DNA from: an uncultured Gammaproteobacteria bacterium | GTDB taxonomy: Bacteria > Patescibacteriota > Patescibacteriia > XYB2-FULL-38-15 | Assembly: GCA_965231095.1 (NCBI GenBank) | Contig: OZ246416.1 | Location: 677,595-741,594 of the forward strand | Length of the DNA stretch: 64,000 bases | Reading direction: 5' to 3' | Shown here: in pieces, positions 1 through 64,000 of the stretch | Numbering within the stretch: position 1 is the stretch's first letter | How the letters are laid out: each line of letters opens with the position of its first letter | Position numbers and translations under genes: made by a program | Notes under the pieces: generated by a model | What the model was told of the DNA's origin: nothing | What the model saw: the letters and a program-made list of their open reading frames with translations, nothing else | The model's database searches: none

Positions 1-939
1 GGAAAACCACCAATCTTGACCATGATCGCGCGGACCAAAATCATAAGTAAAGTAAGCATTGTCGTTCAGTAAACTAAGCGTCAGCCCAAGACGCATTTTT
101 TTCAAATCTTTTTGGCCGGTATCGTTAGTATCAACTCCATAGATAACTAAATATTTACTGTCAGCCGCCGACAGCCCATCATCAAAGGTGGTTTTCATCT
201 GATCACCCATAAAATTTTCCATCAAATACCCGTCAAAATATTCTCCGAATTCATTAATATCGCTGACGTCTTTTCCGGCATTAAAAATAACCAATTTATT
301 TTTTGTATTCAACTTTTCTATTTTTGAAAAAATATTTTTTGTGGCACTAAGCCATTCCGCGTCACTAATTGCTTCGGGACACCACCACTGTTTCTCCGTC
401 ACCATGTCAAAAATAATTCCGTCGTGCGATGCCTGATCCAAAACGTTTTTGTAAAAAGAAGTTATTAATCCAATCCATTTTTCATTTCTCGGATCCATGG
501 CGTAAATTTCTTCCTGCCCCCATTTTTCGGAAGCCCAACCAAAAGCGCATCTTTCACTATCGGGTTTATGCAAATACATCTCCTCCGTTATTTCTATTGG
601 GTCTTTTTTCCCATAATTTGCCACTGTTGCCAAAAAACTCATCCAGTCGCGGTTATCCCAAACCCAATTGACGGATAATCCTGCCAAAATTTTCGCGTTG
701 GGATTCGCCACTTTTATTTTTTCTGCTTCCTCGGGGGTAAACCAAGCCGTCATAACCAAATCGTAAGGGTGTTTGCCGGCGATTATTTCATCCTTTTTCG
801 CAAGCCAGCTCGCGATCTTTGGAAAATTAAATTCCGCCCCCGTTTCTTGATTAGTGTTTTGCGGCACGCAGCCACTTAAAAAAATAATCGCCAAAATTGC
901 GAATGTTAAAATTGTAAAATTATAATGTTTTATTTTCAT
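1..939 (-). CDS. Lipoprotein, putative glycoside-hydrolase-like (TIM-barrel GHL-type) protein; 3' end truncated by window edge
   Basis: Minus-strand ORF starting ATG at 937-939 (MKIKHYNFTILTFAILAIIFLSGC... lipobox LSGC) with no stop before position 1; not in the ORF track because it runs off the edge. Glycosidase-like call is a weak fold-level impression only. Confidence 0.45.
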   Translation of the reverse strand, partial: MKIKHYNFTILTFAILAIIFLSGCVPQNTNQETGAEFNFPKIASWLAKKDEIIAGKHPYDLVMTAWFTPEEAEKIKVANPNAKILAGLSVNWVWDNRDWMSFLATVANYGKKDPIEITEEMYLHKPDSERCAFGWASEKWGQEEIYAMDPRNEKWIGLITSFYKNVLDQASHDGIIFDMVTEKQWWCPEAISDAEWLSATKNIFSKIEKLNTKNKLVIFNAGKDVSDINEFGEYFDGYLMENFMGDQMKTTFDDGLSAADSKYLVIYGVDTNDTGQKDLKKMRLGLTLSLLNDNAYFTYDFGPRDHGQDWWFS

Positions 940-945
940 TATTAT

Positions 946-1067
946 ATTTCGCCTAACGTTTGCGTATATCTGATGTTTCGAGGAACGTAGCGGAGCAAAA
1001 TATAGGTAAAGGCTCTCTCAAGAGCCGTAACCAGATATACGCTGTTAGCTGATGTATTCCTTTTCTT
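946..1067 (-). repeat. Leader repeat element copy A: conserved flanks around a hairpin (stem 962-972/1032-1042, nested hairpin 1003-1018), ending aacgttaggcgaaat just upstream of the ATG at 939
   Basis: Near-identical flanks (atttcgcctaacgtt ... cagata..cg.tgttagctgatgtatt) to copy B at 15043-15153. Stem gcgtatatctg/cagatatacgc here versus acgagtatctg/cagatactcgt in B, with compensatory substitutions. Confidence 0.6.
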
Positions 1068-1077
1068 TTTATAAATC

Positions 1078-1452
1078 TTAATACCAGAAATCAAATATTC
1101 TTTTAAATACTATTCTATCAACGAAGGCTGCAAGAACAACGCCCAAAGCATACATTACATAATCCAAAGGATCGAAAACTCTCGCCAAGGCATAAATGCC
1201 AAAGTATTGTAGAGTTTCAGACAAAGCACATAGAATAAATACTGCGCTTGCCTTCGTATACCATTTTTGGAATGGTTTATATTTGTCTTCTACAAGCACT
1301 AGGAGCAAGTAATAGCAGAATGGTATTGCAATATCGGCAAAATAGCTATGAAAAAGGATATGTAAAGTTTCATTCGCCCAATCAGCTCCAACTACAAAAA
1401 TAGCAGCGATAATTAGTGATGTTATAACTACAATTGTTTTCTTGTTTTTCAT
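1078..1452 (-). CDS. Small integral membrane protein (4 predicted TM helices), hypothetical
   Basis: 124-aa ORF, hydrophobic segments; flanked by 23-25 bp inverted repeats ctgttagctga[a/t][a/g]tattccttttc at 1043-1065 and 1460-1484. Confidence 0.5.
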   Translation of the reverse strand: MKNKKTIVVITSLIIAAIFVVGADWANETLHILFHSYFADIAIPFCYYLLLVLVEDKYKPFQKWYTKASAVFILCALSETLQYFGIYALARVFDPLDYVMYALGVVLAAFVDRIVFKRIFDFWY

Positions 1453-1576
1453 GTTTTTGAAAAGGAATATTTCAGCTAACAGGTATTATATAAACTAGTT
1501 ATTTTTTTGGCTTAAACCCTCAATTGTGGTATGATTTATAAAGGATTTATATGTATTTTAACAGAATTAAACAAAA

Positions 1577-2053
1577 ATGATAATACTCGGCATTGACCCA
1601 GGATTTGCGAGAACGGGCTACGGAATAATTGAAGAAAAAAATAAAAATATCCGCATGCTTGATTATGGCTGTATCACGACCCCGGCGGGTGTTCTTTTTG
1701 AAAAAAGATTAAAAAAAATCCGCGAAGAAATTAATGATCTGATAAAAAAACATAAGCCGGATATCTGCGCCGTGGAAAAAATATTCTTTTGTAAAAACGC
1801 CAAAACCGCGATTGATGTCGGGCAGGCAAGGGGCGTTGTCATCTTGACTGCCGCAGAAAAAAATCTAAAAATTCTCGAATTTACCCCGCTCCAGGTTAAA
1901 CAATTTATCACGGGCTACGGAAAAGCGGAAAAAGGACAAATCCAAAAAATGGTAAAAATTCTCTTGGGGCTAAAAGAAATCCCCAAACCCGACGATGCGG
2001 CCGATGCCTTGGCGCTCGCCATTGCCGGTTCAAATAATTTTCTTACTAAATAA
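1577..2053 (+). CDS. ruvC: Crossover junction endodeoxyribonuclease RuvC
   Basis: MIILGIDPGFARTGYGIIEE N-terminal RNase H-fold motif, acidic catalytic residues, 158 aa. Confidence 0.9.
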   Translation: MIILGIDPGFARTGYGIIEEKNKNIRMLDYGCITTPAGVLFEKRLKKIREEINDLIKKHKPDICAVEKIFFCKNAKTAIDVGQARGVVILTAAEKNLKILEFTPLQVKQFITGYGKAEKGQIQKMVKILLGLKEIPKPDDAADALALAIAGSNNFLTK

Positions 2054-2056
2054 TCT

Positions 2057-3160
2057 ATGGCCACAAAAATTACTAAAATTTCCGAAAAACAAATCCAAAA
2101 ATTAATTGAAACTTCCCGCGAAGTGATCCGCGACTCGGCGCTTGAAAACGGCGCGATTGTCGCGACCAATACCGACCAAACTTATTATCCCCGCGAAGCG
2201 GCAAATTATCGTTGGGTTTGGCCGCGTGACGCGAGCTATATCTGCGTGGCGGCGGAAATTTTAAAAATTCCCATTCAAGAACCGTTTTTTGACTGGCTCT
2301 ATTCCCGCCCGAAAGATTTTAAAAAGGAAAAACTCCTTTTTGCCAATTATTCCACCAACGGCCAGTTCGGCAGCATGGGTCGCATTCTTCAAATTGACCA
2401 AGCCGGTACGGTTCTCTGGGCAATTTATGAACATTTTAAAAATGATCTGAAGAAAGCGCAAAAATATAAAGATTTGATTGAACAACTTTCTGATGGAATA
2501 GCGGCCAATTGGAATAAAAATTTTTTCCGCCCGCACACGGTTGATCTTTGGGAAGAACCGCACCGCCAAACTTCCACCACCATAGAAAATAATTTTACTT
2601 ACTCGCTCGCGGCCTCGGCCCGCGGCCTTCTTTTAGCCTGCGAAATGCTCCCTAATTGCCTTTGGAAGGAAGCCGCCTCGCAGATGATTGAAAAAATAAA
2701 TGACGCTTATAGCCCGGCCGAAAAATATTTTTTGCGCAGCAAGGGGAAAATTTCCGACAAAAATGTTGACGCCTCGCTTCTCGGTCTCGTTTGGCCGTTT
2801 CAAATCTTTGAGGCTAAAGACGAGAGAATGGCAAATACCATCGCCAAGATGGAAGAAAAAATTGTTATGGACGGCGGCGTGCATCGTTTTGAACAAGATT
2901 ATTTTGACGGGGAGGGCTCGGCCCAAGAAGGCGGCGGCGCTTGGCCGCTATTAAATTTTTGGATGGCCGTTTATTTCGCGAAAAAAGGCGACCGCGAAAA
3001 AGCTCTATCGTATTATAATTGGGTTTTGGAGCGGATTGGAAAATTTAAAGGTTTTATTCCCGAACAAATTTTTGATGATTTCCGCGTCGGCGTTTATCCC
3101 CTTGTCTGGTCCCACGCTATGTTTATTATCGCTTCGCGCGAGCTGGGTTTTATTAAGTAA
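2057..3160 (+). CDS. Glycoside hydrolase family 15 (glucoamylase/glucodextranase-like)
   Basis: WVWPRDASY and LWEE motifs typical of GH15 (alpha/alpha)6 barrel; adjacent to glgA. Confidence 0.7.
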   Translation: MATKITKISEKQIQKLIETSREVIRDSALENGAIVATNTDQTYYPREAANYRWVWPRDASYICVAAEILKIPIQEPFFDWLYSRPKDFKKEKLLFANYSTNGQFGSMGRILQIDQAGTVLWAIYEHFKNDLKKAQKYKDLIEQLSDGIAANWNKNFFRPHTVDLWEEPHRQTSTTIENNFTYSLAASARGLLLACEMLPNCLWKEAASQMIEKINDAYSPAEKYFLRSKGKISDKNVDASLLGLVWPFQIFEAKDERMANTIAKMEEKIVMDGGVHRFEQDYFDGEGSAQEGGGAWPLLNFWMAVYFAKKGDREKALSYYNWVLERIGKFKGFIPEQIFDDFRVGVYPLVWSHAMFIIASRELGFIK

Positions 3161-3172
3161 AGATTAACAATC

Positions 3173-4660
3173 ATGAAGAAAAAGTTAAAAATCGCCGTAG
3201 TCGCCGCGGAGGTCGCGCCTTTTTCCAAAACCGGCGGGCTGGCTGATGTCACGGGCTCTTTGCCCAAGAGTTTCCAAGAAATGGGAAATGATATCGTTGT
3301 GATTACGCCGTTCTACGGAAAACTAATTGATCCCCAAAAACATTCCCTGATTCTTTTAGAGAAAAATTTTTTTATTCGGCTCGGCAAAAACCAAAAGATA
3401 AAAATCTCTCTCTGGCGGGGAGAAATTGAAAAAAATCTGCCGGTTTATTTTATTGAATACAAAAAATATTTTTCCAAAAAACAATCTCTCTACGGCTCGA
3501 CTCATGAAAATTCCCGTTTCGCCTTTTTTAACTACGCTGTTTTGGAAATTTTGAAAAAAATAAATTTCGCCGCCGACATTATTCATTGCCACGACTGGCA
3601 CGCCGGCCTTATTCCGTATTTGTTAAAAAAAGATCCGCTCTACGCGAAAGATGATTTTTTCAAAAAAGCCGCCGCGGTTTTTACCATTCATAATTTAGCT
3701 TTCCAAATGGGGGGAAATTGGTGGAATCTCCCCGCGGAAAAAAGAGATTCCGGAATAGAGCCATTGCCAAAAATCCACACCAAGGCAATGGAAAAAATTA
3801 ATTTTGCCAAACGGGCGATTCTTTTTTCTGACGCGCTAAATACTGTTTCAGAAAAATATGCCGAAGAACTTTTAACTCCGGAATTTGGCCAGGGTTTGGA
3901 AAAAAACTTGCAACATCGCCAAAAAGACTTCTTTGGAATTATAAACGGCATTGACTATTCCGTTTTTAATCCAACCATAGATAAAAATATTTCCGTAAAT
4001 TACGACTGGAATTCTCTCCGTTGCAAGAAAAAAAATAAAGTTTATCTGCAAAAAAAATTAAAGTTGGAACAAAATGTAAATATCCCCCTGATCGGATTGG
4101 CCAGCCGGCTTGCCGAACAGAAGGGATATAATCTTGTCATCGAAAGCCTCGACACTCTTTTAAAACTTCCTTTGCAAATCGTTATCATCGCGAGCGGCGG
4201 CAAAGAAGCAAAAGAATACTCGGATACTTTCAAAAAAATTGCCAAAAAATATCCAAAAAAATTCGCTTTTGTCACTCCTTACACCGAAGAAGAAGCTTCG
4301 AGGGTTTATGCCGGTTCGGACATGCTTTTGATGCCCTCGCGTTTTGAACCATGTGGACTTTCTCCGCTCATCAGTTTGCGTTACGGTTCCATTCCAATTG
4401 TCCACGAAACCGGTGGCCTCGCGGAAACCATCACTGATTTTGATCCCAAAACTGGAAAGGGCAATGGCTTCGTTTTTGAAAATTATACCCGCGAAGAATT
4501 TTTAGCCGCGCTCGTCCGGGCCTTGGAAAATTTTAAATATGAAAAAGTTTGGGAACATTTAGTTTGGCGGGCAATGAAACAATCTTTCTCTTGGGAAATT
4601 CCCGCGGAAAAGTATATCGCACTTTTTAAAAAGGCAATGAGAAATAAGTCGAAAAAATAA
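3173..4660 (+). CDS. glgA: Glycogen synthase (ADP/UDP-glucose alpha-glucan glucosyltransferase, GT5)
   Basis: N-terminal EVAPFSKTGGLADV (KTGGL) motif, 495 aa, GT-B C-terminal signature. Confidence 0.9.
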   Translation: MKKKLKIAVVAAEVAPFSKTGGLADVTGSLPKSFQEMGNDIVVITPFYGKLIDPQKHSLILLEKNFFIRLGKNQKIKISLWRGEIEKNLPVYFIEYKKYFSKKQSLYGSTHENSRFAFFNYAVLEILKKINFAADIIHCHDWHAGLIPYLLKKDPLYAKDDFFKKAAAVFTIHNLAFQMGGNWWNLPAEKRDSGIEPLPKIHTKAMEKINFAKRAILFSDALNTVSEKYAEELLTPEFGQGLEKNLQHRQKDFFGIINGIDYSVFNPTIDKNISVNYDWNSLRCKKKNKVYLQKKLKLEQNVNIPLIGLASRLAEQKGYNLVIESLDTLLKLPLQIVIIASGGKEAKEYSDTFKKIAKKYPKKFAFVTPYTEEEASRVYAGSDMLLMPSRFEPCGLSPLISLRYGSIPIVHETGGLAETITDFDPKTGKGNGFVFENYTREEFLAALVRALENFKYEKVWEHLVWRAMKQSFSWEIPAEKYIALFKKAMRNKSKK

Positions 4661-4700
4661 TTTTTAACTTTTCATTTTTAACTTTTAATTTCGCGAAGCG

Positions 4701-5924
4701 ATGTATTGGGCCAACCTCCTCCACATTTACCAGCCGCCCGGCCAAAAGAAAGAAATTACCAAAAAAGTTGCCGCCGAAAGTTATTGGCGGATTGTTGATA
4801 TTTTAAAAAAACATCCTGAGGTGAAAATTAATTTAAACATCAACGCCTCGCTTACTGAACAGCTACCGGCCGCGGGTTTAAAAAAATTAATTGACGAAAT
4901 TACCGCCCTCGCTCGACGCGGCCAGATTGAATTTACCGGCAGCGCCAAATACCATGTCATCTTGGCGCTTTTGCCCGAATCGGAAATTATCCGCCAAATT
5001 AAACTTAACGACAAAACAAATAAAAAATTCTTCGGCGCGCTCTGGCAACCAACCGGATTTTTTATTCCCGAACTTTGCTACAGCGAAAAAGTAGCGCGCA
5101 CCGTGAAAAAACTCGGATTTAAATGGATTGTTTTAGACGAAGTCGCTTACAACGGAAAATTTAATAAAATAAAATTTGATAAACTTTATAAAATCAAGAA
5201 CGTCGGCCTGCCGGTTTTTTTCCGAAACACAAAAATTTCTAATCTTTTTTTCACGGCTGAAGCAAAAACCACGGCTGACTTTTTTAAAATTTTAAAAGAA
5301 GACGGACGCTCGGAAAAATATCTGCCTACGGCCATGGACGGCGAAAATCTTGGCCATCACCAGAAAGAAATGGACAAACTTTACGCCGATCTTTTGGATA
5401 CTGGAAAATTCGAGGCGATAACTTTTTCCGATTTACTTAAAATATATAAGTCATCACAAGAAATCGCCCCCGCTCCTTCCAGCTGGTCGTCGCGAGAAGA
5501 AGACATAAGAAGAAAAGTCTACTACCCGCTTTGGAAAAATCCAAAAAATGAAATCCATCGGCTACAGTGGCAGCTGACAAACCTCGCCATTAAAATCGTC
5601 AATAAAAACTCGGCCGATACAAATTTTAAAAAATCCCGCGCGCTTCTTGACCGGGCGTTACACTCCGATCAATACTGGTGGGCCTCCGCCAACCCCTGGT
5701 GGTCGGTGGAAATTATAGAAAATGGAGGCAACATGTTGCTTAATTCTTTAAAATCTTTAAAAACCTTATCTCCAAAAATTTTACAAAAAGCAGTTTTACT
5801 TAATAAAAAAATCTCGGCCACGGCGCATAATTGGCAAGATACCGGCCGAGCGAAAAAAATAAAAGAAGCGTATTTAGCCGGAGAACCCTACGAGCGTTAC
5901 TTTGCCGGCAAAGTGATAAAATAG
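4701..5924 (+). CDS. Glycoside hydrolase family 57 protein (alpha-glucan branching enzyme/amylase-like), paralog 1
   Basis: MYWANLLHIYQPP start, TAMDGENLGHH and ALHSDQYWWAS motifs resembling GH57 regions IV/V; tandem with paralog. Confidence 0.65.
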   Translation: MYWANLLHIYQPPGQKKEITKKVAAESYWRIVDILKKHPEVKINLNINASLTEQLPAAGLKKLIDEITALARRGQIEFTGSAKYHVILALLPESEIIRQIKLNDKTNKKFFGALWQPTGFFIPELCYSEKVARTVKKLGFKWIVLDEVAYNGKFNKIKFDKLYKIKNVGLPVFFRNTKISNLFFTAEAKTTADFFKILKEDGRSEKYLPTAMDGENLGHHQKEMDKLYADLLDTGKFEAITFSDLLKIYKSSQEIAPAPSSWSSREEDIRRKVYYPLWKNPKNEIHRLQWQLTNLAIKIVNKNSADTNFKKSRALLDRALHSDQYWWASANPWWSVEIIENGGNMLLNSLKSLKTLSPKILQKAVLLNKKISATAHNWQDTGRAKKIKEAYLAGEPYERYFAGKVIK

Positions 5925-5974
5925 TTTTTAATTGTAATTTTGCCTTTTGAATTTTAAATTTTGAATTTACTATT

Positions 5975-7462
5975 ATGTATTGGGCCAACTTTTTACACAT
6001 TTACCAGCCGCCGAACCAAATGCCGGATATTTTGGAAAGAATTGCTAATGAAAGCTATAGAAAATTATTTCGCGGCTTGCTCGCGAACCCCAAGGCGAAA
6101 TTAACTTTAAACATCAACGCGGGATTGACCGAGCAATTGGACAAGTATGGCTATCACGATATTATCCGCGATATAAAAAAACTCGCGGAGCGCGGCCAGA
6201 TTGAATTTACCGAAAGCGCCAAGTACCATCCTTTTATGCCGCTCACCCCTTGGGAAGAAAACGCGCGGCAAATAAAACTAAATAACGAAACTAATAAATT
6301 TTATTTTGGAAAAATTTATAAACCCCTTGGATTTTTTCCGCCGGAAATGGCCTACAGCCGAAAAATCGCCGATCTTGTTGCCTCGCTGGGCTACCACTTT
6401 ATGGTTGCCGATGAAATTTCCTACAACGGAAAAACCGAACAACTATCTTACGACAAAGCTTATACTATCAAAGGTCTCGGTAATTTTAAAATTTTTTTCC
6501 GTGATCGACGGGTGAGCAATCTCGTAATGTCGGCCATCGTGCGCACGGGAAAATCTCTCCTTGAAGCGGTGGGCGAAGAAAAAAATAAAAACAGATATTT
6601 ACTGACGGCCATGGACGGAGAAACTTTTGGCCATCACCGCCCGGGATTAGATCAGCTGCTTTTTGAAATTTTATCCTCACCAAAATTTAGGAAAATCACT
6701 CTCTCGGAAATCGCCGAACATTTTAAAACCCAAGAAATTGTTGACCCGATTGATTCAACCTGGGCTTCCTCTGAAGAGGACATCGGGCGCGGCGTGCAGT
6801 TTCTTTCCTGGAACGATCCGGAAAATCCCATCCACGCCTGGCAATGGGAATTTACCGGTTTTGTTTTAAAAATCGTGGAAAATTTGGACAAGAAAAAAGC
6901 TTATTACAAAATCGCCCGCGCCAAAATGGATGAAGCGCTCCACTCCTGCCAATATTGGTGGGCGAGCGGAAAACCGTGGTGGTCGCTTGAGATGATTGAG
7001 GGCGGCGCTTGGAAATTGCTTGACGTTCTCTATCAAATTCCGGATGTTTCCCCAAAAAATTTGGAAAAAGGAAAAGATTTTTACGGGCGGATTGTTCTCA
7101 AGGCTTTTGAGTGGCAGCGTACCGGCTACATCAGAAAATTGGCGGGCGAGCGCGGGAAAGAGGTAAAAATTCCTTTCAAAAAACGCTCGCTTCTTGCGGG
7201 AAAACCGGAAGTCTACTATGCTTTCATCAAAACTATGGATAAAGAAATGAGCAAGGCCATAAAAAATAAAGAATTTGAAAGAGCCATTCTCTGGCGCGAT
7301 GCCATTCTAAAAATTGAAAATCAAGACGATATTTACGACGCGGTGCATGCCACCGACCTCCTCCGGATGAGCGTACCGGGCGGAGATTTGGAAAAATTAA
7401 TGGATAAATACAAGACGCAATATAAAAAAATGCGCGGCGGCCAGCCGGAACAGCGCGGCTAA
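5975..7462 (+). CDS. Glycoside hydrolase family 57 protein, paralog 2, with C-terminal extension carrying a UVR-like motif
   Basis: MYWANFLHIYQPP, TAMDGETFGHH, ALHSCQYWWAS; C-terminal KNKEFERAILWRDAILKIE resembles UvrB/UvrC UVR helical hairpin. Confidence 0.65.
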   Translation: MYWANFLHIYQPPNQMPDILERIANESYRKLFRGLLANPKAKLTLNINAGLTEQLDKYGYHDIIRDIKKLAERGQIEFTESAKYHPFMPLTPWEENARQIKLNNETNKFYFGKIYKPLGFFPPEMAYSRKIADLVASLGYHFMVADEISYNGKTEQLSYDKAYTIKGLGNFKIFFRDRRVSNLVMSAIVRTGKSLLEAVGEEKNKNRYLLTAMDGETFGHHRPGLDQLLFEILSSPKFRKITLSEIAEHFKTQEIVDPIDSTWASSEEDIGRGVQFLSWNDPENPIHAWQWEFTGFVLKIVENLDKKKAYYKIARAKMDEALHSCQYWWASGKPWWSLEMIEGGAWKLLDVLYQIPDVSPKNLEKGKDFYGRIVLKAFEWQRTGYIRKLAGERGKEVKIPFKKRSLLAGKPEVYYAFIKTMDKEMSKAIKNKEFERAILWRDAILKIENQDDIYDAVHATDLLRMSVPGGDLEKLMDKYKTQYKKMRGGQPEQRG

Positions 7463-7476
7463 TTAAATTTACTAAA

Positions 7477-8553
7477 ATGAAAAAAATAAATCATAAAATA
7501 TTTTTAGATAACGCCTGGGCGATTGGATTTATGGCTCCGCGGATTAAAAAATATTGGCCCGAAGCCAAAGAACTTCTCTCCTTGAAGATTGATGTCGTCA
7601 AAATATTTCTGGATTATGTCCGCTTTACCCTGCGCTACCGCGTTTTTATAAAAACAGTCTCCGGAAAAATCTTAGAGAAAAAAATAATTTTAAAAGTTGA
7701 ACGGCCGAAAAAATTTTCCTGGCCGCCGCGCATCGGCCGCGTAGAGCGAGATTTTTTGGCCACAAAATTTTTAACAAAACACGGGCTCAAAAATCTGCTT
7801 CCCCGCCCGCTTGAATTTCATAAACCCCTTCATGCCTATCTTTATGAAGAAGTGGGCGGCGTAACTTTAAAAGAATTTATCCGACAGGAAAACTGGCAGG
7901 TGGATTATTTTTTTAAAAACGTCCCCGCGGCCATTCGCGCCCTAAAAAAAATCCACACCATAAAAATAAAACCTCCTTACGCCAACGGCAACCACAAAAA
8001 AATAATTGAAGATGGCATCCGAGAATGGTTTCTTATTATCTCCAAATATTACCCGGCCGGACGAATCCGCGGCAAGGCGATTGTTCTGGCGCTTGAAAAA
8101 ATAGAAAAAAAATATAAAAGTTATTTTTTCAGCCGAGAAAAATATTCTACCACGCACGGCGATTTCCAGGCTGACAACATTATTATCAGCCAGGACGAAA
8201 AAATTAAATTTATTGATCTTTCAGACAGTAAATTTTTCAATCCCTTAGACGACTTGGCTTCTTTTCTCGTCCAGGCTGAACTGCACTTCAAATATGTCCA
8301 GCCAAAAAATCATAAAACTCTGACGGAAAAATTAAAAAAAATAACTTACGCCGCATATTTTGGCAAAAAAATTAAAAAAGAAAATGAATTGCAAATAGAT
8401 TTCTTCGCCGCCAAAGACGTTCTGCGCATTATCACTTTTGTTTCTTTCACTCAGCGCTCTTGGCAGACAATCCAAGACCACAGTAAAATGATGGATGAAC
8501 TTTTAACTTTTACTGAAGAAAAAATTTCTGAAATTTTGAAAAAATACCTATGA
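7477..8553 (+). CDS. Aminoglycoside-phosphotransferase-fold (protein-kinase-like) phosphotransferase; possibly a sugar kinase (maltokinase-like) given context
   Basis: Brenner motif HGDFQADNIII and downstream IDLSDS; overlaps next gene by 4 bp (ATGA). Confidence 0.5.
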   Translation: MKKINHKIFLDNAWAIGFMAPRIKKYWPEAKELLSLKIDVVKIFLDYVRFTLRYRVFIKTVSGKILEKKIILKVERPKKFSWPPRIGRVERDFLATKFLTKHGLKNLLPRPLEFHKPLHAYLYEEVGGVTLKEFIRQENWQVDYFFKNVPAAIRALKKIHTIKIKPPYANGNHKKIIEDGIREWFLIISKYYPAGRIRGKAIVLALEKIEKKYKSYFFSREKYSTTHGDFQADNIIISQDEKIKFIDLSDSKFFNPLDDLASFLVQAELHFKYVQPKNHKTLTEKLKKITYAAYFGKKIKKENELQIDFFAAKDVLRIITFVSFTQRSWQTIQDHSKMMDELLTFTEEKISEILKKYL

Positions 8554-9440
8554 AATACATTGATCTCCACCTCCACTCCACTTTTTCCGAAGGCGACCTC
8601 TCGCCGCGGCAAATCATTGAACGCGCCAAAAAAGAAAATTTCGCCGTAATTTCTTTGGCTGACCACAACACCATCGACGGTGTCGCTGCCGTGATTCAAG
8701 AAGGGGCGAAAGAAAAAATTGAGGTCGTCCCTGGCGTGGAAATTTACACGGAATTCTCCGGAAAACGTTTACATCTTTTGGGATATAATTTTAATTTGGA
8801 GGATAAAAAATTAAATGACTTACTCTGGCAATCGCAAATCCACCATTTAGAATGGGCGAAAAAATCTTTAAAAAAAATGGCGGAAATTGGGCTTCAGATT
8901 GATTTTCCGGATTTAGAAAAATTAAAATCAAAGTATTGCGGCTTTCGGCACCTAAAAACCATCGTGGAAAAATATCCCGATAACATCCAAAGAATGATCG
9001 CGGATATCCGTCCGCAATTTGGCAAACCAACCTTGTTTGAATTTATAAATTTTTATTTTGCCGAAGGAAAATTCGCCCATATTCCGGAAATAAATATGCC
9101 AATCGACACGACGCTGGCGATAAAAATTATCTCCGAGGCCGGCGGCCTTCCGGTTCTTGCCCATCCGGGCCAACAACTCTCCTGGGGCGATGATCATTTA
9201 ATTTCCGAATTAAAAAATGCCGGCCTCCGCGGTTTGGAGGTTTTGTCTCCATATCACAATTGGCACCAAACCGAACATTACCAAAAATTGGCCAATGATT
9301 TAGACCTCGTGATTACCGGCGGCTCGGATTTTCACGGCGACCTTGTGGACTTTTCCCTCAAACACCAATTTGTCAAAAGCGCCTGGGATTATTTCCGCGT
9401 CCCCTGCGCCGTTTACGAAAATTTAAAAAGATATTTATAA
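8550..9440 (+). CDS. PHP-domain (polymerase/histidinol-phosphatase family) metal-dependent phosphoesterase
   Basis: N-terminal IDLHLHSTFSEGD and LADHNTIDG His-rich PHP motifs. Confidence 0.8.
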   Translation: MKYIDLHLHSTFSEGDLSPRQIIERAKKENFAVISLADHNTIDGVAAVIQEGAKEKIEVVPGVEIYTEFSGKRLHLLGYNFNLEDKKLNDLLWQSQIHHLEWAKKSLKKMAEIGLQIDFPDLEKLKSKYCGFRHLKTIVEKYPDNIQRMIADIRPQFGKPTLFEFINFYFAEGKFAHIPEINMPIDTTLAIKIISEAGGLPVLAHPGQQLSWGDDHLISELKNAGLRGLEVLSPYHNWHQTEHYQKLANDLDLVITGGSDFHGDLVDFSLKHQFVKSAWDYFRVPCAVYENLKRYL

Positions 9441-9453
9441 AATTTCTCAGGAT

Positions 9454-9527
9454 CGGCTTCAAAAAAGAAGTCGTTTTTTTTAATTAAAAAAGCTGCGCAA
9501 CTTTTTCTTGTCGCGCAGCGGTTTTTG
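9454..9527. terminator. Two rho-independent terminator hairpins (cggcttc/gaagtcg + T9; gctgcgc/gcgcagc with T-runs on both strands) separating PHP gene from the GC-rich island
   Basis: Inverted repeats followed by T tracts read directly from sequence. Confidence 0.6.
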
Positions 9528-9542
9528 TATCCTCCTCGAGAT

Positions 9543-10121
9543 CTATCCCGTCTTCAACCGACCGAGATAGAAGATCTTCGGTTCTCTCCAAAAATCTTCT
9601 CGCGCCGCCCCGATGTTCAAGGTCCTCCCCCTTAGTAACGGATAGTACAGGCCGAACTCCTCCTTGGAGATCGGCGTACCCAGGGCAACCACGGGAATTT
9701 CCCACGAAAAAACTGAGTCCCAGCGGGCGAGGCGCAGAAGATCAGAGAGCGTTCCAGGAAGAAGGTTCATGCCCCTGAGGCGCGCTTCGATTTCCAGGAC
9801 GGTCCAATGGCCCGGAACATTCTGCACTCTAAGTCGTTCAAGCTTCTCGCCTCGCTCGTCCGTTTCCTCCGGCTTCCAGGGGAAGTCTTCCTCTCGAAGA
9901 CCATCCGCGAGCGCCAGATTGCTCGTTATGAGCGCTCCACTAAACGTAGGTATGTCGCATGGCCTGAGGCTGTTGAACCAAACCGCGTCCAAAACCCGCC
10001 AGGGATCTTCGAGGAAGAACTGGAAAAGGTCGTGGTGCATCTGCCCCACCCCGACCATCTCGTGAAACTTTTCCATCTGCTCCATGCTCGGCTTTACGAA
10101 CTGCCCGGTTCCTCTTATCAT
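9543..10121 (-). CDS. Hypothetical protein encoded in GC-rich island 1 (192 aa from the AAGGAG-preceded ATG; longer TTG-initiated frame to 10247 possible)
   Basis: ~58% GC versus ~40% surroundings; SD AAGGAG 8 nt upstream of ATG at 10119-10121; consensus promoter TTGACA-17-TAAAAT at ~10238-10205 on minus strand. Confidence 0.5.
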   Translation of the reverse strand: MIRGTGQFVKPSMEQMEKFHEMVGVGQMHHDLFQFFLEDPWRVLDAVWFNSLRPCDIPTFSGALITSNLALADGLREEDFPWKPEETDERGEKLERLRVQNVPGHWTVLEIEARLRGMNLLPGTLSDLLRLARWDSVFSWEIPVVALGTPISKEEFGLYYPLLRGRTLNIGAAREDFWREPKIFYLGRLKTG

Positions 10122-10587
10122 CGTTGCCGCTCCTTTGACCCGCCAGTAGTCAGACCGCGACAGAGCCCCATGCTCCGACTTCGGCTGATACGCTGGGCGA
10201 GACAGTTGAATTTTAATCTCCTTCTTGTCCGCTGTCAACCGCCGCAAAGGGGTTTGCCAAAAGGCCTATTTTTTGTTAAAATAAATACAATTTATGAGCT
10301 TAATCGCCAATTACTAAGCAATGTCCTTAGCCCACAAAACCCAATCCCCGCAGAACTGGAGAGAAAGACCTTCTCGCCGGATTTTTAATAAATTAAAACT
10401 TGATAAAGTTAAAGAATTTTCCGCGCGGCTTCTGGGTTCTATAAAAAATAAATGGTCAAAAAATCTGTCGGCTGCTTCTCCAAATTCATCCACGGCGCGA
10501 CCAACTAATGCTCCTCTTACTCCACCCCTCCCGCCTTCCGCCGACCCAAAAAACTTTTTTTCTAAAATATTTCAAACTATTATTTTT

Positions 10588-13434
10588 ATGGCAAAAAAAA
10601 TTCGCTACAAGGCCGGAAGCTACCGCCGTAAATTCGGCTGGAATAAAATTATCGGCTATGGCATTGCCGGCATTTTATTTTGTGTTTTAATCAGCGGCGT
10701 CGTGGGCGTCGGGGCTCTGGCCTGGTTTTCCCGCGATCTTCCCGATCCTGACAAATTGCTTGACCGCCAAGTGGCGCAAAGCACAAAAATTTTTGACCGC
10801 ACCAGCGAGCACGTACTTTATGAAATTTACAGCGACCAGAAGCGCACCATGATTGAACTTGAAGACATTCCTGAATACGTAAAACAAGCGACCATTGTCG
10901 CCGAAGACCGCGGATTCTATACTCATCATGGTTTTGATTGGAAAGGAATTTTGCGTTCCGTCTGGCTGGATATTTTTAAGGGACAAAAAGTCGGCGGCTC
11001 AACCATCACTCAACAACTCGTGAAAAACGCCATTCTTTCTCCGGAAAAAACTTTCACCAGAAAATTTAAAGAGTTGGCGCTTTCCATCCAGATTGAAAGA
11101 AAATTTTCCAAAGATCAGATTTTAAAAATGTATTTTAACGAAATTCCTTACGGCTCAACCGCTTATGGCATTCAATCCGCCTCGCAAACTTATTTTGGAA
11201 AAAATGCCAAAGATTTGGATCTCGCCGAAGCAGCCTTGCTCGCCGGAGTGCCCAAAGCTCCAACTTACTATTCTCCTCGCGGCAGCCACACTGACGATTT
11301 AATTTTTCGCCAGCAATATATTTTAGACGGTATGGTTGAAGAGGGTTATATCACCGAAGACGAAGCCGACGCGGCAAAAAAAATTGATATTCTTGCCAGA
11401 GTTATTGATAAAAAAGAATCAATTACCGCGCCGCACTTTGTAATGTATGTTAAAGAATTGTTGACGGAAAAGTACGGTGAAAAAATCGTGGAGCAAGGGG
11501 GTCTCAAAGTTTATACCACCCTTGATTTTGATAAACAAAAATTCGCCGAAGAAGCGATTGAGGAAAACGTGGAAAAAAATTCTACCAAATATAATGCCTG
11601 GAACGCGGCGCTCGTGGCTATTGATCCAAAAACCGGACAGATTCTTGCCATGGTCGGCTCCAAAGATTATTTTGCCGAGCCGGAGCCGGAAGGATGCGAC
11701 CCGGGAGTAAATTGTAAATTTGAACCGAACGTCAACGTCACTCTTCGCCCGCGCCAGCCGGGATCTTCTTTCAAGCCAATCGTCTACGCTACGGCATATC
11801 AAAAAGGTTTTACTCCGGAAACTACGCTTTTTGATTTGGTGACAACTTTTAAAACCGACACCAAAGATTATACCCCGCACAATTACGATGACAAAGAACA
11901 TGGCCCGGTTTCTATGCGGTCTGCTATGGCCGGCTCGCTGAATATTCCCGCCGTGAAAACTTTGTATCTCGCGGGGATTGATAATGTCCTAAATTTGGCT
12001 CAAGCCATGGGCTATACAACCTTAAACGACCGCTCGCGTTTTGGGCTTTCTCTTGTTTTGGGCGGCGGCGAAGTGCGCTTAATGGAGCACGCTGCGGCTT
12101 TCGGCGTTTTCGCCAACGACGGAGTACTTCATACTACAACTCCAATTTTAAAAATTGAAGATGCCAAGGGACAAGTGCTTGAAGAATGGAAAGAAGACGC
12201 GGGCAAAGAAGTGATGTCAAAGCAAACCGCGCGGCAAATTCAAAGTGTAATGTCTGACGACGCGGCGCGCGCTTTCATCTTCGGAGCAGGAGGTCCGCTT
12301 ACTCTTCCCGGCCGGCCAGTCGGCGCGAAAACCGGTACGACCAATGATTGGCATGACGGCTGGACAATGGGTTATACTCCCTCGCTTGTCGCCGGCGTTT
12401 GGGCGGGAAATAATAATAACGACGCGATGAAGCGCGGAGCCGACGGGGTGTTTGTCGCCGCTCCGATTTGGAACGCGTTTATGAAAAAAGCGCTGGAAGG
12501 AACGCCGGTGGAAAATTTCCGATCGCCAGAACCGACGGAAACCGATAAACCGATTTTAAAAGGCGAACTGGGCGCGGAAACTATTATAAAAATTGACCGC
12601 ATCTCGGGAAAATTAGCCACGGAAAATACTCCGCCCTCCACAACTATTGAAAAAAAATTCCGCGAAGTGCATACCATTTTATTTTACATAAATAAAGACG
12701 ATCCAAACGGCCCGCCTCCGGCAAATCCGGCCGACGATCCGCAATTTGCCAATTGGGAAGCGCCGATTGCCAAGTGGGCCGAGGAGCAAGGATACACGAT
12801 TAATACCCAAGAAATTCCGACCGGCTACGACGACGTTCATCTGCCGCAAAATAAACCAACTGTTTCTATTACAAGTCCCGCGCCGAATGCGACGATAAAC
12901 TCGCGCGAAGCAATTGTCTCGGTTTTCGTCTCCGCGCCGCGCGGCGTAATTTCCCGCGTAGAATATTTTGTTGACGGACAAAAAGTGGGGATGTCTAATG
13001 TTACGCCATACACTGCGACGCTTATGATCCCAAATTCTATCAGCAATGGTTACCATACGTTGCGCGCCACGGCCTACGATGATATTGATAATTTCAATTC
13101 CGCGGAAATTACAATCAACTTGCTCGCGGAAAATCTCCCGCCGCAAATTAATTTTACGGCCCCAAGAAACGGCGCGAATTTCTACGCTTCCATGTTTCCT
13201 CTTTCGGTCACCGCCGAAGCAGATGATATCGGAAACATCGCGGAAATTTCTTTTTATGCTAAAGGTTCCGGCGAACCGGAATTGCTGAAAACATATTCCG
13301 CACCAACTGAAACCTCTTTCTCTTTCCGTTGGGACACTTCTCCCGCGCCGGGTTCTTACCAACTCTACGCCGAGGTAACCGACAAATCCGGCGCCACCAC
13401 CCGATCCAGACCGATTTCGGTGACGGTGTTGTAA
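10588..13434 (+). CDS. mrcA: Penicillin-binding protein 1A (bifunctional transglycosylase/transpeptidase) with two C-terminal Ig-like domains
   Basis: TM anchor after MAKKIRYK; GT51 motif EDRGFYTHHGFDW; transpeptidase SSFK, SLN, KTGT motifs; in-frame upstream extension from 10321 judged unlikely. Confidence 0.9.
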   Translation: MAKKIRYKAGSYRRKFGWNKIIGYGIAGILFCVLISGVVGVGALAWFSRDLPDPDKLLDRQVAQSTKIFDRTSEHVLYEIYSDQKRTMIELEDIPEYVKQATIVAEDRGFYTHHGFDWKGILRSVWLDIFKGQKVGGSTITQQLVKNAILSPEKTFTRKFKELALSIQIERKFSKDQILKMYFNEIPYGSTAYGIQSASQTYFGKNAKDLDLAEAALLAGVPKAPTYYSPRGSHTDDLIFRQQYILDGMVEEGYITEDEADAAKKIDILARVIDKKESITAPHFVMYVKELLTEKYGEKIVEQGGLKVYTTLDFDKQKFAEEAIEENVEKNSTKYNAWNAALVAIDPKTGQILAMVGSKDYFAEPEPEGCDPGVNCKFEPNVNVTLRPRQPGSSFKPIVYATAYQKGFTPETTLFDLVTTFKTDTKDYTPHNYDDKEHGPVSMRSAMAGSLNIPAVKTLYLAGIDNVLNLAQAMGYTTLNDRSRFGLSLVLGGGEVRLMEHAAAFGVFANDGVLHTTTPILKIEDAKGQVLEEWKEDAGKEVMSKQTARQIQSVMSDDAARAFIFGAGGPLTLPGRPVGAKTGTTNDWHDGWTMGYTPSLVAGVWAGNNNNDAMKRGADGVFVAAPIWNAFMKKALEGTPVENFRSPEPTETDKPILKGELGAETIIKIDRISGKLATENTPPSTTIEKKFREVHTILFYINKDDPNGPPPANPADDPQFANWEAPIAKWAEEQGYTINTQEIPTGYDDVHLPQNKPTVSITSPAPNATINSREAIVSVFVSAPRGVISRVEYFVDGQKVGMSNVTPYTATLMIPNSISNGYHTLRATAYDDIDNFNSAEITINLLAENLPPQINFTAPRNGANFYASMFPLSVTAEADDIGNIAEISFYAKGSGEPELLKTYSAPTETSFSFRWDTSPAPGSYQLYAEVTDKSGATTRSRPISVTVL

Positions 13435-13500
13435 TTAAAACAGGCACTTGATTACATAGCTTGAAAAACTTTTTAATTAAAATTAAATAAAAAAATTAAT

Positions 13501-13575
13501 AGTTTATATAATACCCGTTAGCTGAAATATTAAAAAATTCTTTTCGGCCTTTGCGGGCATTTAATCGGGGCAAAT
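13501..13575 (-). repeat. Inverted-repeat arm (left) of the UvrA-like cassette; contains gttagctgaaatatt core shared with repeats at 1043-1065, 1460-1484 and 15002-15071
   Basis: 13514-13575 is the near-exact reverse complement of 15002-15071 (perfect 16-bp tttaatcggggcaaat/atttgccccgattaaa at the gene boundaries). Confidence 0.7.
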
Positions 13576-13606
13576 TTATTTTTAAAGATTTAGAATTCGG
13601 AAAATT

Positions 13607-14995
13607 ATGAAATACATAACAGTAAAAAATATCACCAAGAATAATCTGAAACGATTTTCAGTTAAAATACCATTGCAAAAACTGGTCGCCATTGTTGGTC
13701 CGAGCGGAAGCGGCAAGTCTACGTTGGTTCATGAAGTGTTATATAACAATTCAATCAAAAAAGAGTGGGATATAAAAAATCTACCGAAAATTGTTGATAT
13801 TCTTGAACAAAAAGTAATTCTTCCAAGGGATTCAAAGTTGAGTCTAGGTGAATTTAACTTTGATAAATTAAAAAAGAAATTATCCGCAATTCATAAGGAA
13901 GATTTGTTGATTGTTGATGAACCCTGTGCTGGATTTTGTGAGAAAGAGCGAAAGACAATTTTGAAAATGTTAAAAGATAAAGTTAAGCAGGGATATTCAA
14001 TAATTGCAGTTGAACATAATAAGGAAATTATTGCTAATGCTGATTATGTAATTGAGCTTGGTCCCGGGGCTGGACGATATGGCGGAAAATTGATTTTTGA
14101 GGGAAATCTAAATGAATTTAAAAAGTCTGGCACAATTACGGCTGAACATGTTTTTAAGGCAAACAAAGACGCGGTAAAGCAAGGAACTTTTGAGAAAGGC
14201 AAAGAAGTTACAATTTCAAAAATATCTGCTGGAAATTTTAAAAATTACAGTTTTACATTTCCGCTCATAAGTATAGTTTGTTTAACTGGCTGTTCTGGTA
14301 GCGGAAAATCAACCTTATTGGATGTCGCTTATCGTGCTTTATTTAAAGGAAAAAATGCTTGGAAAATTAGATTAAAAACGGTTAACGTTAATGGAAAAAC
14401 TAATGTACGTAGGTCGTTTATTGTTCCACAATCTTCGATTGGAGATCATCCATCAAGCACGCTCGCGACCTATGCAAAAGTTTGGGATAACATAAGGGAG
14501 ATTTTTGCGAATGAAAAACTGGCAAAGCAGTTAAGATTAACGAAATCAGATTTCATTATTTCAAAAAGTATTTTGGAATCAAAAAGTGATTTTTCAAAGG
14601 ATGTTTTAAAAGTTTGCTATCAAAGGAAAAATATCAAAGAAGTTGCAAATCTTACGATTGATGAGGCATTAGAAATATTTGAAACTGACACTCTAATAGT
14701 GAGAAAATTGAAATTTTTACAGGAAGTAGGCTTAGGCTATTTGGTGCTTGGACAAAAATCAGGTTCTTTAAGTGGTGGAGAAGCTCAGCGAGTAAGAGTT
14801 GCAAAAATTCTTTCAAAAAAACTTGGCGATAGGTCTGTCTATATTTTTGATACTCCAACCAGAGGATTACATCTCAAAGATATTCCAGTACTAATAGATG
14901 TTTTTAGAAAAATTATAGACAAAAATAATACAATTTTAATAGCAGATAACAGAGAGGAAGTATTTCATTATTGTGACTATCGGATAAATCTTTAA
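13607..14995 (+). CDS. Minimal UvrA-like tandem ABC ATPase (two NBDs, no zinc-finger/UvrB-binding/DNA-binding insertions)
   Basis: Walker A GPSGSGKSTLVHEVLY and CLTGCSGSGKSTLLDVAY (UvrA-style), degenerate signature LSLGE, Walker B LLIVDEP...VEHN...GPGAG; signature LSGGEAQRVRVA and VYIFDTPTRGLHLKD (UvrA C-terminus-like, Glu to Thr); ~31% GC. Confidence 0.7.
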   Translation: MKYITVKNITKNNLKRFSVKIPLQKLVAIVGPSGSGKSTLVHEVLYNNSIKKEWDIKNLPKIVDILEQKVILPRDSKLSLGEFNFDKLKKKLSAIHKEDLLIVDEPCAGFCEKERKTILKMLKDKVKQGYSIIAVEHNKEIIANADYVIELGPGAGRYGGKLIFEGNLNEFKKSGTITAEHVFKANKDAVKQGTFEKGKEVTISKISAGNFKNYSFTFPLISIVCLTGCSGSGKSTLLDVAYRALFKGKNAWKIRLKTVNVNGKTNVRRSFIVPQSSIGDHPSSTLATYAKVWDNIREIFANEKLAKQLRLTKSDFIISKSILESKSDFSKDVLKVCYQRKNIKEVANLTIDEALEIFETDTLIVRKLKFLQEVGLGYLVLGQKSGSLSGGEAQRVRVAKILSKKLGDRSVYIFDTPTRGLHLKDIPVLIDVFRKIIDKNNTILIADNREEVFHYCDYRINL

Positions 14996-15001
14996 AAATG
15001 C

Positions 15002-15153
15002 ATTTGCCCCGATTAAATCTTTTGCCTTTAGGTAAAAGCCGAAAAGAATTTTTTAATACATCAGCTAACAACGAGTATCTGGTTTCGACTTTTTACAAAA
15101 GTCTCCACCCAAATGCTACGCACTTCAGATACTCGTAACGTTAGGCGAAATGA
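15002..15153 (+). repeat. Right inverted-repeat arm of the UvrA-like cassette fused to leader repeat copy B (hairpin stem 15072-15081/15127-15136, nested hairpin gacttttgtaaaaagtc) ending ...aacgttaggcgaaATG
   Basis: Matches 13514-13575 in inverted orientation and copy A (946-1067) in flanks and stem register. Confidence 0.65.
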
Positions 15154-15815
15154 TTCATTTATCACCCACCATGTCAAACACTATCCTTCAAGAAAAAGAC
15201 AGCGTGATTTACGCCAATTGTATGGCGGAATTGAAGGATCGTCTAAACAAAATAGAGTCTTCGCTGGATAAAAATTTTTCATTAGATATTTTTTTACTAG
15301 AATTTATTTGTCTACAATTCAGAAAAATATGCGAACTATTCGCTTTCGGAACTTTGATAGCTAGTAAAGATCTTTACAGACAAGTCAGAAAAGATTTCAG
15401 TAATGATTGGAACTTTGCTAGAATATTAACAACTGTAGAAAAAATTAATCCACGATACTTTCCAAAACCATTAAAATATGAGGGCAACAAAGCCTTTGCC
15501 GTCGTAACAAATGACTTTCTACTTCAAAAAAATATTATAGATATTTACGATGAATGTTCCGACATGATAAATGCCCAAAATCATTTCAAAGATTTGAAAA
15601 ATTTTTATCCAAATAGTGATGAGAAAAGAGATATTTGGCGTAAAAAATTCACAGAATGGAAAGAAAAATTTATTAAATTATTTGACTGCCATACAATTGG
15701 CATAAAGACTGATTTATATACAAAAGTTTTTATCACCTTCATGTATATAAATAATCCGAGCAAAGATATCAATGTTATCGCAGCGGATGTCATTCCAAAG
15801 CCAAAAGATAAATAA
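15150..15815 (+). CDS. Hypothetical protein, AT-rich, partner of UvrA-like ATPase (alternative start 15171)
   Basis: 221-aa ORF directly after repeat copy B; no recognisable motif; composition matches upstream AT-rich gene. Confidence 0.45.
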   Translation: MIHLSPTMSNTILQEKDSVIYANCMAELKDRLNKIESSLDKNFSLDIFLLEFICLQFRKICELFAFGTLIASKDLYRQVRKDFSNDWNFARILTTVEKINPRYFPKPLKYEGNKAFAVVTNDFLLQKNIIDIYDECSDMINAQNHFKDLKNFYPNSDEKRDIWRKKFTEWKEKFIKLFDCHTIGIKTDLYTKVFITFMYINNPSKDINVIAADVIPKPKDK

Positions 15816-15847
15816 ATCACATCTCCTCTTCTCGGACGTTAAATAAA

Positions 15848-16705
15848 GTGGCCAAAATGGAAATCGCTATCCCTTCGCCAGAAAATCTAGAAAAACTAAA
15901 ATCCGCTATCCGAAATGATGGGCCGGAAAATTTTCATGTTCTGGCTGACTTTGATCAAACTTTGACCAAAGCTTTTATCGGCGGGCGGTTCGTGCCATCG
16001 CTTATTTCCGTCTTGCGCGATGGAAGTTATCTAACCGCCGACTACGCAAAAAAATCACATGAACTTTTTAACAAATATCACCCGATAGAAATTGATACTT
16101 CTCTCCCGCCCGAAGTTAAAGACCGGGCAATGGTCCAATGGTGGAAGGAACATTTTGAAATTCTTTTCCAGGCCGGGCTCAAGAGAGGAGACGTTGAATC
16201 AATTGTTAATTCCGGAAAAATAAAATTGCGCGAGGGGCTTTGCGACTTTATCCATTTTCTCGGCAAAAGAAAAATCCCGCTTGTCATCATGTCTTCAAGC
16301 GGCTTGGGCGGCGACGCGCTTGGAATGCTTTTGGAAAAAGAGGGGTGTTCCAACGGTAATACCTTTTTTATCACGAACACTCTTATCTGGGACGACGAAG
16401 GAAAAGCTGTCGGCGTCAAAGAGCCGATAATTCACTCAATGAACAAGGACGAAACCATCCTTAAAAACTTTCCCGCTTTTCAAAAAATAAAAGACAGGAA
16501 AAATGTTTTGCTTTTAGGTAATACAGTTGAAGATGTTGGCATGGCCGCCGGAGTTCCTTACAAAAACCTTTTGAAAATTGGATTTTTAAATGAAAAGGTG
16601 GAAGAAAATCTGGAAGAATTTAAAAAAACTTTTGACGTTGTCTTGACGGGCGATCCGGGAATGGAATATATAAATAATTTATTAAAAGAAATTTTTTCGC
16701 ACTAA
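15848..16705 (+). CDS. HAD-superfamily pyrimidine 5'-nucleotidase-like hydrolase
   Basis: DFDQT (DxDxT) motif I near N-terminus, 285 aa, UMPH-1-like arrangement. Confidence 0.65.
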   Translation: MAKMEIAIPSPENLEKLKSAIRNDGPENFHVLADFDQTLTKAFIGGRFVPSLISVLRDGSYLTADYAKKSHELFNKYHPIEIDTSLPPEVKDRAMVQWWKEHFEILFQAGLKRGDVESIVNSGKIKLREGLCDFIHFLGKRKIPLVIMSSSGLGGDALGMLLEKEGCSNGNTFFITNTLIWDDEGKAVGVKEPIIHSMNKDETILKNFPAFQKIKDRKNVLLLGNTVEDVGMAAGVPYKNLLKIGFLNEKVEENLEEFKKTFDVVLTGDPGMEYINNLLKEIFSH

Positions 16706-16708
16706 CCT

Positions 16709-17188
16709 ATGTTAAGCTCATCTCTAAAAACCGGTTTGAGTTTTGGCCTGACCTCCGGCGTGATCACCACTCTCGGACTTTTGGTGGGCCTTGCGGCGGG
16801 CACTTCCTCGCGCCTCGCCGTCCTCGGGGGAATTTTGACGATTGCCTTGGCCGACGCTTTTTCCGACGCGCTCGGAATCCATATGTCCGAAGAATCGGAA
16901 AACGTACATACGCCCCGCGAAATTTGGCAATCAACTTTCGCCGCCTTCTTCACCAAACTTTTCTTTGCCTTAACTTTTGCCGTCCCGGTTTTATTTTTGG
17001 ATTTAAAACTCGCAGTCATAATTTCCGTAATCTGGGGATTTTTAGTTCTTACTATCACTAATTTCCTTATCGCCAAAATGGAAAAAATCGCCCAATGGAA
17101 AGTGATTGGCGAACATCTCCTAATCGCCGCGGTCGTAGTCGTCGCGACTTATTTTTTGGGCGGCCTCATTGCCCAACTCTTCGCCTAA
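16709..17188 (+). CDS. Small polytopic membrane protein (VIT1/CCC1-like glycine-rich TM helices), hypothetical
   Basis: GLSFGLTSGVITTLGLLVGL and further TM segments; family assignment weak. Confidence 0.35.
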   Translation: MLSSSLKTGLSFGLTSGVITTLGLLVGLAAGTSSRLAVLGGILTIALADAFSDALGIHMSEESENVHTPREIWQSTFAAFFTKLFFALTFAVPVLFLDLKLAVIISVIWGFLVLTITNFLIAKMEKIAQWKVIGEHLLIAAVVVVATYFLGGLIAQLFA

Positions 17189-17206
17189 AATAATCTTCAT
17201 AAACAA

Positions 17207-17237
17207 AACGCCCACCAACTTCGGTGGACGTTTTTTA
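17207..17237. terminator. Bidirectional terminator between convergent genes
   Basis: aacgcccacc-aacttc-ggtggacgtttttt hairpin with T-run. Confidence 0.5.
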
Positions 17238-17274
17238 TTTTCTAATTACTAATCACTATTTACCAGTTACTCAA

Positions 17275-18423
17275 TTACTTTTTTATCGGCATGACGATAT
17301 AGAGATAATCAGATTTTTCTGTTTTTGACCGGAGAAGGCACGGGCTTTCGCTGGAAGTTAATTCCAGCGCCACCTCTTCCACCTCCATGGCGCCGAGCCC
17401 GTCTAAAAGATATCTGTAATTTAAAGTTATTTCATTTTCTTTTCCCTCAACTTCCGCTTCAAGTTTTGCTGTGTTTTCGCCAAACTGTGAGTTCGCCGAG
17501 GATAAAACCAACTCGCCTGATTTTTCTTTTCCCGGTTTAAAACCAAAAGTGACATCAAAAATTCCGGGCTTGGCGAAAAGACTGGCGGTTTTTACAACCT
17601 TAATCAGTTCGTTGCGATTAAAGCCGGCCTTGGTTTCATAACTCGCCGGAATAATTTGTTTGTAATCGGGATACTGGCCGTCAATTACCCTCGAGACAAG
17701 ATCCACCCCGTTTAGGGAAAACATAATTTGATTTTCCGCCAGATATATTTTCACCAAATTTGGCGCATCGGGATCATCGCTCTCTCGAAAAACGGATAAA
17801 ATTCTCAAGACTTCTTGCATGGTTCTGGCCGGGACAATCACGTCGCGGGAATTTTCGTTTTCTTTTCCGGTGAGGGCCAGGGTTTTTTCCGCCAAGCGGT
17901 AACTGTCGGTCGCGGCGACCACAACTTTCATCCCGGCTCCGTCAAAATGCATTAAAATGCCGCTGATTTCCGGCCGGATTTCGTTGGTGGACGTCGCGAA
18001 AACCACCTGGGTCACTGCCTCACGAAATTTTCCCGCGTCCAGGCTGTACCCGGCGGTTTTTTCCACTTCGGGGATCAATGGGAATTCGCTCGTTGCCGCG
18101 CCGCGAAGCCGCGTCTCGTAATTTTTACATTTTATTTCCAGGGTTTGGTCTTGCAAATCCAAATCAATTTTGTCGTTTGGCAGGGAGCCAACGTAATCGG
18201 CAAAAAGTTTTGCCGGCAGAGTTATTGCTCCGTCAGCTTCAATTTTCCCCCGCACCTCGCACTTAATTCCAATCTCAAGATTTGTCGCGATAAGCGTAAT
18301 TACTCCGCCCTCGGCGCGAAATAAAATATTATTTAAAATGGGCAGATTAACGTTTTTGCTCGCGATGTGGCTTGAAATTAAAAGCCCCCGATTTAAATTT
18401 TCTTGAGTACAGGAGAGTTTCAT
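17275..18423 (-). CDS. dnaN: DNA polymerase III beta sliding clamp
   Basis: 382 aa, MKLSCTQENLNRGLLISSHIASKNVNLPILNNILF N-terminus typical of DnaN; downstream of dnaA. Confidence 0.9.
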   Translation of the reverse strand: MKLSCTQENLNRGLLISSHIASKNVNLPILNNILFRAEGGVITLIATNLEIGIKCEVRGKIEADGAITLPAKLFADYVGSLPNDKIDLDLQDQTLEIKCKNYETRLRGAATSEFPLIPEVEKTAGYSLDAGKFREAVTQVVFATSTNEIRPEISGILMHFDGAGMKVVVAATDSYRLAEKTLALTGKENENSRDVIVPARTMQEVLRILSVFRESDDPDAPNLVKIYLAENQIMFSLNGVDLVSRVIDGQYPDYKQIIPASYETKAGFNRNELIKVVKTASLFAKPGIFDVTFGFKPGKEKSGELVLSSANSQFGENTAKLEAEVEGKENEITLNYRYLLDGLGAMEVEEVALELTSSESPCLLRSKTEKSDYLYIVMPIKK

Positions 18424-18712
18424 AAAAATGTTTTAGTTTTATTTGTTGGTTGTATGTTTTGCACAATCAATCTTTTGTTTTATATTTTTAAAATATAGTA
18501 ATAACAAGCGTTTTGATTTTTGTGGATAGTTTTTGAAAAACGTTTTTGTTTAAAGAAAATTTTCATCTAGGCGGCTGTGGAAGAAAAATTTTTAGTTGTG
18601 GAAGTTTGGTGGAGAAAATTTGTGCCTTGGAGTTTTTTGGTTTTTTATCCCCATCTTAACAATTTTCTTCCACACAATTTTCCACCGAGTTTTGCACAGC
18701 CACTTTTTATTT
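18424..18712. promoter_or_regulatory. oriC: Candidate oriC: AT-rich dnaA-dnaN intergenic region with at least 6 DnaA-box-like 9-mers
   Basis: TGTGGATAG 18521-29, CTGTGGAAG 18575-83, TTGTGGAAG 18596-604, TTATCCCCA 18645-53, TTCCACACA 18668-76, TTTCCACCG 18680-88 (consensus TTATCCACA). Confidence 0.55.
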
Positions 18713-20074
18713 TTAGTTGTACAATCTTTGTTTTATTTGTTCTATTTCTTGTTTCAGCCGGTCGCTTGTTTCCACCTCGCGAGTGATTTTATCAAAGGCG
18801 TGCATGGCGGTTGTATGATCGCGGCCGCCGAGCTCCTGGCCGATCGCCGGGTATGAACTTTCTAATTCTTTTCTCATCAAATACATCACAATTTGTCTCG
18901 GAAAAGCCAGGCGTTTCTCGCGGGATTGTCCCAAAAGATCGTCAAGCCTTAAATCATAAAATTCCGCGACGGTATTTATCAGTTGTTTTGGTGTGGCGGA
19001 TTTTCTTCCGGAAACGACGTGGCTTATAAGAATTTTTTTTACTAAATCAAGCGTTAGCGGAACATGTTGGAACTGTTCGTAAGCAATAATTTTGTTTAGG
19101 GCGCCCTCAAGTTCTCTGATGTTGTTTTGGATAATGAGCGCAATGTGATCAACAATGTTTTGATCTAAAATAAGCCCCTTTTCAGCACATTTTGCTTTTA
19201 AAATAGCAATGCGCGTTTCATAATCCGGTTGGGAAATATCTGCAATCATCCCCCACTCAAAGCGGGAGATAAGCCGTTGTTCAAGCGCCGGAATCGCTTT
19301 GGGCGGTCGATCGGAAGACATAACAATTTGTTTGTCGGCTTGATGTAGGTCGTTAAAAGTATGAAAAAATTCTTGCTGGGTTCCGTCTTTCGCGGCCATG
19401 AACTGCACGTCATCAATTAAAAGAAGATCGGGGGTGCGGTAAGTTTGTTTAAATTTTTCCGTGGTTCGGGAGCGGATGGCCTGGACATAATCATTGGTAA
19501 ATTTTTCGCTCGTGGTATAAAGAACTTTTTTGCTCGGGTCGGCTTCTAAAATCGCGTGGCCGATTCCTTGGAGAAGATGCGTCTTCCCCAGCCCCACGCC
19601 GCCATAAATAAATAAAGGATTGTAAGTGCTCTTCCCGGGATTTTTGGAAACAGCTTGCGCCGCGGCATGAGCCAATTCATTATTTTTTCCGACAACGAAA
19701 CTCGGGAAAGTATATTTTGGATTTAATCCGAAGCGATTGCTCGGGACTTCGGCCGAGGCTGTTGGTTTTTCGGTTGGTTCGTGCGTCGCGGCGGAAGGAA
19801 TTTCCACCCGTTGTGTTTGAGGCTTTACTGCCTCCACGCGATAGGCAACTTCCTTGATGTGGCAGCCGACGATTTTTTGTAAAGTTTTTAAAATGGATTG
19901 GTGATATTTATTTTCCAACCACGCTTTGGTAAAAGTATTTGGCACGCCGACCGTAATCTTTTCTCCATCAATAAGAGAAATAGCGGTGTTTTTAAACCAA
20001 GTGGTAAAGTTGGCTTTTGTGAGAGAGAGTTCAAGCTCGCCCAGAACCGCCTGCCAAAGTTGAAGGTTTGTCAT
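18713..20074 (-). CDS. dnaA: Chromosomal replication initiator protein DnaA
   Basis: AAA+ Walker A GVGLGKTHLL, sensor motifs, C-terminal HTH; 453 aa. Confidence 0.95.
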   Translation of the reverse strand: MTNLQLWQAVLGELELSLTKANFTTWFKNTAISLIDGEKITVGVPNTFTKAWLENKYHQSILKTLQKIVGCHIKEVAYRVEAVKPQTQRVEIPSAATHEPTEKPTASAEVPSNRFGLNPKYTFPSFVVGKNNELAHAAAQAVSKNPGKSTYNPLFIYGGVGLGKTHLLQGIGHAILEADPSKKVLYTTSEKFTNDYVQAIRSRTTEKFKQTYRTPDLLLIDDVQFMAAKDGTQQEFFHTFNDLHQADKQIVMSSDRPPKAIPALEQRLISRFEWGMIADISQPDYETRIAILKAKCAEKGLILDQNIVDHIALIIQNNIRELEGALNKIIAYEQFQHVPLTLDLVKKILISHVVSGRKSATPKQLINTVAEFYDLRLDDLLGQSREKRLAFPRQIVMYLMRKELESSYPAIGQELGGRDHTTAMHAFDKITREVETSDRLKQEIEQIKQRLYN

Positions 20075-20231
20075 AAGGAGAAGAGTTATGATCTGCTGTC
20101 ACCTTTTCTAATATATCACAGATAGAGAAGTGATAAAATGGGGTGTAAAGAGGTAAAAAGTGAATAAGGTGTTGATGAGTTGGGGAAAACTATTTTAAAA
20201 TTTCTTAAGAAAAAATTAAAATCAGATTTTT

Positions 20232-20486
20232 CTATTTTAAGGGGTCAAAACCACCCTTGGAAAATGGATTGCAGCGCATGATTCGCCAAAGAGCCTTCGC
20301 TCCTCCGCGGAAAACACCATATTTTTCTATTGCCGCATAGCCAAATTCAGAGCAAGTCGGGTGGAAACGGCAAAAACCGTGGGGAAAAAGGGAGGAAAAG
20401 AAGCCGTGATCAAAAGAAAGGGTTTTTTGATAAATTTTAATGATTTTTAGGACGGTTTTTCTGGCGATAAGGGTAGTAAAAATCAT
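20232..20486 (-). CDS. yidD: Membrane protein insertion efficiency factor YidD
   Basis: CRFHPTCSEFGYAA...RIMRCNPFSKGGFDP motif. Confidence 0.8.
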   Translation of the reverse strand: MIFTTLIARKTVLKIIKIYQKTLSFDHGFFSSLFPHGFCRFHPTCSEFGYAAIEKYGVFRGGAKALWRIMRCNPFSKGGFDPLK

Positions 20487-20827
20487 TTTTTGGTTAGATT
20501 AAAGTGCTCTAATCCCGAAATTACGTCTTTTTTTAGATCTTCGTGGGTTTTTCCCGGGGCTCCCGACAAAACCGTGATGACAAAATCATATCCCGGCGGG
20601 ATTTTTCCCATTTTTTCTTTAATTATTTCCCGGATTTGCCGCTTTAGCCGGTTTCGTACGGTCGCGAGTTTGGAAATTTTAGTTCCGACGACGATTCCAA
20701 AACGAGAAACGGACAAATTATTTTGTAAAACCCTGAAACCAAGATTTTTGGTATAAAAACCCAGTCCCCTTTTCCAAATTTTTTGGAAATCCTTGTCAGA
20801 TAGTAAACGATGGGGTTTTGGGAGCAT
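20483..20827 (-). CDS. rnpA: Ribonuclease P protein component
   Basis: 114 aa basic protein, LPKPHRLLSDKDFQKIWKRG; between rpmH and yidD. Confidence 0.85.
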   Translation of the reverse strand: MLPKPHRLLSDKDFQKIWKRGLGFYTKNLGFRVLQNNLSVSRFGIVVGTKISKLATVRNRLKRQIREIIKEKMGKIPPGYDFVITVLSGAPGKTHEDLKKDVISGLEHFNLTKK

Positions 20828-20842
20828 GATTTTGGGAAAATT

Positions 20843-20983
20843 TTAAACAGTCAGTTTCTTTCTTCCTTTGGCCATTCTTCTTTTTAGGACATTGCGGCCG
20901 CCCGGCGAAGACATTCTCTTTAAAAATCCGTGCACCTTTTTGCGGTGAATTTTTTTGGGCTGGTAAGTTCTTTTTGTTGCCAT
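20843..20983 (-). CDS. rpmH: 50S ribosomal protein L34
   Basis: Manual translation [46 protein letters not shown] (46 aa); not in ORF track (below size cutoff). Confidence 0.85.
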
Positions 20984-21009
20984 AAATTTTTTTATTTATA
21001 ATTAATTTT

Positions 21010-21510
21010 TTATAATTTTTCCAATATTTTTAACTCTAGTTTGTCGGTGGAGGTATCGTAAACCGCGAAAGTCGCTTTGTAAAACATTCCCGCGAGCGTT
21101 CCGGGATTTACGAGCCGAGTTTTACCGATTTTTTCTTCCCACGGTTTGTGCGTATGGCCGTAAAAGACAAAATCAAACACATTTTTTTTGGCTAATTCAA
21201 GGGCTTTTTCCGGGAAATGGGTAAAAGCGATTTTTTTATCATCAACTTCAATTTCTCCGATCATTCCGTGGACTGCGACATTTTTAAAATTCTTGGCAAG
21301 TTCTTCCAGAAGATCGGGATCGCCGACATTTCCGTGGACAAAATGAAATTCCCCGGAAAATTTTGGCGCGATGACTTTAGGGAGTATTGCCGGCGCCGCG
21401 AGATCGCCGCAGTGGATTATGAAATTGATTTTTTCTTTGGCGATCCAGTCCAAAAACTTAAGAAAATTAGGGACGTTGTCGTGGCTGTCGGAGATAATCG
21501 TAAGGCGCAT
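21010..21510 (-). CDS. YfcE/MJ0936-family metallophosphoesterase
   Basis: MRLTIISDSHDN...HCGDL...GNVGDP...GHTH motifs. Confidence 0.75.
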   Translation of the reverse strand: MRLTIISDSHDNVPNFLKFLDWIAKEKINFIIHCGDLAAPAILPKVIAPKFSGEFHFVHGNVGDPDLLEELAKNFKNVAVHGMIGEIEVDDKKIAFTHFPEKALELAKKNVFDFVFYGHTHKPWEEKIGKTRLVNPGTLAGMFYKATFAVYDTSTDKLELKILEKL

Positions 21511-22790
21511 TATTTTGTGGCTAAGTTTTTGAGGATGAGAACCGCTTTTCGGTTTTTAATAATATTTCCAAGGTATTGTTTTGATTCCTCCGAGCGCACT
21601 CGTTCCAGAAGATCGGGCTCGTTTTTGTAAGCTTCACATAATTTTGTTATCTCTTCATCAATTTCCGCGTCCGTCGCTTCAATTTTTTCCGCGGCGGCAA
21701 TTTCTTTGATGGCCAGCGCCGTTTTTATCCGCTCCACCGCTCGCGGAGCAAAGTCTAACATTAATTGGCCTTCGGTCTTTTTGATATTTTTTAAATAATC
21801 ATCAAAATTGACCCCGCGTCCCGCCAAAGATTCTTCCAGTTCATGCACCATCTTGTGCGCCTCGGAATTAACAAGGGCTTCGGGGATGTCTTCCACTCTG
21901 GCTCCGGCGACAACTTGTTTTAAAACCTCTTCTTCCAGTCGCGCTTCTTCCTCGTTTTCCATTTCTTTAAGCAAATTTTCGCGGAGCAGATTCTTCAGTT
22001 TATCCATAGATTCCTGCCCCAAAGCTTTGGCAAAAGCATCGTCCATGGCCGGCGGCTGGAGCTCAAAAACCGAACTGATTTTTATTTTAAAATCAACATT
22101 TTTTCCGGCAAGATTTTTTTGATAATGCTCTTTGGGAAAAGAGAGAGAAAATTCCTTGCAATCTCCGGCAGAGAGGCCGATTAATTGATCGGTAAGGCCC
22201 GGAACATAATAGGCCTCGGCCATATAAATAGCGTGATTTTTTGTTTGTCCGCCTTCAAGCGCCACTTTGTCCAAAAACATTTCCATATCCAAAACAACTT
22301 TGTCGGCTTTTCCCGCCGGACGGCTGGCTAAAACTTCTTTGGTCTGCATTTTTTGTAAATCATGAAGTGCGGCGTCAATCTTTTTATCATCTACGTCGCT
22401 TTTTTTGCGGGAGATTTTTATTTTATGGTAATCACCAAGCTGGATGTGCGGCAGGAGAGAAACTTTAGCCTTGTAAACCAGAGGATTTCCCGGCGCAAGT
22501 TTTAAAACAGAAATTTCCGGAGAGCCGAGCGTTTCCAGATGCTCATCTTTTACAATTTTTGGATAAGTTTTTTCCACGGCGAGTTCCGCGGCCTTTTCAT
22601 AAATTGTCATTTCGCCGACGTGTTTTGCCAGAACGTCAAAAGGAATTTTTTCCGGGCGAAAGCCGTCAATTTTCACTTCAAGCGCAAGGGCGGCGGCAGC
22701 TTTATCCAAAAAAGGTTTTAGCTCTTCGGGGGGAATTTCTATTTCCAGCTCCGCGGTATTTTTTTGTAGAGTTTTTGAGTTTAGTTTCAT
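21510..22790 (-). CDS. tig: Trigger factor
   Basis: 426 aa; ribosome-binding N-domain (FRPEKIP), PPIase-like middle, C-terminal arm architecture. Confidence 0.85.
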   Translation of the reverse strand: MKLNSKTLQKNTAELEIEIPPEELKPFLDKAAAALALEVKIDGFRPEKIPFDVLAKHVGEMTIYEKAAELAVEKTYPKIVKDEHLETLGSPEISVLKLAPGNPLVYKAKVSLLPHIQLGDYHKIKISRKKSDVDDKKIDAALHDLQKMQTKEVLASRPAGKADKVVLDMEMFLDKVALEGGQTKNHAIYMAEAYYVPGLTDQLIGLSAGDCKEFSLSFPKEHYQKNLAGKNVDFKIKISSVFELQPPAMDDAFAKALGQESMDKLKNLLRENLLKEMENEEEARLEEEVLKQVVAGARVEDIPEALVNSEAHKMVHELEESLAGRGVNFDDYLKNIKKTEGQLMLDFAPRAVERIKTALAIKEIAAAEKIEATDAEIDEEITKLCEAYKNEPDLLERVRSEESKQYLGNIIKNRKAVLILKNLATK

Positions 22791-22955
22791 TTTGATTGGG
22801 GGAAAAATTGATTAGGTTTTTCTTTGATAAGTTTAAAGAAAAACTGTTTTTTTGTCAACAAATTTAGAGAAATCCACAAAATATCCACAGGGGGAGATTT
22901 TTAATAAAAAAGCCCGGCGATTTGTAGTCGCAGGGCGGGGAGGCCGGCAGGGGCG

Positions 22956-23168
22956 TCAGCTGCAAAGAATCTGGTGGCAGCCGTCTTCGCCCGGATCGTT
23001 GGGACAGCCGCAGCGCGGGCAAAGATGGGCTTCCGGCGATTGCTCCTCTTCGGGCAGACCGTCGGGAGGCAGGTATGTGCCGGGCAGACCGTAGAGAAGC
23101 CATTCGCCGACTTCTTCGTCCGTCACCCCAGAGGGAGATGGTTTTTGCAGCACTCTCTTGCTTGCCAT
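22956..23168 (-). CDS. Small zinc-ribbon protein (CPRCGCPNDPGEDGCHQ), GC-rich island 2
   Basis: 70-aa ORF with AGGAGG SD 5 nt upstream; ~63% GC. Confidence 0.45.
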   Translation of the reverse strand: MASKRVLQKPSPSGVTDEEVGEWLLYGLPGTYLPPDGLPEEEQSPEAHLCPRCGCPNDPGEDGCHQILCS

Positions 23169-23297
23169 GGTTTCCTCCTTTCCGTGGCATACAGATTAAT
23201 ATACTCGGGAAGAGGTTGTTTGTCAAGGTTATAAATAAAAAACAGGGCGGGCGATGCATTGGCTTCCGAAGAAACCTTGCATCACCCGCCCGAGCTG

Positions 23298-23738
23298 TCA
23301 AGCCGCCACCGTTGAGGCGGCCTCGCTGTCCTCCTTCTTGGGGAGAAAGGTCGTGGTGGCCCGCTGGCCATCCCCTTTCGCCCCCCTCGCCGCGTCGAGC
23401 ACCAGGCTCACGGCCGTGAGCCGCCGTCCGACCGTCTCGGTATACGCCCGTTCCGCGGGGGTCCACTTTTCCGGCTCGCCGCCGAGCAAGAGCTCGACCT
23501 CTTCTCGGAGAGTGGCGAACTCCGCCTCGCGCCTCGCCCTGATCGTCTGGATATCGGTGTCCGTGAGCTTGGCGGCCCACACCGCGAACCAGTCGACCGG
23601 ACCCTTGCCGCGCGTGACCTGGGCCGCGAGACCCTGGGTCACCGCCAACTCGTAGATGTCCACGATTGGCTCGGCCTTCGGCTTGCCTCCGAGTACCCCT
23701 CCCAGCCACTGTCCGAGCTCCGTGTCTTTTCCGCTCAT
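23298..23738 (-). CDS. Hypothetical protein, GC-rich island 2
   Basis: 146-aa ORF, GGAGGAGGAG SD; consensus promoter TTGACA-17-TATAAT on minus strand at ~23846-23818 overlapping palindrome tttgtcaa-gagctt-ttgacaaa. Confidence 0.5.
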   Translation of the reverse strand: MSGKDTELGQWLGGVLGGKPKAEPIVDIYELAVTQGLAAQVTRGKGPVDWFAVWAAKLTDTDIQTIRARREAEFATLREEVELLLGGEPEKWTPAERAYTETVGRRLTAVSLVLDAARGAKGDGQRATTTFLPKKEDSEAASTVAA

Positions 23739-23817
23739 TTTCTCCTCCTCCCGTCTGGCGGAAAGCTACTTTTCCGCACAATTTGCCAATCATGTAGCTT
23801 TTTATTATATAATAAGG

Positions 23818-23848
23818 TTAAGATTTTGTCAAGAGCTTTTGACAAAAA
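23818..23848 (-). promoter_or_regulatory. Consensus sigma70 promoter (TTGACA-17-TATAAT) with overlapping 8-6-8 palindromic operator-like site driving island 2 genes
   Basis: Read from reverse complement of 23790-23860. Confidence 0.6.
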
Positions 23849-23904
23849 TGGTTAAAAATAGCTTAAATTAGAGAAAAAAGAGGTGTTTTTATCCAAAAAC
23901 AAAA

Positions 23905-23930
23905 AACGGCCCTTCGGCCGTTAAATTTTT
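23905..23930. terminator. Perfect hairpin aacggcc-cttc-ggccgtt with flanking T/A runs
   Basis: Downstream of minus-strand gene ending 23943. Confidence 0.55.
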
Positions 23931-23942
23931 GTAAATTTATGT

Positions 23943-24257
23943 TTAATTAAGTCCGGAAATTTTCTTTTTTTTCACTTCTTCTTTAAATGCTCCTGCGTCT
24001 TGCTCCGCCTCGGCGCGGGCTTCATTTAAAATTTTAGTAATCATTTCGCGCGGTAGAATATCAGAGTTATCCAGGGAGTCCAAATATCTTTCGTACGCTT
24101 CATGTGCTTTTTCCGTCTCAATGTCGTCGCCCCTTCCAATTTGTGAAAGGTAATAGTTAAACCAAAAATCTCCGGCCAGCGTCCTTAATTTTTTTTCCGC
24201 CGCTTCTCTTTCGGGATCATTTTCTTGGTCAGGATTTTTTGGTTCCCTTTCCGCCAT
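23943..24257 (-). CDS. Hypothetical acidic protein
   Basis: 104-aa ORF, upstream of clpP on same strand. Confidence 0.4.
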   Translation of the reverse strand: MAEREPKNPDQENDPEREAAEKKLRTLAGDFWFNYYLSQIGRGDDIETEKAHEAYERYLDSLDNSDILPREMITKILNEARAEAEQDAGAFKEEVKKKKISGLN

Positions 24258-24261
24258 AAAT

Positions 24262-24870
24262 TTATTTTTTAATAATTTTATCTACGATTCCGTACTTCAA
24301 CGCTTCCTCCGCCGTCATAAAATAGTCGCGGTCTGTGTCTTTATCAATTTTGGCGATCGGCTGACCGGTGTGTTTGGCCAAAATTTCATTCAAGCGATCT
24401 TTAATTCTCAAAATATGTTCCGCTCGAATTTTTATATCAACGGCTTGGCCTTCGGCGCCGCCCATCACCTGATGAATCATTACTTCCGCGTTTGGCAACA
24501 AAAATCTTTTTCCTTTCGCGCCCGCCGCCAAAAGTGTCGCGGCCATTGACGCGGCCATGCCAACGCAAATTGTGGAAACATCTGGCTTGATGTATTGCAT
24601 GGTGTCGTAAATCGCAAGACCCGCCGTGACTGATCCGCCGGGGCTATTGATATACAATTTAATATCTTTATCTTTGTCTTGGCTTTCTAAAAATAAAAGT
24701 TGGGCAATGATCGTGTTGGCCGCGCCATCATCAATTTGGTCGCCCAAAAAGACAATCCGGTCTTTCAAGAGTCGGGAATAAATATCATAAGCCCGCTCAC
24801 CGTAAGTTGATTTTTCAATCACGGTCGGGATTAAATATTGTGAATTCGGTTCGTTATTTTTTGGAGTCAT
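24262..24870 (-). CDS. clpP: ATP-dependent Clp protease proteolytic subunit
   Basis: [19 protein letters not shown], catalytic GMAASMAA Ser region, MIHQ His. Confidence 0.9.
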
Positions 24871-24934
24871 ATTTATATTAAATTTTTAATTTTTTAATTT
24901 TTAAAGAATGTCTTAATTTTTAATTTTCAAAACT

Positions 24935-25357
24935 TTACGCCGCTTCTTTCCGCAGTTCTTTTCTGGTCGCTTCTCGTCCGGGCTTCGCTGGTTTTTTCCC
25001 ATGTCGATGACCTCTTCTTTCTGCCCCTTCCCTCTTCCCTTCATCGATTTTTCGCGATTGATCTTGTTTGGCTGCCACCTCTTCGTATGGGGGAGTTTCG
25101 GCAGATATTTTTTCGTGTTGATATTCTTTTTCTTCAAATTCTCGGCGGCGTTCGGCATCTTTTTGGAGACGTTCTTTTCTTGCGGATAAAGCTTGCTCAG
25201 CCACTTCTTCCGTGAATGGGCCTCGCGCGGCTAATTGTTTGCGGCGTTTTTCTTCTTCTCTTTGGCGCACGCCCCCTTGAAATTCAGCTCTTAGCCGAGC
25301 CCTTTCTTTATTTTTAGCCATTTCTTCTTCGTTGGGGGAAAAGATTTCTCGTTCCAT
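24935..25357 (-). CDS. Hypothetical highly charged (E/R/K-rich) protein
   Basis: 140-aa low-complexity ORF; alternative overlapping frame 24913-25158 exists. Confidence 0.3.
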   Translation of the reverse strand: MEREIFSPNEEEMAKNKERARLRAEFQGGVRQREEEKRRKQLAARGPFTEEVAEQALSARKERLQKDAERRREFEEKEYQHEKISAETPPYEEVAAKQDQSRKIDEGKREGAERRGHRHGKKPAKPGREATRKELRKEAA

Positions 25358-25387
25358 CTATTTAGTAATTAGATATTAGAAAATTTT

Positions 25388-26353
25388 TTATTCTACCATC
25401 CATCCACCGTTTATTTTAACCAATTTTCCCGGAATGGTAAACCCGGCGGCTTTGGCATGCCCGCCGCCGCCGAAAGTTTTTGCCAGGCGCGAAACATCAA
25501 TTCCCGGGGTTGTCGTTCTAAAACTTCCCTTGATTTTTCCGTCTTCCAGGGCTTTTAAAACTAAAACCATTTTTGCCCCTTTTAAATTATTCAAAAAATT
25601 CGTCACGCCCTCAAGCGCTTCTTCATCCAAGTTTGCCAGTTCCAAATCTTCTTGCGTAATGACGGTCGTCACAATACCCAAGTCTTTGTTTTCCGTCAGC
25701 CGTGACAAAATCACTCCCCAAAATTTTAAAACATCCAGAGATTTATTTTGTAAAACATTGGAAGAAATTTCTCCAAGCTTGGCTCCGCGGGCGAGAAGTT
25801 TTCCGGCGGCTTCAAGCGAAGAAAAGGTTGTGGCCGGGTTGCTGAAATTTGCCGTGTCGGTGATGAGGCCGGTCAAAAGCAATGTGGCCGCGTCTTTGCT
25901 AAAAGAAAAATTTAATTGTTCGAAAAGGGAAAAAACAATTTCTGCCGCGGAAGAAGATTCGGGGTCAACAATATTTAATACTCCAAAATTTTCATTGGTT
26001 TGGTGATGATCAATATTGATAATAGGAAATTCGGCGGGCAGGGTGCGGAGCTCGGGCTCAATTCCGGTTTGTTTGAAATCGCCGCAATCCAACATTATAA
26101 TCAAGTCGTAACAAGAAAGAGAAATCTCATCAAAATCATCTTTGATTTTTTTTCGGCCGGGCAAAAAATCCCCGGTGGAAGAAATCGGGCCAAGGGCGAA
26201 AAAGTCATTCTGCTTTCCAAGTGCGTCTAAAAATTCCGCGAAAGCCAAGCCGGAACCCAGCGCGTCGCCGTCCGGTTTTTGGTGCGTCATGACTAGGATT
26301 TTTTTGGCGGCTAAGATTAGCTGCTCTAATTTGTTAATTAATATTTGGTTCAT
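25388..26353 (-). CDS. nrnA: DHH-family phosphoesterase (NrnA-like oligoribonuclease/pAp phosphatase)
   Basis: HQKPDGDALGS, DCGD, IDHHQTN (DHH) motifs and GGGH in DHHA1 part. Confidence 0.75.
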   Translation of the reverse strand: MNQILINKLEQLILAAKKILVMTHQKPDGDALGSGLAFAEFLDALGKQNDFFALGPISSTGDFLPGRKKIKDDFDEISLSCYDLIIMLDCGDFKQTGIEPELRTLPAEFPIINIDHHQTNENFGVLNIVDPESSSAAEIVFSLFEQLNFSFSKDAATLLLTGLITDTANFSNPATTFSSLEAAGKLLARGAKLGEISSNVLQNKSLDVLKFWGVILSRLTENKDLGIVTTVITQEDLELANLDEEALEGVTNFLNNLKGAKMVLVLKALEDGKIKGSFRTTTPGIDVSRLAKTFGGGGHAKAAGFTIPGKLVKINGGWMVE

Positions 26354-26687
26354 CTTCTTTAACTTGGTTAATCAAATTTTCCACCACTTCGGCCTTTTTC
26401 TCGGTGATGTCAATTTTAAAATTTATCCTCGGCGTAAATTTGGTGTTCATTTTTCTGAATAATTTTTTCTGAAACTCGCGGACGGCGCGACCGGCGATCG
26501 CAAGGCAGGTTCCCGTGAATTTATCGGGCAAAACTGAAAGCCAGACCGTGGCGTATTTCAGGTCGTCGGAAACTTCGGCTCGGGTTAGGGTAACCAAGCA
26601 TTCAAGGGGAAATTCAACTTCCCGCGCGAAAAACTCGCTAAGTTCCCGGATAATTAATTCTTCAAATTGTTCTGTTCTTAGAGACAT
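26334..26687 (-). CDS. rbfA: Ribosome-binding factor A
   Basis: 117 aa, KH-like RbfA pattern (LTRAEVSDDLKYATVWLSVL). Confidence 0.8.
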   Translation of the reverse strand: MSLRTEQFEELIIRELSEFFAREVEFPLECLVTLTRAEVSDDLKYATVWLSVLPDKFTGTCLAIAGRAVREFQKKLFRKMNTKFTPRINFKIDITEKKAEVVENLINQVKEDEPNIN

Positions 26688-26952
26688 AAAGAAAATTTCT
26701 AATTTCCAATTTCCAATAAATGTTCAATAACCAGCGCCCGGATTCAAGCTTTGTCATTTAACATTTTAAATTTTGATTTTATTAGAAATTAGGCATTAGT
26801 AATTGGGAATTAAATTAATGGTCTATCTTAATACTATCACGAATTTCTGTCAAAGGCATGAGGACGGGGGTGAAAAGATAGCGGGACATTTTTATCTGTG
26901 GGCGGGTGCTAATTCTTGCCAAAGAATCCGTGAAAATGTAAAATACATCAAT

Positions 26953-29211
26953 ATGTATTTACAGAAACTAGAAATTCAAGGATTTAAGTCTTTTGCCAAT
27001 AAGACCGTTTTGGAATTTACTCCGAAAGATAAGGGTGGAAAAAGTATTACGGCGGTGGTTGGGCCAAACGGTTCGGGCAAATCAAATATTGCCGATGCCG
27101 TTCGTTGGGTTTTGGGCGAGCAGAGTTTGAAATTGCTTCGCGGAAAAAAGTCGGAAGATGTGATTTTTTCCGGATCGCCCAAAAAGCCGCGCATGGGTTT
27201 TGCTGAAGTTTCGCTGTATTTGAATAATGAAGACGGCTCCTCGCCGATTGATTTTCGCGAAGTGGTTTTGACCCGCCGGGTTTATCGCTCGGGCGAGAGT
27301 GAGTATTTGATAAATAAAAGTAAAGTGCGGCTTTCAGATGTCTTGCTCCTTTTGGCGCAATCAAATTTTGGCCAAAAAACTTATGCCATCATCGGCCAAG
27401 GAATGGTGGACGCGATGTTACTTGCCACGCCGCTCGAGCGCAAAGAATTTTTTGATGAAGCAACCGGCGTTGAGCAATACCAAATGAAACGCGATCAGGC
27501 GATGAATAAATTAAAAGCCAGTGAAGAAAATTTAGGTCAGGCGGAAACGCTTTTCGCGGAAATCGAGCCGCGGGTAAAATCTCTGACGCGGCAAATGAAA
27601 CGCCTGGCCGAGCGGAGCCAAGTTGAAGCCGAACTGAAAAATTTGCAGAAAAAATATTATAGCCATCTTTGGAAAGAGTTGAACAGTAAAATGAAAACCG
27701 AGGAAACACGACTCGCCCCGCTTTTAGCTAAAAAGAAAAAATTGGAAGAAGAAGTTGCCCTAGCCGAAGGAAAATTAAAGACCATGGAAAAAGAGCAGCC
27801 GACCTCCGACGTTTTTCGAAAACTTCAAACTGAGTACGAAAAATTATTTGAAGAAAAAAATCATTTGCGCGAGCGGGATATGGCCATAAAAAATAAGATG
27901 GCGCTCGCGGAGCACGCGGAACTTGTCCGGCCCATGGCCATGCCGGCCAATGAAATTGAAATGACCGTGGAAGATTTGTTTAAAAGTTATGAAAATTTTG
28001 TTAAAAAATTAGTGAACGCCAAGACCGAGGGCGCGATCGCGGATTTGAAAAAAGAAGCGGAAGAATTGAGGAAAGAATTCGCGGCTTTTTTTGCCAAATT
28101 AAAACGCGAGCCGGCCAAACGCGAAGCAACAAAGATTGATCCGTCGCTTCCGAAAGAACTTGAGAAAATTTCCGGAGAAATTGAAAATATAAATCGGGCG
28201 TTAACCGAGGTCCAAGTAAAAATTGAAAATTTTAATCGCGAGCAGGAAGCCGAGCGGAGAAGTTTTTTTGAGCTGCAAAGAAATCTCCAATTAAAACAGC
28301 ACGAGCTTTATCTTTTATCTTCGGAAATTAACGCGATTCAGGTGGAGGGGGCGGGCGCGGCGGCGCGGCGGGAAGATTTGGAAAGAGAAATTAGGCAGGA
28401 AGTGGGCGAGCCGGGGGAACTTGGCGAGCCGGAAGGATTTGAGCCGGATTGGCACGAGAAAATTTTTAAATTTAAGCATCAGCTGGAGTTGATTGGCGGA
28501 ATTGATCCGGAAACGGAAAAGGAATATAAAGAATCAAGCGAGCGTTATGAATTTTTAAAAACCCAGATCGGGGATTTACGCGGAGCGATTGATTCTTTGA
28601 TGAAAGTGATTGGCGAGTTGGATGGAATTATTAAAAAACAATTTGACACGGCTTTTCATAAGATCAACGACGAATTTGAAAAATATTTTAAGATTTTGTT
28701 TGGCGGGGGCAAGGCCCAATTGATTTTGAAAAAAGAAATTAAAGTTCCCGAAGAGGAAGCAGCGGCTGAAGGAGAAGAAATGTCAGCGGAAGAAAATGAA
28801 CCCGCCTCCGCTAAAGCTACGGCGGACAGGAAGAAGGGTGAAGAATTTATCGCCGGAATTGAAGTTGAAGCGACTCCCCCGGGAAAACGGCTAAAAGGAA
28901 TTGGCATGCTCTCGGGCGGCGAACGGGCGCTAACTTCTATCGCACTTCTCTCGGCAATTATTTCCCAGAATCCCGCGCCGTTTGTTGTTTTGGATGAAGT
29001 GGACGCGGCGCTTGATGAATCAAATTCCATCCGCTTTGCCAATGTTTTTGATGAGCTGACCGCGAAGACCCAATTTATTTTGATCACTCATAATCGCGCC
29101 ACAATGCAAAAAGCCAGTATTTTGTATGGTGTGACCATGGAGGCGGACGGCGTCTCGCGGCTTTTGAGTTTAAATCTGGAACAAGCGGAAAAAGCGGTAC
29201 GGTCCGCTTGA
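26953..29211 (+). CDS. smc: SMC-family chromosome segregation ATPase, unusually short (752 aa)
   Basis: MYLQKLEIQGFKSF start, Walker A GPNGSGKSN, long coiled coil, C-terminal LSGGERALTSIALL signature and VVLDEVDAALD Walker B; start trimmed from 26803. Confidence 0.75.
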   Translation: MYLQKLEIQGFKSFANKTVLEFTPKDKGGKSITAVVGPNGSGKSNIADAVRWVLGEQSLKLLRGKKSEDVIFSGSPKKPRMGFAEVSLYLNNEDGSSPIDFREVVLTRRVYRSGESEYLINKSKVRLSDVLLLLAQSNFGQKTYAIIGQGMVDAMLLATPLERKEFFDEATGVEQYQMKRDQAMNKLKASEENLGQAETLFAEIEPRVKSLTRQMKRLAERSQVEAELKNLQKKYYSHLWKELNSKMKTEETRLAPLLAKKKKLEEEVALAEGKLKTMEKEQPTSDVFRKLQTEYEKLFEEKNHLRERDMAIKNKMALAEHAELVRPMAMPANEIEMTVEDLFKSYENFVKKLVNAKTEGAIADLKKEAEELRKEFAAFFAKLKREPAKREATKIDPSLPKELEKISGEIENINRALTEVQVKIENFNREQEAERRSFFELQRNLQLKQHELYLLSSEINAIQVEGAGAAARREDLEREIRQEVGEPGELGEPEGFEPDWHEKIFKFKHQLELIGGIDPETEKEYKESSERYEFLKTQIGDLRGAIDSLMKVIGELDGIIKKQFDTAFHKINDEFEKYFKILFGGGKAQLILKKEIKVPEEEAAAEGEEMSAEENEPASAKATADRKKGEEFIAGIEVEATPPGKRLKGIGMLSGGERALTSIALLSAIISQNPAPFVVLDEVDAALDESNSIRFANVFDELTAKTQFILITHNRATMQKASILYGVTMEADGVSRLLSLNLEQAEKAVRSA

Positions 29212-29292
29212 CAAAAAAGCGGCAATATAGCAAAATAGCAATACGGTCAAAATAATTTTTTAAAAGAGAATAATTTAACAGAAAAAGAAACT

Positions 29293-29676
29293 ATGTTGGT
29301 AATTCGTTTATCGCGTACGGGCAAGAACGCGCAGCCAAGCTACCGCGTGATTGTTTCGGAAAAATCTAAAGATCCTTGGGGAAAATATTTAGAAATCCTC
29401 GGGCATTATTATCCAAAAAAAGAAGCCAAATTAGTTGATCTTAAAGAAGAAAGATTAAAATATTGGATTGGCAAGGGCGCCCAACTTTCTGAAACCGTGA
29501 ATAATATTTTGGTTAATCAAGGAGTGGTAAATGCGCCAAAAGTTAGAATGGTAAAAATCAGTAAACGGCGCGCGGCTAAGGCGGCGGAAAGTAAAAAAGC
29601 CGAAGCAGCTACCTCGGCGGCTCCGAAGACTGAAGCTCCGGCCGAAGCGGCGAAAACAGAAGCGCCGAAGGCCTAA
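29293..29676 (+). CDS. rpsP: 30S ribosomal protein S16 with Ala/Lys-rich C-terminal tail
   Basis: MLVIRLSRTGKNAQPSYRVIV. Confidence 0.9.
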   Translation: MLVIRLSRTGKNAQPSYRVIVSEKSKDPWGKYLEILGHYYPKKEAKLVDLKEERLKYWIGKGAQLSETVNNILVNQGVVNAPKVRMVKISKRRAAKAAESKKAEAATSAAPKTEAPAEAAKTEAPKA

Positions 29677-29799
29677 TAGAGATCCCGGACTTGACTTTTT
29701 TTGAAAAAAATGTTATTGTAATAATATAAATAGCTCTTCTGTGCATGGTCGAACAGCAAAGAAGCTATCTTAAGAACATTAAACAAAGAAAAGAAACGT

Positions 29800-30123
29800 A
29801 TGGCAGAACGAGATCAAGAGTTCGTTGAATACATCGTGAAGCAGATCGTCAATCATCCGGAAGACGTCAAGACCGAAAGAACGGTCGACGAAATGGGAGT
29901 TTTAATCACTCTCAAAATCAACCAGGAAGACATGGGTTACGTGATTGGCAAGCAGGGTCAAACCGCTCGCTCAATCAGAACTCTGTTGAAGATTGTCGGC
30001 GCGAAAGAAAAAGCCAGAGTCAATTTGAAGATCTACGAACCGGAAGGTTCAAGGATGAATCGAAGAGGCCCGGCTCCTTCTTCTTCCGATGTTGACGCGG
30101 ATGTTGAAGACTTGAAAATCTAA
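29800..30123 (+). CDS. KH-domain RNA-binding protein (YlqC/UPF0109-like)
   Basis: VIGKQGQTARSIRTLL KH GxxG motif; conserved position between rpsP and trmD. Confidence 0.7.
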   Translation: MAERDQEFVEYIVKQIVNHPEDVKTERTVDEMGVLITLKINQEDMGYVIGKQGQTARSIRTLLKIVGAKEKARVNLKIYEPEGSRMNRRGPAPSSSDVDADVEDLKI

Positions 30124-30142
30124 AACATCAATATATAAAAAT

Positions 30143-30175
30143 AACACACCACAAGCTGGTGTGTTATTTTGTTTC
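30143..30175 (+). terminator. Rho-independent terminator aacacacca-caagc-tggtgtgtt + T-run
   Basis: Perfect 9-bp stem, after KH gene. Confidence 0.6.
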
Positions 30176-30215
30176 AGGGCTCGACAGGATACGGTAAAAA
30201 CAATATAATAAGACC

Positions 30216-30878
30216 ATGATAAATTTTGACATCATTACAATTTTTCCCGAAATTTTTAGTTCTTACTTTTCCGAGAGCATGATTTTGCGTGGGCAAAAAA
30301 AGAAGTTGATAAAAATAAATATCCACGATTTGCGGAAGTGGACGACCGACAAACGTAAAACGGTTGATGATAAACAGTATGGTGGAGGCCCCGGAATGGT
30401 GATGAAACCAGAGCCGATCGCCAAGGCGCTCCGTGCATTGAAAAAAAATAAGAAATCAAAAGTGATTTTATTCTCCGCCGGCGGGAAACAATTTAATAAC
30501 GGCGTGGCGGCGGATTTTGCAGAGAAATATGATCGCCTGATTTTAATTTGCGGACATTATGAAGGGGTTGATGAACGGGTGAAAAAAATAATTAAAGATT
30601 TAGGTTTTGAATTTTCGGAAATTTCCATCGGGCCGTATGTTTTGACCGGCGGAGAGCTTCCGGCTATGGTTTTAGTCGATGCCGTGGCGCGACAGATTCC
30701 CGGCGTGCTCGGCAAAGCAGAATCGCTTGAAGAAAAACGTTTGGGTGTCGGCGTGCCGGCCTACACCCGCCCGGAAATTTTTAAATTTAAAAATAAAAAA
30801 TATCAAGTGCCGAAAGTTTTATTGTCCGGCGATCATAAAAAAATTGAGGAGTGGCGAAAGGGACAAATAAAAAAATAA
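30216..30878 (+). CDS. trmD: tRNA (guanine37-N1)-methyltransferase
   Basis: MINFDIITIFPE..., GGGPGMVM SAM-binding motif. Confidence 0.9.
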   Translation: MINFDIITIFPEIFSSYFSESMILRGQKKKLIKINIHDLRKWTTDKRKTVDDKQYGGGPGMVMKPEPIAKALRALKKNKKSKVILFSAGGKQFNNGVAADFAEKYDRLILICGHYEGVDERVKKIIKDLGFEFSEISIGPYVLTGGELPAMVLVDAVARQIPGVLGKAESLEEKRLGVGVPAYTRPEIFKFKNKKYQVPKVLLSGDHKKIEEWRKGQIKK

Positions 30879-30955
30879 AAAAACACCCCGGGAGCGTATG
30901 ACGTTCCAAGGGTGGCAAACGGTCGACGTGACGAACACGCGAAGCGCGACACCTC

Positions 30956-31222
30956 CTATCGCTTCGCCGCGGGAATCTGCCGCAGCACAGCTTCGGTGCA
31001 GGGAACATTGGCCAAGGCTGGCCCTCCTGTCCCACCGGTGCCGAAGTAGGCGAAACAGAGGTCGGTTCTCGGATCCTTCGCGTAGACCATGTTCCCGACC
31101 CAGTAGTTGACCTCCCCGCCGAGTTGCTCGGACACTGACACTGGCGGGTCATAGCAGCTCGCGCAGAATGTGAAAACGCCGAGCAGAAGAGCTAACGCCA
31201 AAAGCGACCAAAACTTCTTCAT
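30956..31222 (-). CDS. Small secreted lipoprotein-like protein, GC-rich island 3
   Basis: MKKFWSLLALALLLGVFTFCASC signal/lipobox; GGAGGA SD before ATG 31220-31222; ~58% GC; own promoter TTGACT-17-TACATT (minus). Confidence 0.5.
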   Translation of the reverse strand: MKKFWSLLALALLLGVFTFCASCYDPPVSVSEQLGGEVNYWVGNMVYAKDPRTDLCFAYFGTGGTGGPALANVPCTEAVLRQIPAAKR

Positions 31223-31344
31223 CTCTCTTCCTCCTCGTCCAGGGAAGATGATTTTCACCCAGACAAACCAATGTAACACGATCTTACATACAAGTCAAGG
31301 TTAGTGTAGGAAAAATGATTGTGGAAAAACTGGGGAAAAGCCCC

Positions 31345-31373
31345 TTGACATAAAAAAATAAAGGAGTTAAAAT
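31345..31373 (+). promoter_or_regulatory. rRNA promoter P1 TTGACA-17-TAAAAT
   Basis: Spacing and hexamers read directly. Confidence 0.55.
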
Positions 31374-31448
31374 ACACGTGTTCTTGAAAGTTGTTGCGTT
31401 TTTTACTTTATTATTAAAGAAAAAAACAGCCGAACATACATTTCACGA

Positions 31449-31477
31449 TTGACAATTTAAAAAGAACGTTTTAATAT
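31449..31477 (+). promoter_or_regulatory. rRNA promoter P2 TTGACA-17-TAATAT
   Basis: Spacing and hexamers read directly. Confidence 0.55.
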
Positions 31478-31624
31478 ACTATTGTCGCTAGAAATAGCGA
31501 CATTTAGTATCCGTTTCTTTGACAACTTAAAGTAACAGAAGTACGCCAATTTGTTCTAGTTCTCAAACTAGAACACTCCGTCGAAAGACGGAGCCTTAAG
31601 TATTTAAATTTTTATTTGAATACT

Positions 31625-33161
<1,537 letters not shown>

Positions 33162-33357
33162 AGGGAGAAAAAAATATTGTCCCCCTCACGGGACAAGATT
33201 GGTCGAAGTTTCATTTATTTGAAACTTTCAAAGTTATTAGGTGTGAAAAGATAAGAAAGCCGTACTTCTGTTACTTCAAGTTGTCAAATGCAAAAATGAT
33301 TGGTAAACTCTTGCAAGAACCAATCATTTTTGTTATCATTTTAGAAGTATATTTCGT

Positions 33358-33434
33358 GGGCGCGTAGCTCAGTCGGTTAGAGCGCGTCACTGATAATGAC
33401 GAGGTCGGAGGTTCGATTCCTCCCGCGCCCACCA
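33358..33434 (+). tRNA. tRNA-Ile (GAT), CCA encoded
   Basis: Cloverleaf folded by hand: acceptor gggcgcg/cgcgccc, anticodon loop ctGATaa. Confidence 0.9.
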
Positions 33435-33443
33435 TGAATTTTT

Positions 33444-33650
33444 ATGAAAGAAAGAGAACACGGACCAGAAAGAAAGTTGAATAAATATACCTATTGTGAT
33501 AATTCGGCGAAGGGTGAAGTTATTTTTGAATGCGTTGCTGAAAATATACTTGAAGCGGATAAACTCTACGAGGCGGCAACGGGCAAAAATCCGGAAAAGC
33601 AAAATCATGTTGGGTGCTCCGTAGAAAAAATAGAAGAAAATAAAATTTAA
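33444..33650 (+). CDS. Small hypothetical ORF between tRNA-Ile and tRNA-Phe
   Basis: 68-aa ORF only; no motif. Confidence 0.2.
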   Translation: MKEREHGPERKLNKYTYCDNSAKGEVIFECVAENILEADKLYEAATGKNPEKQNHVGCSVEKIEENKI

Positions 33651-33658
33651 TTATTCTT

Positions 33659-33730
33659 GCCGGGGTAGCTCAGTGGTAGAGCGAAGGACTGAAAATCCTT
33701 GCGTCGTGAGTCCGATTCTCACCCCCGGCA
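33659..33730 (+). tRNA. tRNA-Phe (GAA)
   Basis: acceptor gccgggg/ccccggc, anticodon loop ctGAAaa. Confidence 0.9.
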
Positions 33731-33746
33731 TTTGGCATTTTAAAAC

Positions 33747-33817
33747 CGGGGTGTAGTACAACGGTAGTATGCATGCTTTGGGAGCATGAGACCCGGGTTC
33801 AATTCCCGGCACCCCGA
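33747..33817 (+). tRNA. tRNA-Pro (TGG)
   Basis: acceptor cggggtg/caccccg, anticodon stem catgc/gcatg, loop ttTGGga. Confidence 0.85.
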
Positions 33818-33844
33818 TAAAAGTCCCGTGACGGGAATTAAATT

Positions 33845-34165
33845 ATGGAAAACGACAAAGATCTCGAAATTTTACCCCCAGAAGAAGTAGCGGAGAAAAT
33901 AAAAAATTTTCCCGGTTGGATTTATGCGAACGATAAAATAACAAAAACTTTTTTGTTTCCGACTTTTGATGATGGGCTGGCTTTAGTCGGCGAGCTCGCG
34001 CCTTTTTCCAATAGAATTGATCACCATCCGGATATTCATATTTATTATAAAAAAATAGTTTTTGATCTGCAGCGTTTTAGCGTTGGCGGAAAAGTGACTG
34101 AGCGAGATTTTACAGTCGCAGAAGAAATCGAACGTTTATACGCGGCGAAAAATTATAATTTATAA
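33845..34165 (+). CDS. Pterin-4a-carbinolamine dehydratase (PCD/DCoH)
   Basis: EIERLYAAKNY and DHHPDIHIYYKK match PCD signature [EDKH]x3H[HN]Px5-6[YW]. Confidence 0.7.
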   Translation: MENDKDLEILPPEEVAEKIKNFPGWIYANDKITKTFLFPTFDDGLALVGELAPFSNRIDHHPDIHIYYKKIVFDLQRFSVGGKVTERDFTVAEEIERLYAAKNYNL

Positions 34166-34169
34166 AATT

Positions 34170-34241
34170 GCGGGCGTCGTATAATGGCTATTATGTCACC
34201 CTTCCAAGGTGAAAATGCCGGTTCGATTCCGGTCGCCCGCT
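34170..34241 (+). tRNA. tRNA-Gly (TCC)
   Basis: acceptor gcgggcg/cgcccgc, anticodon stem tcacc/ggtga, loop ctTCCaa; D-stem imperfect. Confidence 0.75.
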
Positions 34242-34271
34242 TTTGAAAATAGTTTATTTGTATTATTTTAA

Positions 34272-34766
34272 ATGAGTTATTTAATTATCATTAGAGGTCC
34301 GCTTGGCTGCGGCAAAACAACGATAGCAAAAAAATTAGCTTCTCGGATTGGTGGTAAATATTTTTCCGTTGATAGAATTCTTAAAAAATATAAGCTGGGG
34401 TATGATGTTGAGGATGGTAATATTTCTCAAAAAAGTTTCTTGAAGACAAATGAAGTACTGTTCCCGGAAGCTAAAAAGTTTTTAAATAAAAATAAACCGG
34501 TTATTTTTGACGGAAATTTTTACTGGAAATCTCATATTGAAGATTTAATAAAAAAGTTGAATGTACCTTATTATATATTCACACTGCACGCTCCACTGGA
34601 GATTTGTATAGAACGTGATAAAAAAAGATTTAAGACTTATGGAGTCGAAGCCGCTATGGCGGTTTATGGAAGATCCACGGCATTAAATTATGGGGTGGAG
34701 ATTGATACTACTCAGCCGATTGAACATACAATTAAAAAAATTATAACTTTTTTACCAAAACCATAG
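34272..34766 (+). CDS. P-loop NTPase, AAA_33/zeta-toxin-like small kinase
   Basis: IIIRGPLGCGKTT Walker A, 164 aa. Confidence 0.55.
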   Translation: MSYLIIIRGPLGCGKTTIAKKLASRIGGKYFSVDRILKKYKLGYDVEDGNISQKSFLKTNEVLFPEAKKFLNKNKPVIFDGNFYWKSHIEDLIKKLNVPYYIFTLHAPLEICIERDKKRFKTYGVEAAMAVYGRSTALNYGVEIDTTQPIEHTIKKIITFLPKP

Positions 34767-34818
34767 TATAAGCTCTAACGCCATTCGATAAAGTGATTTT
34801 TTTAAAATAAATTTTTTT

Positions 34819-35562
34819 ATGACTCCCCTATTTTGGATAATCGGCAGCACGGTGGTTGTTAGTTTAATTTCTCTTATTGGTGTTTTAACTTTGGCGTTGC
34901 GAGAAAAATATTTAGAAAAAATTCTGCTTGTTTTAGTAGCTCTCGCGTCGGGCGCTCTGATGGGTGGGGCGTTTATTCATCTTCTTCCGGAGGCGGTAGA
35001 AAAAAACGATGGTCAATCGGTTTTTCTTTGGGTGCTTATTGCCTTTGTAGTTTTTTTTATCGTAGAAAAATTTTTTCAATGGCGGCATTGCCACGAAGAA
35101 CATTGTGAAGTCCACACTTTTGGATACATGACTTTGATTGGCGACGGTTTGCATAATTTTATTGATGGTTTAATTATCGCCGCGGCTTTTGTGGAGGGCA
35201 CTGGTTTGGGAATTGTTGTGACCGCCGTAGTTGTTTTGCACGAAGTACCGCAAGAAATCGGTGATTTTGGCACGCTTCTATATTCCGGTTTCAAAAAAAG
35301 AAGAGCTCTTTTTATGAATTTTTTGAGTGCGGTGACGGCAATGGCGGGCGGAGTGATTGGTTATTTTTTGGCCAACGCTTCAGAAAATTTTATTAATATT
35401 TTACTCCCCTTCGCGGCTGGCGGATTTATTTACATCGGAGCCTCGGATCTTTTGCCGGAAATCAGAAAAACAACAAAGTTAAAAGAATCAGTGGGCACGT
35501 TGGTGATGTTTACTTTGGGAATAGTTCTTATTTATTTAATGAAATTTTTGGATGTTGAGTAG
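34819..35562 (+). CDS. zupT: ZIP-family divalent metal (zinc) transporter
   Basis: HNFIDGLIIAAAF and HEVPQEIGDFGTLL motifs, 8 TM. Confidence 0.85.
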   Translation: MTPLFWIIGSTVVVSLISLIGVLTLALREKYLEKILLVLVALASGALMGGAFIHLLPEAVEKNDGQSVFLWVLIAFVVFFIVEKFFQWRHCHEEHCEVHTFGYMTLIGDGLHNFIDGLIIAAAFVEGTGLGIVVTAVVVLHEVPQEIGDFGTLLYSGFKKRRALFMNFLSAVTAMAGGVIGYFLANASENFINILLPFAAGGFIYIGASDLLPEIRKTTKLKESVGTLVMFTLGIVLIYLMKFLDVE

Positions 35563-35624
35563 GAGTTCAAAATAGAAGATGTGCGATTTGAAATAATTTA
35601 TAAAGAGGGAGGAAAAAAGAAGGG

Positions 35625-35681
35625 TTGACAAAATAGCCAAAATATGGTATATTAAAAAGTCCCCAAAATAAGGGATTTTTT
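35625..35681 (+). promoter_or_regulatory. Promoter TTGACA-17-TATATT followed within the leader by terminator-like hairpin tcccc-aaaataa-ggga + T6 (possible attenuator) upstream of 3D-domain gene
   Basis: Read from sequence 35625-35681. Confidence 0.4.
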
Positions 35682-35696
35682 AAATCTAAAACCAAA

Positions 35697-36200
35697 ATGA
35701 AGAACTTAACTCAAATTATGAAATCAAACAAACAAAAACCAAATCTTGTCCATTTTGTTGTTATTTTAGCCATTGTGGCGGACTTATTGTTTCCTAAGGC
35801 CACGGCGGCCGATAGCATGGTTCCGTCTTTTACGGCCATGGGCAATGAAGCTGTTTTAGAGGTTATAGAGAGCGAGCCCGCTCATCTTGTGCGCGCTCAT
35901 GATCGTGAGCCGAAAAAGGTAATTTATGTTACTGTGACGGCGTATTCTAGTACGCCGGACCAGACTGACGACTCGCCGTTTATCACAGCCAATGGCACGT
36001 GGGTTCATGACGGAACTTTGGCCGCGAATTTTTTGCGCTTTGGGACAAAAGTTCGTTTGCCGGAATATTCCGGAGACAAAGTTTACGTAGTTGAGGACAG
36101 AATGAATCAACGCTATGATTACCGCGCTGACATCTGGATGGAATCGCGCGAAGCAGCCAAGCAGTTTGGAGTGAAGTATTTAAAAATGGAAATTTACTAA
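35697..36200 (+). CDS. 3D-domain protein (MltA/RlpA-like double-psi beta-barrel), secreted; probable peptidoglycan-binding/lytic
   Basis: Signal-anchor, then VTAYSSTPDQTDDSPFITANG...VVEDRMNQRYDYRADIWM with the three conserved Asp. Confidence 0.7.
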   Translation: MKNLTQIMKSNKQKPNLVHFVVILAIVADLLFPKATAADSMVPSFTAMGNEAVLEVIESEPAHLVRAHDREPKKVIYVTVTAYSSTPDQTDDSPFITANGTWVHDGTLAANFLRFGTKVRLPEYSGDKVYVVEDRMNQRYDYRADIWMESREAAKQFGVKYLKMEIY

Positions 36201-36261
36201 AGAAAAATAAAGAAACAAAAAGGGTTGCCAAAAGCAGCCTTTTTTGTTAAATTTAGTAAAC

Positions 36262-36333
36262 GGCCACGTAGCCAAGTGGTAAGGCAGGAGTCTGCAAAAC
36301 TCCTATACGCCGGTTCAATTCCGGCCGTGGCCT
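36262..36333 (+). tRNA. tRNA-Cys (GCA)
   Basis: acceptor ggccacg/cgtggcc, 3-bp D-stem, anticodon loop ctGCAaa, discriminator U. Confidence 0.9.
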
Positions 36334-36342
36334 TTTTAAAAT

Positions 36343-37257
36343 ATGGAAAAAAAATTTATTATCATTGATGGCAATGCGATCTTGCATCGCGCCTGGCATG
36401 CCCTGCCGCCGCTTACAACGCCGACAGGTGAGCCGGTAAATGCGGCATATGGTTTTACTTTGATTTTGATGAAAGCAATAAAGGATATCAAGCCAGCGTA
36501 CGCGGCCGTAACTTTTGACCGCAAAGAAAAAACTTTTCGTCATGAAATGTACGCCGAATATAAAGCGACGCGGGTGAAACAGCCGGATGAACTTTACGCC
36601 CAAATTCCCATCATTAAAAAAATTGTGACGGCGTTTGGTTTGCCGATTTATGAAAAAGAACGTTTTGAAGCCGACGATGTAATTGCCACAATTTGTAAAA
36701 ATAAAGAAGTTAATAAACCGGAAGTGGAGTCAATCGTCGTGACGGGCGACATGGACGCGCTGCAGCTAGTTGATGATAATACAAAAGTTTACGCGTTGCG
36801 CAAAGGAATTACCGACACGGTAATTTACGATGAGGCCGCGGTTTTTCTAAAATACGGATTGAGGCCGGATCAGTTGAATGATTTTAAAGCAATGCGAGGC
36901 GATCCGTCGGATAATATCCCGGGCGCGAAAGGAATCGGCGAGGTTGGCGCGGCGGCACTTATTAAGGAATTTGGATCAATCGAAAAAATGTATGAAGCGA
37001 TTGAAAAAAATGATGCACGTTTCCAAAAATTTAAACCGCGGATAATTGATATTTTGAAAAAAGAAAAAGACAATGTTTTTTTAGGAAAAAAATTGGTGAC
37101 GTTGGTTTTTGATGCGCCGGTGGATTTTAACCTCGAAGCGTGTAAAGTAAAAATTGATCCGAGTTCTGTGGTAGAAATTTTCAAAGACTTGGGTTTTACC
37201 TCGCTTCTTAAAAAAGTTGATGAATTGGCCGGCGGCGCGCAGAGTAATTTGTTATAA
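36343..37257 (+). CDS. 5'-3' exonuclease / flap endonuclease (stand-alone Pol I N-terminal domain homolog)
   Basis: IIDGNAILHRAWHALPP, FDRKEKTFRHEMYAEYKATR, H3TH region GIGEVGAAALI. Confidence 0.85.
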   Translation: MEKKFIIIDGNAILHRAWHALPPLTTPTGEPVNAAYGFTLILMKAIKDIKPAYAAVTFDRKEKTFRHEMYAEYKATRVKQPDELYAQIPIIKKIVTAFGLPIYEKERFEADDVIATICKNKEVNKPEVESIVVTGDMDALQLVDDNTKVYALRKGITDTVIYDEAAVFLKYGLRPDQLNDFKAMRGDPSDNIPGAKGIGEVGAAALIKEFGSIEKMYEAIEKNDARFQKFKPRIIDILKKEKDNVFLGKKLVTLVFDAPVDFNLEACKVKIDPSSVVEIFKDLGFTSLLKKVDELAGGAQSNLL

Positions 37258-37281
37258 AATTTTCGGCGAGAGTTTATTTAT

Positions 37282-39063
37282 ATGATTACGGAAATTATTG
37301 ATAGTCAGAGAAAAATAAAAGATTTAGAAAAAAAGCTCGCTAAACAAAGAGCTTTTGTTTTTAATATTGAAACGGAAGAACAATCACCTTTTACTTCAAA
37401 AATTTTAGGCATGAGTTTTTGCTTAGAGGAAGGAGGCGCGTTTTATGTCCCCTGCCCTAAAGCGGAGATTTTGAATTTTAAATCCATTTTAGAAAATTCA
37501 AAAATTGAAAAATACGGACATGATTTAAAACATAATCTTCGAGTGTTGCGTGAGAATGGCGTAAATTTAACCGGCATCGCGTTTGACACCATGCTCGCCG
37601 CTTACTTACTTAATTCCGGCGCCAAAAATTATGAATTGCAAGACTTAGTTTCAGTGAAGTTTGGAGAAAAAATTACGCCGATCGAAAATTTGGTTGGCGA
37701 GGGGAGAAAAAAAATTAGCCTCGGTCAAGTGTCAACAGAAAAAATAGCAGCTTATTGTGGGGAGCGGGCGGAAGCGATTTGGCGCTTGGTGGAAGTTTTA
37801 AAAACAGAGTTGGAAGAAAATAATCTTCTAAAACTTTTTTATAATTTGGAAATGCCGCTTTTGCCGATTTTGGCCGAAATGGAATCCAACGGCGTGAAAA
37901 TCGACGCGGAGGTTTTGAAAAAAAATTCTAAACAAGTAGAAAAAAGGTTGGCAAAAATTTCAGAAAAAATTTTTAAACTGACAAAAACAAAATTTAATTT
38001 AGATTCCCCTATTCAACTTCGAGAAGTTTTATTTGAAAAATTAGAAATCAATCCGGCCGGCCTGCGGCGCGGTAAAACCGGTATTTCTACCGAAGCGGGT
38101 GAGCTTGCTAAATTAAAGGATAAACATCCGGTTATTGATTTAATTTTGGAATATCGCGAATTGGCAAAGCTGCTTTCAACTTATCTTCTCGCCCTTCCAA
38201 AACTTATAAACCCGGCTACAAAAAGAATTCATACAAATTTTAATCAAACGGTGACAGCTACCGGCCGACTTTCTTCCTCAAATCCAAATTTACAAAATAT
38301 CCCGGCTAAAGGAGAAATGGCGGAGGCGATTAGAAAAGCTTTTGTCGCGCCGCGCGGTTTTAAAATTCTGGCCGCGGATTATTCTCATATTGATTTACGG
38401 GTTGTGGCCTCGCTCGCCAACGACCCGAATATGATTAAAGCTTTTTGCGCCGGCGCCGATATCCATCAGGAAACTGCTTCGCAAATTTGGAATATTCCTC
38501 CGGAAAAAGTTACCCCCGAACTTCGCAAGGCGGCGAAAACTATTAATTTCGGCGTGACATATGGGATGGGGGCAAAGGCGCTTGCTCTTGGCGCGGGCAT
38601 TACTTTTGATGAAGCAAAACAATTCATCAGCAAATATTTTACTGTTTATGAGGGCGTTAGAAATTTTCTAGAAGAAACGCGGCAAAAGGCCCACGACCTA
38701 GGGTTTGTGGAAACTCTTTTTGGCCGACGGCGTTATTTGCCGGAAATTTATTCGCCCGTTCCCCAGATCGCCGCCGAAGCCGAGCGAATGGCGATTAATA
38801 TGCCGGTTCAAGGCACGGCCGCCGATATTATGAAATTAGCAATGATAAAAATCGTCGCGGAATTGCCCGAGGTCAGCCCTTCTTCCAAAATGATTTTACA
38901 AGTTCATGACGAATTGGTTTTTGAAGTTCCGGATAAAGATATAAAAAAAGTCGCGAGTTTTGTCAAAAAAACAATGGCTGGCGCGACAAAACTTAAAGTA
39001 CCACTCGCTTCTAAAATTGAAGTTGGGGAAAATTGGGGAGAGATGAAGAAGTTGGAATTATGA
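37282..39063 (+). CDS. polA: DNA polymerase I, Klenow-like fragment (3'-5' exo-like domain + polymerase domain)
   Basis: Motif A DYSHIDLRV, motif B RKAAKTINFGVTYGMG, motif C QVHDELVFE. Confidence 0.9.
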   Translation: MITEIIDSQRKIKDLEKKLAKQRAFVFNIETEEQSPFTSKILGMSFCLEEGGAFYVPCPKAEILNFKSILENSKIEKYGHDLKHNLRVLRENGVNLTGIAFDTMLAAYLLNSGAKNYELQDLVSVKFGEKITPIENLVGEGRKKISLGQVSTEKIAAYCGERAEAIWRLVEVLKTELEENNLLKLFYNLEMPLLPILAEMESNGVKIDAEVLKKNSKQVEKRLAKISEKIFKLTKTKFNLDSPIQLREVLFEKLEINPAGLRRGKTGISTEAGELAKLKDKHPVIDLILEYRELAKLLSTYLLALPKLINPATKRIHTNFNQTVTATGRLSSSNPNLQNIPAKGEMAEAIRKAFVAPRGFKILAADYSHIDLRVVASLANDPNMIKAFCAGADIHQETASQIWNIPPEKVTPELRKAAKTINFGVTYGMGAKALALGAGITFDEAKQFISKYFTVYEGVRNFLEETRQKAHDLGFVETLFGRRRYLPEIYSPVPQIAAEAERMAINMPVQGTAADIMKLAMIKIVAELPEVSPSSKMILQVHDELVFEVPDKDIKKVASFVKKTMAGATKLKVPLASKIEVGENWGEMKKLEL

Positions 39064-39080
39064 ATTAAGAATTAGGAATT

Positions 39081-40073
39081 ATGATTTTTTTTCTTTACGG
39101 CGAAGATAGTTATAGTTCGCGAAAAAAATTAAAACAGATTGAGGAGAAATTTAAAAAAACCGACAAGAGTCGGGTGAATTTTGTTAGGATAGACGGGGAA
39201 AAGAATTTATGGAAAAATATAGAAAAAGAAATTCTATCTCCGCCGTTTTTGCATGATAAAAAATTATTAGTGGTGGAAAATTTTTTGAAAAAACGCGGAC
39301 AAAAATTTGATGAGGCAATAGCTTTTTTGAAAGGAGAAAAAATTCCCGCCGGAACAGTGGTGGTTTTTTGGGAAGATAATAAACCAGACGAGCGCACGGC
39401 GATTTTTAAATTTTTGGCCAAGCCGAGCCAGGCGGAGAGATTTAATTTTCTCGACGCGCCAAAATTGAGAAAATGGATTGTGGGAGCGGCCGCGGAAAAA
39501 GACTTAAAGATTAACGCTGGAGCCATAGAGGAGCTGGTTGGTTTAATTGGTCCGGATCTTTGGCAGATGGCAAGCGAGCTTGATAAATTAGCGGCTTATG
39601 TTCGCGGAAGAAAAGAAAAAGACGACATTGTTTCCGCCAAAGATATCGCGCTTTTTGTGAAAGGAAAATTTGATGAAAATATTTTTTCTCTGACGGACGC
39701 CCTTGGTTCTAAAAATAAGAAGTTAGTTTTTAAAATATTAAATGAGCAAATTGAGGCCGGTCTTGGCGAAGGATATATTTTTGCGATGCTCGTGCGGCAA
39801 TTTAGAATTTTGTTGCAGATAAAAGAATTAGTCGCCGTTGATTTTCCTTTTCTTTCGGCGAGCGACCCCGGCATAAAACAAAAAATTTCTTTAGAGCTCG
39901 GATTGCATCCGTATGTTATTCAAAAAACTCTTTATCAGGTAAAAAATTTTTCTCTTCCGGAATTGAAAAAAATTTACGGAAAATTATTGGCTCTTGATAT
40001 GAAAATGAAGAGAGGTAATTTTAACCCGCGGGCGTTTTTAGAGTTATTTATTGCCGAAGTTTGTTCTGCGTAA
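39081..40073 (+). CDS. holA: DNA polymerase III delta subunit
   Basis: MIFFLYGEDSYSS start typical of HolA, 330 aa, follows polA. Confidence 0.7.
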   Translation: MIFFLYGEDSYSSRKKLKQIEEKFKKTDKSRVNFVRIDGEKNLWKNIEKEILSPPFLHDKKLLVVENFLKKRGQKFDEAIAFLKGEKIPAGTVVVFWEDNKPDERTAIFKFLAKPSQAERFNFLDAPKLRKWIVGAAAEKDLKINAGAIEELVGLIGPDLWQMASELDKLAAYVRGRKEKDDIVSAKDIALFVKGKFDENIFSLTDALGSKNKKLVFKILNEQIEAGLGEGYIFAMLVRQFRILLQIKELVAVDFPFLSASDPGIKQKISLELGLHPYVIQKTLYQVKNFSLPELKKIYGKLLALDMKMKRGNFNPRAFLELFIAEVCSA

Positions 40074-40121
40074 TAAAATAGATTATAAGTATAGCGCTTA
40101 TTATTTTTTAAAAAATATTTT

Positions 40122-40463
40122 ATGACAACTTTTTTCTTTTTGGAGTTGGTTGTTATCGCCCTGTTAAATGCCGCGGCGCAGGTTTTTATCAAAAAAGCGA
40201 GCATTGTTAATTGGTTTGACTGGTCAACGATTTCCAATAAAAATTTATGGCTGGGGGGATTGCTTTATGTCGCGGGGTTTTTCCTCTGGGTAAAAGCTCT
40301 GAATCAAGGAGAGCTTACATTTATTGTCCCTCTTACGACAAGTTTAATGTATATTGCCACGATATTTTTTGGTTGGTATTTTTTTAAAGAACAAATGACG
40401 TTAATCAGGGTGGTGGGAATTTTTGTGATTTGTGCAGGGATGTTTTTGGTGATGAAAAAATAA
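40122..40463 (+). CDS. Small 4-TM membrane protein, DMT/EamA-SMR-like
   Basis: 113 aa, four hydrophobic helices. Confidence 0.45.
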   Translation: MTTFFFLELVVIALLNAAAQVFIKKASIVNWFDWSTISNKNLWLGGLLYVAGFFLWVKALNQGELTFIVPLTTSLMYIATIFFGWYFFKEQMTLIRVVGIFVICAGMFLVMKK

Positions 40464-40522
40464 ATTTTATTAAAAATAAAAAACTACCCCGCATAATTTG
40501 CGGGGTAGTTTTTGTAATAATT

Positions 40523-40792
40523 TTATTTTTTCATCAGAGAATTGAGTTTTTTCATCAATCTGGATTTTTTTCTGCCGCCGGTATTTTTTTTGATAATACC
40601 TTTTGAAATCGCTCGATCAATTTCCTTGATTGCCTGTTTGATGATTTTTTGGGCTTCATTAATTTTTTTTGTCTCAAGCAGCTTTTGCGCCCCCTTTAGA
40701 TTTTTTTTCAGGCTATTTTTTATTTTTAAATTACGGGCCATTCTTTTTTTGCTTTGCCTCAAATCTTTAAAACTTGCTTTCTTAATCGGCAT
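40523..40792 (-). CDS. rpsT: 30S ribosomal protein S20
   Basis: MPIKKASFKDLRQSKKRMARNLKIKNSLKK, 89 aa basic helical protein. Confidence 0.85.
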   Translation of the reverse strand: MPIKKASFKDLRQSKKRMARNLKIKNSLKKNLKGAQKLLETKKINEAQKIIKQAIKEIDRAISKGIIKKNTGGRKKSRLMKKLNSLMKK

Positions 40793-40917
40793 GTTCCTTC
40801 GCTTCGCTCAGTCAAATGCAAAATGAAAAATTCAAAATGTAAAATGGCTGAGGGAATATTGATTTATCAAATATTAGTATATTTAGATTAGCAAAAGGCT
40901 TTATTTTTGTCAACCGC

Positions 40918-41985
40918 CTAAGCGTCCGTTTTTGGTTTATCAATTAACATTGGCTCTATTTGACTTTCGCCGCCGGCGATTTTAATAACATCCTTATCTA
41001 TTTTTTTTAATTCGCTGGAGGCGGAATTATAGGCACCGACGGTGGTGCCAAGATGATTTCCGAGTTTTACAAAATATTCATCATAGGCGTTTAAGTGTTT
41101 TCCCAAGTCCCCTACTCTTTTTATAATTTCCTTAACTGACTCGCTAATTTTCATCCGGCGCAGGCCTTCGGCAAAAAGTTGAAGATAAACATGAAAGGTT
41201 GTTGGGGAAACAATAATGACGTGTTTTTCGCGGTTCGCATATTCCACAAGATCGCGAGTGTTAATTTTTATCGCGCCGATTTGATTTACCAGCAGATCAT
41301 AATAAATTGCTTCGGCGGGAATGAACATAAACGCGTATTCAACGGTTCCCTCTTCGGGCCGCACGTATTTGGCCGTTTCATCAATTCTGTTTTTTAAATC
41401 TTGTTTAAAAAGTTTTTCAAATTTTTCCCGCTCCGTTGGGTCGTGTTCCGCGATAATTTTATTATAATTTTCTAAACTGAATTTTGAATCTATGGGAATA
41501 ATTTGTTCGCCCAAAAAAATCACGGCATCAACAATTTCTCCATCTTTAAATTTATATTGCATTTGGTAAGCGGTCGGCGGCAGAACATTTTTTAAAACAG
41601 TTTCCAAATAGTATTCGCCGAGAATTCCCCGCTGCTTTGGATTTTTTAAAATATCTTCCAAGCTTTGAAGTTGTCCGGCAAAATTTACGATTTGTTTTCC
41701 CGTTTCATCAAGTTTAGTTAATTTTTCGGTGACCTCTTGGATGATTTTTGTGCTAGCGCCAAACTGTGCTTGGACAGACCGGTGATTTTCAGATAATTTA
41801 GTATCAACCGTTTTAACAAGCTCGTTAATTTGATTTTGTAGAAGGAGGAGGGATTTGTCATTTTGGGCCCCCTCTTTAAGCTCGCGTATTTTTTGGCTAA
41901 GGAAATAAAAAATTAACGCCAGGGCGGCAACAATTACAAATGCGGCGATAAAAATATAAGTACCCATGCTTTGACTTTTAATCAA
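40918..41985 (-). CDS. rmuC: DNA recombination protein RmuC
   Basis: N-terminal TM, coiled coil, conserved C-terminal ...IPIDSKFSLENY... RmuC region. Confidence 0.75.
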   Translation of the reverse strand: MIKSQSMGTYIFIAAFVIVAALALIFYFLSQKIRELKEGAQNDKSLLLLQNQINELVKTVDTKLSENHRSVQAQFGASTKIIQEVTEKLTKLDETGKQIVNFAGQLQSLEDILKNPKQRGILGEYYLETVLKNVLPPTAYQMQYKFKDGEIVDAVIFLGEQIIPIDSKFSLENYNKIIAEHDPTEREKFEKLFKQDLKNRIDETAKYVRPEEGTVEYAFMFIPAEAIYYDLLVNQIGAIKINTRDLVEYANREKHVIIVSPTTFHVYLQLFAEGLRRMKISESVKEIIKRVGDLGKHLNAYDEYFVKLGNHLGTTVGAYNSASSELKKIDKDVIKIAGGESQIEPMLIDKPKTDA

Positions 41986-42184
41986 TTCTTTATTAAGATT
42001 ATATCAGAAAAAGGATGTGGCAGTAAAGGGCTTATTTAAAAAATAAGAAAATTTTTGTAATAGTAAGTAAAAGATTAAGAAAAAAAGAGAAGAAAAAACC
42101 TATCTTATATTTTACGACACTTGATTTTATTTAATATAAGGTAAAATTTAAGGAAGACGTTCAAAATATAAATTGTTCTCCCCT

Positions 42185-42256
42185 GCCCTCGTAGCTCAAC
42201 GGATAGAGCAAACCCGTCCTAAGGGTGAGATGGGGGTTCAATTCCCTCCGGGGGCA
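42185..42256 (+). tRNA. tRNA-Arg (CCT)
   Basis: acceptor gccctcg/cgggggc (one GU), anticodon loop gtCCTaa, T-loop ttcaatt. Confidence 0.8.
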
Positions 42257-42268
42257 AAAAATAATCTT

Positions 42269-42775
42269 ATGGCCGGAAAAGATAGATATATTATCGCTAA
42301 AAATTGGCCATTTGTTGTGGTTGGCTGTCTTGTAGTAAGGGGCGATAAAGTGCTTTTAGTCAAGGAGGCGAGAAAAGAAGCCGGGAGTTGGAATCAGCCA
42401 GCCGGTTGGTTAGAAAAATATGAAAATCCTGTTGTTGGGGCTAAAAGAGAAGCAGAGGAAGAAACAGGTTTTAGAATTAAAATTAAGGGGTTTTTGGGAG
42501 TTTACAGTTTGGATCGTAGAAAAGTAAAAAGATGGCAAAGGGCGGGGCCAGTTGATCTACATGCTATTAAATTTTTATTTATCGCAAAAGTGGTAGGAAG
42601 GGGGCAAAAATTAAATCCTCTAGAAATTGCCGAAGTTAGGTGGTTTAGTTTAAAAGAGATTAAAAACCTTCATAAGCAGAAAATTTTGCGCGATCCGGAT
42701 ATGATCAATGAGGTTCAAGATTATTTGGCGGGTAGAAGTTATGACCTTAAATTAGTTCGTCATCTTATAGTTTAA
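42269..42775 (+). CDS. NUDIX hydrolase
   Basis: Nudix box GWLEKYENPVVGAKREAEEETGF; start trimmed from 42173 because the longer frame overlaps tRNA-Arg. Confidence 0.75.
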   Translation: MAGKDRYIIAKNWPFVVVGCLVVRGDKVLLVKEARKEAGSWNQPAGWLEKYENPVVGAKREAEEETGFRIKIKGFLGVYSLDRRKVKRWQRAGPVDLHAIKFLFIAKVVGRGQKLNPLEIAEVRWFSLKEIKNLHKQKILRDPDMINEVQDYLAGRSYDLKLVRHLIV

Positions 42776-42789
42776 ATTATTTATTTCGC

Positions 42790-42860
42790 GGGCCCGTAGT
42801 AAAGTGGTATTACGCCGCATTCGCATTGCGGAGGCGGGAGTTCGATTCTCCCCGGGTCCA
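42790..42860 (+). tRNA. tRNA-Ala (CGC)
   Basis: G3:U70 identity pair (gggcccg/cgggtcc), anticodon loop ttCGCat, discriminator A. Confidence 0.85.
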
Positions 42861-42864
42861 CTTT

Positions 42865-42890
42865 AAAACCCACCAATTATGGTGGGTTTT
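42865..42890 (+). terminator. Perfect hairpin aaaacccacc-aattat-ggtgggtttt
   Basis: 10-bp stem after tRNA-Ala. Confidence 0.55.
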
Positions 42891-42960
42891 AAAATTGTTT
42901 CACGTGAAACAATTTTGATAAAGAAAGGTTTTTAAAGCAATTGTTTCACGTGAAACAATT
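42891..42960. promoter_or_regulatory. Two copies of a perfect 22-26 bp palindrome AATTGTTTCACGTGAAACAATT (CACGTG core), 21 bp apart; candidate dimeric transcription-factor operator
   Basis: 42891-42916 and 42939-42960 are exact self-complementary copies. Confidence 0.5.
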
Positions 42961-43255
42961 AATAAATTACATATTTTAATAAATTAAATGTTTTTAATTA
43001 TTATAAAATATAGATTATTTTTTTGATTAATGATAAATTTTTTATTTGTGAAAAGAACGATGACATTTTGTGGATAACTTGTAAGTAAAATTTACCGTAT
43101 CGCTAGGAAACTGGTTTTATCGGCGTTGGGGGGGGTGGGATAGAGGGTGAGTGGTGTCGAGTGGTTTTTAACAAAAAAGTGAACATTAATCTTAACACAA
43201 TGTGTAGAATAACTTACACATAGTCAATGAACTAAAAAGTTGTTCACATCTGCGA

Positions 43256-43284
43256 TTGACTTTTTCGTAAAATCGTGGTATAAT
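43256..43284 (+). promoter_or_regulatory. Textbook sigma70 promoter TTGACT-17-(TGg)TATAAT heading the surface-protein operon, followed by ~250-nt structured leader
   Basis: Hexamers, 17-bp spacer and extended -10 TG read directly. Confidence 0.6.
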
Positions 43285-43539
43285 AATTATGTAAGTTATG
43301 ATAGTTAATAGGGAAAGGAGATTTTGTTTCTTTTTCCTGATAGTTATCAACAATTTAATATAAAAGGTAGCAGAGGTTAAGGTTTCTTTCCCAATCAAGG
43401 TCGTTTTCAAAAACGATCTCGTCCCGGAGGCGGCGTTTGTCGGCCGGGAGTGCCCGTTAGTACCCCAAAGGTGCTTGTACCCGAGTACCTTGGAACAGAA
43501 ATTTTAATCTTAGGTTTACCTTGAAATAGGTGATCGACG

Positions 43540-44223
43540 TTGTTTATGAAATATTTTTTCATAAAACTCATTATAATCACTTTTGTTTTTATTTCTCTCA
43601 TTGCTCTGTGGAAGGCGCCAGTTAGCTTGGCCCTGATGAATTCGGAGAGTTATATTAACTGGATGGATTCGCTGAATTTTGGGGGAGAAGAAACCTCCAC
43701 TTCAACAAACTATAGATTCCAAGATACTTTAGGAGAGATTGGGACAGGGGAAATTTCGAGCACCAATTATGCCGGCTTGATAGGTTTTCGCCAATCTGAC
43801 GCGGATCCCAAGATGACTTTTTCCATTTCCGATACTTCAGTGGACTTTGGTACATTGTCTACGAGCGCGGTTTCTTCGGACAGCATTACGATTACAAGTA
43901 CGACAAACGCGGTGGATGGATATATTACAACAATTTTTGAAACAGAAAATTTAAAAACCGGGGCAGGTGCGGATATTGATGATGTGGCCGATGGAACAGT
44001 GACGGCCGGTTCGGAAGAATACGGTGTCAGAACTTCCGGCGCTGACGGACAGATGAACGGGGCGGACACGGGGATTACAACTTCGCCGCAAACAGTTGCT
44101 TCTAACGCGAGTTGGATAAATGGAAGCGCGGTGACAATAACTTTTAAGGCAGCAATTTCATCGCTTACGTCCGCAGGGGCTTACGCGCACAATGTCACAT
44201 TGATTTCCACCGGAAGATTTTAA
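43540..44223 (+). CDS. Secreted beta-rich surface protein, paralog A (C-terminal ...LISTGRF)
   Basis: Signal peptide; shares ANDGY/AVDGY, EE(Y/F)GV(R/S)TS and C-terminal (F/L)ISTG(T/R)F with next gene. Confidence 0.6.
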   Translation: MFMKYFFIKLIIITFVFISLIALWKAPVSLALMNSESYINWMDSLNFGGEETSTSTNYRFQDTLGEIGTGEISSTNYAGLIGFRQSDADPKMTFSISDTSVDFGTLSTSAVSSDSITITSTTNAVDGYITTIFETENLKTGAGADIDDVADGTVTAGSEEYGVRTSGADGQMNGADTGITTSPQTVASNASWINGSAVTITFKAAISSLTSAGAYAHNVTLISTGRF

Positions 44224-44254
44224 AAATTCGCAGTTTATTATTTTTTAAAAATAT

Positions 44255-45358
44255 ATGGAAAGAAAAAAATTAGTTAAAAAAATTGTTTGGGGGACTCTTC
44301 TGAGTTTAATTTTGATGTTGGGTTTTCCGTCGGTTCCGGCGCGCGCGACGCACAGTGTTATTAAAGATACGATGAGCCGCCTCAAGGCGTCCACCGCGTC
44401 AAATCACACAATTACTTTTACGCTGGATGCGTCAACAAATATTATTGAGAATGAAACAATCACTATTACTTTTGCCGCGTCTTGGGTAGATGGGTTAAAC
44501 AGCATTGATTGCGAGGATATTGATATTTTGGATGATGGTGTGGAAGAATCAATTGCTGAGGTGGCCGTAGAGGCTTGCGCGGCCGATGCCGATGAATGGG
44601 GGGCTGTGGTTGCGGGAGATGTTCTTACTTTGACTGCTCCGTCTACGGGCTCAACTTATATTGATGCGAGCTCGGTAGTAATCATAGAAATTGGTACAAA
44701 TGCAACAGAAGAACATACTGGCAATACGCAGATTACAAATCCGGTCGCGGCTAATAATTTGGTTGTGAATATTGGCGGTACGGGTGATAGCGGAACAGAT
44801 CCGGACGGGCAATTCGCGGTTTCGATTATCGCGGAAGATCAGGTGACAGTGACGGCCACGGTTTTGCCGACTTTTACTTTTACAATTAGCGCAAGTACGT
44901 GTGCCCTAGGGGACTTGACTCTTGGCACAGTGCAAACCTGCGGTGTAACTTTAACAACGACAACCAATGCCAACGATGGTTATGCCACGACGATAGTTGG
45001 AACGGCTTCTGGCGCAGAGATGGTGCATTCCAACGCCACAGATAACATTGATAATGCCGGGGGTACAGTGGTTAGTCCTAATTCGGAAGAGTTCGGCGTG
45101 AGCACGAGCGATTCGTTGGTAGATATTGAACAATTAACTACGCACGGTAGTTGTGTATTGGCCGATGGTGTCGCTGTTGATGTTAGTGGTGTATCAATTG
45201 ATACACTTGGCGATAATACGGCCGCTTCAATCGCCTCAAATACCGTTCCGGTTTCCGCGGAAGCAACAACCGCCTGCTTTGTCGCTTCTGCCGCGGCAAC
45301 AACGGCTGCCGGCGAATATTCTTCTACGGTAACATTTATTTCTACCGGCACATTTTAA
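44255..45358 (+). CDS. Secreted surface protein, paralog B; N-terminal module duplicated in the 756-aa dockerin protein
   Basis: Signal peptide; DTMSRLK...ENETITITF...GLNSIDCEDIDILDDGVEE...CAADADEWGA...LTLTAPST module also at start of 46533 gene; ends TFISTGTF. Confidence 0.6.
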   Translation: MERKKLVKKIVWGTLLSLILMLGFPSVPARATHSVIKDTMSRLKASTASNHTITFTLDASTNIIENETITITFAASWVDGLNSIDCEDIDILDDGVEESIAEVAVEACAADADEWGAVVAGDVLTLTAPSTGSTYIDASSVVIIEIGTNATEEHTGNTQITNPVAANNLVVNIGGTGDSGTDPDGQFAVSIIAEDQVTVTATVLPTFTFTISASTCALGDLTLGTVQTCGVTLTTTTNANDGYATTIVGTASGAEMVHSNATDNIDNAGGTVVSPNSEEFGVSTSDSLVDIEQLTTHGSCVLADGVAVDVSGVSIDTLGDNTAASIASNTVPVSAEATTACFVASAAATTAAGEYSSTVTFISTGTF

Positions 45359-45431
45359 TTTTTATAAAATAATGTTTTTCCCCGCGGTAATTTACGCGGA
45401 AAGAAAAACCATAATTTAAAATAGGGGGACT

Positions 45432-46454
45432 ATGAAAAAAGTTTTTTTCGCGATTACTCTGGCTGCTTTAATTTTTGGCTTGGCGCCGGCGATCGCCTCC
45501 GCGACAACAATTTCTCCGCCGGTCATAGAATTTGACGCGCGGCCGGGGGATACAATTGTTGATGTTATTAAATTGTTTAATGAGACGGCTGAAGAAGTTA
45601 CCTTGACCGGAGAGGTGAGAACTTTTAAAGCGTTGAATGAAACCGGCGCGCCGTCATTTCTTCCCCCTGAAGAATCAACTGATTTGGCAACTTGGTTAAA
45701 ACTTGACGAGGCGACAGTCACTCTGCCGGCTGACGAGAGAAAAGATATTTTGTTTAGTATTAATGTTCCGGAAAACGCCGAGCCGGGCGGACACTTTGCC
45801 GGAATTCTTTGGACGCCGACTGGCGCACCAGCATTAGAAGGAAGCGGAGTTGGCATTACCATGAAAACCGGAACTTTGGTTTTGGTTCGCGTGGCAGGAG
45901 ATGTTAATGAGACCGGACGGCTGGCGAGTTTTACGGCCGACAGAGCTTCTTATAATTATTTGCCTGTTAATTTTTCAGTTCGTTTTGAAAATTTAGGAAA
46001 TGTTCATTTAAAACCGGCGGGCGTGATTGAAATTAAAAATTTGTTAGGAAGAAAAGTCGCCGCGCTTCCGGTGAATGGAGATTTATCAAACGTTCTCCCC
46101 GAGTCAATAAGAAAATTTGATGCGACTTGGCAAAAAACAGAAGTGCCGCTTGGCGCGTCCGAATGGCAAAGAGAAATGGACAATTTTGCTTGGGGAAAAT
46201 ATACCGCCACGCTTATTTTGGATTATGGAATAGATGGGCAACAAACATCCGCCTCGCTCGCTTTCTGGGTTTTTCCGTGGCGCGTGACTCTTTTCTATCT
46301 GGCCATAGCGATAATAATTATTCTCTTAATTATCATTGGTATTAGAAGCTATAATAAGTGGGTTATAAAAAAATTCAGTCAGCAAAACAATCAACAAAAT
46401 AATCCTCCAAGCGATTTGCCAACCGACGGAGTTGACGATCAAAAAATGGAGTAG
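45432..46454 (+). CDS. Surface protein with signal peptide, beta-rich ectodomain and single C-terminal TM anchor + Q/N-rich tail (DUF916/DUF3324, CscA-like architecture)
   Basis: MKKVFFAITLAALIFGLAPAIASA signal; C-terminal VTLFYLAIAIIIILLIIIGIRSY TM; family call by architecture only. Confidence 0.5.
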   Translation: MKKVFFAITLAALIFGLAPAIASATTISPPVIEFDARPGDTIVDVIKLFNETAEEVTLTGEVRTFKALNETGAPSFLPPEESTDLATWLKLDEATVTLPADERKDILFSINVPENAEPGGHFAGILWTPTGAPALEGSGVGITMKTGTLVLVRVAGDVNETGRLASFTADRASYNYLPVNFSVRFENLGNVHLKPAGVIEIKNLLGRKVAALPVNGDLSNVLPESIRKFDATWQKTEVPLGASEWQREMDNFAWGKYTATLILDYGIDGQQTSASLAFWVFPWRVTLFYLAIAIIIILLIIIGIRSYNKWVIKKFSQQNNQQNNPPSDLPTDGVDDQKME

Positions 46455-46532
46455 GGGATTCGCGCGGAAAAAAAGAAATTTATAGAGCTTAGATAAAAGC
46501 GTAAAAACAAAAATCAAAATTAAAAAACGTCA

Positions 46533-48803
46533 ATGGGGGAGTTTGTAAGAAAAAAAAGTATTGGTATTTTAATCACGGTTCTTACCCTGACAAGTTTTTT
46601 CGTTGGATTCAATCAATCTGCTGCCAGCAAACTTTCTTCGGTCAGCGACACGATGAGCAGGCAGAAAATCGGAGTATCCGCCAATCATGAAATTATTTTT
46701 ACTTTAGCCGGCGGATCGGCAGTCACGGAAAATGAAACGATTACGATTATTTTTCCGACTGGTTTTGCTTCGGGGTTAAATAGTATAGAGTGTGGTGATG
46801 TTGATTTATTGGATGATGGAGTTCAAGAAAATTTTGCGGCGTCGCCCGGATGCGCGGCGGATGCGGACGAATGGGGCGCGGCGGTCAGTACAAGGACATT
46901 GACACTTACGGCGCCGTCTACGGCCGCGACTTATATTAATGCGAGCTCAGTTGTCACTTTGCGGGTTGGAACAAATACAACAGAAGAAGGGGTAGGCAAT
47001 GCGCAGATTGTTAATCCTGGGAGCGCGGGAAGTAAGGTAATAAATATTGGGGGAACTTTTGGCGATTCAATCGAGATTGCCATTGCCATTGTGACAAATG
47101 ATCAAGCCGCGGTTATCGGGACTATTCCGACAGGCGATACTCCGGGCGGCGGTTCACCCGGGTCAGACACGACGCCGCCAATTATTTCAAATTTAAGAGT
47201 GGAAAATATTTTACAAACTTCGGCCACGGTTCTTTGGGACACAAATGAACCGGCGACTTCAAGAGTGAATTATGGCTTGACGAGTGGCTATGGATCGTCC
47301 ACTACGGGCGACGGCGGAGGATTAGTTCTTAGCCATAGAGTTGATCTGACCGGACTCACGGCAGATACAATTTATCATTTTAATGTAGTGACAGCCGATT
47401 CGCTTGGACATACAACGACTACAGTTGACGATACTTTTAGAACGCTTTCCGGCCTAGATATTACCGCTCCTGTAATTTCCAATATTCAAGTTATAAATAT
47501 TACGGAGACCGGCGCGACTGTGACATGGACAACAAATGAGCCGGCAAATTCAAAAGTAGAATATGGTTTGACCGACGCGTATGAATTGGGAGAAATAACC
47601 GCCGCGGATTTTGTGGCTTCGCATAGTTTGCCGCTCGCGGGATTAACAGGAAACACAACATATCATTTCCGCGTGACGTCGGCTGATTCTTCCGGTAATG
47701 CCGCGACTTCTCCTGACGGCACTTTTACGACAATTGCTCCGGCAGACCTGACAGCGCCAATTATTTCAAATATCAGAGTTATAAATATTACAGAAAATTC
47801 CGCGACTGTTACTTGGGACACGAATGAGGCGGCAAATTCAAGGGTGCGATATGGTTTGACGGCAACTTACGGATTGGGAAATATTTTTTCCGCCGATTTA
47901 GTTTTGGCACACAGTATAAATTTAAGTTCCTTGACTCGCAGCACAATTTATCATTTTGAAATTACTTCATCTGACAGCTCGGGGAACACGGCCGTTTCCG
48001 GAGACAGAACTTTTTCAACTTTACCGGATATAATTCCGCCGGGAAATGTGACAGATTTTTTAGCCACGCCAACTGCGGCGAGAACAATTTTATTGACCTG
48101 GGTTAATCCAACTGATACTGATTTTGCCGGAGTTTTAATTAAGAGAAGTTTTACTGGGTATCCGGCAAGTCCGGCTGACGGAGAATTAGTTTTTGACGGA
48201 GTAGCAACCTCCTTTCCCGATACAGCAATCACTCCCGCAAATTATAACCGACCAATTTACTACACAGCTTTTGCCTATGACACAACTGGAAATTTTGCTT
48301 CAGGCGCTCTGGCAGAAGCGACGATTGAAGTGTCCCTGACATTAGACGTTAAGGCCTGGCCGGAAAAAAGATGGCCGCGAAGCGGAAATTGGTCAACCAG
48401 AGGCGCGGTGGAATTGAGGGATGTGGCAACATCAAATATTTTATATGAAGATACTGTTGCGACCTCAGACCTTGGTTTGGGCTCGGTGGAATTTCCCACG
48501 GCACCGATTGTAAATTATGATATTAGCTTTAAAGGTTTGTCGCATTTAAGAAAAATTTTGCGCGACGCTCCACTTTCGGGCGGAGTAAATTCATTGGATT
48601 TTACTTTAGCAAATACTTTTTATCTTTTGGCCGGAGACGTTCATCGCTCGTCTGATAATATGGTAAACGCCCTGGATATTTCCACCCTGCTCGGTTCTCT
48701 TTCCACCGGCAACGAAGTTACTGATTTGAATCATGACACCGGAGTCAATTCTTTGGATATAAATATTTTATTGGCCAACCTGATGGTCAGGGGAGACGAA
48801 TAA
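46533..48803 (+). CDS. Secreted multidomain protein: paralog-B-like N-module, three FN3-like repeats, C-terminal dockerin
   Basis: Three ~100-aa repeats (P(V/I)ISN(L/I)(R/Q)V...TV(L/T)W(D/T)TNE...YHF.(V/I)TS(A/S)DS.GN); C-terminal SDNMVNALDISTLL and DLNHDTGVNSLDINILLANL match dockerin Ca-binding DxNxDGxVNxxD repeats. Confidence 0.7.
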   Translation: MGEFVRKKSIGILITVLTLTSFFVGFNQSAASKLSSVSDTMSRQKIGVSANHEIIFTLAGGSAVTENETITIIFPTGFASGLNSIECGDVDLLDDGVQENFAASPGCAADADEWGAAVSTRTLTLTAPSTAATYINASSVVTLRVGTNTTEEGVGNAQIVNPGSAGSKVINIGGTFGDSIEIAIAIVTNDQAAVIGTIPTGDTPGGGSPGSDTTPPIISNLRVENILQTSATVLWDTNEPATSRVNYGLTSGYGSSTTGDGGGLVLSHRVDLTGLTADTIYHFNVVTADSLGHTTTTVDDTFRTLSGLDITAPVISNIQVINITETGATVTWTTNEPANSKVEYGLTDAYELGEITAADFVASHSLPLAGLTGNTTYHFRVTSADSSGNAATSPDGTFTTIAPADLTAPIISNIRVINITENSATVTWDTNEAANSRVRYGLTATYGLGNIFSADLVLAHSINLSSLTRSTIYHFEITSSDSSGNTAVSGDRTFSTLPDIIPPGNVTDFLATPTAARTILLTWVNPTDTDFAGVLIKRSFTGYPASPADGELVFDGVATSFPDTAITPANYNRPIYYTAFAYDTTGNFASGALAEATIEVSLTLDVKAWPEKRWPRSGNWSTRGAVELRDVATSNILYEDTVATSDLGLGSVEFPTAPIVNYDISFKGLSHLRKILRDAPLSGGVNSLDFTLANTFYLLAGDVHRSSDNMVNALDISTLLGSLSTGNEVTDLNHDTGVNSLDINILLANLMVRGDE

Positions 48804-48807
48804 AGAT

Positions 48808-51435
48808 ATGAGGAGGATAATTTATACAATTGCTGCGATTGGTTTCAGTTTTCTTCTCGGCCAAGCCGCGCTTGCCGCTCGCTTTGAATTATCTCCCGCT
48901 TCAACTGGTTTTATTACCGGATGCGATTCGGCGGTGAGCATTGAAATTGATACTGAAGGAGTAACTTCTGATGCGGCAAATGTTTTGGTTCATTATGATC
49001 CAACAAAAATTGAAATAGTTGATACAAATCCATCGGCAGCCGGAATCCAAATCAGAAATGGAAATGCTTACGAGGCTTATGCTGACAATACTGTTTTGTC
49101 GGGAAGCGGAGTGATTCGCTTAACTGGATTTTCTTTTATAAGTCATCTTTCCGGCCGAGCAACTTTCGGAACAATTATTTTCCGCGGACGACCCGGAGCA
49201 GCTGATGCAAATTTCACAATTGAATATGTGGCAGGTAGCACAACCGACAGCAATATTGCCGAATATCTTACAAGTGATGACCTTTTAACCGGAGTAGGAA
49301 ACGGCGCTTACACTTTTCGCGGCGGATCGTGCGTGGCCGACGTTGTCCCACCAAATGTTTTAAACCCAACTCCCGCACCAGATGAACGCGACGTGCCGCT
49401 TGATACAAATATTACTTTTGATATTCGCGACGCTCAGTCCGGAGTTGACTTGGATACCTTAACAATAAATGTTGACGGAACAATTTATACGCGCGACGGA
49501 TTAAGCAGATTTTCTTTTGTCGGGACGCCGGCGTCCTATGCCGTGGCAATAAACCCCAACACAGATTTTATTTTAGGTTCGCCGGTGCTTGTGGAAATCA
49601 ATGCTTCTGATTTTTCCGGAAACAGCATGGCTCCGTATCGTTATATTTTTAATCAGCCGGCCGCTCCGCCGCCAGTTCCGCCATCATGCGCCGCGCTTGG
49701 TTGCGCCACTCCGACTGAATGTACCGCCGATCCGGTTTTGCCGGAAGATATTGATGAAGAACCGACCGTTCCTGAATCGCAACAACTTTCTTTCTCGGAT
49801 TTTTCTTTTTACGGCGCTGATGGAACAATCCAACTTTTACCAAATCGAAATAATGAAATAACAACTCTCGCCGGGAGCTCGGTAATTGTTTCCGCCGCGG
49901 CGAGCAAATTTCCTCGTGAGGTGGCGCGGGTCGTCATAACCCTAAACGGTCGGTCGTATCTTCTCGGTTATAATTTGACGGCAGATGCGTATCAAACAAT
50001 TTTGCAAATGCCCGCCGCCGGATTGCATTCTTCAATAATTTTGATTGATTACGCGGACGATTCGCACGATCGCGTAGAGGGCGCTTTTTCACTTTTATCC
50101 CAAGGTTTTGTTTGGCAAGGAACAACGGCAAATAAATTATCCGGCGCAACCGTCACGCTTTACGAAAGTTCTCCCGCGTCTCGCGTTTGGGATGCCGCTC
50201 TTTATCGTCAAGATAATCCAATAACAACTAATGCGTCCGGCCAATTTTCATATCTCGTTCCGTTAGGTCGTTATTATTTAGTAATTTCAAAAGAGGGCTA
50301 TCGCGACCAAACCACGCCGGTTTTTGAAGTCGCAAACAATGTTGTAAATCCGAGCGTGGAAATTCTCGTCGTCCCTCCGCCGCTTGCCGAAGTTTGGGAT
50401 CCGGCCGCGCCCGTCACGGAAAATTTACAAAATGTTATTGAAAATTTAGGCCAAAAAACAATTTACGCAAGTGAAGTTTTACAAAAAGATGTTTTGGATA
50501 ATCCGGCGGTGGAAGAAAGTACGGAAAATATTGCCGCGCCGGCCGTGGCCGCCGTGGCCGTTGTCACTTACGGCACCGCCATTTCTCTTGGTTCGCTTTT
50601 GCCATTTTTACAATTACTTTTTACCCAACCGATTTTACTTCTTTTTCCAAAACGGAGAAAAGGTTGGGGAACGGTTTATCATTCTTTATCAAAAATGCCG
50701 GTGGATTTGGCGATTGTTCGTTTGTATGAAAAAGTGACAAATCGCTTGGTGCAAACTCGCGTGACGGATAAAGAAGGGCGCTTCGCGTTTTTCGTCCAGC
50801 CCGGACAATATTTTATCAAAGTAATAAAACCCAATTTTTCTTTCCCGACAAATTTTTTGAAAAATACAAAAGAAGATGTTAAATATTTTGATCTTTATCA
50901 CGGCGAAGAAATTACCGTGACGGAAAAAAATACTCTCGTCACGCCAAACATTCCGATTGATCCGGAGGGAGAGGGGAAAATGTCGCCTGACAAAAAAGTT
51001 CTCTTTGTTCATTTTGGAAGAAAAATTCAAAACATTATCGCGCCGTTGGGAATTGTCGCCGCCACTATTTCAGTTTTGGTCTCGCCGCAAATTTGGATGG
51101 TCGCGATTTTGGCCGGACACTGTTTACTCTATGCTCTTTTCCGACGATTGGCGAGAAGTAAAAAACCAAAGAGCTGGGGAATTGTTTATGAAAGTAAAAC
51201 TAAATCTCCGGTCGGACTCACTGTCGCAAGAATTTTTGAAACCGAATACAACAAACTTTTGGAAACACAAGTGACCGACGGCCGCGGCAGATATTCATTC
51301 TTGGTCGGCTCGAACGCCTACTACGTGACTTTCAGCAAACCGGGTTTTGAACCGAAGAGAACCGAGACGGTTGATCTTCGCGGAGCAAAAGAAGGAGGAG
51401 CGGTGGGGTTGGATGTGGGGTTGGATAAAGTATAG
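48808..51435 (+). CDS. Membrane-anchored scaffold-like protein: N-terminal cohesin-like domain, Ig-like region, carboxypeptidase-regulatory-like domains, two TM segments
   Basis: Signal peptide; FELSPASTGFITGCDSAVSIEIDTEGVTSDAANVLVHYDPTKIEIVD...FGTIIFRG resembles type-I cohesin (YDPxxLEI); CarbopepD_reg-like (TVTLYESSPAS...SGQFSYLVPLGRYYLVISKEGY; VRLYEKVTNRL...GRFAFFVQPGQYFIKV); TM ~50500-50640 and ~51050-51130. Confidence 0.65.
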   Translation: MRRIIYTIAAIGFSFLLGQAALAARFELSPASTGFITGCDSAVSIEIDTEGVTSDAANVLVHYDPTKIEIVDTNPSAAGIQIRNGNAYEAYADNTVLSGSGVIRLTGFSFISHLSGRATFGTIIFRGRPGAADANFTIEYVAGSTTDSNIAEYLTSDDLLTGVGNGAYTFRGGSCVADVVPPNVLNPTPAPDERDVPLDTNITFDIRDAQSGVDLDTLTINVDGTIYTRDGLSRFSFVGTPASYAVAINPNTDFILGSPVLVEINASDFSGNSMAPYRYIFNQPAAPPPVPPSCAALGCATPTECTADPVLPEDIDEEPTVPESQQLSFSDFSFYGADGTIQLLPNRNNEITTLAGSSVIVSAAASKFPREVARVVITLNGRSYLLGYNLTADAYQTILQMPAAGLHSSIILIDYADDSHDRVEGAFSLLSQGFVWQGTTANKLSGATVTLYESSPASRVWDAALYRQDNPITTNASGQFSYLVPLGRYYLVISKEGYRDQTTPVFEVANNVVNPSVEILVVPPPLAEVWDPAAPVTENLQNVIENLGQKTIYASEVLQKDVLDNPAVEESTENIAAPAVAAVAVVTYGTAISLGSLLPFLQLLFTQPILLLFPKRRKGWGTVYHSLSKMPVDLAIVRLYEKVTNRLVQTRVTDKEGRFAFFVQPGQYFIKVIKPNFSFPTNFLKNTKEDVKYFDLYHGEEITVTEKNTLVTPNIPIDPEGEGKMSPDKKVLFVHFGRKIQNIIAPLGIVAATISVLVSPQIWMVAILAGHCLLYALFRRLARSKKPKSWGIVYESKTKSPVGLTVARIFETEYNKLLETQVTDGRGRYSFLVGSNAYYVTFSKPGFEPKRTETVDLRGAKEGGAVGLDVGLDKV

Positions 51436-51451
51436 AAGCAGATTCAGTAGT

Positions 51452-51489
51452 TCCCCTCCCTTGATGGGAGGGGATTGAGGGGAGGGTGG
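51452..51489. repeat. G/C palindrome tcccctccc-ttgat-gggagggga + ttgaggggagggtgg upstream of DUF559 gene
   Basis: Mirror partner at 51826-51863 (cacccctctccc ... ccctctccc-acaa-gggagaggg). Confidence 0.6.
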
Positions 51490-51492
51490 TAA

Positions 51493-51840
51493 ATGAATCA
51501 TTTAATCACATTTGCCAAAAATTTAAGAGAAAATTCCACTGACGCAGAGAGATTATTGTGGCACTACCTTAGAGCAAAACAATTTGGTGATTTAAAGTTT
51601 AGAAGACAGCAGATCATTGGAAAATATATCGTAGATTTTGTTTGTTTTGCTAAGAAGATTGTTATTGAACTTGATGGAAGTCAACACGCAGATGTAGATA
51701 ACAAACTAAAAGATAAAATAAGAGATAGGTGGTTAGGAAGTCAAGGATTTATTGTTCTTCGTTTTTGGGACAATGATGTTTTAAAAAATATTGAAGGAGT
51801 TTGGGGTGAAATTGAAAAGCAGTTACACCCCTCTCCCTAA
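51493..51840 (+). CDS. DUF559 endonuclease-domain protein (Vsr/restriction-endonuclease-like fold), probable selfish element
   Basis: 115 aa, ...DFVCFAKKIVIELDGSQHAD...; flanked by CCCTCCC/GGGAGGG palindromes; strong GGAGG SD unlike neighbours. Confidence 0.7.
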   Translation: MNHLITFAKNLRENSTDAERLLWHYLRAKQFGDLKFRRQQIIGKYIVDFVCFAKKIVIELDGSQHADVDNKLKDKIRDRWLGSQGFIVLRFWDNDVLKNIEGVWGEIEKQLHPSP

Positions 51841-51998
51841 CCCTCTCCCACAAGGGGAGAGGGGAAAAACACAACGTTCTTCGGCAGAGATTTCATCGTT
51901 TAGTTGTTTCTAAAAGTAAGACAAAAAGGTAGAAATAAAAACCCCGCCTTCGCTAAAGCTATGGCGGGCGAGGAAAAACAAAAACAAAAAGTACCCAT

Positions 51999-54900
51999 AT
52001 GTTTAGTCCAGGAGGAGAAAAACCTAATATTGTAATTAAATCCCAAGGCGGAACCAACTTGACTCTGTTGGTGTTTGTCTTGGGTATTTTGTCATTAACG
52101 AGCGTTGGAATAATGACGCTCTCGGTCGTGGAGCAACTCCGGCCGGTGGCTTTTACGGCAATCAATAAACAACTTAATTATCAAGGCAAACTGCAAAACG
52201 CGGGGGGTATCACCCTTCCAGACGGGAATTATTCAATGAAGTTTTCCGTCTACGACGCGGCCGCGGCCGGCACGCGGCTTTGGACAGAATGCGGTACGGT
52301 CGGCACGCCAACGGCGCGAACCGTCGCGGTCGCGAACGGAGTTTTTTCGGTGCTGCTCGGCGATACGGCTTCCGGCGCTTGCCCGGGCCCGGCGAATGCC
52401 AACGCCATCACTTTGGATTTTAACAGCGACGCATATTATCTCGGTTTGACGGTTGAAGCCGACTCGGAAATGACGCCGAGAAAACGTCTCGGCGCTTCGG
52501 GCTATGCTTTTAACGCCGATTTATTGGACGGCCTTAATACTTCCGCCGCCGGCGGCTCAAACGCTTTCGTGCCGGTGACGGACGCGAGCGGCCATTTAAC
52601 TTTGACACAAAATTTAACTTTGGGCGGAGTGTTTAAAAATTCCGACGGCTCTGCCGCTTCGCCTTCCTATACTTTTACGAACGATCCCAACACAGGTTTT
52701 TATAGCGCGGCGGGAAATAATATTGGAGTCGCGGCAAATGGCGCGATGATTGCATATTTGATGGCGACGACCAATTACACTGATTCGTATTTCTATTCTC
52801 CAAGATTTATCACGCCGGCAACAACAAATTACCCGATGACTTTGACCGGAAGAATAGATGATGGAGCAGCCGCGGTCGGAGTGATTTTAGACAACTCCAC
52901 AACTTTGGCAACGGCGGGCGCGAAGATTGTCTCCTTTAAAAACAACACCACCGAAAAAGCCGCCATAGGTTTGAATGGCGAAGTTATGGCAGGGGCTGGG
53001 ACGGCTTTATTGCCCGCCCTTTCATTTTTAGGAGATCCAAATACCGGTTTTTATACCTACTCGGCAAATCAAATAGGAATCGCCAACGATGGAGGAATCA
53101 CCGGCGTCTTTTCTTCGGGTTCTCTATATATCAATTATATATTGGCGCTTTCCGGGAACACTTTAAACCTTACCGGTTCAATGGCAGACGGAGGAACGGC
53201 AGTTGGCGTGAAATTGGGTTCTTCTGTAGACCTTACAGTTGCGGGAAGTAAGATTGCTTCTTTTGTAGACAATAACACGACCGAAAAATCCGCTATTGGG
53301 CTTAATGGCGAAATAATGGCCGGAGCGGGAACAGCGTTGTTGCCTTCATTAAGTTTTCTCGGCGACCCGAATTCTGGAATGTATACTTACGCTTCCGATA
53401 CTTTGGGTTTTGCCGTAGGGGGGACAGCAGTCGGAGTCTGGGACGGCTCCACGATTTATGTTCCGGCGGTTCATCCTCTCGCTACTACGGCGTTGACTTT
53501 GAAGGGTAGGGTAGCAGACGGCGGAACCGCGGTAGGCGTGATTTTGGACAACACAACTTCCCTGACAACTGCAGGAGCAAAATTAGTTAGCATTAAAAAT
53601 GCTACAGTAGAAAAAGCATATATTGATAAGGATGGTAACGCCTACCTCCCCGGATTAAATGTTTCCGGCCTCACCGCCTCTTTAGCTGTCTACACCGACG
53701 GATCAAAAAATTTAACCTCAACCGCTCCGACTTCCGGCGCGATTGGATATTGGTCTCGCGCCACGACAACTTTGTCTCCAACAACGGCGAATGATAATAT
53801 TTCGGTTAGTTCAAATGTTACCGGAGCGGCGATTACCGGAACAGCTTCCGCCACCGGCGCGGTCATAAACTATGGCGTCTACGGCACTGCCGCAGGCAAC
53901 TCCGCCAAGGGCGTTTACGGAAGTGCCACCGCCACCGGCGCAGTGTTAAATTTCGGCGGAGATTTTTACGCGGCGGGCAATAGCGGCCAGGCCGTGCGCG
54001 GAACGGCTTCCGCCACCGGCGCGGTGACAAACTACGGCGGCGTTTTCTATGCCGCGGGTGACACGGGTTTTGGTATTGTTGCCGACGCGACATCAACTAA
54101 TGCCGGACAAAATTTTGGCGGATATTTTTATGCCAGAGGCACTACCGGCGTTGCTGTTTTTGGCAATGCCCCGGCCACCGGTGCTGTCACAAACTACGGC
54201 GGTAGTTTCCAGGCGGCGGGCAATAGCGGCCAAGCGGTGCGCGGCAATGCCACGGCCACCGGCGCGGCGGCAAACTATGGCGGCACATTTTATTCAGCGG
54301 GTAATTCCGGCGTAGCGGTTTATGGCTCGGCTTCCGCCACCGGCGCGGTCACAAACTACGGCGGGCAGTTTTATTCAGCCGGCGATACTGGTATGGCCGT
54401 TTTTGGTTACGCCACCGGCGCTGGCCTAAACTATGGCATTTATGGTTCCACAAATTCTGCCTCCGGATGGAGCGGATATTTTAACGGCGGTTTGGGTATG
54501 TATGCTTCCGCGGCGAGAATTAATTCTCTCACCGCTTCTTCCGCGGTCTATACCGACGCGTCAAAAAATTTAACTTCCACCGCTCCGACTTCCGGCGCGA
54601 TTGGATATTGGTCTCGGAGCAGTACAACATTAAGTACGGCTACAGCCGGCGACATAGTTTCTCTTTCCGGCGGTTTGAATATGAACGCGAGTCCGATTAC
54701 CGCTTCGTATATTTCCACAAATCCTTGGGGAACAAACTCGGTTGGTTCGGCAAACGGCGTGGGCCTGCAGATGAATCGGTTGCTCGGCGCGAACACCGGA
54801 CGCTATACCGTCACTTCAAGCGGCATTAATACAACCTCTGTTTTGTTTGATAATTTTTATGATTCCGCGGGAACCATTGCGGTCGGGGACACGGGCGTTA

Positions 54901-57900
54901 TTACAGTTGATTTTAATCCTCAACTTGCTTGGACAGCCAGCACGGCAACAGGTTTTGTTTATCAGAACGGAATAATTGTAATGAGTTTTTATAATACAGT
55001 TATACCGACCGACGTGACAGTGGAAGTTTATAGATGTTCGCCAAACGTTGATTGCGCGGCCGGGACAGGAACTGACGCTTGGGTGACGATTTACAGCACA
55101 ACAACCAACGATAAAAATCCTTTGGTTATCAGCCCGACTCCGTCTGTCAATTATATTAAGAGAATAAGATTTACTTTTGCCGATGGCGATCCGACTTATG
55201 GTTCATGGATTTCTGAATTGGAATGGTTTCCGACTCGTGACGCTTCGGCAAACCAATTGGCTGTTCTTCCAAAATATTTCAACCAAAGCCTAGACGTTTC
55301 CTGGACGAGTTGGAATATGAAAAAAGTTGCCGACTGGAGCACGACCGCGACAATTTCAAACGCCGGCGCGGCGTATTTTGCCGGACCGGTTGGTGTAAAT
55401 GATGCCGGACCCGACGCTTCTTTGGAAGTTGTAAATGACGGCTCGGGGGATTCTTTCTTGGTCGCCGATACTAATGATGGAGATGCTACGCCATTTGTGA
55501 TTCAAGCAGATGGGGATGTTGGTATTGGAACAGCGGCACCAGCTGCTTTATTACACATAGCAAAAGACTCAACATACAATAGTGAGGCAGCGGCAGGCAT
55601 AAAAATAACTGATTCAACTTTAACTGATACTGGTCTTCTTTTGGGCGCCGACGCGACAAACGATATTGCCTACATCCAATCAATGGATCCGGGAACGGGT
55701 TACACTAGGGCGCTTTCAATAAATCCTAATGGCGGAATGACAAGATTATTTATGAACAGGGGCGCAGCGGCTGGAACAGGTATTTCTTGGTATTTACCAA
55801 CTTTTACGGCGTGGGCGGAATACATGGCTCAGGCGACGCAAACCCTAGCCGGTCCGACGGCAAACATTACTGCTCCTTCGGGAACGATTGTTACCTCGTG
55901 GGCACTCAGAAGTTTTATTGAAAATGCCTCTAATTACGGTTGGACTTTTGAATCGGGAACATCAACTGGTCAGCCGAGTGTAGTGGCGGAAATTAGATCT
56001 AGCGACGGAACAATCAGATCAAATACTAGCGTTCTCGCTGCCGTGAGTATGGGCATCGGCGACGATACCCCCGACGCTTCTTTGGAAGTTGTGAACGACG
56101 GTTCGGGAGATTCGTTCTTGGTCGCCGATACAAATGATGGCGACGCTACGCCTTTTGTAATTGACCCCGACGGAGATGTTGGCATTGGAACAACAGGACC
56201 TCTCACTAAATTTCATGTAAATAGCGCGAATACATTAACCGGTTCTTATCATCAGGCCGTGATAACCTCAAGTGATACGGCGGCGATTGATAAGGGCGGG
56301 TCAATTGGTTTTGGCGGAGCTTATACGGGAACAACCCTGACACAGTGGGCGGGCATCTCGGGAAGAAAGGAAAATGTGACGGCCGGAAATTATGCCGGCT
56401 ATCTTGCTTTGGAAACAAGAGCAAATGGTGGAAATCTTACGGAACAAGTGCGTATTGATTCCGCGGGAAGTGTTGGTATTGGAACAACCGGACCGGACAG
56501 AAAATTGGATGTGTTGGCCGCCTCAAGCCCGCAATTGCGTTTGACTCAAGTTGACAATACCACTTACGCAGATTTTCAAGTTGATTCCAACGGTGATTTG
56601 ATAATGAATGTTGATGGCATCTCAAGCCAACTGGTTTTAGATAATGGCGGGAATATCGGGATTGGAACCGCGGCGCCGGCCGGGGCCTTGGATATAGTTT
56701 CCGCAAACGCCCCCACCTTGCGTCTCGCGACGAACGCGACCGACGCTACGGTTAAATACGGGTATGTCGCTTCTCGCCATTATACGAATGCCGAGCAAGA
56801 TCTTATGGTATTTATGAGTGGAAGTTCCGCCACGGAAAATAGCATTCGTTTGGGCGGAGGATCAGGATCTTTTAATGCGACAAATAGAATATCTTTTTAT
56901 ACGGCCGCGGATCAAATAACTTTGGACGGAACCGAAAGAATGAAGATAGATTCATCGGGCAACATTTGGATAAATTCTCTTGACGCCTCTTCAATCGTCT
57001 ACACTGACGCTTCAAAAAATTTAACTTCAACTCCTCCGGGTGCGGGAACGATCGGATATTGGTCTCGAGGTGGGACGACTTTATCTCCGGCGACGGCGAA
57101 TGATGTGGTTTCCGTTTCGGGCACTGGCGCGACAGCGATTACCGGCACAAGTTCAGCCGCGGGAGGCAAAGGAATTTATGGCACAGCGACCGACGCGACT
57201 GCTGTTGCAAATTACGGAGTTTATGGAACAGCCGCTGGGACAGGAGCTCTTTCTGCCGGCGTTTACGGCGTAGCTTCGGGCGCGGCGAATTCCGTTACCG
57301 GCGTATATGCTGAGGCTTCGAATACGGGCGCTTATGAAAATTACGGCGGAGCCTTTTTTGCGCGGGGAGAGACCGGCGTCGGCATCTACGGCGAAGGAGT
57401 TTCTACTGCCGCGGCTGTAAATTACGGCGGAAAATTTTCTGCTCATGGTAAGGCCACTGGTTCAGCCGCTGTTTACGGTGCGGCGCCCGAGGCCGGAGCG
57501 TTCACAAGTTATGGCGGATATTTTACGACAGTTAGCGATACCGGCAGAGGTGTTTACGGCTCGGCTACGGCTTCCGGCGCAGTCACAAACTACGGCGGAT
57601 ATTTTACCTCGGCCGGAACAGGCATTCTGACAAGTGGTGTTTACGGAGAAGCTTCTGGCGCGGCAAATAATATCGCAGGAATTTATGGCAAGGCGTCAAA
57701 TACAGGGGCTTATACAAATTTCGGCGGGGTGTTTTACGCCGCCGGAGAAACGGGCATTGGTATTCGCGGTGAGGCTACTTCCACCGCGGCGGCCATAAAT
57801 TTTGGCGCAAAGTTTTACGCGAATGGCGCAGCATCAGGTACGGCTGGCGTTTATGGACAAGGCGTTGATACCACTGCCATCGTTAATTATGGAGGATATT

Positions 57901-60900
57901 TTAATGCAAGAGGAACCGCTACCGGAGCAAGCGGTGTTTATGGAGAAGCAAGCGGCGCGGGCGCGGTTTACGGAGTTTATGGAAACGCTTCAGCCACCGG
58001 CGCAGTCACAAACTACGGCGGCGTTTTTTACGCCGCAGGTGATTCCGGCAGAGGTCTCTATAGTAACGCCACCGCCACCGGCGCGGTCACAAACTACGGC
58101 GGTTATTTTTCCGCCGCGGGTAATTCCGGCGCTGGTATTTACGGCACGGCCACCGCCACCGGCGCGATCACAAATTACGGCGGCGTTTTTTACGCCGCGG
58201 GTGATTCCGGCGCTGGCGTGTACGGCACGGCGACGTCTACTACGGGGACAAATTTCGGCGGATATTTTATTGCGGCCGGAACGGGTAGCGATACGGCCGG
58301 GGTTTATGGTTCATCTACCGGCACAGGAGGGACCAAAGCGCTCTATGGCGGGCGTTTTATCGCGGCAGGGGCGGTTACGGGAACAGCCGGCGTTTACGGT
58401 TCGGCGTCCGGCGCGGGAACGGTTTATGGCGTTCAGGGAAATGCTTCGGACACCGGCGCGGTGACAAATTATGGCGGATATTTTACGGCGGCGGGCGATA
58501 CCGGTCGCGGCGTCTACGGCGCGGCAACCGACTCGGGTGCGGTTGCAAATTACGGCGGATATTTTACAGCCGCGGGGACAAGCAGTGCGTCCGGAATTTA
58601 TGCTGAAGCAACGGGCGCAGGTCTGGTTAGCGGTGTTTATGGGTTAGCTAGTGACGCGACTGCCGGAACAGCTAATTTTGGAGGGTATTTTGAAGCTAGG
58701 GGTCCTCACAGCTGGAGTTATGGAGTCAAAGGTTATATTCCGAATAGCGTTGGTGGCAAAGCCGTTTGGGGCCACGCCGCGGAAACAACTTCAACAAATT
58801 ACGGAGGTTATTTTAAAGCGGATGGCGCGGGTGCCGCGGCGGCTGGTGTTTATGGCTGGGCTTCGGGGGCGGCCGCGGTCTACGGCGTTCAGGGGTATGC
58901 TTCAGATGCTACCGCCGTGACAAACTATGGCGGGTATTTTTCTGGTGGCGGGCAAACCGGGCGCGGGGTTTATGGTTCGGCCACTTATACTGGTGCGACG
59001 ACAAATTATGGTGGATTTTTTGAAGCGGCTGGAACTTCTTTCGCGACGGGCGTTTATGGCCGAGCGACTGGGGCGGGCACGGTCTACGGTGTTCAGGGAA
59101 TCGCAAGCGACACCACTGCTGTGACAAACTATGGCGGATATTTTATAGGATGGGGAGATACGGGATATGGTGTTTACGGCGAAGCGGGAGATACCGGCGC
59201 GGGCGCAAACTACGGCGGATATTTTAAGGGAAGAGGGAGCGGAGGAGCTTACGGGGTTTATGCTCTTGCTGACGCGGCATCCGGAACAAACTATGCTGTT
59301 TATGGCAACGTAACTTCTTCAACCGGTTACGGCGGTTATTTTACCGGCGGTTATGGACTTTACGGAAGCCGCGGACAAATTGCTAGAGCGCCGAGCGGTA
59401 ATGATACTTCTTATGCCCTGGTTGTTGAGGGCGCGGTTTGTATTGATGATAGTTCGGCAAATTGTCCGAGTACGCCAACTTCGGGCACGCTTTATACTGA
59501 AGGCGCGGCTTTGCAAACTTTTGACTTAGCCGAACTTTATGAATCAACCGAAGCGCTCGCGGCAGGTGATGTGGTAAGTGTTGATACCGGTAGCGCGAGA
59601 AAAATAGTGAAGTCAACCGAAGCATATCAAAATACAACAATGGGAGTTATTTCTACCGCTCCGGGTATTACTTTGGGCGGATGGAGCGCCGGACCAAATC
59701 AATATCCGGTGGCTTTGGCTGGCCGCGTGCCGGTAAAAGTGAGCGATGAAAATGGACCGATCGCGATCGGCGATATTTTAACTTCGTCTTCTACAACAGG
59801 CGTGGCAATGAAAGCAACTCGTCCGGGACAAAAAATCGGCGTGGCGCTTGAAGCGTGGAGCGGAACGGGCGTTGGAGTTCTTGAAGTATTTATGGCCCCC
59901 GGCTGGGATTCTGCCGGAACAATTGCCACTGATGGCACAGCAATTTTCTTGAATGATACTTTTACTTTTAATAAATTGGATACTGCGGATAATATTATTC
60001 AGGGGTATGGTTCAAAAGGTTTGTCTTTCCGCGGATCAGGATGGGACGGCACGGCAGGGCAAAATGTTGAAATGAAACTTTTGAGTAAAGTTACTGACGC
60101 GACAAATTATAAACTCGCAGTTTTAAATAATGCGGGTGAAGAAGTGGCTTATGTTGGAGGAGATGGATCGTTTGGAGTTACCGGAAAATTTTATCCGGCG
60201 GCAACGACCGGAGCGCAAACTGACGCGTATATTTTCTATGCCGCAAATTATATGCGAACCAATGCTGATGGTTGGTCAACCGGTTCGTTTGATTTCGCGG
60301 AAATGTTTTTGTCGCACGAGTTGCTCGAAGCCGGCGACATTGTCACGCTTGATGAAGCAACAAATGAGTATGTTAAAAAATCAGTCGCGGCTTATGATAA
60401 TATGGCGCTTGGTATTGTTTCCACAAAACCGGGATTTTTAGCCGGAACAAACGTTGACTTTAATAATCCTTCGGCAGACCAAGGGTATCCGATTGCCTTA
60501 GCCGGACGCGTGCCGACCAAGGTTTCCGCGGAAAACGGGCCGATTCGTCCGGGCGACTTTTTAACAACTTCCGCGACCTCGGGGGTAGCGATGAAGGCGA
60601 CCGAGTCGGGAATGATTTTGGGCACGGCGCTTGAAAGTTTTGACGGGCAGGGAATCGGGCTGGTAAAAGTTTTTGTAAATTTATCTTGGTACAACGTGGC
60701 AAGCGAATCAACACCGGTTGGTGAAATGGCGCAGCTCACGTTGACGGGCGATTTGAACATGGCGGGAAATTATATTTTAAATGTTGGGAAAATTGTCGGG
60801 GTGGATGAAAAATGGAGTATTGATGAAAATGGAATTTTGAAAGTGAAATTGATAGCGGAAGACGCGAGCGAGAAAGAAATGTTTGGATTGACTTCGGCCA

Positions 60901-61355
60901 AAGTGGAATTGACATTGTCCGGTACCGGTCGATTGGAAAATGGCACGAGCATGATTGATTTAAGTTTAATTGATCCTGATTTTGCCAAAAATATTTCCGC
61001 GGAAACACCGATAAAAGTGATAGTCACCTTAACTGAACCTGCGAATGGTATATATGTCGCGGAAAAATCCGCTTATGGTTTCCGAGTGGCGGAATTGAAT
61101 GCCGGAACAACGGACGCGGCGTTTGATTGGATTGTTATTGCGAGAAGAAAAGGATATGAAGATGTGTTGGCTGGCGGCGAGGTTCCTCTCCCGAGCGAAC
61201 CGGCGCCAAGCGCGCCCGCTCCGTCAGAACCCGTGCCTTCCGAGCCGGCACCAGAAGTTCCTCCGAGCGAACCGCCTCCGGAAGTTCCTCCGTCAGAACC
61301 GGCACCAAGCGAGACGCCTCCTCCAGAGCCAGCACCGACAGAGCCCACGCCATAG
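51999..61355 (+). CDS. Giant (3118 aa) N-terminally membrane-anchored cell-surface fibre/adhesin-like protein with ~27-aa Gly-rich repeat arrays, tail-fibre-like xVGIGTxxP motifs, duplicated C-terminal beta modules and Pro-rich tail
   Basis: TM anchor LTLLVFVLGILSLTSVGIMTL; repeats consensus TGAVTNYGGYF.AAGDSG.GVYG.A.A (blocks ~53810-54480 and ~57120-59345); duplicated 125-bp segment 55420-55545/56075-56200; duplicated ~110-aa modules ~59520-59900 and ~60290-60650; PxxPSEP tail. Confidence 0.8.
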   Translation: MFSPGGEKPNIVIKSQGGTNLTLLVFVLGILSLTSVGIMTLSVVEQLRPVAFTAINKQLNYQGKLQNAGGITLPDGNYSMKFSVYDAAAAGTRLWTECGTVGTPTARTVAVANGVFSVLLGDTASGACPGPANANAITLDFNSDAYYLGLTVEADSEMTPRKRLGASGYAFNADLLDGLNTSAAGGSNAFVPVTDASGHLTLTQNLTLGGVFKNSDGSAASPSYTFTNDPNTGFYSAAGNNIGVAANGAMIAYLMATTNYTDSYFYSPRFITPATTNYPMTLTGRIDDGAAAVGVILDNSTTLATAGAKIVSFKNNTTEKAAIGLNGEVMAGAGTALLPALSFLGDPNTGFYTYSANQIGIANDGGITGVFSSGSLYINYILALSGNTLNLTGSMADGGTAVGVKLGSSVDLTVAGSKIASFVDNNTTEKSAIGLNGEIMAGAGTALLPSLSFLGDPNSGMYTYASDTLGFAVGGTAVGVWDGSTIYVPAVHPLATTALTLKGRVADGGTAVGVILDNTTSLTTAGAKLVSIKNATVEKAYIDKDGNAYLPGLNVSGLTASLAVYTDGSKNLTSTAPTSGAIGYWSRATTTLSPTTANDNISVSSNVTGAAITGTASATGAVINYGVYGTAAGNSAKGVYGSATATGAVLNFGGDFYAAGNSGQAVRGTASATGAVTNYGGVFYAAGDTGFGIVADATSTNAGQNFGGYFYARGTTGVAVFGNAPATGAVTNYGGSFQAAGNSGQAVRGNATATGAAANYGGTFYSAGNSGVAVYGSASATGAVTNYGGQFYSAGDTGMAVFGYATGAGLNYGIYGSTNSASGWSGYFNGGLGMYASAARINSLTASSAVYTDASKNLTSTAPTSGAIGYWSRSSTTLSTATAGDIVSLSGGLNMNASPITASYISTNPWGTNSVGSANGVGLQMNRLLGANTGRYTVTSSGINTTSVLFDNFYDSAGTIAVGDTGVITVDFNPQLAWTASTATGFVYQNGIIVMSFYNTVIPTDVTVEVYRCSPNVDCAAGTGTDAWVTIYSTTTNDKNPLVISPTPSVNYIKRIRFTFADGDPTYGSWISELEWFPTRDASANQLAVLPKYFNQSLDVSWTSWNMKKVADWSTTATISNAGAAYFAGPVGVNDAGPDASLEVVNDGSGDSFLVADTNDGDATPFVIQADGDVGIGTAAPAALLHIAKDSTYNSEAAAGIKITDSTLTDTGLLLGADATNDIAYIQSMDPGTGYTRALSINPNGGMTRLFMNRGAAAGTGISWYLPTFTAWAEYMAQATQTLAGPTANITAPSGTIVTSWALRSFIENASNYGWTFESGTSTGQPSVVAEIRSSDGTIRSNTSVLAAVSMGIGDDTPDASLEVVNDGSGDSFLVADTNDGDATPFVIDPDGDVGIGTTGPLTKFHVNSANTLTGSYHQAVITSSDTAAIDKGGSIGFGGAYTGTTLTQWAGISGRKENVTAGNYAGYLALETRANGGNLTEQVRIDSAGSVGIGTTGPDRKLDVLAASSPQLRLTQVDNTTYADFQVDSNGDLIMNVDGISSQLVLDNGGNIGIGTAAPAGALDIVSANAPTLRLATNATDATVKYGYVASRHYTNAEQDLMVFMSGSSATENSIRLGGGSGSFNATNRISFYTAADQITLDGTERMKIDSSGNIWINSLDASSIVYTDASKNLTSTPPGAGTIGYWSRGGTTLSPATANDVVSVSGTGATAITGTSSAAGGKGIYGTATDATAVANYGVYGTAAGTGALSAGVYGVASGAANSVTGVYAEASNTGAYENYGGAFFARGETGVGIYGEGVSTAAAVNYGGKFSAHGKATGSAAVYGAAPEAGAFTSYGGYFTTVSDTGRGVYGSATASGAVTNYGGYFTSAGTGILTSGVYGEASGAANNIAGIYGKASNTGAYTNFGGVFYAAGETGIGIRGEATSTAAAINFGAKFYANGAASGTAGVYGQGVDTTAIVNYGGYFNARGTATGASGVYGEASGAGAVYGVYGNASATGAVTNYGGVFYAAGDSGRGLYSNATATGAVTNYGGYFSAAGNSGAGIYGTATATGAITNYGGVFYAAGDSGAGVYGTATSTTGTNFGGYFIAAGTGSDTAGVYGSSTGTGGTKALYGGRFIAAGAVTGTAGVYGSASGAGTVYGVQGNASDTGAVTNYGGYFTAAGDTGRGVYGAATDSGAVANYGGYFTAAGTSSASGIYAEATGAGLVSGVYGLASDATAGTANFGGYFEARGPHSWSYGVKGYIPNSVGGKAVWGHAAETTSTNYGGYFKADGAGAAAAGVYGWASGAAAVYGVQGYASDATAVTNYGGYFSGGGQTGRGVYGSATYTGATTNYGGFFEAAGTSFATGVYGRATGAGTVYGVQGIASDTTAVTNYGGYFIGWGDTGYGVYGEAGDTGAGANYGGYFKGRGSGGAYGVYALADAASGTNYAVYGNVTSSTGYGGYFTGGYGLYGSRGQIARAPSGNDTSYALVVEGAVCIDDSSANCPSTPTSGTLYTEGAALQTFDLAELYESTEALAAGDVVSVDTGSARKIVKSTEAYQNTTMGVISTAPGITLGGWSAGPNQYPVALAGRVPVKVSDENGPIAIGDILTSSSTTGVAMKATRPGQKIGVALEAWSGTGVGVLEVFMAPGWDSAGTIATDGTAIFLNDTFTFNKLDTADNIIQGYGSKGLSFRGSGWDGTAGQNVEMKLLSKVTDATNYKLAVLNNAGEEVAYVGGDGSFGVTGKFYPAATTGAQTDAYIFYAANYMRTNADGWSTGSFDFAEMFLSHELLEAGDIVTLDEATNEYVKKSVAAYDNMALGIVSTKPGFLAGTNVDFNNPSADQGYPIALAGRVPTKVSAENGPIRPGDFLTTSATSGVAMKATESGMILGTALESFDGQGIGLVKVFVNLSWYNVASESTPVGEMAQLTLTGDLNMAGNYILNVGKIVGVDEKWSIDENGILKVKLIAEDASEKEMFGLTSAKVELTLSGTGRLENGTSMIDLSLIDPDFAKNISAETPIKVIVTLTEPANGIYVAEKSAYGFRVAELNAGTTDAAFDWIVIARRKGYEDVLAGGEVPLPSEPAPSAPAPSEPVPSEPAPEVPPSEPPPEVPPSEPAPSETPPPEPAPTEPTP
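53810..59345 (+). repeat. Coding tandem repeat arrays (81-bp / 27-aa Gly-rich units, >30 copies in two blocks) inside giant gene
   Basis: Recurrent aactacggcgg(a/c)tattttac...gccgcgggtgattccggc... units. Confidence 0.8.
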
Positions 61356-61397
61356 CTTGTCATTCTGAGCCGTAGTGAAGCAATATATAAAGATATA

Positions 61398-61849
61398 AAT
61401 CCAAAATCTAAATTTCAAATGTCAAACCAAGCCCAAAATCCAAATGATAAAAAGAAATATGATCTCGAGGAAAGAACAGCGAAGTTTGGCGAGGACATCA
61501 TAAAATTTGCCTGCGCTTTATCCGCCACACCGGTTAATCGACCATTAATCAGTCAAATTGTCCGTTCGGGCACGAGCGTCGGAGCAAATTACATGGAAGC
61601 CGACGGTGCTGAATCTAAAAAAGATTTCCATCATAAAATCGGCATTTGTAAAAAAGAATCGAAAGAGACAATGCATTGGTTTAGAATGATTGCTATGGCA
61701 AACCCGACGAAGAAAGATGAGTGTCGCAATCTTTGGAAAGAAGCCCACGAACTTTCTTTAATCTTTTCGGCGATTATTAGAAAGAAAAAGCAATTTGGAT
61801 TTTAGGTTTGGGATTTGGTTTGGCCTTTGGATTTTGACATTTGGGTTTT
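61398..61849. mobile_element. Four-helix-bundle gene cassette bounded by ~45-bp imperfect inverted repeats built of CCAAAAT-like units (61398-61446 / 61801-61849)
   Basis: revcomp(61801-61849)=aaaacccaaatgtcaaaatccaaaggccaaaccaaatcccaaacctaaa versus 61398-61446 aaatccaaaatctaaatttcaaatgtcaaaccaagcccaaaatccaaat. Confidence 0.55.
61419..61805 (+). CDS. Four-helix-bundle protein (rRNA intervening-sequence-type protein family)
   Basis: 128 aa; TAKFGEDIIKF...RSGTSVGANYMEA...KKDFHHKIGICKKESKETMHWF pattern typical of this family. Confidence 0.7.
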   Translation: MSNQAQNPNDKKKYDLEERTAKFGEDIIKFACALSATPVNRPLISQIVRSGTSVGANYMEADGAESKKDFHHKIGICKKESKETMHWFRMIAMANPTKKDECRNLWKEAHELSLIFSAIIRKKKQFGF

Positions 61850-62066
61850 ACAAATAGCAAATTGTAAGCGAGTTGTGCCTTCGGGTACGGGTCATAACTC
61901 GTATATAATATCAACTCCCCACCGCAAGGTGAGGAGTTGTTGTATTCAATTAAATATTTTTATTTTTTGTGGTATAATATATGAAAGAGGAGGATTAGTG
62001 GATAAGCTGAAGAAAGAGAAAAAAACAGAGAAAAACAAAATTTAATATAAATACATAAGTTTTTCT

Positions 62067-64000
62067 TATGTTTGACAAAGTTTCCAAGGTAGAAAAAGAA
62101 AATAACCCCGGAGGTTATTGTTTGCGGAGGAAGAAGAGTAATTTACGCCCTCTAGTTTTGATTTTGGGTTTTTTTGCCATGGCGAGCCTTGGGGTTATTG
62201 CTTTTGCCTTATTGCAAAAATGGAACGTGCCAGCTTCCGCCGCTCCGGGAATTTATAAAACTTTAAATTATCAAGGAAAGTTAGAAGACGCGGACGGCGT
62301 GACGGTCGCCGACGGGGCGTACAACATTAAATTTACAATTTACGACGCGGCCGCGGTTGGAAACGTTTTGTGGACAGCGCGCGAATCAGATGCTTGCGGC
62401 GCGGCTTTTAACCCATCGGCAAAATCTGTCACAACCTCGCTCGGAGTTTTTTCCACGCAACTTGGCGAGTCTGGGGACTGTCCAATAAATTTGGATTTTA
62501 ATGACGACTCATATTATTTGGGCATAACAGTTGGCGCGGATTCAGAAATGACGCCGCGGAAAAGGCTTGGCGCGGCCGGTTATGCTTTTAATGCAGATCT
62601 TTTAGATGGTCTTAATACTTCTGCGGTGGGTGGCGCTTCGGCTTTTGTCCCGGCGACTGATTCGTCCGGGAATTTGGTTTTGACCGGTAACATTACTTTC
62701 GATACCACAACTTTTTACCTTGATTCCGCAAACGATAATATTGGTATTGGCACTGTGGCGCCGGAGATCTTTCGCACCGTGGATTTAGTAACAGCAAAAA
62801 AATACGGAGTTTACGCTTCATCAAGTTCGGCCGTAAATCATATGGCGGTAATTTACGCGGAAGCGACAGATACGACAAACATTAATCAAATGGGCGGATC
62901 TTTTTCTGTGGCAAGTCCGAGCGGTAAGGGTGTTTTGGGTACAGCCATCACGTCAGGGAATCCTCTCGTTGCAAATTACGGTGGATATTTTACCGCGGCA
63001 GGCGATTCCGGAGTCGGCGTTTATGGCGAAGCATCGGCGAGCGGCGTTGGTCTTACTAATTACGGTGGCTCTTTTACAGCAAACGGCGATACGGGTCGCG
63101 GCGTTTACGGCTTGGCCATTGCAACAGATGGGGTAAATTACGGCGGAAATTTTAGAGCGAATGGAGCGGGCGGATACGGCGTTTACGGTTTGGCTGCGAG
63201 CGCGGCTGCTACCGCAAATTACGGCGGATATTTCAAGGCGGCGGGTCAGGGCGCGTATGGCGCTTATGGTTGGGCTTCAAATACCGCAGTAGCAAATTAC
63301 GGCGGATATTTTAAATCAGATGGCGCAGGCGGCTACGCTGTTTATGGAACAGCAACCGACGCGACGGCGGCAACTAATTACGGAGGATATTTTTTGGCGG
63401 CGGGTCAGGGTGGTTATGGCGCTTATGGTTACGCGAGTGAGGCGACGATAGTAAACACCGGTGTTTATGGGCAGGCCGACGGTCCGGCCGGATATGGCGT
63501 CTATGGCTACGCGGCAAATGTGGCCGGCGGAAATTATGGTGGATATTTTTTGGGTGCCGCTGCGGCGAGTTATGGCGCTTATGGAAAAGCAACGGGCACT
63601 GGCGGCTACGGCGTTTATGGCTGGGCTTCAAATACTGCGGCAACAAATTATGGAGGATATTTTAAATCAGACGGAGCGGGCGGCTACGGGGTTTACGCTT
63701 CAGCCACCGACGTTACAGCTGTTGTAAATTACGGAGGATTTTTTCAAGCCAATGGGCGGGGCGGAATAGGCGTTTACGGCGCTGCCCCTGACTCCACGGC
63801 CTTAGCAGTAAATTTTGGAGGCTACTTTGTTACGAACGGAGTCGGCACGGGGTCAGCCGGAGTTTATGGACAAGCATCAGGGGCAGGGACAGTGGCCGGT
63901 GTTTATGGACTTGCCGCTGACAGCGCCGGAGGCACGGCAAATTACGGAGGATTTTTTCAAGCCAATGGACAGGGCGGCGCGCGCGGTGTTTATGGTAAAG
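62067..64000 (+). CDS. Second giant surface fibre-like protein (paralog of 51999-61355), 3' end beyond window
   Basis: ATG 62067; TM anchor LVLILGFFAMASLGVIAF; shared N-module LNYQGKLEDADGVTVADGAYNIKFTIYDAAAVGNVLW...PRKRLGAAGYAFNADLLDGLNTSA; then NIGIGTVAPE and 27-aa Gly-rich repeats; absent from ORF track because no stop in window. Confidence 0.75.

Follow-up and report, generated by a model that had tools for sequence, protein, structure and literature searches.

Among gene-capture devices, integrons are the main one responsible for multidrug resistance; their origin from Xer-type recombinases is an open question. Canonical attC sites, which mark the cassettes of these systems, have an inverse core (RYYYAAC), a core (GTTRRRY), and extrahelical bases in the L box (PMC5027507). 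Integron cassettes, including those of class 1 integrons and the Vibrio cholerae repeats, are the closest described counterparts of two elements that we report here from a 64-kb stretch of DNA (64,000 nt, hereafter the window) of a member of the Patescibacteria (CPR), bacteria with tiny genomes. Like integron attC sites, these elements combine an inverse core with a core (..TAAC and GTTRRRY) in an imperfect palindrome that has R and L boxes and a variable loop. The likeness extends to a length of 68–180 nt, placement at the 3′ end of an ORF that usually lacks a promoter, an implied crossover G/TT (a slash within a sequence marks this point throughout), arrays with unrelated accessory cargo, and sites that are more similar within a lineage than between lineages.

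Several other systems share some of these features. The CTX phage, a Xer-exploiting integrative element (IMEX), integrates at dif as a folded single strand. By analogy, recombination at the elements described here may, as with IMEXs, involve a recombinase of Xer type, a chromosomal site that resembles dif, and a substrate strand folded into a hairpin; however, IMEXs are phages or islands and not arrays of one-gene cassettes that each have their own hairpin. Acinetobacter pdif modules (PMC7399989) also place lone accessory genes between inversely oriented Xer-type sites, but these are 28-bp duplex sites with no covarying stems or loops. The archaeal integrons (Ghaly et al. 2022, PMC9668308) are likewise found in non-classical hosts, including small-genome symbionts (DPANN), and have attC sites common to distant taxa, although that work is a survey of Archaea in which CPR/Patescibacteria go unmentioned. 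CALINs (PMC4889954, PMC9024848) resemble the window, whose 64 kb contain cassettes and attC sites but no integrase. They consist of two or more clustered attC sites without an integrase, and two sites per cluster is the threshold applied by IntegronFinder (PMC9024848), whereas the window holds a single intact site at each of two separate loci 12 kb apart, with an attI-like site ahead of each.

The two hairpins in the window are very probably attC-type sites (59-base elements), each terminating one of two integron-like gene cassettes. Elements of this kind are known, but the variant is unusual and apparently undescribed. We found no literature linking integrons or attC sites to CPR/Patescibacteria, in a search whose incomplete coverage leaves novelty unproven. 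Read as attC sites, cassettes, and dif/attI-like sites (P1 and P2), the features of the window are the following.

1–939, minus strand: GH-like lipoprotein gene after attC A, cut by the window edge; its start is 6 nt past the R′ tail
946–1067, minus strand: attC site A (sequence reading, geometry scan, ssDNA fold)
957–946, minus strand: R′ core GTTAGGC plus GAAAT of attC A
972–962, minus strand: L′ stem of attC A, CAGATATACGC, then AAAC at 961–958
1031–973, minus strand: loop of attC A, with nested hairpin
1042–1032, minus strand: L″ stem of attC A, GCGTATATCTG
1065–1044, minus strand: extended R″ arm of attC A, GAAAAGGAATACATCAGCTAAC, then A at 1043
1078–1452, minus strand: cargo of cassette 1, a 124-aa membrane protein ORF with a weak VanZ-like match
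1459–1480, minus strand: 5′ boundary of cassette 1, G/TTAGCTGAAATATTCCTTTTC, with complementarity to the attC A R″ arm (repeat I25)
1479 to 957, minus strand: cassette 1, 523 bp
1481–1508, minus strand: P1, attI/dif-like left half AAAAAAATAACTAGTTTATATAA-TACCTG, then /TTAGCTGAAAT (repeat I1)
13489–13516, plus strand: P2, second left-half copy, AAAAAAATTAATAGTTTATATAA-TACCCG (repeat I1)
13517–13592, plus strand: 5′ boundary of cassette 2, G/TTAGCTGAAATATT..., extended to an unusual length by sequence complementary to 14985–15069 (repeats I3 and I5)
13518 to 15140, plus strand: cassette 2, 1623 bp
13607–14995, plus strand: cargo of cassette 2, a UvrA-like protein of 462 aa that has two ATPase domains of the ABC type (Pfam ABC_tran and AAA)
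14985–15042, plus strand: distal extended R″ arm of cassette 2 (repeat I5), overlapping the cargo stop codon
15043–15151, plus strand: attC site B (sequence, ssDNA fold, geometry scan, covariance-model match at 15069–15140)
up to 15069, plus strand: R″ arm of attC B, ...AATACATCAGCTAAC, then A at 15070
15071–15081, plus strand: L″ stem of attC B, ACGAGTATCTG, then the loop at 15082–15125
15126–15136, plus strand: L′ stem of attC B, CAGATACTCGT, then AAC at 15137–15139
15140–15151, plus strand: R′ GTTAGGC plus GAAAT of attC B
15150–15815, plus strand: 221-aa AT-rich ORF (GC 29–35%) that begins within the R′ tail of attC B
15815–15848, plus strand: possible internally deleted attC (ACATCTCC...GGACGTTAAAT), weak, at a base-composition jump

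An earlier note on this DNA had described the hairpins as a pair of dispersed repeats. Both copies were recovered at ∼110 nt each, with all four noted junctions correctly placed, and a repeat search aligned 1020–1058 with 15055–15093 (repeat I2). The flanks that the note gave as common to both copies are indeed ACATCAGCTAACA (also ATACATCAGCTAACA) and AACGTTAGGCGAAAT, with ATACATCAGCTAACA and AACGTTAGGCGAAAT identical in the two. Its claim that the stems differ by compensating changes holds for every change, but the number of changed pairs had been given as two and is three: The 11-bp stems pair GCGTATATCTG with CAGATATACGC in A and ACGAGTATCTG with CAGATACTCGT in B. The loops had been called unrelated, whereas both open with GGTT(A/T)CG(G/A)CT, and their nested hairpins (GGCTCTTGAGAGAGCC and GACTTTTTACAAAAGTC) match a family consensus, GGCTTTTTACAAAAGCC, that is found in other genomes. 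Near-identical counterparts of attC A are present in other CPR genomes (L005, L002, and L014).

Folding as single-stranded DNA is predicted for both strands, with z-scores of −1.8 to −3.7. The predicted folds are the imperfect single-strand palindromes expected of attC sites, with an R box, an L box, and variable terminal structure. The R′ sequence GTTAGGC fits GTTRRRY fully, and the R″ sequence AGCTAAC fits RYYYAAC at six of seven positions (G at position 2). Unlike canonical sites, those of the window family lack extrahelical bases, and their L boxes are perfect duplexes separated from the R box by an asymmetric spacer of 1 versus 3–5 nt. This asymmetric internal loop could stand in for extrahelical bases in telling the strands apart. 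The R arm also is longer than in integron attC sites, at 14–22 nt (76 nt in cassette 2), and carries a conserved 2-nt mismatch (GAAAT versus GATGT).

A collection of 185,579 genomes was scanned with a flank-only query, ATCAGCTAACA-N55-85-AACGTTAGGC. The scan returned 13 loci, distributed among CPR, Firmicutes, Gammaproteobacteria, Latescibacterota, and others, and a hairpin is present between the anchors in every one of them, with unrelated stem sequences. In an alignment of 29 sites, TAAC and GTTA are invariant, 96.6% of the cells are paired, and 10 of the 11 stem pairs change on both sides (97 double-change cells). None of 500 shuffles reached these values, and slid controls were only 20%–37% paired. 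The internal loop between the R and L boxes is asymmetric (1 nt versus 3–5 nt) in every site, and variation in the loop brings the total length to 68–184 nt. The earlier note was right to take the compensatory changes as the signature of a selected secondary structure.

Within the window, the core TCAGCTAACA alone has four matches at no more than one mismatch, a number that is reached by 16 of 100 shuffles. Alone, such short cores do not exceed chance expectation there; what is significant is the architecture as a whole. A scan for the TAAC-stem-GTTA geometry identified 30 sites in 213 kb (window plus loci) and none in each of 20 shuffles. A covariance model built from the 29 loop-trimmed sites ranked the two attC sites best in the window, at marginal E values of 0.03 and 0.05, followed by P2 plus its tail (E = 0.39); P1 plus its tail came fifth (E = 1.9), after a chance match at 31483–31502, and no further attC stood out within the window. 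This model is weak because the natural loops are long. When metagenomes were scanned for the 5′ half of the CPR-type attC, two matches were obtained (L015 and L016), neither of which is attC-structured.

The sites in other genomes also occur in arrays, and two of the 13 loci from the flank-only scan belong to such arrays. A Desulfosporosinus locus (L009) carries 11 co-oriented sites spaced 0.5–1.3 kb apart, and another locus (L011) carries eight. In these arrays, the tail past the GTTA of one site is the reverse complement of the R″ arm of the next. This junction rule holds for all 10 consecutive pairs of L009 and also in L004, L007, L011, L017, and L022. Each window attC site follows its own ORF in the same orientation, and the same complementarity is found at the junctions there (repeats I25 and I3), as expected for attC sites at the 3′ ends of cassette ORFs. 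For example, the cassette 5′ tail GTTAGCTGAAATATT is complementary to the R″ arm AATACATCAGCTAAC of its own attC. The inverted-repeat cores that had been noted around both genes were recovered by the repeat search as I25 (1042–1065 and 1459–1482; 24 nt, 92%) and I3 (13517–13552 and 15034–15069; 36 nt, 92%). Two further repeats had not been noted: I5 (13559–13592 and 14985–15018; 34 nt, 94%) and I1 (1466–1508 and 13489–13531; 43 nt, 93%). We are confident that the gttagctga cores are the 5′ boundaries of the two attC cassettes. The inverted repeats would then derive from one attC R box whose halves are parted by G/TT crossover as a circular cassette inserts; every junction of the arrays in other genomes follows this rule.

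Inverted repeats of 24 nt and ∼76 nt that flank single genes, together with a P flank that is itself duplicated (I1), also might be produced by MITE-like or transposon ends that carry cargo, or by a segmental duplication limited to two loci. The earlier note had offered MITE-like ends of small cargo-carrying elements as one candidate. The ends do delimit cargo, as cassette ends, but they are not MITE-like: There is no transposase and no target-site duplication, and no copy with a transposase and flanking direct repeats was seen. Moreover, the ends are asymmetric, with a bare tail on one side and a tail, hairpin, and second GTTA arm on the other. The two loci carry unrelated cargo and so are not a segmental duplication, and related sites exist in at least 20 other genomes. 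We regard this explanation as the least credible of those considered.

Another possibility is that the hairpins are structured RNAs, such as 5′-UTR regulators, terminators, or RNase processing sites of neighboring genes. As had been noted, both hairpins end 0–6 nt ahead of an ATG (939 on the minus strand; 15150 on the plus strand). The 5′ end of the upstream transcript could pair with the R″ region over 22–76 nt, in the manner of an rRNA-processing stem, and the fold z-scores given above would suit a structured RNA. However, the leader reading is unsupported: Each hairpin lies at the 3′ end of the cassette of the upstream gene, and the next ATG is that of any gene that happens to be located past the cassette boundary. 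Downstream genes differ everywhere, whereas the position of the element is tied to the cargo 3′ end on its upstream side, and sites occur in arrays that obey the cassette junction rule. No terminator-like T tract follows the hairpins, both DNA strands fold, and the family spans phyla with unrelated neighboring genes. To our knowledge, Rfam has no attC family; its models detected only rRNA and tRNAs in the window at gathering thresholds, and relaxing the cutoff to E values up to 10 yielded only noise on 850–1650 and no family match. An RNA function is thus very improbable, although we consider it slightly less so than transposon ends.

The cargo of the attC cassettes is AT-rich and accessory or defence-like. 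GC content is 31%–36% in the cargo of cassette 1, against 41%–50% in the flanks, and 31%–34% in the cargo of cassette 2. The 124-aa membrane protein matches Pfam VanZ at E = 0.0038, below the cutoff. The best match of the 462-aa ATPase is mad3 of the methylation-associated defence system (MADS) (PADLOC E = 9.2e-39). Cassettes elsewhere carry PDC-S41, NsnA, a type II restriction enzyme, a methylase, and Fic. In relatives whose PBP1A is 82%–87% identical, the cargo found at these two positions of the chromosome is different.

Each cassette is preceded by a 28-nt dif/attI-like site (P1 or P2) that consists of a left arm (..TATAA), a spacer, and G/TTA. P1 lies 68 nt from the ruvC start, the position of the recombinase gene in relatives, and it resembles the recombinase-adjacent junctions in L005, L017, L021, L022, L027, and L028. 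P2 is downstream of PBP1A, where gene content is different in every relative examined. The lipoprotein gene that follows attC A is 82% identical to GHL15 of a relative (L024), in which GHL15 sits past a cassette array downstream of PBP1A. Although TATAAT is present in P, a sigma-70 scan called no promoter and no −35 element was found; we prefer the attI-like reading to a sigma-70 promoter because it better accounts for the conservation of P. The sequence TTTATATAATACCNGTTAGNNGAAAT of P had no matches in the metagenome collection scanned. A clean empty site, P/TTAGGCGAAAT, was not found in five close relatives, each of which has different content at the locus, and neither an excision product nor a circular junction was observed. 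We also considered P as a degraded attC, but the regions upstream of both cassettes align with attC A and B no better than shuffles do.

A complete integron has an intI that is adjacent to the cassettes and divergent from them, as well as an attI and a promoter ahead of the first cassette. The window encodes no tyrosine recombinase detectable by tblastn with 120 family members (best E ∼0.04). In relatives, a recombinase gene is adjacent and divergent. In nine CPR loci, attC sites diverge from a gene for a recombinase of ∼270 aa. Two of these loci were reached via attC, and seven were picked by recombinase homology alone; in all seven, attC sites are found on the side from which the recombinase gene diverges. 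In L005, L017, L021, L026, and L028, the R″ arm of the first attC is complementary to the cassette tail next to the recombinase gene. In the window, homology to relatives begins at the ruvC ATG, and no recombinase is present at the ruvC position. Given its absence from the window, neither cassette may be able to move any longer. No recombinase was found in eight non-CPR attC loci (≤8 kb each).

The L005 recombinase scores closest to integron integrases, with 217.6 bits for TIGR02249 against an NCBIfam cutoff of 265. It aligns to residues 6–180 and 242–318 of VchIntIA (2A3V) and has 18 aa where IntIA has 61, such that the IntI-specific insertion is missing. The best 120 homologs listed are 266–295 aa. 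Smyshlyaev et al. (2021) (PMC8138268) classed a 'Cand' subgroup of Xer-related tyrosine recombinases, whose members are assumed there to replace Xer in chromosome dimer resolution. Those enzymes are similarly ∼270 aa, have simple SAM-like and catalytic domains, and occur in candidate phyla, but that paper gives no link to attC cassette arrays. The likely enzyme for the window attC sites is a CPR recombinase of this ∼270-aa Xer/IntI-like 'Cand' subgroup. The system differs from integrons in both its host and the recombinase near the sites in relatives, which lacks the IntI insertion.

Alternatively, the same cassettes might move by double-stranded Xer/dif-like chemistry, as with Acinetobacter pdif modules and classical IMEXs, in which case attC would be two inverted dif-like half-sites and the hairpin incidental. 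The recombinase is Xer-sized, is grouped with Xer-related enzymes (PMC8138268), and occupies an operon position with ruvC in L026 and L024, and directly upstream of ruvC in a close relative. A dif site is 28 bp long, with two 11-bp arms on either side of a 6–8-bp spacer, and is bound by a Xer-type recombinase. The junctions beside the recombinase genes look dif-like by eye (..GCGTATAA-7 nt-TTAT..AAT; for example, GTGCGTATAA-TAACGAG-TTATCTAATAT in L021). In addition, the L stems keep a G at column 20 and a T at column 23 of the 29-site alignment. In contrast, L-box sequence is otherwise free to vary while complementarity is retained at 10 of 11 pairs, which is the pattern expected of folded-strand recognition and not of duplex protein-binding sites. 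The spacer asymmetry found in every site would be meaningful only in a folded strand, and the loops are long and variable. We therefore consider the duplex scheme unlikely, even though it is the strongest of the competing explanations.

Under folded-strand recombination, which we favor, a free cassette would be circular, and its attC would form a long, imperfect palindrome, R″-L″-loop-L′-R′. One attC strand would fold to form an R box (TAAC and GTTA plus extension) and an 11-bp L box, set apart by the asymmetric internal loop of 1 versus 3–5 nt. We infer that a tyrosine recombinase would cleave GTTA between G and TT and join the hairpin to a double-stranded site composed of a left arm, a spacer, and G/TTA...GAAAT, which here would be AGTTTATATAA-TACCYG/TTAGGCGAAAT. 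After insertion, the tail TTAGCTGAAAT... would lie at the 5′ end of the cassette, adjoining the left arm, and the remaining attC would lie at the 3′ end, joined to the old right arm TTAGGCGAAAT. The predicted empty site is AGTTTATATAATACCYG/TTAGGCGAAAT, and the predicted junction of a circular cassette is ...CGCAAACG/TTAGCTGAAATATT.

A broader proposal, for which we see the chances as evenly balanced, is that CPR bacteria possess a widespread integron-like platform in which a short Xer-type 'Cand' recombinase without the IntI insertion lies beside a dif-like attI. It would capture single-gene cassettes, often for anti-phage defence, each with an attC hairpin that has no extrahelical bases, and it would represent a living Xer/dif–integron intermediate. 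The window would be a decayed state of this platform that has lost the recombinase and retains two attI-like sites with one cassette each, which may still invert the 12-kb ruvC–PBP1A segment. If the CPR recombinase does act on hairpins, then folded-strand recombination needs neither the IntI insertion nor extrahelical bases, and the transition from Xer/dif to integron could be tested in a natural system. The platform also would be a route by which genes, most of them for defence, enter the smallest genomes among bacteria, and integron software keyed on the IntI insertion would miss a whole class. The attC repeats break metagenome assemblies at cassette boundaries.

The region around the end of cassette 2 has some additional features. 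The 221-aa ORF has no match in Pfam or PADLOC; it may represent another cassette, or else the gene that attC B originally served. At its 3′ end, the segment 15815–15848 aligns locally to attC B with a score of 30 (shuffles, 21 ± 4), which is not significant as a second site. Finally, the 76-nt end-to-end repeat of cassette 2 and the two copies of P exceed the needs of a standard attC.

The hairpin elements at 946-1067 (minus strand; attC A) and 15043-15151 (plus strand; attC B) are very probably attC sites, and we regard this identification as secure. Both have the sequence, fold, position and junction of an attC site. As read from the sequence, the two loci share a common layout in the direction of the cargo gene. 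GC content is 30-35% in both cargo regions, compared with 41-50% in the surroundings, and the window itself is chromosomal, carrying 16S rRNA, tRNAs, dnaA and dnaN. The source names attached to its PBP1A homologs place the window in a Patescibacteria-group (CPR) bacterium.

Layout of the two cassette loci, in order (P to R'), with their extents
P, AAAAAAATWAMTAGTTTATATAATACCY: first element at both loci
Cassette tail, GTTAGCTGAAATATT...: after P and before the one cargo gene
R'' arm, ...AATACATCAGCTAAC: 3' of the cargo gene, followed by a single A
Hairpin: 11-nt stem, 44-59-nt loop with a nested hairpin, complementary stem
Spacer, AAC or AAAC: between the second stem and R'
R' end, GTTAGGCGAAAT: next gene's ATG 0-6 nt beyond
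Locus 1, 1508 to 946, minus strand: cargo is a 124-aa membrane protein
Locus 2, 13489 to 15151, plus strand: cargo is a 462-aa double ABC-ATPase

A repeat search recovered all of the repeats named in the earlier note, plus two additional (repeat pairs I1-I3, I5 and I25). The compensated stem changes described there are real, although three paired positions differ rather than two, and the loops, which had been called unrelated, are homologous. The proposed inverted-repeat cores do pair; they are cassette-head tails complementary to the R'' arm of their own attC, in that GTTAGCTGAAATATT(CCTTTTC) at each cassette head pairs with (GAAAAGG)AATACATCAGCTAAC in the same cassette. Cassette 2 also has an end-to-end inverted repeat of ∼76 nt (13517-13592/14985-15069) that far exceeds the attC R box in length and overlaps the cargo-gene stop codon. 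A giant attC stem or mRNA-end pairing are candidate purposes. At 15815-15848, ACATCTCC...GGACGTTAAAT follows an AT-rich 221-aa gene where GC content jumps from 30% to 43%. This may be an internally deleted attC, with an alignment score only ∼2 sd above shuffles.

Hairpins of this family occur in other genomes. A scan for the flanks only (ATCAGCTAACA, 55-85 nt, AACGTTAGGC) of one genome for each of 185,579 species yielded 13 loci. Only a handful of chance matches were estimated, and these would not be expected to fold. In all 13 loci, the TAAC/GTTA box encloses a 9-14-bp inner stem whose sequence varies lineage by lineage. The hosts are Saccharibacteria, Peribacteria and other CPR bacteria, as well as Desulfosporosinus, Alkaliphilus, Vallitaleaceae, Syntrophomonadaceae, Gammaproteobacteria and Latescibacterota. 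Several matches to the family are located at contig ends. Assemblies break at attC-type sites at the end of L001 (10413) and in five other contigs (L002, L005, L010, L012 and L014), and the Logan contig carrying the identical 124-aa gene stops within attC A, only a few bases past the start of the L'' stem.

A second scan was based on geometry (TAAC, 0-3 nt, a stem of 9 or more, loop, stem, a spacer with 2-4 more nt than the first, GTTA). It found 30 sites in 213 kb and none in 20 shuffles. Eleven co-oriented sites lie within 8 kb in contig L009 and eight in L011; these runs are cassette arrays. By inspection, the 10-14 nt past GTTA are the reverse complement of the next site's R'' arm in every consecutive pair, which is the signature of integron cassettes. 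With a crossover at G^TT (^, crossover point), each cassette would begin, at its 5' end, with the final portion of its own attC.

Covariation was assessed on 29 distinct sites, each reduced to the same frame: 12 nt, TAAC, A and an 11-nt stem, then GAAA replacing the loop, the second 11-nt stem, the final 3 nt of the spacer, GTTA and 8 nt. Standard pairs occupy 96.6% of pair cells, a value that is partly by construction because most of the sites were chosen with a stem criterion; the stem is nevertheless present in all 13 sites selected by flanks only. Both sides change in 10 of 11 stem pairs, with double changes in 97 cells, and the pairing and covariation values were reached by none of 500 shuffles. 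When the partner is slid by 1-3 columns, pairing falls to 20%-37%. Compared with canonical attC sites (PMC5027507), the L box here is perfectly paired, the spacer is asymmetric (1 versus 3-5 nt), and the R arm is long, with a conserved two-base mismatch. By analogy, the window sites would recombine through a single-strand mechanism, and their cleavage point would follow from the same analogy.

In two CPR loci found via attC (L005 and L007), a tyrosine recombinase gene diverges from the first cassette, with 50-115 nt between it and the first G^TTA junction. Against the NCBIfam integron integrase model TIGR02249, the L005 protein (278 aa) reaches 217.6 bits, below the cutoff of 265; against archaeal XerA it reaches 205 bits. 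Its best solved relative is VchIntIA (2A3V; E = 7e-42), with an alignment in two pieces that skips IntIA residues 181-241, where the CPR protein has 18 residues. This stretch holds the insertion defining integron integrases, which Smyshlyaev et al. termed essential for integron function (PMC8138268). More than 7800 homologs were found at E < 1e-20; the best 120 are 266-295 aa, and the named ones among these are all from CPR lineages. They correspond to the Xer-related 'Cand' subgroup, taken by assumption as a Xer replacement in the same study (PMC8138268).

Seven further homologs (L017, L019, L021, L022, L026, L027 and L028) were selected solely via protein similarity or synteny. At all seven loci, sites with attC geometry lie on the strand that diverges from the recombinase, for the most part within a distance of 0.5-3 kb. 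Recombinase-side sequence past G^TT complements the first attC R'' arm in L005, L017, L021, L026 and L028. The CPR loci are arranged like integrons, with a recombinase that does not qualify as an integron integrase. From this linkage in relatives, we infer that the CPR recombinase is the likely enzyme for the window sites. That a Xer-type recombinase operates an integron-like system is plausible but unproven, with the chances about even. The window falls short of the usual thresholds for both a complete integron and a CALIN, and surveys keyed on the IntI insertion would class loci of this kind as clusters without an integrase at most. Our literature search found no paper connecting integrons or attC sites to CPR bacteria.

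Recombinase-side junctions and the window counterpart
L021: GTGCGTATAA-TAACGAG^TTATCTAATAT
L027: CTTCGTATAA-TTACGAG^TTATACGAAAT
L028: ATGCGTATAA-AGAGGAG^TTGTATGAAAT
L017: CTCCGCATAA-GAACGAG^TTATATTCAAT
L005: TTCAGGATAA-TTGGGAG^TTAGCTGAAAT
Window, P junction: AGTTTATATAA-TACCYG^TTAGCTGAAAT

The junctions are shaped like a Xer dif site, in which a 6-7-nt spacer separates an arm with ATAA at its end from a second arm, TTA...AAAT. They were compared with E. coli dif, GGTGCGCATAA-TGTATA-TTATGTTAAAT. Because of this shared shape, P plus the tail can be read as a putative double-stranded, attI-like partner site, and TTAGGCGAAAT after each attC would be its original right arm. TATAAT occurs within P, but no promoter was called there in a promoter scan. 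A TTCGCATAA/T motif is conserved upstream of the recombinase in L007, L019, L021, L022 and L026, where it precedes the first cassette junction by 0-60 nt, and occurs in L024 at ∼13640; the window lacks it. The motif may serve as an accessory site for recombinase binding, or it may be the true dif arm.

The ruvC...PBP1A block keeps its gene order in close relatives (PBP1A 82%-87% identical). In L026, a recombinase gene lies directly upstream of ruvC, and past this gene come an attI-like junction and cassettes; window similarity to L026 and L024 starts exactly at the ruvC ATG, 68 nt downstream from P. Locus 1 therefore appears to be the ancestral platform minus its recombinase gene. The L024 recombinase (1-652), also located upstream of ruvC, has an in-frame stop and is called as two ORFs; the gene is absent in the window and seems dispensable in this lineage. 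The position of locus 2, downstream of PBP1A, differs in content in every relative.

Content of the locus 2 position in close relatives
L026: nothing
L025, L029 and L024: DUF559 element
L024 additionally: Fic and other genes, two attC sites
L029: HAD gene, then a truncated attC
L030: 157-aa ORF

Varying cargo at fixed positions is the footprint expected from cassette traffic. The DUF559 (Vsr-like endonuclease) gene, inserted right after PBP1A (L024 13094-13700, L025 12181-12930, L029 4108-4720), is followed by a duplicate PBP1A 3' end (GTGACGGTGTTGTAA) and bordered by GC-rich palindromes (CCCTCTACCC..GGGGAGAGGG). The insert is absent from the window and looks like a separate small mobile element.

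Inverted, 93%-identical copies of the attI-like site and cassette tail (1466-1508/13489-13531) surround the 12-kb ruvC...PBP1A core segment. The GH-like gene after attC A has an 82%-identical counterpart in L024, located on the far side of the array that follows PBP1A. This gene neighborhood in L024 would be compatible with an inversion of the core segment by way of the two attI-like sites.

The 462-aa ATPase has a match (E = 9e-39) to mad3, a component of the methylation-associated defence system. Genes adjacent to attC in other CPR loci include PDC-S41, N6/N4 methylase, NsnA, type II restriction enzyme and Fic. Family searches gave no convincing family for the 124-aa and 221-aa proteins.

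Elsewhere in the window, plus-strand genes (1577-17188) converge at 17188-17275 with minus-strand genes (17275-26687, dnaN and dnaA first), 2 kb from locus 2; dnaA is not usually found in such a setting. In the regions 31518-33288 and 33358-34241, a 28-nt, 96% inverted repeat (processing stem) brackets the 16S rRNA gene, and tRNA genes follow; there is no 23S rRNA in the window. A 3118-aa ORF (51999-61355) consists largely of 81-nt (27-aa) repeats, and a second ORF with the same repeat type (62900-64000) runs off the window end.

Follow-up and report, generated by a model that had tools for sequence, protein, structure and literature searches.

Is a GC-rich gene that stands alone between housekeeping genes of an uncultured member of the Patescibacteria a recent arrival from a foreign donor, or a lasting part of the lineage in which it is found? 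The question is raised by a 64,000-nucleotide stretch of DNA (here referred to as the window), in which a sequence-only reading had singled out positions 9452-10260 as a single foreign-looking gene with its own signals for transcription and translation. Genomes of the CPR/Patescibacteria are small, mostly from uncultured organisms and rich in unknown genes, and the control of gene expression in them is little understood. The unit occupies approximately 9441-10253 of the minus strand (~810 bp) and consists of a promoter, a leader of ~82 nt, the motif AAGGAG, an open reading frame (ORF) of 192 codons and an intrinsic terminator. Its parts and immediate surroundings, with the basis for each assignment, are as follows.

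9441..10253, minus strand: whole inserted unit (blastn against the empty-site loci L012 and L013)
9454..9483, plus strand: PHP gene terminator, made up of hairpin 9454-9473 and a T tract (terminator scan; compared with the one hairpin present in the empty sites)
9482..9519, minus strand: intrinsic terminator of the unit, stem-loop 9492-9519, GCUGCGCGACAAGAAAAAGUUGCGCAGC, followed by a T tract (terminator scan; cross-lineage identity)
9520..9542, minus strand: short 3'UTR of variable sequence (allele comparison)
9543..10121, minus strand: 192-codon ORF P0001, orphan protein family (same gene call in public data; dN/dS; conserved motifs)
10130..10135, minus strand: Shine-Dalgarno (SD) site AAGGAG, 8 nt 5' of the ATG at 10121 (sequence; present in all alleles)
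10135..10205, minus strand: conserved 5' leader, 27-bp imperfect hairpin (alignments, 93% identity)
10210..10238, minus strand: sigma-70-type promoter, TTGACA (10238-10233), 17 nt, TAAAAT (10215-10210) (promoter scan, 11/12 matches)
10254..10282, plus strand: right half of the ancestral PHP terminator hairpin, marking the insert boundary (also present in the empty sites L012 and L013)

The promoter, the SD site and the terminators on both sides (plus-strand hairpin at 9454-9473 and minus-strand hairpin at 9519-9492, each with a T tract) had all been named in the sequence-only reading and were recovered here. Its description of a self-contained transcription unit between the PHP gene and PBP1A likewise agrees with the promoter and terminator that the unit carries and with the empty sites described below.

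Two further features of the unit concern the ends of the ORF. A version of 234 aa extended to an upstream TTG was rejected, as its start would fall within the conserved -35 box, no ATG or GTG occurs from the -10 box to the annotated ATG, and the substitutions in the leader lack codon periodicity (third positions, 6; first, 5; second, 3; hand count in one alignment). The frame is open upstream of the ATG only because the leader is conserved, a point that had previously been missed. Just past the stop codon lies an SD-like motif, GAGGAGG (9531-9537, minus strand). All alleles carry GGAGG, GGGAG or GGGGAGGG approximately 5 to 15 nt from the stop, and no ORF was found downstream of the motif.

Boundaries and chromosomal site of the unit

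The known set comprises only six loci with five distinct leaders: the window, L001/L002, L003/L008, L004, L010 and L011, the others being metagenomic loci of related Patescibacteria. The unit is missing from L012, L013 and L014, representing three relatives that include the closest one, and in relatives whose PHP proteins are 87%, 84% and 75% identical, PHP is followed directly by PBP1A or ROK. The cassette is present in some close relatives and absent from others, a comparison that the sequence-only reading had itself suggested. Homology between the empty sites and the window stops at 9440 and restarts at 10254/10268 (blastn), and the coordinates originally proposed match these boundaries almost exactly.

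The arrangement indicates that the cassette lies within the bidirectional terminator hairpin that separates PHP from PBP1A, and that the PHP-side hairpin (9454-9473) is a diverged copy of this ancestral bidirectional hairpin. In several loci a terminator hairpin was found on both flanks of the unit. In the window, the segment at 10254..10282 (plus strand) also forms the PBP1A promoter, TTGCCA-17-TAAAAT (promoter scan). A-rich direct repeats at the unit ends do not clearly form a target-site duplication, being mostly back-to-back terminator tracts and duplicated hairpin copies. The neighboring genes encode RuvC, GH15, GlgA, GH57, APH, PHP, PBP1A, an ABC ATPase, UMPH-1, VIT1, DnaN and DnaA. A scan of 10 flanking genes within ~8 kb detected no integrase, transposase or reverse transcriptase domains, and no tRNA was found near the unit.

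Composition changes sharply at both junctions, as it would in an assembly chimera or a contaminated contig. However, L005, an independent assembly from Logan, matches the window with 100% identity over 6,579 nt (6543-13121) across both junctions, and the unit adjoins PHP in JGI, ENA, Logan and NCBI assemblies. The probability that the junctions are artifacts is, in our estimation, negligible.

Base composition and divergence of the orphan gene

As in a recently acquired genomic island, the composition of the unit is atypical. Positions 9452-10260 have a GC content of 54.3%, and the coding sequence (CDS; 9543-10121) one of 56.0%, compared to a window mean of 43.8% (standard deviation, 5.9%; 700-nt windows), which places the island at the 97th percentile. 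The original estimate of 58% GC in a background of ~40% was slightly high, while the atypical GC content itself was upheld by the windowed calculation. Third codon positions deviate further, with a GC3 of 0.68 for the ORF versus 0.41 ± 0.07 in 43 native genes (native maximum, 0.56; z = 3.8). Relative to the same genes, overall GC content and tetranucleotide distance gave z scores of 3.1 and 2.9, respectively.

The ORF belongs to a family of approximately eight members among ~15 billion proteins, of which seven come from the protein collections searched and the other is the L011 allele. Four full-length homologs share 53 to 64% identity, with a mean column identity of 73%. When all 1.8 billion representatives were scanned with HMMER, the only additions were P0005 and the distant members P0007 and P0008; a further match, P0006, was spurious and of low complexity. 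Members with readable context are all located among Patescibacteria-type housekeeping genes, the L004 contig being too short to tell. The homologs, with their conserved motifs and dN/dS values of 0.13 to 0.37, indicate that the gene is real. The sequence-only reading could name no motif in the 192-aa product, and searches of Pfam, NCBIfam, PHROGs, PADLOC and PDB sequence profiles likewise returned no credible match. Two AlphaFold runs (4- and 7-sequence alignments) yielded models of low confidence (pLDDT, 33 and 49), Foldseek returned nothing from the PDB with an E value of <1, and the protein could not be assigned to a fold. No homologs of the family were found in phage, plasmid and IMG/VR viral-contig collections. 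The protein may be a factor that acts in the cytoplasm and is exposed to diversifying or frequency-dependent pressure, as in phage or host-interaction conflict; PADLOC and PHROGs gave no match that would link it to a conflict function.

Synonymous sites are saturated between alleles (dS > 1), and dN/dS averages ~0.25. Between L001 and L003, flanking genes are 88 to 94% identical at the nucleotide level (third positions, 78 to 85%), versus 66% for the cassette CDS (third positions, 48%). Between the window and L011, the noncoding flanks are 97 to 100% identical, while the encoded proteins share 53% amino acid identity (dS, 1.36); the differences include indels and are spread over the whole CDS, and the breakpoints lie within the CDS ends. 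The allele tree is at odds with the flanking genes. These comparisons show that the coding alleles are old, under purifying selection and incongruent with the genes that surround them. Homologous recombination may swap alleles between lineages, with crossover points located in the conserved leader, the terminator and the conserved ends of the CDS.

GC3 lies between 0.62 and 0.72 in all six alleles, within genomes that are richer in AT. Amelioration toward host composition was not seen among these diverged copies. As the bias is shared by all alleles despite dS values of >1, it would be at equilibrium and maintained rather than the decaying signature of an import. GC3 could be kept high through selection on the mRNA or, if the locus recombines, through biased gene conversion.

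Conserved leader and Shine-Dalgarno sites

Mean pairwise identity was calculated across five lineages to obtain a conservation footprint of the control elements. The -35 box is invariant (100%) and the -10 box is 85% identical (TAAnAT), while the promoter spacer has a constant length of 17 nt but only 46% identity. The leader is 93% identical and is followed by an SD-ATG spacer at 46%. At the other end, identity is 37% in the 3'UTR, 92% in the terminator hairpin, 97% in the T tract plus 16 nt and 36% in the next 40 nt beyond the terminator. Overall, the promoter spacer, 3'UTR and CDS range from 37 to 65%. The promoter spacer and the region beyond the terminator track the lineage, and the 3'UTR tracks the allele. 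This footprint indicates direct purifying selection on the promoter boxes, leader and terminator, although part of the leader and terminator conservation could stem from homogenization by allele-swapping recombination. The juxtaposition of a hypervariable CDS with a near-invariant leader and terminator had escaped the sequence-only reading.

The leader folds into a 27-bp hairpin (68 nt) in every allele. The hairpin begins no more than ~3 nt from the transcription start, as inferred from the -10 box, and ends just 5' of the SD site. All leader substitutions except two fall in bulges or loops or preserve pairing, and 98.5% of alignment cells are paired; one pair shows a compensatory change, and five further changes are compatible but one-sided. 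The single compensatory pair was equaled in 199 of 500 shuffles and is not significant, there being little variation among the five leaders. The folding energy of the hairpin is no better than that of shuffled sequence (z = -0.4). In four of the five folded alleles (window, L001, L003 and L004), the SD site is mostly unpaired in the ensemble; L010 is the exception, with two of four SD bases mostly paired.

Rfam scans of the leader at gathering and E-value thresholds matched no family. A covariance model of the leader (R1) matched only the six loci, with no copies elsewhere in the window or in the locus encoding P0007. The only true match in a 20-mer search of metagenome contigs was L008, which is the same locus as L003; matches in L006 and L007 were due to chance and lay inside unrelated genes. 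A 7-nt complementarity between leader and terminator, noted by eye (UGUCGCG versus CGCGACA), is broken by the L001 terminator variant and was not retained.

The claim that native genes of this genome lack SD sites proved correct for ~40 native genes in the window, whose upstream regions are A/T rich and contain no such site. The 3' end of the host 16S rRNA is CACCUCCUUUCU, in which CCUCCU is kept. Across three host genomes, SD sites are confined to GC-rich units. They precede all alleles and the distant homolog P0007, and native genes of those hosts have none. The window contains three further GC-rich, SD-led genes, which brings the number of such genes in its 64 kb to at least four. The cassette would be translated by SD-dependent initiation, unlike other genes of the genome. 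Its 5'-terminal hairpin, which leaves the SD site exposed, may stabilize the mRNA, and is probably also the binding site of a specific factor (a protein or small molecule) that tunes expression.

Origin of the cassette and likeness to known systems

We consider it rather likely that the unit is a moron-like chromosomal accessory cassette of the Patescibacteria, whose alleles are exchanged by recombination and whose SD-dependent expression is controlled or stabilized by a conserved leader RNA. The sequence-only reading had instead suggested a foreign gene, and a recent horizontal gain from a GC-rich, SD-using donor would explain the composition and signals as donor leftovers. The atypical GC, GC3 and tetranucleotide values, an SD site unlike native genes and the empty site of the closest relatives are all in keeping with such a gain, and the three other GC-rich, SD-led genes of the window could share an outside source. 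However, the claim of a foreign donor is not borne out. Homologs are confined to one small Patescibacteria clade among the ~15 billion proteins, and phage, plasmid, viral-contig and protein collections contain no donor. Moreover, six alleles separated by dS values of >1 all retain the same high GC3, and the cassette promoter is of the host's own type, as illustrated by that of PBP1A. A recent gain is accordingly unlikely. A still more remote explanation is that a diversity-generating retroelement or a similar system hypermutates the CDS in a targeted manner. CPR genomes are rich in such retroelements, and the cassette does have a variable center between constant flanks. Yet no repeat of the unit of at least 14 nt, and no template repeat with it, occurs elsewhere in the window, no reverse transcriptase is encoded by the 10 flanking genes scanned, and indels and saturated synonymous sites extend along the whole CDS at a dN/dS of ~0.25. 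We regard hypermutation as very improbable.

Two other explanations concern the conserved control elements. The leader and terminator might be conserved only because recurrent allele exchange uses them as crossover arms (concerted evolution), being otherwise a generic hairpin and terminator. Mosaic breakpoints do lie in or beside the leader and terminator, their invariant stretches of 24 to 25 nt suffice for RecA-type recombination, and the contrast between lineage-tracking outer segments and an allele-tracking 3'UTR fits such exchange. In contrast, the window-L011 breakpoints are inside the CDS ends and outside these arms, the -35 and -10 hexamers are kept around a saturated 17-nt spacer, which points to fine-scale selection within one segment, and homogenization would demand very frequent exchange among lineages that are ~75% identical in flanking DNA. 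We give this possibility little weight. Similarly doubtful is a riboswitch or another ligand- or protein-responsive switch, in which GGAGC in the 5' arm would act as anti-anti-SD, GCUCU in the 3' arm as anti-SD and AGGAGC as the SD. The 93% conservation, which includes loops and bulges and adjoins saturated sequence, the repetition of the SD sequence GGAGC in the 5' arm of the apical helix and the failure to match a known Rfam family would be expected of such a switch. In L003, the anti-SD (GCUUC) and SD (GGAGGC) have changed together with pairing kept, as read from the alignment. However, the alternative fold that hides the SD is not favored, being 8 to 14 kcal/mol less stable than the hairpin. 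In addition, the motif lies upstream of just one gene, which is not the case for most riboswitches, P0007 (a distant homolog) is preceded by a different leader, and the covariation is not significant.

The moron-like cassette reading can be set against several known systems. In lambdoid phages, comparative genomics has revealed morons, which are independent promoter-gene-terminator units between conserved genes. Like these, the cassette combines a conserved promoter and terminator of its own with a single accessory gene, is inserted between genes that are adjacent in relatives and differs in composition from its neighbors. Unlike phage morons, it resides in a chromosomal housekeeping setting (glycogen genes, PHP, PBP1A and dnaN/dnaA) devoid of phage genes, has no phage homologs, and its alleles are ancient and exchanged at a fixed locus. 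It also differs from a recently acquired genomic island in having no identifiable donor and no homologs outside the lineage in the collections searched, and from an integron gene cassette in its own conserved promoter and in the lack of an integrase domain in the flanking genes scanned. The CDS-wide variation with indels and the lack of repeats set it apart from diversity-generating retroelement targets as well. Pherotype, agr specificity and antigen loci combine hypervariable alleles with conserved flanks through recombination and balancing selection. The cassette resembles them in its near-identical flanks, deeply diverged alleles and a phylogeny at odds with the background, but its product is a small, apparently cytoplasmic orphan with no partner gene, and the locus is polymorphic for presence and absence.

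The leader likewise has partial counterparts. In Gram-positive mRNAs such as ermC, aprE and cry3A, 5'-terminal stem-loops or STAB-SD elements act as stabilizers, and the cassette shares with them a stable hairpin that lies a few nucleotides from the inferred 5' end and precedes a strong, exposed SD site. Stabilizer hairpins normally lack primary-sequence conservation, whereas this leader is near-invariant among alleles whose synonymous sites are saturated. In being a structured and strongly conserved 5'UTR directly upstream of the ribosome binding site, the leader is reminiscent of riboswitches and ribosomal-protein leaders; unlike those in Rfam, it is a single unbranched hairpin that has no favorable alternative fold and serves one gene family. 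With respect to initiation, Bacteroidia rpsU provides a case of an SD-led gene in SD-poor genomes. Parcubacteria often lack the anti-SD motif (PMC9297842). The genomes studied here resemble these SD-poor cases in that native genes are without SD sites and a handful of other genes have strong ones. They differ in that the 16S rRNA keeps CCUCCU and that the SD-led genes are GC-rich orphan cassettes rather than ribosomal protein genes.

Overall, the locus offers a compact and testable case in which an accessory cassette comes and goes, and exchanges alleles, at one fixed position in the chromosome. It also illustrates that a GC island need not represent recent foreign DNA, because the bias here has outlasted saturating divergence. 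As conservation of the leader and terminator far exceeds that of the protein, the leader is a candidate for a new cis-regulatory RNA. Tentatively, it might be a Patescibacteria-specific regulatory RNA (a sensor of a ligand or protein, or a recognition site shared with the terminator), with GC-rich, SD-led orphan cassettes forming a distinct expression class. The presence of GC-rich orphan genes with strong SD sites in genomes whose core genes have none suggests two initiation modes per cell. If this is true, translation through SD/anti-SD pairing that is reserved for cassettes would provide a built-in translational switch for fast-evolving accessory genes of the CPR.

Organization and boundaries of the inserted unit

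The segment between the PHP gene and the PBP1A gene contains a complete transcription unit on the minus strand, extending from window position 10238 to 9482. The promoter, the AAGGAG ahead of a minus-strand frame, and the terminators on both sides had been proposed in a sequence-only reading, and all were borne out.

Features of the unit
10238-10233 and 10215-10210, minus strand: promoter, TTGACA, 17 nt, TAAAAT (11/12 consensus positions matched)
~82 nt, minus strand: leader
10130-10135, minus strand: Shine-Dalgarno site AAGGAG, 8 nt 5' of the ATG at 10121
ATG 10121 to stop TAG 9543-9545, minus strand: open reading frame (ORF), 192 codons
9519-9482, minus strand: unit terminator hairpin, GCUGCGCGACAAGAAAAAGUUGCGCAGC then U6
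9454-9483, plus strand: PHP-gene terminator hairpin, back to back with the unit terminator

A Shine-Dalgarno-like purine motif (GAGGAGG, CAGGAGG, AGGAGGG, GGGGGAG, or GAGGGGAGGG) lies in the 3'UTR, 5-15 nt past the stop, in the window (9520-9542) and in the occupied loci L001, L003, L004, and L010. The rest of the 3'UTR is unconserved, and no ORF was found 3' of the motif in any of these alleles.

Genes for the identical protein and for its relatives lie beside the PHP gene in related Patescibacteria (L001/L002, L003/L008, L004, L010, and L011). The unit is polymorphic, being absent in relatives with PHP proteins 87%, 84%, and 75% identical to that of the window. At these empty sites, the PHP gene is followed by ~110 nt and then PBP1A (L012 and L013), or by ROK and then PBP1A (L014). 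As homology of L012/L013 to the window halts at 9440 and restarts at 10254/10268, the insert corresponds to ~9441-10253, a near-exact match to the previously proposed interval (9452-10260). Empty sites carry a single bidirectional hairpin, ATCAGCC-attgccaaaa-GGCTGAT, which constitutes the PHP terminator and whose loop supplies the -35 box (TTGCCA) for the promoter of PBP1A; where the unit is present, the hairpin recurs on either side of it, as copies or halves. A scan of flanking genes out to about 8 kb turned up no gene for an integrase, transposase, reverse transcriptase, or tRNA. Assembly chimerism or contamination as the source of the junctions is refuted by the data, as L005, assembled independently by Logan, matches window positions 6543-13121 with 100% identity across both junctions, and the unit adjoins PHP in assemblies from JGI, ENA, Logan, and NCBI. 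With its own promoter and terminator, and missing from empty-site relatives, the unit is indeed a self-contained insertion.

In L001, the PHP-PBP1A site holds a larger variable island (6800-11450) with genes for a GC-rich, Shine-Dalgarno-led 269-aa multi-pass membrane protein, a 189-aa homolog of the unit protein, and a class I methyltransferase, along with three unknown genes (295/307, 132, and 208 aa). L003 lacks these three unknown genes and retains the other three. The host belongs to the Patescibacteria (CPR), and by PHP similarity the nearest named clade is Candidatus Kuenenbacteria (51-54% identity). Directly after PBP1A, the window is AT-rich (13500-15800; 30-35% GC); encoded there are an ABC-type ATPase of 462 aa with two P-loops and an unknown protein of 221 aa. 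At this position L012 instead has a TPR-like gene (479 aa) and L001 a gene of 266 aa, and this stretch may be another variable spot. Further along, dnaN and dnaA are located at 17.3-20.1 kb (17275-20074), and the cumulative GC skew bottoms out near 13-14 kb, remains low to ~26 kb, and rises steadily thereafter. Both features place the replication origin region probably within the window, at most ~10 kb from the cassette.

Composition and Shine-Dalgarno use

The atypical composition of the unit was upheld by windowed analysis. GC content was 56% for the coding sequence and 54% for the originally proposed interval, compared to a window mean of 43.8%. Relative to 43 native genes, the unit gene deviated in GC (z=3.1), third-codon-position GC (GC3; 0.68 versus 0.41 +/- 0.07, native maximum 0.56, z=3.8), and tetranucleotide distance (z=2.9). 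Most other GC-rich segments, at 53-59 kb, are explained by a giant ORF of 3,118 aa (51999-61355; GC 0.51, GC2 0.56), the bias of which stems from amino-acid composition and not from GC3.

Native genes had been reported to lack Shine-Dalgarno sites. This is correct for the ~40 window genes checked, which have A/T-rich upstream regions, despite the 16S rRNA 3' end (~33140-33159) keeping CACCUCCUUUCU. Many Parcubacteria have lost the anti-Shine-Dalgarno motif (PMC9297842); in contrast, the present genome retains it, while its core genes are without Shine-Dalgarno sites. Strong sites are essentially confined to GC-rich orphan units, both in the window and in the related loci L001 and L009. At least three more window genes share the style of the unit, being GC-rich, equipped with a consensus promoter, a strong Shine-Dalgarno site, and a terminator, and assignable to no known family, so the unit is one instance of a class.

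Further GC-rich orphan units
22860-23800, minus strand: second island, between trigger factor and clpP-side genes, with two small orphan genes
23298-23738, minus strand: orphan gene, 146 aa, GC3 0.84
22956-23168, minus strand: orphan gene, 70 aa, GC3 0.63
~30900-31300 (ORF 30956-31222), minus strand: third unit, directly upstream of the 16S rRNA gene, GC3 0.73

Both genes of the second island have their own TTGACA-17-TATAAT/TATATT promoter, AGGAGG, and terminator. The ORF of the third unit is preceded by a TTGACT-17-TACATT promoter and GAGGAGG, is followed by a terminator, and encodes 88 aa with a lipoprotein-like signal peptide. Pfam searches with these three genes gave no match. The neighboring region (31625-34241) holds the 16S rRNA gene, tRNA-Ile, and then tRNA-Phe, tRNA-Pro, and tRNA-Gly. 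As no 23S or 5S rRNA gene is present anywhere within the 64-kb window, the rRNA genes appear to be unlinked.

Conservation of the promoter, leader, and terminator

Conservation across the unit was assessed as mean pairwise identity over five distinct lineages.

Footprint of noncoding conservation
30 nt upstream of the -35 box: 49%
-35 box: 100%
17-nt spacer: 46%
-10 box (TAAnAT): 85%
68-nt leader: 93%
Shine-Dalgarno to ATG spacer: 46%
3'UTR: 37%
Terminator hairpin: 92%
T tract plus 16 nt: 97%
Next 40 nt: 36%

As both promoter boxes are conserved while their spacer varies, the promoter has phylogenetic backing. For the leader and terminator, the alignments show conservation of primary sequence, beyond structure alone.

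In every allele, the leader forms a single 27-bp imperfect hairpin, which begins at most ~3 nt from the start inferred via the -10 box and ends 5 nt ahead of the Shine-Dalgarno site. This site is mostly unpaired in the ensemble in four of the five folded alleles (window, L001, L003, and L004); in L010, 2/4 bases are mostly paired. Standard pairs account for 98.5% of pair cells; a single change, A-U to G-C, is compensatory, and five others are one-sided but compatible. As there is so little variation among alleles, the covariation is not statistically significant. The folding energy is unexceptional for such a GC-rich sequence (z = -0.4), and an Rfam search gave no match. A leader covariance model found the motif only ahead of this cassette's gene.

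The reading frame is open across the leader, giving a mechanical ORF of 234 aa. This extension was rejected, as its upstream TTG falls within the -35 box and the stretch between the -10 box and the annotated ATG contains neither ATG nor GTG. In a hand count on alignment A6, substitutions in the leader were not enriched at third positions. The apical helix pairs a Shine-Dalgarno copy, GGAGC, with GCUCU; in another fold, GCUCU could bind the real site instead, and both partners change compatibly in L003 (alignment A6). A simple thermodynamic switch is nevertheless unsupported, because the alternative fold is 8-14 kcal/mol less stable than the hairpin. A riboswitch is a less likely reading of the leader, as is conservation of leader and terminator purely through homogenization of crossover arms. 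Gram-positive bacteria have mRNA-stabilizing hairpins with an exposed Shine-Dalgarno site, which the cassette leader resembles. Its sequence conservation suggests additional recognition by a putative specific factor.

Allelic diversity, origin, and the protein family

Coding identity is out of step with that of the flanks. Between the close relatives L001 and L003, flanking genes are 89-98% (aa), 88-94% (nt), and 78-85% (third positions) identical, compared to 61%, 66%, and 48% for the cassette coding sequence. Between the window and L011, noncoding sequence is 97-100% identical over ~160 nt 5' of the ATG and ~140 nt 3' of the stop; the coding sequences share 53% aa identity, with indels and a dS of 1.36. 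Conversely, the window allele is nearest that of L001 (65% aa, 68% third positions), and third positions of their flanking genes are only 49-58% identical. This incongruence points to recombination having replaced alleles, not to clock-like divergence. Targeted hypermutation, as by a diversity-generating retroelement, fits poorly: no template repeat was found in the window, and differences fall on all codon positions under purifying selection. L011 (JAHIRI010000074.1) is itself a mosaic at 1400-1560: cassette-side noncoding sequence is ~99% identical to the window, and window-type similarity reaches the last ~35 nt of the PHP gene before ending abruptly at a far more AT-rich, divergent PHP/APH pair. 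The mosaic would reflect either recombination at the locus or a chimeric short MAG contig.

The sequence-only reading had taken the unit for a foreign gene. The empty sites in relatives agree with an inserted unit, but recent acquisition is not supported. Among six close alleles, dS exceeds 1 in all pairs but one, and GC3 is 0.62-0.72 in all six (0.40-0.58 in host genomes). As the bias is kept through saturated synonymous divergence, it is maintained rather than decaying from a donor composition. Likewise, no homolog was found in INPHARED phages, PLSDB plasmids, or IMG/VR. GC-biased gene conversion at an often-recombining locus, or selection on the mRNA, could account for the persistent GC3 richness.

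The protein had been described as lacking a nameable motif, and protein-family, defense-system, phage-family, and PDB sequence collections indeed gave no match. AlphaFold models were unreliable (pLDDT 33 and 49), and Foldseek found no match. Four close members, a further one at 44% identity (P0005), and a distant pair at 22-25% (P0007 and P0008) were recovered when 5.8 billion clustered proteins and 1.84 billion representatives of ~15 billion proteins were searched; the L011 allele was recovered by DNA search. Many Trp, Pro, Asp, and Gly positions are invariant among the alleles, and dN/dS between them is 0.13-0.37, identifying the ORF as a protein gene. The P0007 gene stands alone between RNase J and HtrA in another genome without Shine-Dalgarno sites, with terminators on either side, GAAAGGAGG upstream, and the GC content of its host. 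A strong Shine-Dalgarno site and stand-alone architecture are thus family traits; only the close subfamily is GC-rich. Deep allelic diversity, presence/absence polymorphism, and the variable neighborhood weakly suggest a conflict or interaction function.

In the best-supported picture, the unit is a moron-like accessory cassette of the chromosome that sits at an intergenic hairpin prone to recombination and is gained and lost among close relatives. Old coding alleles would be swapped by homologous recombination, with crossovers probably in the conserved leader, the terminator, and conserved ends of the coding sequence. Expression is predicted to depend on the conserved promoter, the 5'-terminal stem-loop, and a Shine-Dalgarno site, which the host's other genes do not use. 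Accessory cassettes and hypervariable loci are already a known kind; this one carries a protein family and a conserved leader RNA that are both unclassified. The finding would carry greater weight should the leader turn out to be a regulatory RNA, or the Shine-Dalgarno-led cassettes to form a distinct translational class.

Follow-up and report, generated by a model that had tools for sequence, protein, structure and literature searches.

The AT-rich island in this window (the whole 64,000-nucleotide stretch of DNA that was analysed) consists of two integron-style gene cassettes, acquired horizontally by a tiny-genome bacterium of the Candidate Phyla Radiation (CPR; Patescibacteria). As an insertion, the island separates the PBP1A gene from the UMPH-1/VIT1/dnaN-dnaA origin region, and we estimate at about 0.8 the probability that it represents a short array of integron-type cassettes with no integrase next to it (CALIN-like). 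The preliminary description of this DNA had reported two ORFs of low GC content, and these measure 32.5% GC for the gene of a UvrA-like ATPase and 30.2% for the downstream gene orf221, against 47% and 44% for the flanking genes and 43.8% for the window. The ATPase shares 78–89% identity with its counterparts in other loci, while the identities of DnaN, DnaA and PBP in the same comparison are only 30–45%. This contrast, together with the 32% GC of the ATPase gene in a 44–47% context, argues that the gene was gained by horizontal transfer. The features of the island are as follows.

13489-13516 (+): array lead AAAAAAATTAATAGTTTATATAATACCC; its TATAAT box ends 5 nt ahead of the crossover G; repeated before a second array
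13517-13523 (+): R' core GTTAGCT; the cassette boundary falls between G13517 and T13518
13518-15140 (+): cassette 1, the complete ATPase gene cassette, 1623 nt, GC 32.7%; both ends set by homology breaks in other contexts
13517-13592 (+): left arm of the inverted repeat, making up the cassette's 5' untranslated end, with weaker pairing on to 13615; kept in loci L032, L033 and L056
13607-14995 (+): minimal UvrA-like tandem ABC ATPase, 462 aa, from its ORF, profile and structure-library matches, and motifs
14985-15069 (+): right arm, ending in R''
15063-15146 (+): attC-like recombination site, 84 nt; covariance model R1, 130 bits, E 1e-29
15063-15069 (+): R'' of this site, AGCTAAC
15072-15082 (+): L'', CGAGTATCTGG
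15087-15103 (+): apical hairpin
15104-15114 (+): motif TCCACCCAAAT
15126-15135 (+): L', CAGATACTCG
15140-15146 (+): R', GTTAGGC
15141-15847 (+): second cassette, holding orf221 (15150-15815, 221 aa); boundary from homology to L026

Cassette 1 is found in at least four other contexts, and homology stops exactly at its boundaries. The copies (L032, L033, L056 and, in part, L034/35) start at G|TTAGCT and end at AACG|TT, as does the window copy, which ends at AACG|TTAGGC, and their flanks differ on both sides. Homology to L032, L033, L056 and the Uhrbacteria locus L022 begins at 13516–13518, the upstream flanks being unrelated; L022 retains a decayed copy of the left arm. A 54%-identical ATPase, whose clade occurs in L007, L047 and L048, is itself a cassette in the long array of L047; the same ATPase is present in both L007 and L048, where the flanking arms match and the sequence upstream differs. 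The GC contrast and the occurrence of the cassette in these other contexts agree with the earlier view of the island as compositionally odd and mobile. One locus was counted against the cassette reading: in L067 the ATPase gene lies about 1 kb past the last detected attC and has no arms.

An attC site is an imperfect inverted repeat of about 57–141 nt, bounded by the boxes R'' (RYYYAAC) and R' (GTTRRRY) and containing an inner L''/L' stem. Cassette 1 shows the corresponding anatomy, with a 3' R''/R' site and its inner L''/L' stem, a G|TT crossover, and mobility as a unit. Searches with R1, a covariance model built in this analysis and distinct from IntegronFinder's curated attC model, picked up just two attC-like sites within the 64 kb of the window, and the ordinary chromosomal loci included in the search (L001–L016) had none. 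Across loci the family comprises 15 sites, every one oriented as the cassette ORFs; they form imperfect hairpins of 77–165 nt, and 14 have AAC/GTT (or ATT) cores. In the family alignment 92% of cells are paired, with compensatory changes in 12 of 19 pairs as against six or fewer in slid controls. An asymmetric unpaired spacer (2 vs 4 nt) is visible, as is an AA/TG mismatch that recurs beside R; such extrahelical bases might bear on strand choice. A crude scan by regular expression and hairpin was unspecific (22 matches, against about 9 in shuffles) and also revealed the second site, at 951–1050. Of seven viral matches to a 16-mer of the attC, six were due to chance.

Because crossover occurs at G|TT, a cassette opens with bases complementary to its own R''. 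In cassette 1, R' GTTAGCT is the perfect reverse complement of R'' AGCTAAC, and seven of nine cassettes show such a perfect match between their first 7 nt and their own R'', for which the chance is about 0.4% per cassette (four free positions). The motif GAAAT follows R' in all cases of this cassette family, the members of which would be cleaved and joined at the G|TT inside GTTRRRY-GAAAT cores.

The second attC-like site of the window belongs to a second array.

946-1508 (-): second array; attC-like site scoring 115 bits, E 7e-26 (model R1)
1508-1481 (-): lead of the second array
1480-1474 (-): R', GTTAGCT
1452-1078 (-): membrane ORF, 124 aa, with 22-nt arms
1050-951 (-): attC, then GTTAGGCGAAAT and a further ORF (939 to beyond the window start)

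The lead of the ATPase array is repeated here over its 28 nt with four mismatches, and the 16-nt lead core TAGTTTATATAATACC occurs exactly twice in the window and in no other locus. What flanks the ATPase array on its left is not an attC, and 13489–13516 is a candidate for a putative promoter or an attI-like head of the array.

The inverted repeat that had drawn attention to the island extends over 13517–13592 and 14985–15069 (about 76/85 nt) and lies far above chance (z = 33 against shuffles). It is made up of two blocks separated by an indel, 13517–13552/15034–15069 (36 nt, 92%) and 13559–13592/14985–15018 (34 nt, 94%), and the right arm contains a 9-nt insertion that folds as a small local hairpin. 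The preliminary description had the near-perfect repeats bounding a pair of genes. The repeats themselves were confirmed; they enclose only the ATPase gene, since the right arm lies between its stop (14995) and the orf221 start (15150), and they mark the two ends of an integron-type cassette with a single gene, not the brackets of a two-gene one. That the repeat cores abut the codons holds only in part: at the right the arm covers the last three ATPase codons and the stop, and at the left the strong block stops 15 nt ahead of the ATG; weaker pairing reaches 13615/14960. No other copy of the repeat or its cores was found in the 64-kb window; related arms occur in cassettes of other loci.

Folded locally on their own, the arms gave no structure (z +1.2 and −0.3), so by themselves they are neither terminators nor attC sites. 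When the ends of cassette 1 were joined as in an excised circle, the single-stranded DNA folded into one hairpin (−76 kcal/mol, z −14.9). Arms beginning at the R box were present in 9 of 10 cassettes examined and are 22–121 nt long, one cassette being ORF-less (123 nt), and arms akin to those of the window enclose a different cargo in L047. In the inverted repeat, the R' end of the cassette pairs with the cassette's own R'', and this pairing carries on inward as far as the gene's start and stop. In an excised circular single-stranded cassette, both arms and the attC core would fold into one long hairpin, which may serve to present the crossover site.

The arms could instead act at the RNA level, where a duplex between the 5' and 3' UTRs of the ATPase mRNA would control its stability, processing (by RNase III) or translation, and the DNA cassette structure would be incidental. 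The left arm begins 5–6 nt past the TATAAT box and could therefore be the entire 5' UTR, the arms extend to the start and stop codons, and the arms of the 54%-identical homologue differ in sequence yet stay complementary. This explanation is improbable given that arms always start at the R'/R'' recombination cores, that they are also present in the ORF-less 123-nt cassette and around other cargos, and that the chromosomal members of the ATPase family are armless and have ordinary terminators. An RNA role and a cassette role of the arms are not mutually exclusive.

Long, near-perfect terminal inverted repeats around a single non-transposase gene are also what would be seen in a transposon-like passenger (a MITE or mobile insertion cassette) moved by an IS transposase in trans, and the left edge of homology does coincide with the outer end of the left arm. 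Against this, the mobile unit runs 71 nt past the right arm, taking in the hairpin site, a target-site duplication is lacking (ACCC|...|AACGAG), and the arms are without another copy in the window. In addition, the GTT/AAC ends are common to cassettes whose arms are quite unlike these or very short, and the arrays are built of such units placed head-to-tail. Such a reading is largely refuted, and we regard it as very unlikely.

The idea of the preliminary description, that the ATPase and orf221 form a two-gene anti-phage or toxin system, with an ATPase and a small effector, is refuted as far as the pair is concerned. A recombination site lies between the two genes, and they adjoin each other in no other locus, each having other neighbours there; a search for the same pair, which had been proposed as a check, found only seven homologues of orf221, none of them beside the ATPase. 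The supposed defence setting likewise found no backing, as no defence-island context was seen. A PADLOC match of the ATPase to mad3 (9e-39) is partial (residues 330–458 against profile positions 201–333) and much weaker than its match to UvrA, and membership of a PADLOC system, which takes a full-length component match and partner genes, is not indicated, with no mad partners near the ATPase gene. Either cargo gene taken singly could nevertheless have a role in defence, since integron cassettes are known to carry defence genes. The ordinary alternatives that had been named, the host's only uvrA with uvrB nearby or repeats that are ordinary terminators, were not what was found.

The 221-aa orphan ORF reported downstream was found on the plus strand and belongs to the second cassette. 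Homology to its relative in L026 starts at 15138, with GTTAGGC, and in that locus follows the attC of another cassette. Model R1, run with filters off, found no attC for orf221 itself (best 15801–15856, 10.5 bits, E 0.38), which would make the end of the array degenerate. The protein matches the profile phrog_13799 (E 6e-25), and a PADLOC search with it gave no match (E 0.035). Its predicted structure, at low confidence, resembles HEPN, which may offer a lead.

That the ATPase gene could be inverted between the repeats, as a phase-variable segment, is scarcely credible: 76–85 nt repeats do flank the whole gene, a Campbellbacteria ATPase (L004) occupies the same dnaN-PBP1A interval but faces the other way, and a Logan contig breaks at the left arm, but the orientation of the gene relative to attC is unchanged in every cassette copy, L004 has no repeats and only 78% identity, and a contig break is expected anyway at a repeat longer than k.

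The window ORFs that were tested included neither a recombinase gene nor a full integron platform (intI with the IntI-specific additional domain, attI and Pc). It is likely that the enzyme for these cassettes is a compact Xer/IntI-like tyrosine recombinase, which stands at array heads in related contigs. In L067 a recombinase of 271 aa lies about 100 nt from AACGA|GTTAGCTGAAAT, followed by five attC sites, and in L032 the ATPase cassette is preceded, at about 120 nt, by a 44%-identical recombinase fragment. The L067 protein scores just under the NCBIfam cutoffs (216.6 vs 220; 203 vs 265), and its match omits positions ~182–250 of the integron integrase model, so that it is without the IntI-specific extra domain. 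It is equally near XerA (5hxy, 6e-41) and IntI4 (2a3v, 8e-41). Lacking this domain, it could be a housekeeping Xer that happens to lie near the arrays, and a 57% homologue in L002 has no adjoining array.

Several features are shared with integron cassettes and CALINs: single-gene units in one orientation, head-to-tail; an imperfect hairpin site at the end of each unit, between ...AAC and GTT... cores; a G|TT crossover, with the first bases of the cassette complementing its own R''; one cassette in several arrays; cargo of foreign composition; and, in relatives of the window locus, a divergent tyrosine recombinase at the array head. Unlike in integrons, complementarity here runs 22–121 nt past the R boxes into both cassette ends, GAAAT always follows R', the associated recombinase is compact (271 aa) and without the IntI-specific domain, the two arrays of the window share a 28-nt lead with no integrase alongside, and the host is a CPR bacterium. 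The arrays also resemble Xer/dif modules (IMEX; the pdif modules of Acinetobacter plasmids) in that the candidate recombinase is as near XerA as IntI4 and the units are flanked by inversely oriented recombinase core sequences; they differ in having long, covariation-supported hairpins instead of 28-bp double-stranded dif sites and in being ordered as attC-type arrays. To our knowledge, the mechanisms of horizontal transfer in the CPR are poorly known. Integrons of archaea, including DPANN, have been described (Ghaly et al., 2022; PMC9668308), in the one paper of direct relevance that we found, and our literature search found no report of integrons, attC, gene cassettes or CALINs in CPR, Patescibacteria or Parcubacteria. 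We tentatively suggest that CPR (and DPANN) genomes have a distinct integron-like gene capture, with long self-complementary cassette ends, GTTRRRY-GAAAT cores and a compact XerA-like recombinase lacking the IntI-specific domain, and with, as a recurrent cargo, an undescribed minimal single-active-site UvrA that may be spreading from one CPR class to another and possibly across domains. At best, such arrays would therefore be scored by standard integron finders as orphan attC clusters. What had appeared to be a defence pair with inverted repeats becomes a concrete case, open to testing, of gene flow by way of cassettes in the CPR. If an Xer-like recombinase does drive the arrays, this would bear on the origin of integron integrases from Xer recombinases and would mean that a class of platforms escapes the present methods of integron detection.

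The cargo of cassette 1 has the fold of the UvrA superfamily, with tandem ABC nucleotide-binding domains (NBDs) and the UvrA-type signature domain II. The 462-aa ORF and the UvrA motifs quoted for it earlier were both found, and it matches the PDB UvrA 6n9l (E 7e-86). Its score against TIGR00630, the UvrA equivalog, is 328 bits, far under the 730-bit cutoff for class I UvrA. In line with the zinc-finger, UvrB-binding and DNA-binding insertions having been described as missing, the alignments omit UvrA residues ~55–485 and the C-terminal zinc-finger segment, which supports a UvrA derivative lacking the zinc modules as well as the UvrB-binding and insertion domains. ATP site 1 is of consensus type (Walker A/B and H-loop of NBD1, paired with the LSGGE signature of NBD2). 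Site 2 is coherently degenerate, with D-[T/I/V/N]-P in Walker B of NBD2, no H-loop histidine and LSLGE as the NBD1 signature; the Walker B glutamate and H-loop histidine of NBD2 are lost in all members of the family. Compared with class II UvrA paralogues (Deinococcus UvrA2, PDB 2vf7) and UvrA-like drug-resistance proteins (Ecm16, PDB 7sh1; DrrC), the protein is ~350 residues shorter, lacks all three zinc modules and the insertion domain, has signature domain I reduced to a single LSLGE helix, and has neither of those two NBD2 residues. We infer that it most likely acts as a UvrB-independent, ATP-gated DNA-binding protein.

Minimal UvrA proteins make up a CPR/DPANN family, many members of which are ordinary chromosomal genes; the ATPase is an accessory representative that has spread horizontally. 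Relatives of 77–91% identity adjoin unrelated genes, and analysis of conserved neighbours found no partner gene common to members of the family; the only recurring neighbours are an ABC exporter (two lineages) and PBP1A (the window with L004/L042, and L041). The ATPase was absent from IMG/VR, and a literature search returned nothing specific on UvrA in CPR, on UvrA-like ABC ATPases in defence, or on MADS/mad3. The family is a natural "core-only" UvrA, and because one ATP site is degenerate it would be useful for dissecting the UvrA ATPase core without UvrB, zinc fingers or damage-sensing insertions. The nearest solved structure to the family is that of an engineered deletion mutant.

The island lies in a replication-origin region, in the order PBP1A, island, UMPH-1 nucleotidase and VIT1, with dnaN, dnaA, yidD, rnpA and rpmH beyond VIT1 on the opposite strand. 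The two ORFs and the low GC content reported in the preliminary description were borne out; the values listed below compare with 47% in the upstream PBP1A-like gene, 44% in the downstream genes and 43.8% in the whole window. The features of the island and of a second array in the window are:

13607-14995, same strand as orf221: ORF of the UvrA-like double-ABC ATPase (mini-UvrA), 462 aa, GC 32.5%
15063-15146: attC-like site, composed of R'' AGCTAAC, a 2-nt spacer, L'' CGAGTATCTGG, a 7-bp apical hairpin, the motif TCCACCCAAAT, L' CAGATACTCG, TAAC and R' GTTAGGC
15150-15815, same strand as the ATPase: orf221, 221 aa, GC 30.2%
946-1508, minus strand: second array, sharing its 28-nt lead and GTTAGCTGAAAT head with the first array
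1452-1078, minus strand: membrane ORF of the second array, 124 aa, followed by an attC-like site (1050-951) and then GTTAGGCGAAAT
After GTTAGGCGAAAT and off the window start, minus strand: further ORF of at least 312 aa, no Pfam match

Sequence comparison indicates that a discrete mobile unit carries the ATPase as its cargo, and confidence in the cassette anatomy of this unit (13518-15140) is high. In three loci whose ATPases share 91-93% protein identity with that of the window (L032, L033 and L056), the left edge of DNA homology falls exactly at G|TTAGCTGAAAT (13516-13518), upstream of which all four sequences are mutually unrelated. The right edge lies 71 nt past the right arm of the inverted repeat, at AACG|TT; beyond it the window (with orf221), L032 and L033 each continue with a different sequence. 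For L034/35 the homology reaches only as far as the right arm's outer end, and a decayed Uhrbacteria copy still has its 5' end from 13518 in common with the window.

Relatives of the site at 15063-15146 occur in L047, L026, L032 and L033, and its R and L stems and apical hairpin were recovered by RNAalifold. A covariance model built from seven attC-like sites (threshold E below 0.01) found 15 sites, each on the same strand as the cassette ORFs and two of them in the window (the second at 1050-951, minus strand); the same search found none in the ordinary chromosomal loci L001-L016. In the 15-site alignment, which was itself fitted to the model, 92% of cells were paired and 12 of 19 pairs showed both-sided changes, against 28-45% and at most six such pairs in partner-slid controls. 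The sequence (G/A)AAAT stands directly 3' of R' in all 14 clear sites. Both ends are defined for nine cassettes, and in seven of these the opening 7 nt (GTTNNNN) match the reverse complement of their own R'' perfectly, which is the hallmark of recombination of the integron type at G|TT. A site of the same family (93 bits) was also seen in a contig classed as viral (L059, IMGVR_UViG_3300001336_000172, 10672-10813), directly upstream of an ORF that by eye resembles a phage terminase large subunit, a hint of phages carrying or targeting such sites. A 76%-identical ATPase homologue (L005) lies between direct repeats of about 95 nt (5866-5960 and 7378-7470) that contain a palindrome and may represent a different attC type.

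The inverted repeat, previously described as bracketing a gene pair, is real, but its right arm falls between the stop codon of the ATPase gene and the start of orf221, and it therefore encloses the ATPase gene alone. It consists of two blocks separated by an indel (13517-13552/15034-15069, 36 nt, 92%; 13559-13592/14985-15018, 34 nt, 94%), with gapped complementarity over a 99/110 nt span (87 matches, z = 33 versus shuffles). With its left arm beginning at R' and its right arm finishing at R'', the repeat represents the R'/R'' pairing of the attC belonging to this cassette, continued inward as far as the start and stop codons of the gene. Arms of 22-121 nt, always from cassette position 1, are present in nine of ten cassettes, and in L047 arms related to those of the window flank a different cargo. 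A GAAAT-against-GATGT mismatch beside R is common to both window cassettes and, in the sequence as read by eye, to the first cassette of L067. When the cassette ends were joined as in an excised circle (279 nt), the single-stranded DNA was predicted to fold as a single hairpin (-76 kcal/mol, z -14.9), and the arms may stabilise or present the recombination site. They could conceivably also act at the RNA level, through pairing of the 5' and 3' UTRs; one arm-bearing cassette is a 123-nt unit with no ORF. The readings of the repeat as transposon terminal inverted repeats or as the bounds of an invertible segment are disfavoured, and no further copies of the repeat cores were found elsewhere in the 64-kb window.

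The proposal that the ATPase and the adjacent orf221 form a defence pair is likewise disfavoured: none of the only seven orf221 homologues adjoins an ATPase, and ATPase copies of 89% identity occupy quite different housekeeping contexts, one in Falkowbacteria between pilin genes and a SPOUT methyltransferase and one in Uhrbacteria between trmB and a run leading to dnaG and rpoD. Neighbour clustering of 30 non-redundant loci found no partner gene common to the ATPase family. The orf221 relative in L026 begins at GTTAGGCAAAATG, directly 3' of another cassette's site, and homology to the window starts in agreement at 15138; orf221 is therefore the next cassette, with no detectable attC of its own. 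Its coding sequence contains two nested inverted repeats (15208-15226/15688-15706, 19 nt, 95%; 15265-15281/15595-15611, 17 nt, 100%) that are kept in the 75%-identical L026 homologue and absent from a 56% homologue (L028). Several cassettes of the L026 array begin with the same GC-rich structured element, of about 250 nt (GTTCGGCAAAATTCGCTCGCTCGCGCTCGCGG...; 4270-4540, 5455-5720 and 9260-9330).

L047 has a run of at least six attC-like sites with small ORFs between them. Its units include one for a cupredoxin-like and a membrane protein, others for a GNAT-like protein, a protein of 111 aa and an ATPase of 54% identity, and some that have no ORF. This same ATPase recurs in L007 and L048, where the flanking arms match but the upstream sequence differs. 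Both window arrays are headed by a shared 28-nt lead with TATAAT (13489 onward, plus strand; 1508 downward, minus strand), which could be a promoter or an attI-like head.

A recombinase is placed divergently from the GTTAGCTGAAAT array head in two loci. In L067 (region 2864-9048), the minus strand encodes a tyrosine recombinase of 271 aa whose start is about 100 nt from AACGA|GTTAGCTGAAAT, and the plus strand then has five attC-like sites; L032 (1-497) has part of a 44%-identical recombinase, about 120 nt upstream of its ATPase cassette. The L067 protein scored 216.6 bits against NF040815 (XerA/integron integrase; cutoff 220) and 203 bits against TIGR02249 (integron integrase; cutoff 265), the latter in two stretches skipping profile positions ~182-250, which we take to be the IntI-specific domain. 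Among solved structures it matched XerA (5hxy, E 6e-41) and IntI4 (2a3v, E 8e-41). It is a compact Xer/IntI-like recombinase without the segment corresponding to that domain, and its link to the cassette arrays is held with moderate confidence. No recombinase gene of this type was found among the window ORFs tested, and the window arrays are therefore CALIN-like (clusters of attC sites lacking integrase). Integron cassettes, CALINs and archaeal integrons, including those of Nanoarchaeota, are already known (PMC9668308, PMC9024848). The literature searched contained no description of a UvrA derivative of ~460 aa, or of cassettes like these in CPR. The present system departs from the classical integron in its long arms, GAAAT extension and compact Xer-like recombinase.

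Relatives of the ATPase number thousands, mostly of 460-480 aa, in Patescibacteria/CPR (including Falkowbacteria, Uhrbacteria, Magasanikbacteria, Campbellbacteria and Wolfebacteria) and in DPANN archaea (Nanoarchaeota and Woesearchaeota). Many are resident-looking chromosomal genes with ordinary terminators and without arms. The ATPase is 78% identical between this genome and Campbellbacteria, whereas DnaN, DnaA and PBP1A of the same locus are 30-45% identical; this contrast, the GC deficit and the cassette structure jointly point to recent transfer among CPR lineages. The ATPase adjoins a PBP1A gene not only in the window (10321-14995) but also in Campbellbacteria (L004/L042, with dnaN as a second neighbour) and in the lineage of L041, which may be coincidence or an insertion hot spot; the L004 gene has the opposite orientation and no cassette features.

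HMM and structure comparisons placed the ATPase firmly within the UvrA superfamily yet outside canonical UvrA. As suspected from its sequence, it lacks the zinc-finger, UvrB-binding and insertion regions: UvrA alignments skip the whole region of zinc modules 1 and 2, the UvrB-binding domain and the insertion domain, as well as the C-terminal zinc-finger segment. Across 29 family members, the first nucleotide-binding domain keeps Walker A, the Q-loop Gln, the Walker B D-E and the H-loop His, with LSLGE as its signature; the second keeps Walker A and a perfect LSGGEAQR signature, with D-[T/I/V/N]-P instead of D-E-P and A-[D/E/S]-N instead of E-H-N. Given established ABC and UvrA architecture, the head-to-tail arrangement gives one consensus ATP site and one coherently degenerate site. 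The most economical inference, held with low confidence, is a UvrB-independent, ATP-gated DNA-binding protein. In an all-against-library search the mini form accounted for few of the 50%-identity clusters among the top matches, the others being long or duplicated UvrAs. A type-I ABC exporter half-transporter adjoins the mini-UvrA in two independent lineages (L043 4392-6170, L011 2317-4107, L012 5491 onward and L055 893-2710; 31-33% identity between the lineages), faintly recalling the DrrC/DrrAB arrangement. A GH57-family protein in the window (5975-7462) has a C-terminal UVR (UvrB/UvrC) motif (PF02151, E 8e-7) and bears no relation to the mini-UvrA island.

Follow-up and report, generated by a model that had tools for sequence, protein, structure and literature searches.

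An old, clade-specific pair of GC-rich orphan genes between clpP and tig in Falkowbacteria-like Patescibacteria

A strong Shine-Dalgarno (SD) sequence with bound ribosomes blocks RNase J1 on the hbs mRNA of Bacillus subtilis (PMC5737220). More generally, features known from stabilised mRNAs include a hairpin at the 5' end, a strong SD, and a stable 3' hairpin (PMC5737220; PMC3997798). At the protein level, a terminal Ala-Ala is the critical determinant for ClpX (PMC10862746; PMC7652416). In Escherichia coli, Ala-Ala is necessary but insufficient, and small polar residues (T or S) at position -3 are disfavoured (PMC10862746).

Two small genes, A and B, are compared here with such systems. They occupy the clpP-tig interval, some 3 kb away from dnaA, in a 64-kb stretch of Patescibacteria DNA that was analysed as a whole and is called the window below. 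Gene A shares with stabilised mRNAs (hbs, the aprE leader, the cry3A STAB-SD, and the 5' stem-loop of E. coli ompA) a stem-loop at the extreme 5' end with a strong SD nearby; it is also small, in the style of genes for abundant proteins, and is followed by a strong 3' hairpin. It differs from them in having no sequence relation to any of these mRNAs and in its ORF, which is GC-rich and U-poor throughout, within an AT-rich and SD-poor genome; stability, in this case, is a prediction.

Layout, composition, and expression units

The sequence-only reading of this DNA had described a GC-rich island (about 63% GC) between tig and the clpP-proximal gene, and both the composition and the position hold. 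GC amounts to 59.3% across positions 22905-23860 and to 63.4% from the SD of gene A to the terminator of gene B, versus 43.8% for the window. A 104-aa gene after clpP lies on one side, and on the other, 3' of the gene B terminator, come the tig promoter and then tig. GC is 67.8% in gene A and 61.0% in gene B, and GC3 reaches 0.84 and 0.63, respectively, versus 0.38-0.47 in neighbouring genes. The coding strand of gene A contains 12% T, and its codon preferences run counter to those of native genes (GAG, AAG, CTC, and GTG instead of GAA, AAA, TTR/CTT, and GTT). This GC-richness is confined to the ORFs; the promoters and untranslated regions are AT-rich (13-43% GC) and native in style.

Table 1. 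Features of the clpP-tig interval, in window coordinates
Feature	Positions	Strand	Remarks
clpP	24262-24870	(-)	Upstream neighbour
104-aa ORF	23943-24257		Between clpP and gene A; own hairpin terminator at 23905-23922
Upstream A/T-rich block, GTTATT..AAAAACA..TTAAGCYATTTTTAAC	23848..23900	(-)	Conserved blocks in a 13-locus alignment
Inverted repeat, TTTTGTCAA-N6-TTGACAAAA	23824..23847	(-)	Right arm is the -35 hexamer; candidate operator
Promoter P1, TTGACA-17-TATAAT	23804..23832	(-)	Sole 12/12 match in 64 kb
Leader hairpin, 11 bp, GGNN loop	23773..23798	(-)	At the predicted transcription start
SD of gene A, GGGAGGAGGAG	23742..23752	(-)	6 nt before ATG
Gene A	23298..23738	(-)	146 aa
Terminator A, 20-bp hairpin, UUCG loop, then U6	23237..23291	(-)	-38.7 kcal/mol, z -6.9
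Promoter P2, TTGACA-17-TATATT	23198..23226	(-)	11/12 match; conserved in relatives
SD of gene B, AAGGAGG	23174..23180	(-)	5 nt before ATG
Gene B	22956..23168	(-)	70 aa
Terminator B, hairpin, CUACAAA loop, then U6	22906..22936	(-)	Conserved in all relatives

The two genes had been read as a single two-gene cassette, but a strong terminator and a second promoter separate A from B. As each gene has its own promoter and its own terminator, they form two monocistronic units and no operon. The second promoter, P2, is an addition to what had been described. The GGAGG-type SD sequences claimed for both genes are present, as is the terminator after the second gene (hairpin at 22912-22936, then U6), and the hairpin of terminator A is far stronger than this one. 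SD-like motifs occur in only 4 of 48 native genes of the genome, although the 3' end of its 16S rRNA is CACCTCCTTTCT and the anti-SD is, thus, present. In part of the Parcubacteria, even the anti-SD is reported to be lost (PMC9297842).

Matches to the promoter consensus at 11/12 or better have a mean expected count of 1.9, and P1 is the only perfect one. A perfect promoter had been placed at 23818-23848; the consensus and the palindrome over its -35 element stand, but that span misses the -10 element, P1 running from 23832 to 23804. The palindrome, TTTGTCAA-N6-TTGACAAA, is exact at 23825-23846 and is found in a single copy within the 64-kb window. TGT-N11-TTGACAAAA is invariant across the loci compared (13/13), the -10 of P1 is likewise conserved among them, and repeat arms of at least 6 nt with the identical 6-nt spacer are kept in 9/13. 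The inverted repeat over the -35 element is plausibly an operator. The suggestion that it serves as an autoregulator site fares less well: the exact and conserved repeat suits an operator, but A is without a recognisable DNA-binding fold, so that autoregulation by A is not indicated. Two conserved A/T blocks lie, in the same 13 loci, between the upstream terminator and the -35 element and are candidates for an UP element or for further regulator sites. A CtsR box, a LexA box, and a beta-clamp motif were also considered for the repeat or for the tail of protein A, and were dropped on their definitions (direct, not inverted, repeat; QLxLF). DnaA boxes are enriched (24 versus 11.8 expected), which is attributed to the nearness of oriC and not to the island.

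The leader of gene A is about 60 nt long, and its hairpin begins at the expected +1, 6 nt past the -10 element. Across 11 sequences, 93% of the hairpin cells are paired, versus 16-60% for slid controls; covariation in these 11 sequences is weak, involves mostly G-U pairs, and does not rise above shuffles. At the same leader position, three relatives (L035, L036, and L037) have another hairpin (GUUGC...GCAAC), and this exchange argues that the conserved trait is the presence of a 5'-end hairpin. The stem of terminator A is also found in L003, L005, and L007, where base changes preserve pairing. Taken as a whole, the A transcript has a more stable fold than its dinucleotide-shuffled versions (z -3.9). 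In synonymous-codon shuffles, the coding sequence of A (z -0.4 to -4.1) is not separated from the clpP and tig controls (-2.2 and -2.3), and selection on mRNA structure, therefore, remains a proposal.

Such structure could also raise the suspicion that the ORFs are spurious, and that the locus encodes a structured non-coding RNA or stems from a chimeric or contaminated assembly. The A transcript is indeed strongly structured, and GC-rich DNA yields long ORFs in more than one frame; an alternative frame of 309 aa seen here is regarded as a by-product of GC-richness. Nevertheless, Rfam covariance models gave no match at gathering score (E-values of at least 0.3, i.e., chance level). Gene A shows GC 3-periodicity in a single frame only (GC1/2/3 = 0.67/0.51/0.84), differs from its closest relative by indels of 9 nt and 3 nt that stay in frame, and has a dN/dS below 1, all of which supports its reading frame. 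Four flanking genes (tig, L34, rnpA, and the metallophosphatase) have dN/dS ratios of 0.10-0.20, whereas A has 0.60 and B, which is under purifying selection, 0.22. Conservation at the profile level and the confidently modelled helical core also speak for A being a real protein. As for contamination or a chimera at the junctions, which the sequence-only reading had considered, identical junctions recur in over 10 assemblies that were made independently in different projects. Both ORFs are real, and their being an artefact of either kind is extremely improbable.

Distribution, age, and maintained composition of the pair

The window belongs to a Patescibacteria genome on an 886-kb contig, which is called Falkowbacteria-like from its nearest tig relatives. 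Within this clade, no fewer than 12 independent assemblies have homologues of A and B at the same place between clpP and tig. By tblastn and locus look-ups, homologues of A (24-50% identity) were located between clpP and tig in L003, L004, L005/L034, L007, L008, L027, L032, L035, L036, and L037. The synteny is rbfA-DHH-clpP-A-B-tig-metallophosphatase-(rpmH)-rnpA-yidD-dnaA. Two Logan contigs from one population, L001 and L002, are the closest relatives; they are about 89% identical in their housekeeping DNA and carry both genes at identical junctions. Every relative with a tig identity of at least 65% has A and/or B at this site, and B occurs in each of the relatives. In Patescibacteria with a tig identity of at most 55%, another gene lies upstream of tig, and both A and B are missing; absence is seen only with such altered synteny. 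The dS values of A (0.39) and B (0.54) match those of tig, rnpA, L34, and the metallophosphatase (0.37-0.48), so that the pair has diverged together with its neighbours, and the two subfamilies of A coincide with two tig clades.

In a search of 5.8 billion proteins, the family of A (130-165 aa) forms six clusters, and in one of 1.84 billion proteins it has about 12 true representatives (clusters at 50% identity). Outside the clade, no homologue was found among the 5.8 billion and 1.84 billion proteins searched, and viral contigs, phage records, and plasmids contain none of A or B. A first scan of genome contigs with A gave no match. A and B are, thus, an old, clade-specific pair, vertically inherited with its neighbours.

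A foreign-origin insertion had been proposed from the sequence. In its simplest form, DNA recently gained by horizontal transfer from a high-GC organism, such as the host of an episymbiont, it would account for the high GC and GC3, the foreign-looking codon usage, and the strong SD sequences. However, the site is the same in all sampled members of the clade, the dS of the pair equals that of its flanks, the subfamilies of A match the two tig clades, the 1.84 billion representatives hold no homologue from elsewhere, and the GC-rich part is limited to the ORFs, with AT-rich regulatory DNA around them; such an origin is very improbable. Homologues embedded natively in low-GC genomes had been named as a sign against foreign origin, provided that their GC matched. 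The homologues are indeed embedded in low-GC relatives, but they are still GC-rich there. Compared with horizontally acquired islets and ORFans, the pair has the same odd GC, codon, and SD usage, the same lack of homologues elsewhere, and the same kind of variable intergenic hot spot. It differs from them in being vertical, with neighbour-like dS, and in an anomaly that is unameliorated clade-wide and limited to the coding sequences.

The content of the site does vary. In L006, an unrelated 78-aa gene replaces A and is co-transcribed with B, and L007 and L008 have one extra gene at the site. In L008, a GC-rich island of 5.7 kb also encodes a Csx20-like protein (5e-30) and a putative TraR/DksA-like zinc finger, and in L001 and L002 a 130-nt MITE is inserted in the leader of B. 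Since the site takes up other DNA, as in L008, the adjacency of A to clpP could be incidental. This variable content also keeps alive another explanation, by which A and B would have been domesticated after arriving as cargo of an ancient mobile or defence island: conflict genes from an unsampled GC-rich gene pool, which would have entered the clade ancestor a single time at a clpP-tig hot spot and would act in an arms race as a toxin-antitoxin-like, abortive-infection, or anti-phage/anti-defence pair. The atypical composition and SD usage of both genes, the fast evolution of A, and the further GC-rich, SD-led orphans in the window (islands 1 and 3) are consistent with it.

Nevertheless, A and B are without a hit in PADLOC, PHROG, or Pfam and, as noted above, without phage, plasmid, or viral homologues. 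The borders have no integrase ORF, no tRNA nearby, and no clear target duplication, the only flanking repeat being a 12-nt near-repeat with one mismatch that may be due to chance. The regulatory DNA around them has the AT-rich style of the native genome, and an old acquisition alone leaves the undecayed GC3 unexplained. Type II toxin-antitoxin systems are similar in that they consist of two small adjacent genes with a promoter palindrome, a putative degron on one of them, and fast evolution. In contrast to these, A and B are transcribed separately and remain at one fixed site clade-wide, with no mobile copies; the resemblance to antitoxins that had been suggested for the zinc-ribbon protein was not borne out, as Pfam, NCBIfam, and PADLOC show no toxin or antitoxin domain for A or B. 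On balance, we consider ancient cargo unlikely, though worth keeping in mind.

The composition of A is as constant as its position. Its GC3 is 0.72-0.85 in every genome, versus 0.33-0.47 for tig. As the subfamilies of A are only 24-30% identical, their synonymous sites must be saturated, and a high GC3 across saturated sites means that the composition is a maintained property and not a fading relic. A polarised test for GC3 decay, based on synonymous S-to-W versus W-to-S changes (8:1 for A; 17:43 for tig) was discarded as uninformative, since parsimony is biased by the composition of the outgroup. An anomaly that is old, unameliorated, and restricted to coding sequences points to a force acting on synonymous sites.

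The two proteins and a candidate mechanism

Protein A is acidic (pI 5.1). Its AF2 model consists of five helices (mean pLDDT 71, core about 90) and of a disordered tail (residues 124-146, pLDDT <50), which holds TTFLP and ends in STVAA. A (D/E)-E-T-x-F-L-P-like motif (TxFLP) is kept in the tails of the family, which are otherwise variable in length and sequence. Among 16 family representatives, these tails terminate in Ala-Ala (9/16), Val-Ala (2/16), TG (4/16), or II (1/16), and one subclade ends in LAETG; among background ORFs, a single one in 152 ends in Ala-Ala. At position -3, some tails have V, I, or A, and others have T or S. The family alignment has conserved W, L, E, and R positions, and A has no match in Pfam, PHROG, PADLOC, NCBIfam, PDB, or BFVD. 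Its core has a dN/dS of 0.74 (CI 0.41-1.39), and the fast evolution of A is compatible either with weak constraint or with conflict.

Protein A is comparable to ssrA-tagged proteins and to C-motif 1 substrates of ClpXP in its disordered tail, which ends in Ala-Ala after V, T, I, or A despite all variation, and in the position of its gene by clpP. It differs from ssrA-tagged proteins in that the tail is encoded in the genome and not added by tmRNA, and from ClpXP substrates in its frequent T or S at -3, a weak choice in E. coli, in its LAETG subclade, and in that the degron is predicted from sequence. No clpX lies within the 64-kb window, and no tmRNA was found in the window or in the loci of the relatives. 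Given the Ala-Ala tail, and as every genome has clpP one or two genes upstream of A, a short-lived A under Clp control is the most economical reading, and A is probably a protease-controlled regulator of this kind.

Protein B is very acidic (pI 4.3), and its C-terminus carries a putative zinc ribbon, CPRCG-x10-CHxxxC, with a degenerate second knuckle. Its relatives have CPxCGYxDP-x5-7-CPxCG and a longer N-terminal domain; judged from these sequences, the B of the window is a shortened, derived form in which that domain is lost. Zinc-ribbon HMMs hit the longer relatives only, at 10-17 bits versus cut-offs of 25-27 bits, and window B has no Pfam hit. The relatives are similar to small zinc-ribbon proteins (Pfam DZR, Zn_ribbon_1/3) by their two C-terminal CPxCG knuckles, 8-12 residues apart; the differences lie in the sub-threshold HMM hits of the B family and, for window B, in the CHxxxC second knuckle and the missing N-terminal domain. 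An anti-sigma zinc finger (ZAS), another identity suggested from the sequence, does not fit, as B ends in CHQILCS without a following CxxC, its relatives lack the His, and the neighbours are clpP and tig.

Overall, the explanation that we consider best, and to which we give about an even chance, is that of an old orphan pair with repressible, high-output, stabilised mRNAs, in which A is a putative protease-controlled regulator. The descriptive part of this finding is well supported. The mechanism itself, in which a stabilised mRNA would supply a short-lived, Clp-controlled regulator with a zinc-ribbon partner, is more tentative and has, in our estimate, roughly one chance in three. By this mechanism, the layout would give a repressible, very high, and long-lived mRNA output. 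The inverted repeat would serve as the operator of some dimeric repressor, the 5' hairpin and the bound ribosome would block 5'-end-dependent decay, and the U-poor body and the 20-bp 3' hairpin would resist endo- and 3'-exonucleases. Selection at the mRNA level may also keep GC3 high. A would be a helical regulator- or adaptor-like protein, whose disordered tail (TxFLP, usually with an Ala-Ala end) could make it a docking partner or a substrate of a ClpXP-type protease, and hence short-lived, and the acidic zinc-ribbon protein B would be its functional partner. As for its role, the pair may act as a switch for stress or the cell cycle, or as a conflict system.

A more far-reaching version of this explanation would extend it to islands 1-3. 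Patescibacteria that are AT-rich and SD-poor would keep, through selection, a distinct set of 'armoured' genes, GC-rich, U-poor, SD-dependent, and capped with a 5' hairpin; A, made in very large amounts and with its ssrA-like tail, would be a competing substrate, timer, or adaptor of the Clp protease encoded nearby that sets global proteolysis or the state of the cell cycle near oriC, with B as its partner. We regard this version as quite unlikely.

Compositional outliers are routinely taken as recent horizontal gene transfers. The pair described here is old and vertically inherited, yet the GC3 of A is 0.84 versus about 0.42, and island predictors ignore a force acting on synonymous sites. 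Candidates for such a force are mRNA-level selection, biased conversion, and an unseen reservoir. The regulatory layout of the locus is clean, with a candidate operator, a leader hairpin, SD sequences in an SD-poor genome, and a putative degron encoded next to clpP. Together, A and B define two uncharacterised protein families in a poorly understood, uncultured phylum.

Variable content of the clpP-tig site

The site between clpP and tig, which holds island 2 (genes A and B) in the window, carries in one relative (L008) a 5.7-kb GC-rich island. This encodes a Csx20-like CRISPR-associated protein and, on our reading of the sequence, a putative TraR/DksA-like C4 zinc finger, and includes about 1.3 kb with no clear ORF. 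Between clpP and island 2 lies a 104-aa ORF of native composition, found, besides the window's own locus, in only some relatives (L004, L006, and L027), which makes it a further small orphan of variable occurrence here.

Features of the window and of related loci
Feature	Locus	Coordinates	Strand	Remark
Island 1	window	9543-10121	-	GC-rich
ABC/AAA-type ATPase	window	13607-14995		in low-GC stretch
221-aa ORF	window			in low-GC stretch; unannotated
Low-GC stretch	window	13601-15800		30-34% GC
dnaN	window	17275-18423	-	
dnaA	window	18713-20074	-	
12-nt near-repeat	window	22861-22872; 23865-23876		flanks island 2
DnaA-box-like pair	window	22870-22889		direct repeat
104-aa ORF	window	23943-24257	-	
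Island 3	window	30956-31279	-	GC-rich
16S rRNA 3' end	window	~33150-33159		
MITE-like insertion	L001; L002	805-945; 1-115		~130 nt
GC-rich island	L008	227-6001		5.7 kb
Csx20-like protein	L008	3020-3376		PADLOC E 5e-30
Putative C4 zinc finger	L008	5369-5674	-	
85-aa orphan ORF	L013	4436-4693		GC3 0.69

Repeats and insertions around island 2

Island 2 is flanked by a 12-nt near-repeat (AATTTAGAGAAA / AAATTAGAGAAA), with one copy upstream of P1, the promoter of gene A, and the other upstream of the tig promoter, and the two promoter regions are 78% alike across 23 nt. This could be the footprint of a promoter duplication or could have arisen by chance. Immediately upstream of the tig -35, two DnaA-box-like 9-mers form a direct repeat (TGTGGATAT-TT-TGTGGATTT), which is kept in all relatives and lies 3-5 kb from dnaA and dnaN. 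Such 9-mers are enriched across the window (24 observed vs. 11.8 expected).

In the closest relative (L001/L002), a MITE-like insertion, absent from the window, separates P2, the promoter of gene B, from the Shine-Dalgarno (SD) site of this gene. It has 21-bp terminal inverted repeats and a 7-bp duplication (GTATGCC), and its predicted RNA fold is strongly structured (-47 kcal/mol, z -5.3).

Shine-Dalgarno use and other orphans

By crude gene calls over the whole window, native genes very rarely carry an SD motif (4 of 48), despite a 16S rRNA 3' end reading CACCTCCTTTCT; the SD-led genes of the window are the GC-rich orphans. Islands 1 and 3 resemble island 2 in style, with GC at third codon positions (GC3) of 0.67-0.68 and SD sites of the AGGAG/GGAGG type, and island 1 has a TTGACA-17-TAAAAT promoter at 10238. 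Their proteins are unrelated to A or B and gave no PADLOC match. The low-GC stretch is an outlier of the reverse kind in base composition and adjoins the cumulative GC-skew minimum.

A GC-rich orphan ORF, differing from A and B, also lies upstream of tig in L013, a distant Patescibacterium lacking both genes, which hints that small GC-rich orphans are spread more widely in the phylum.
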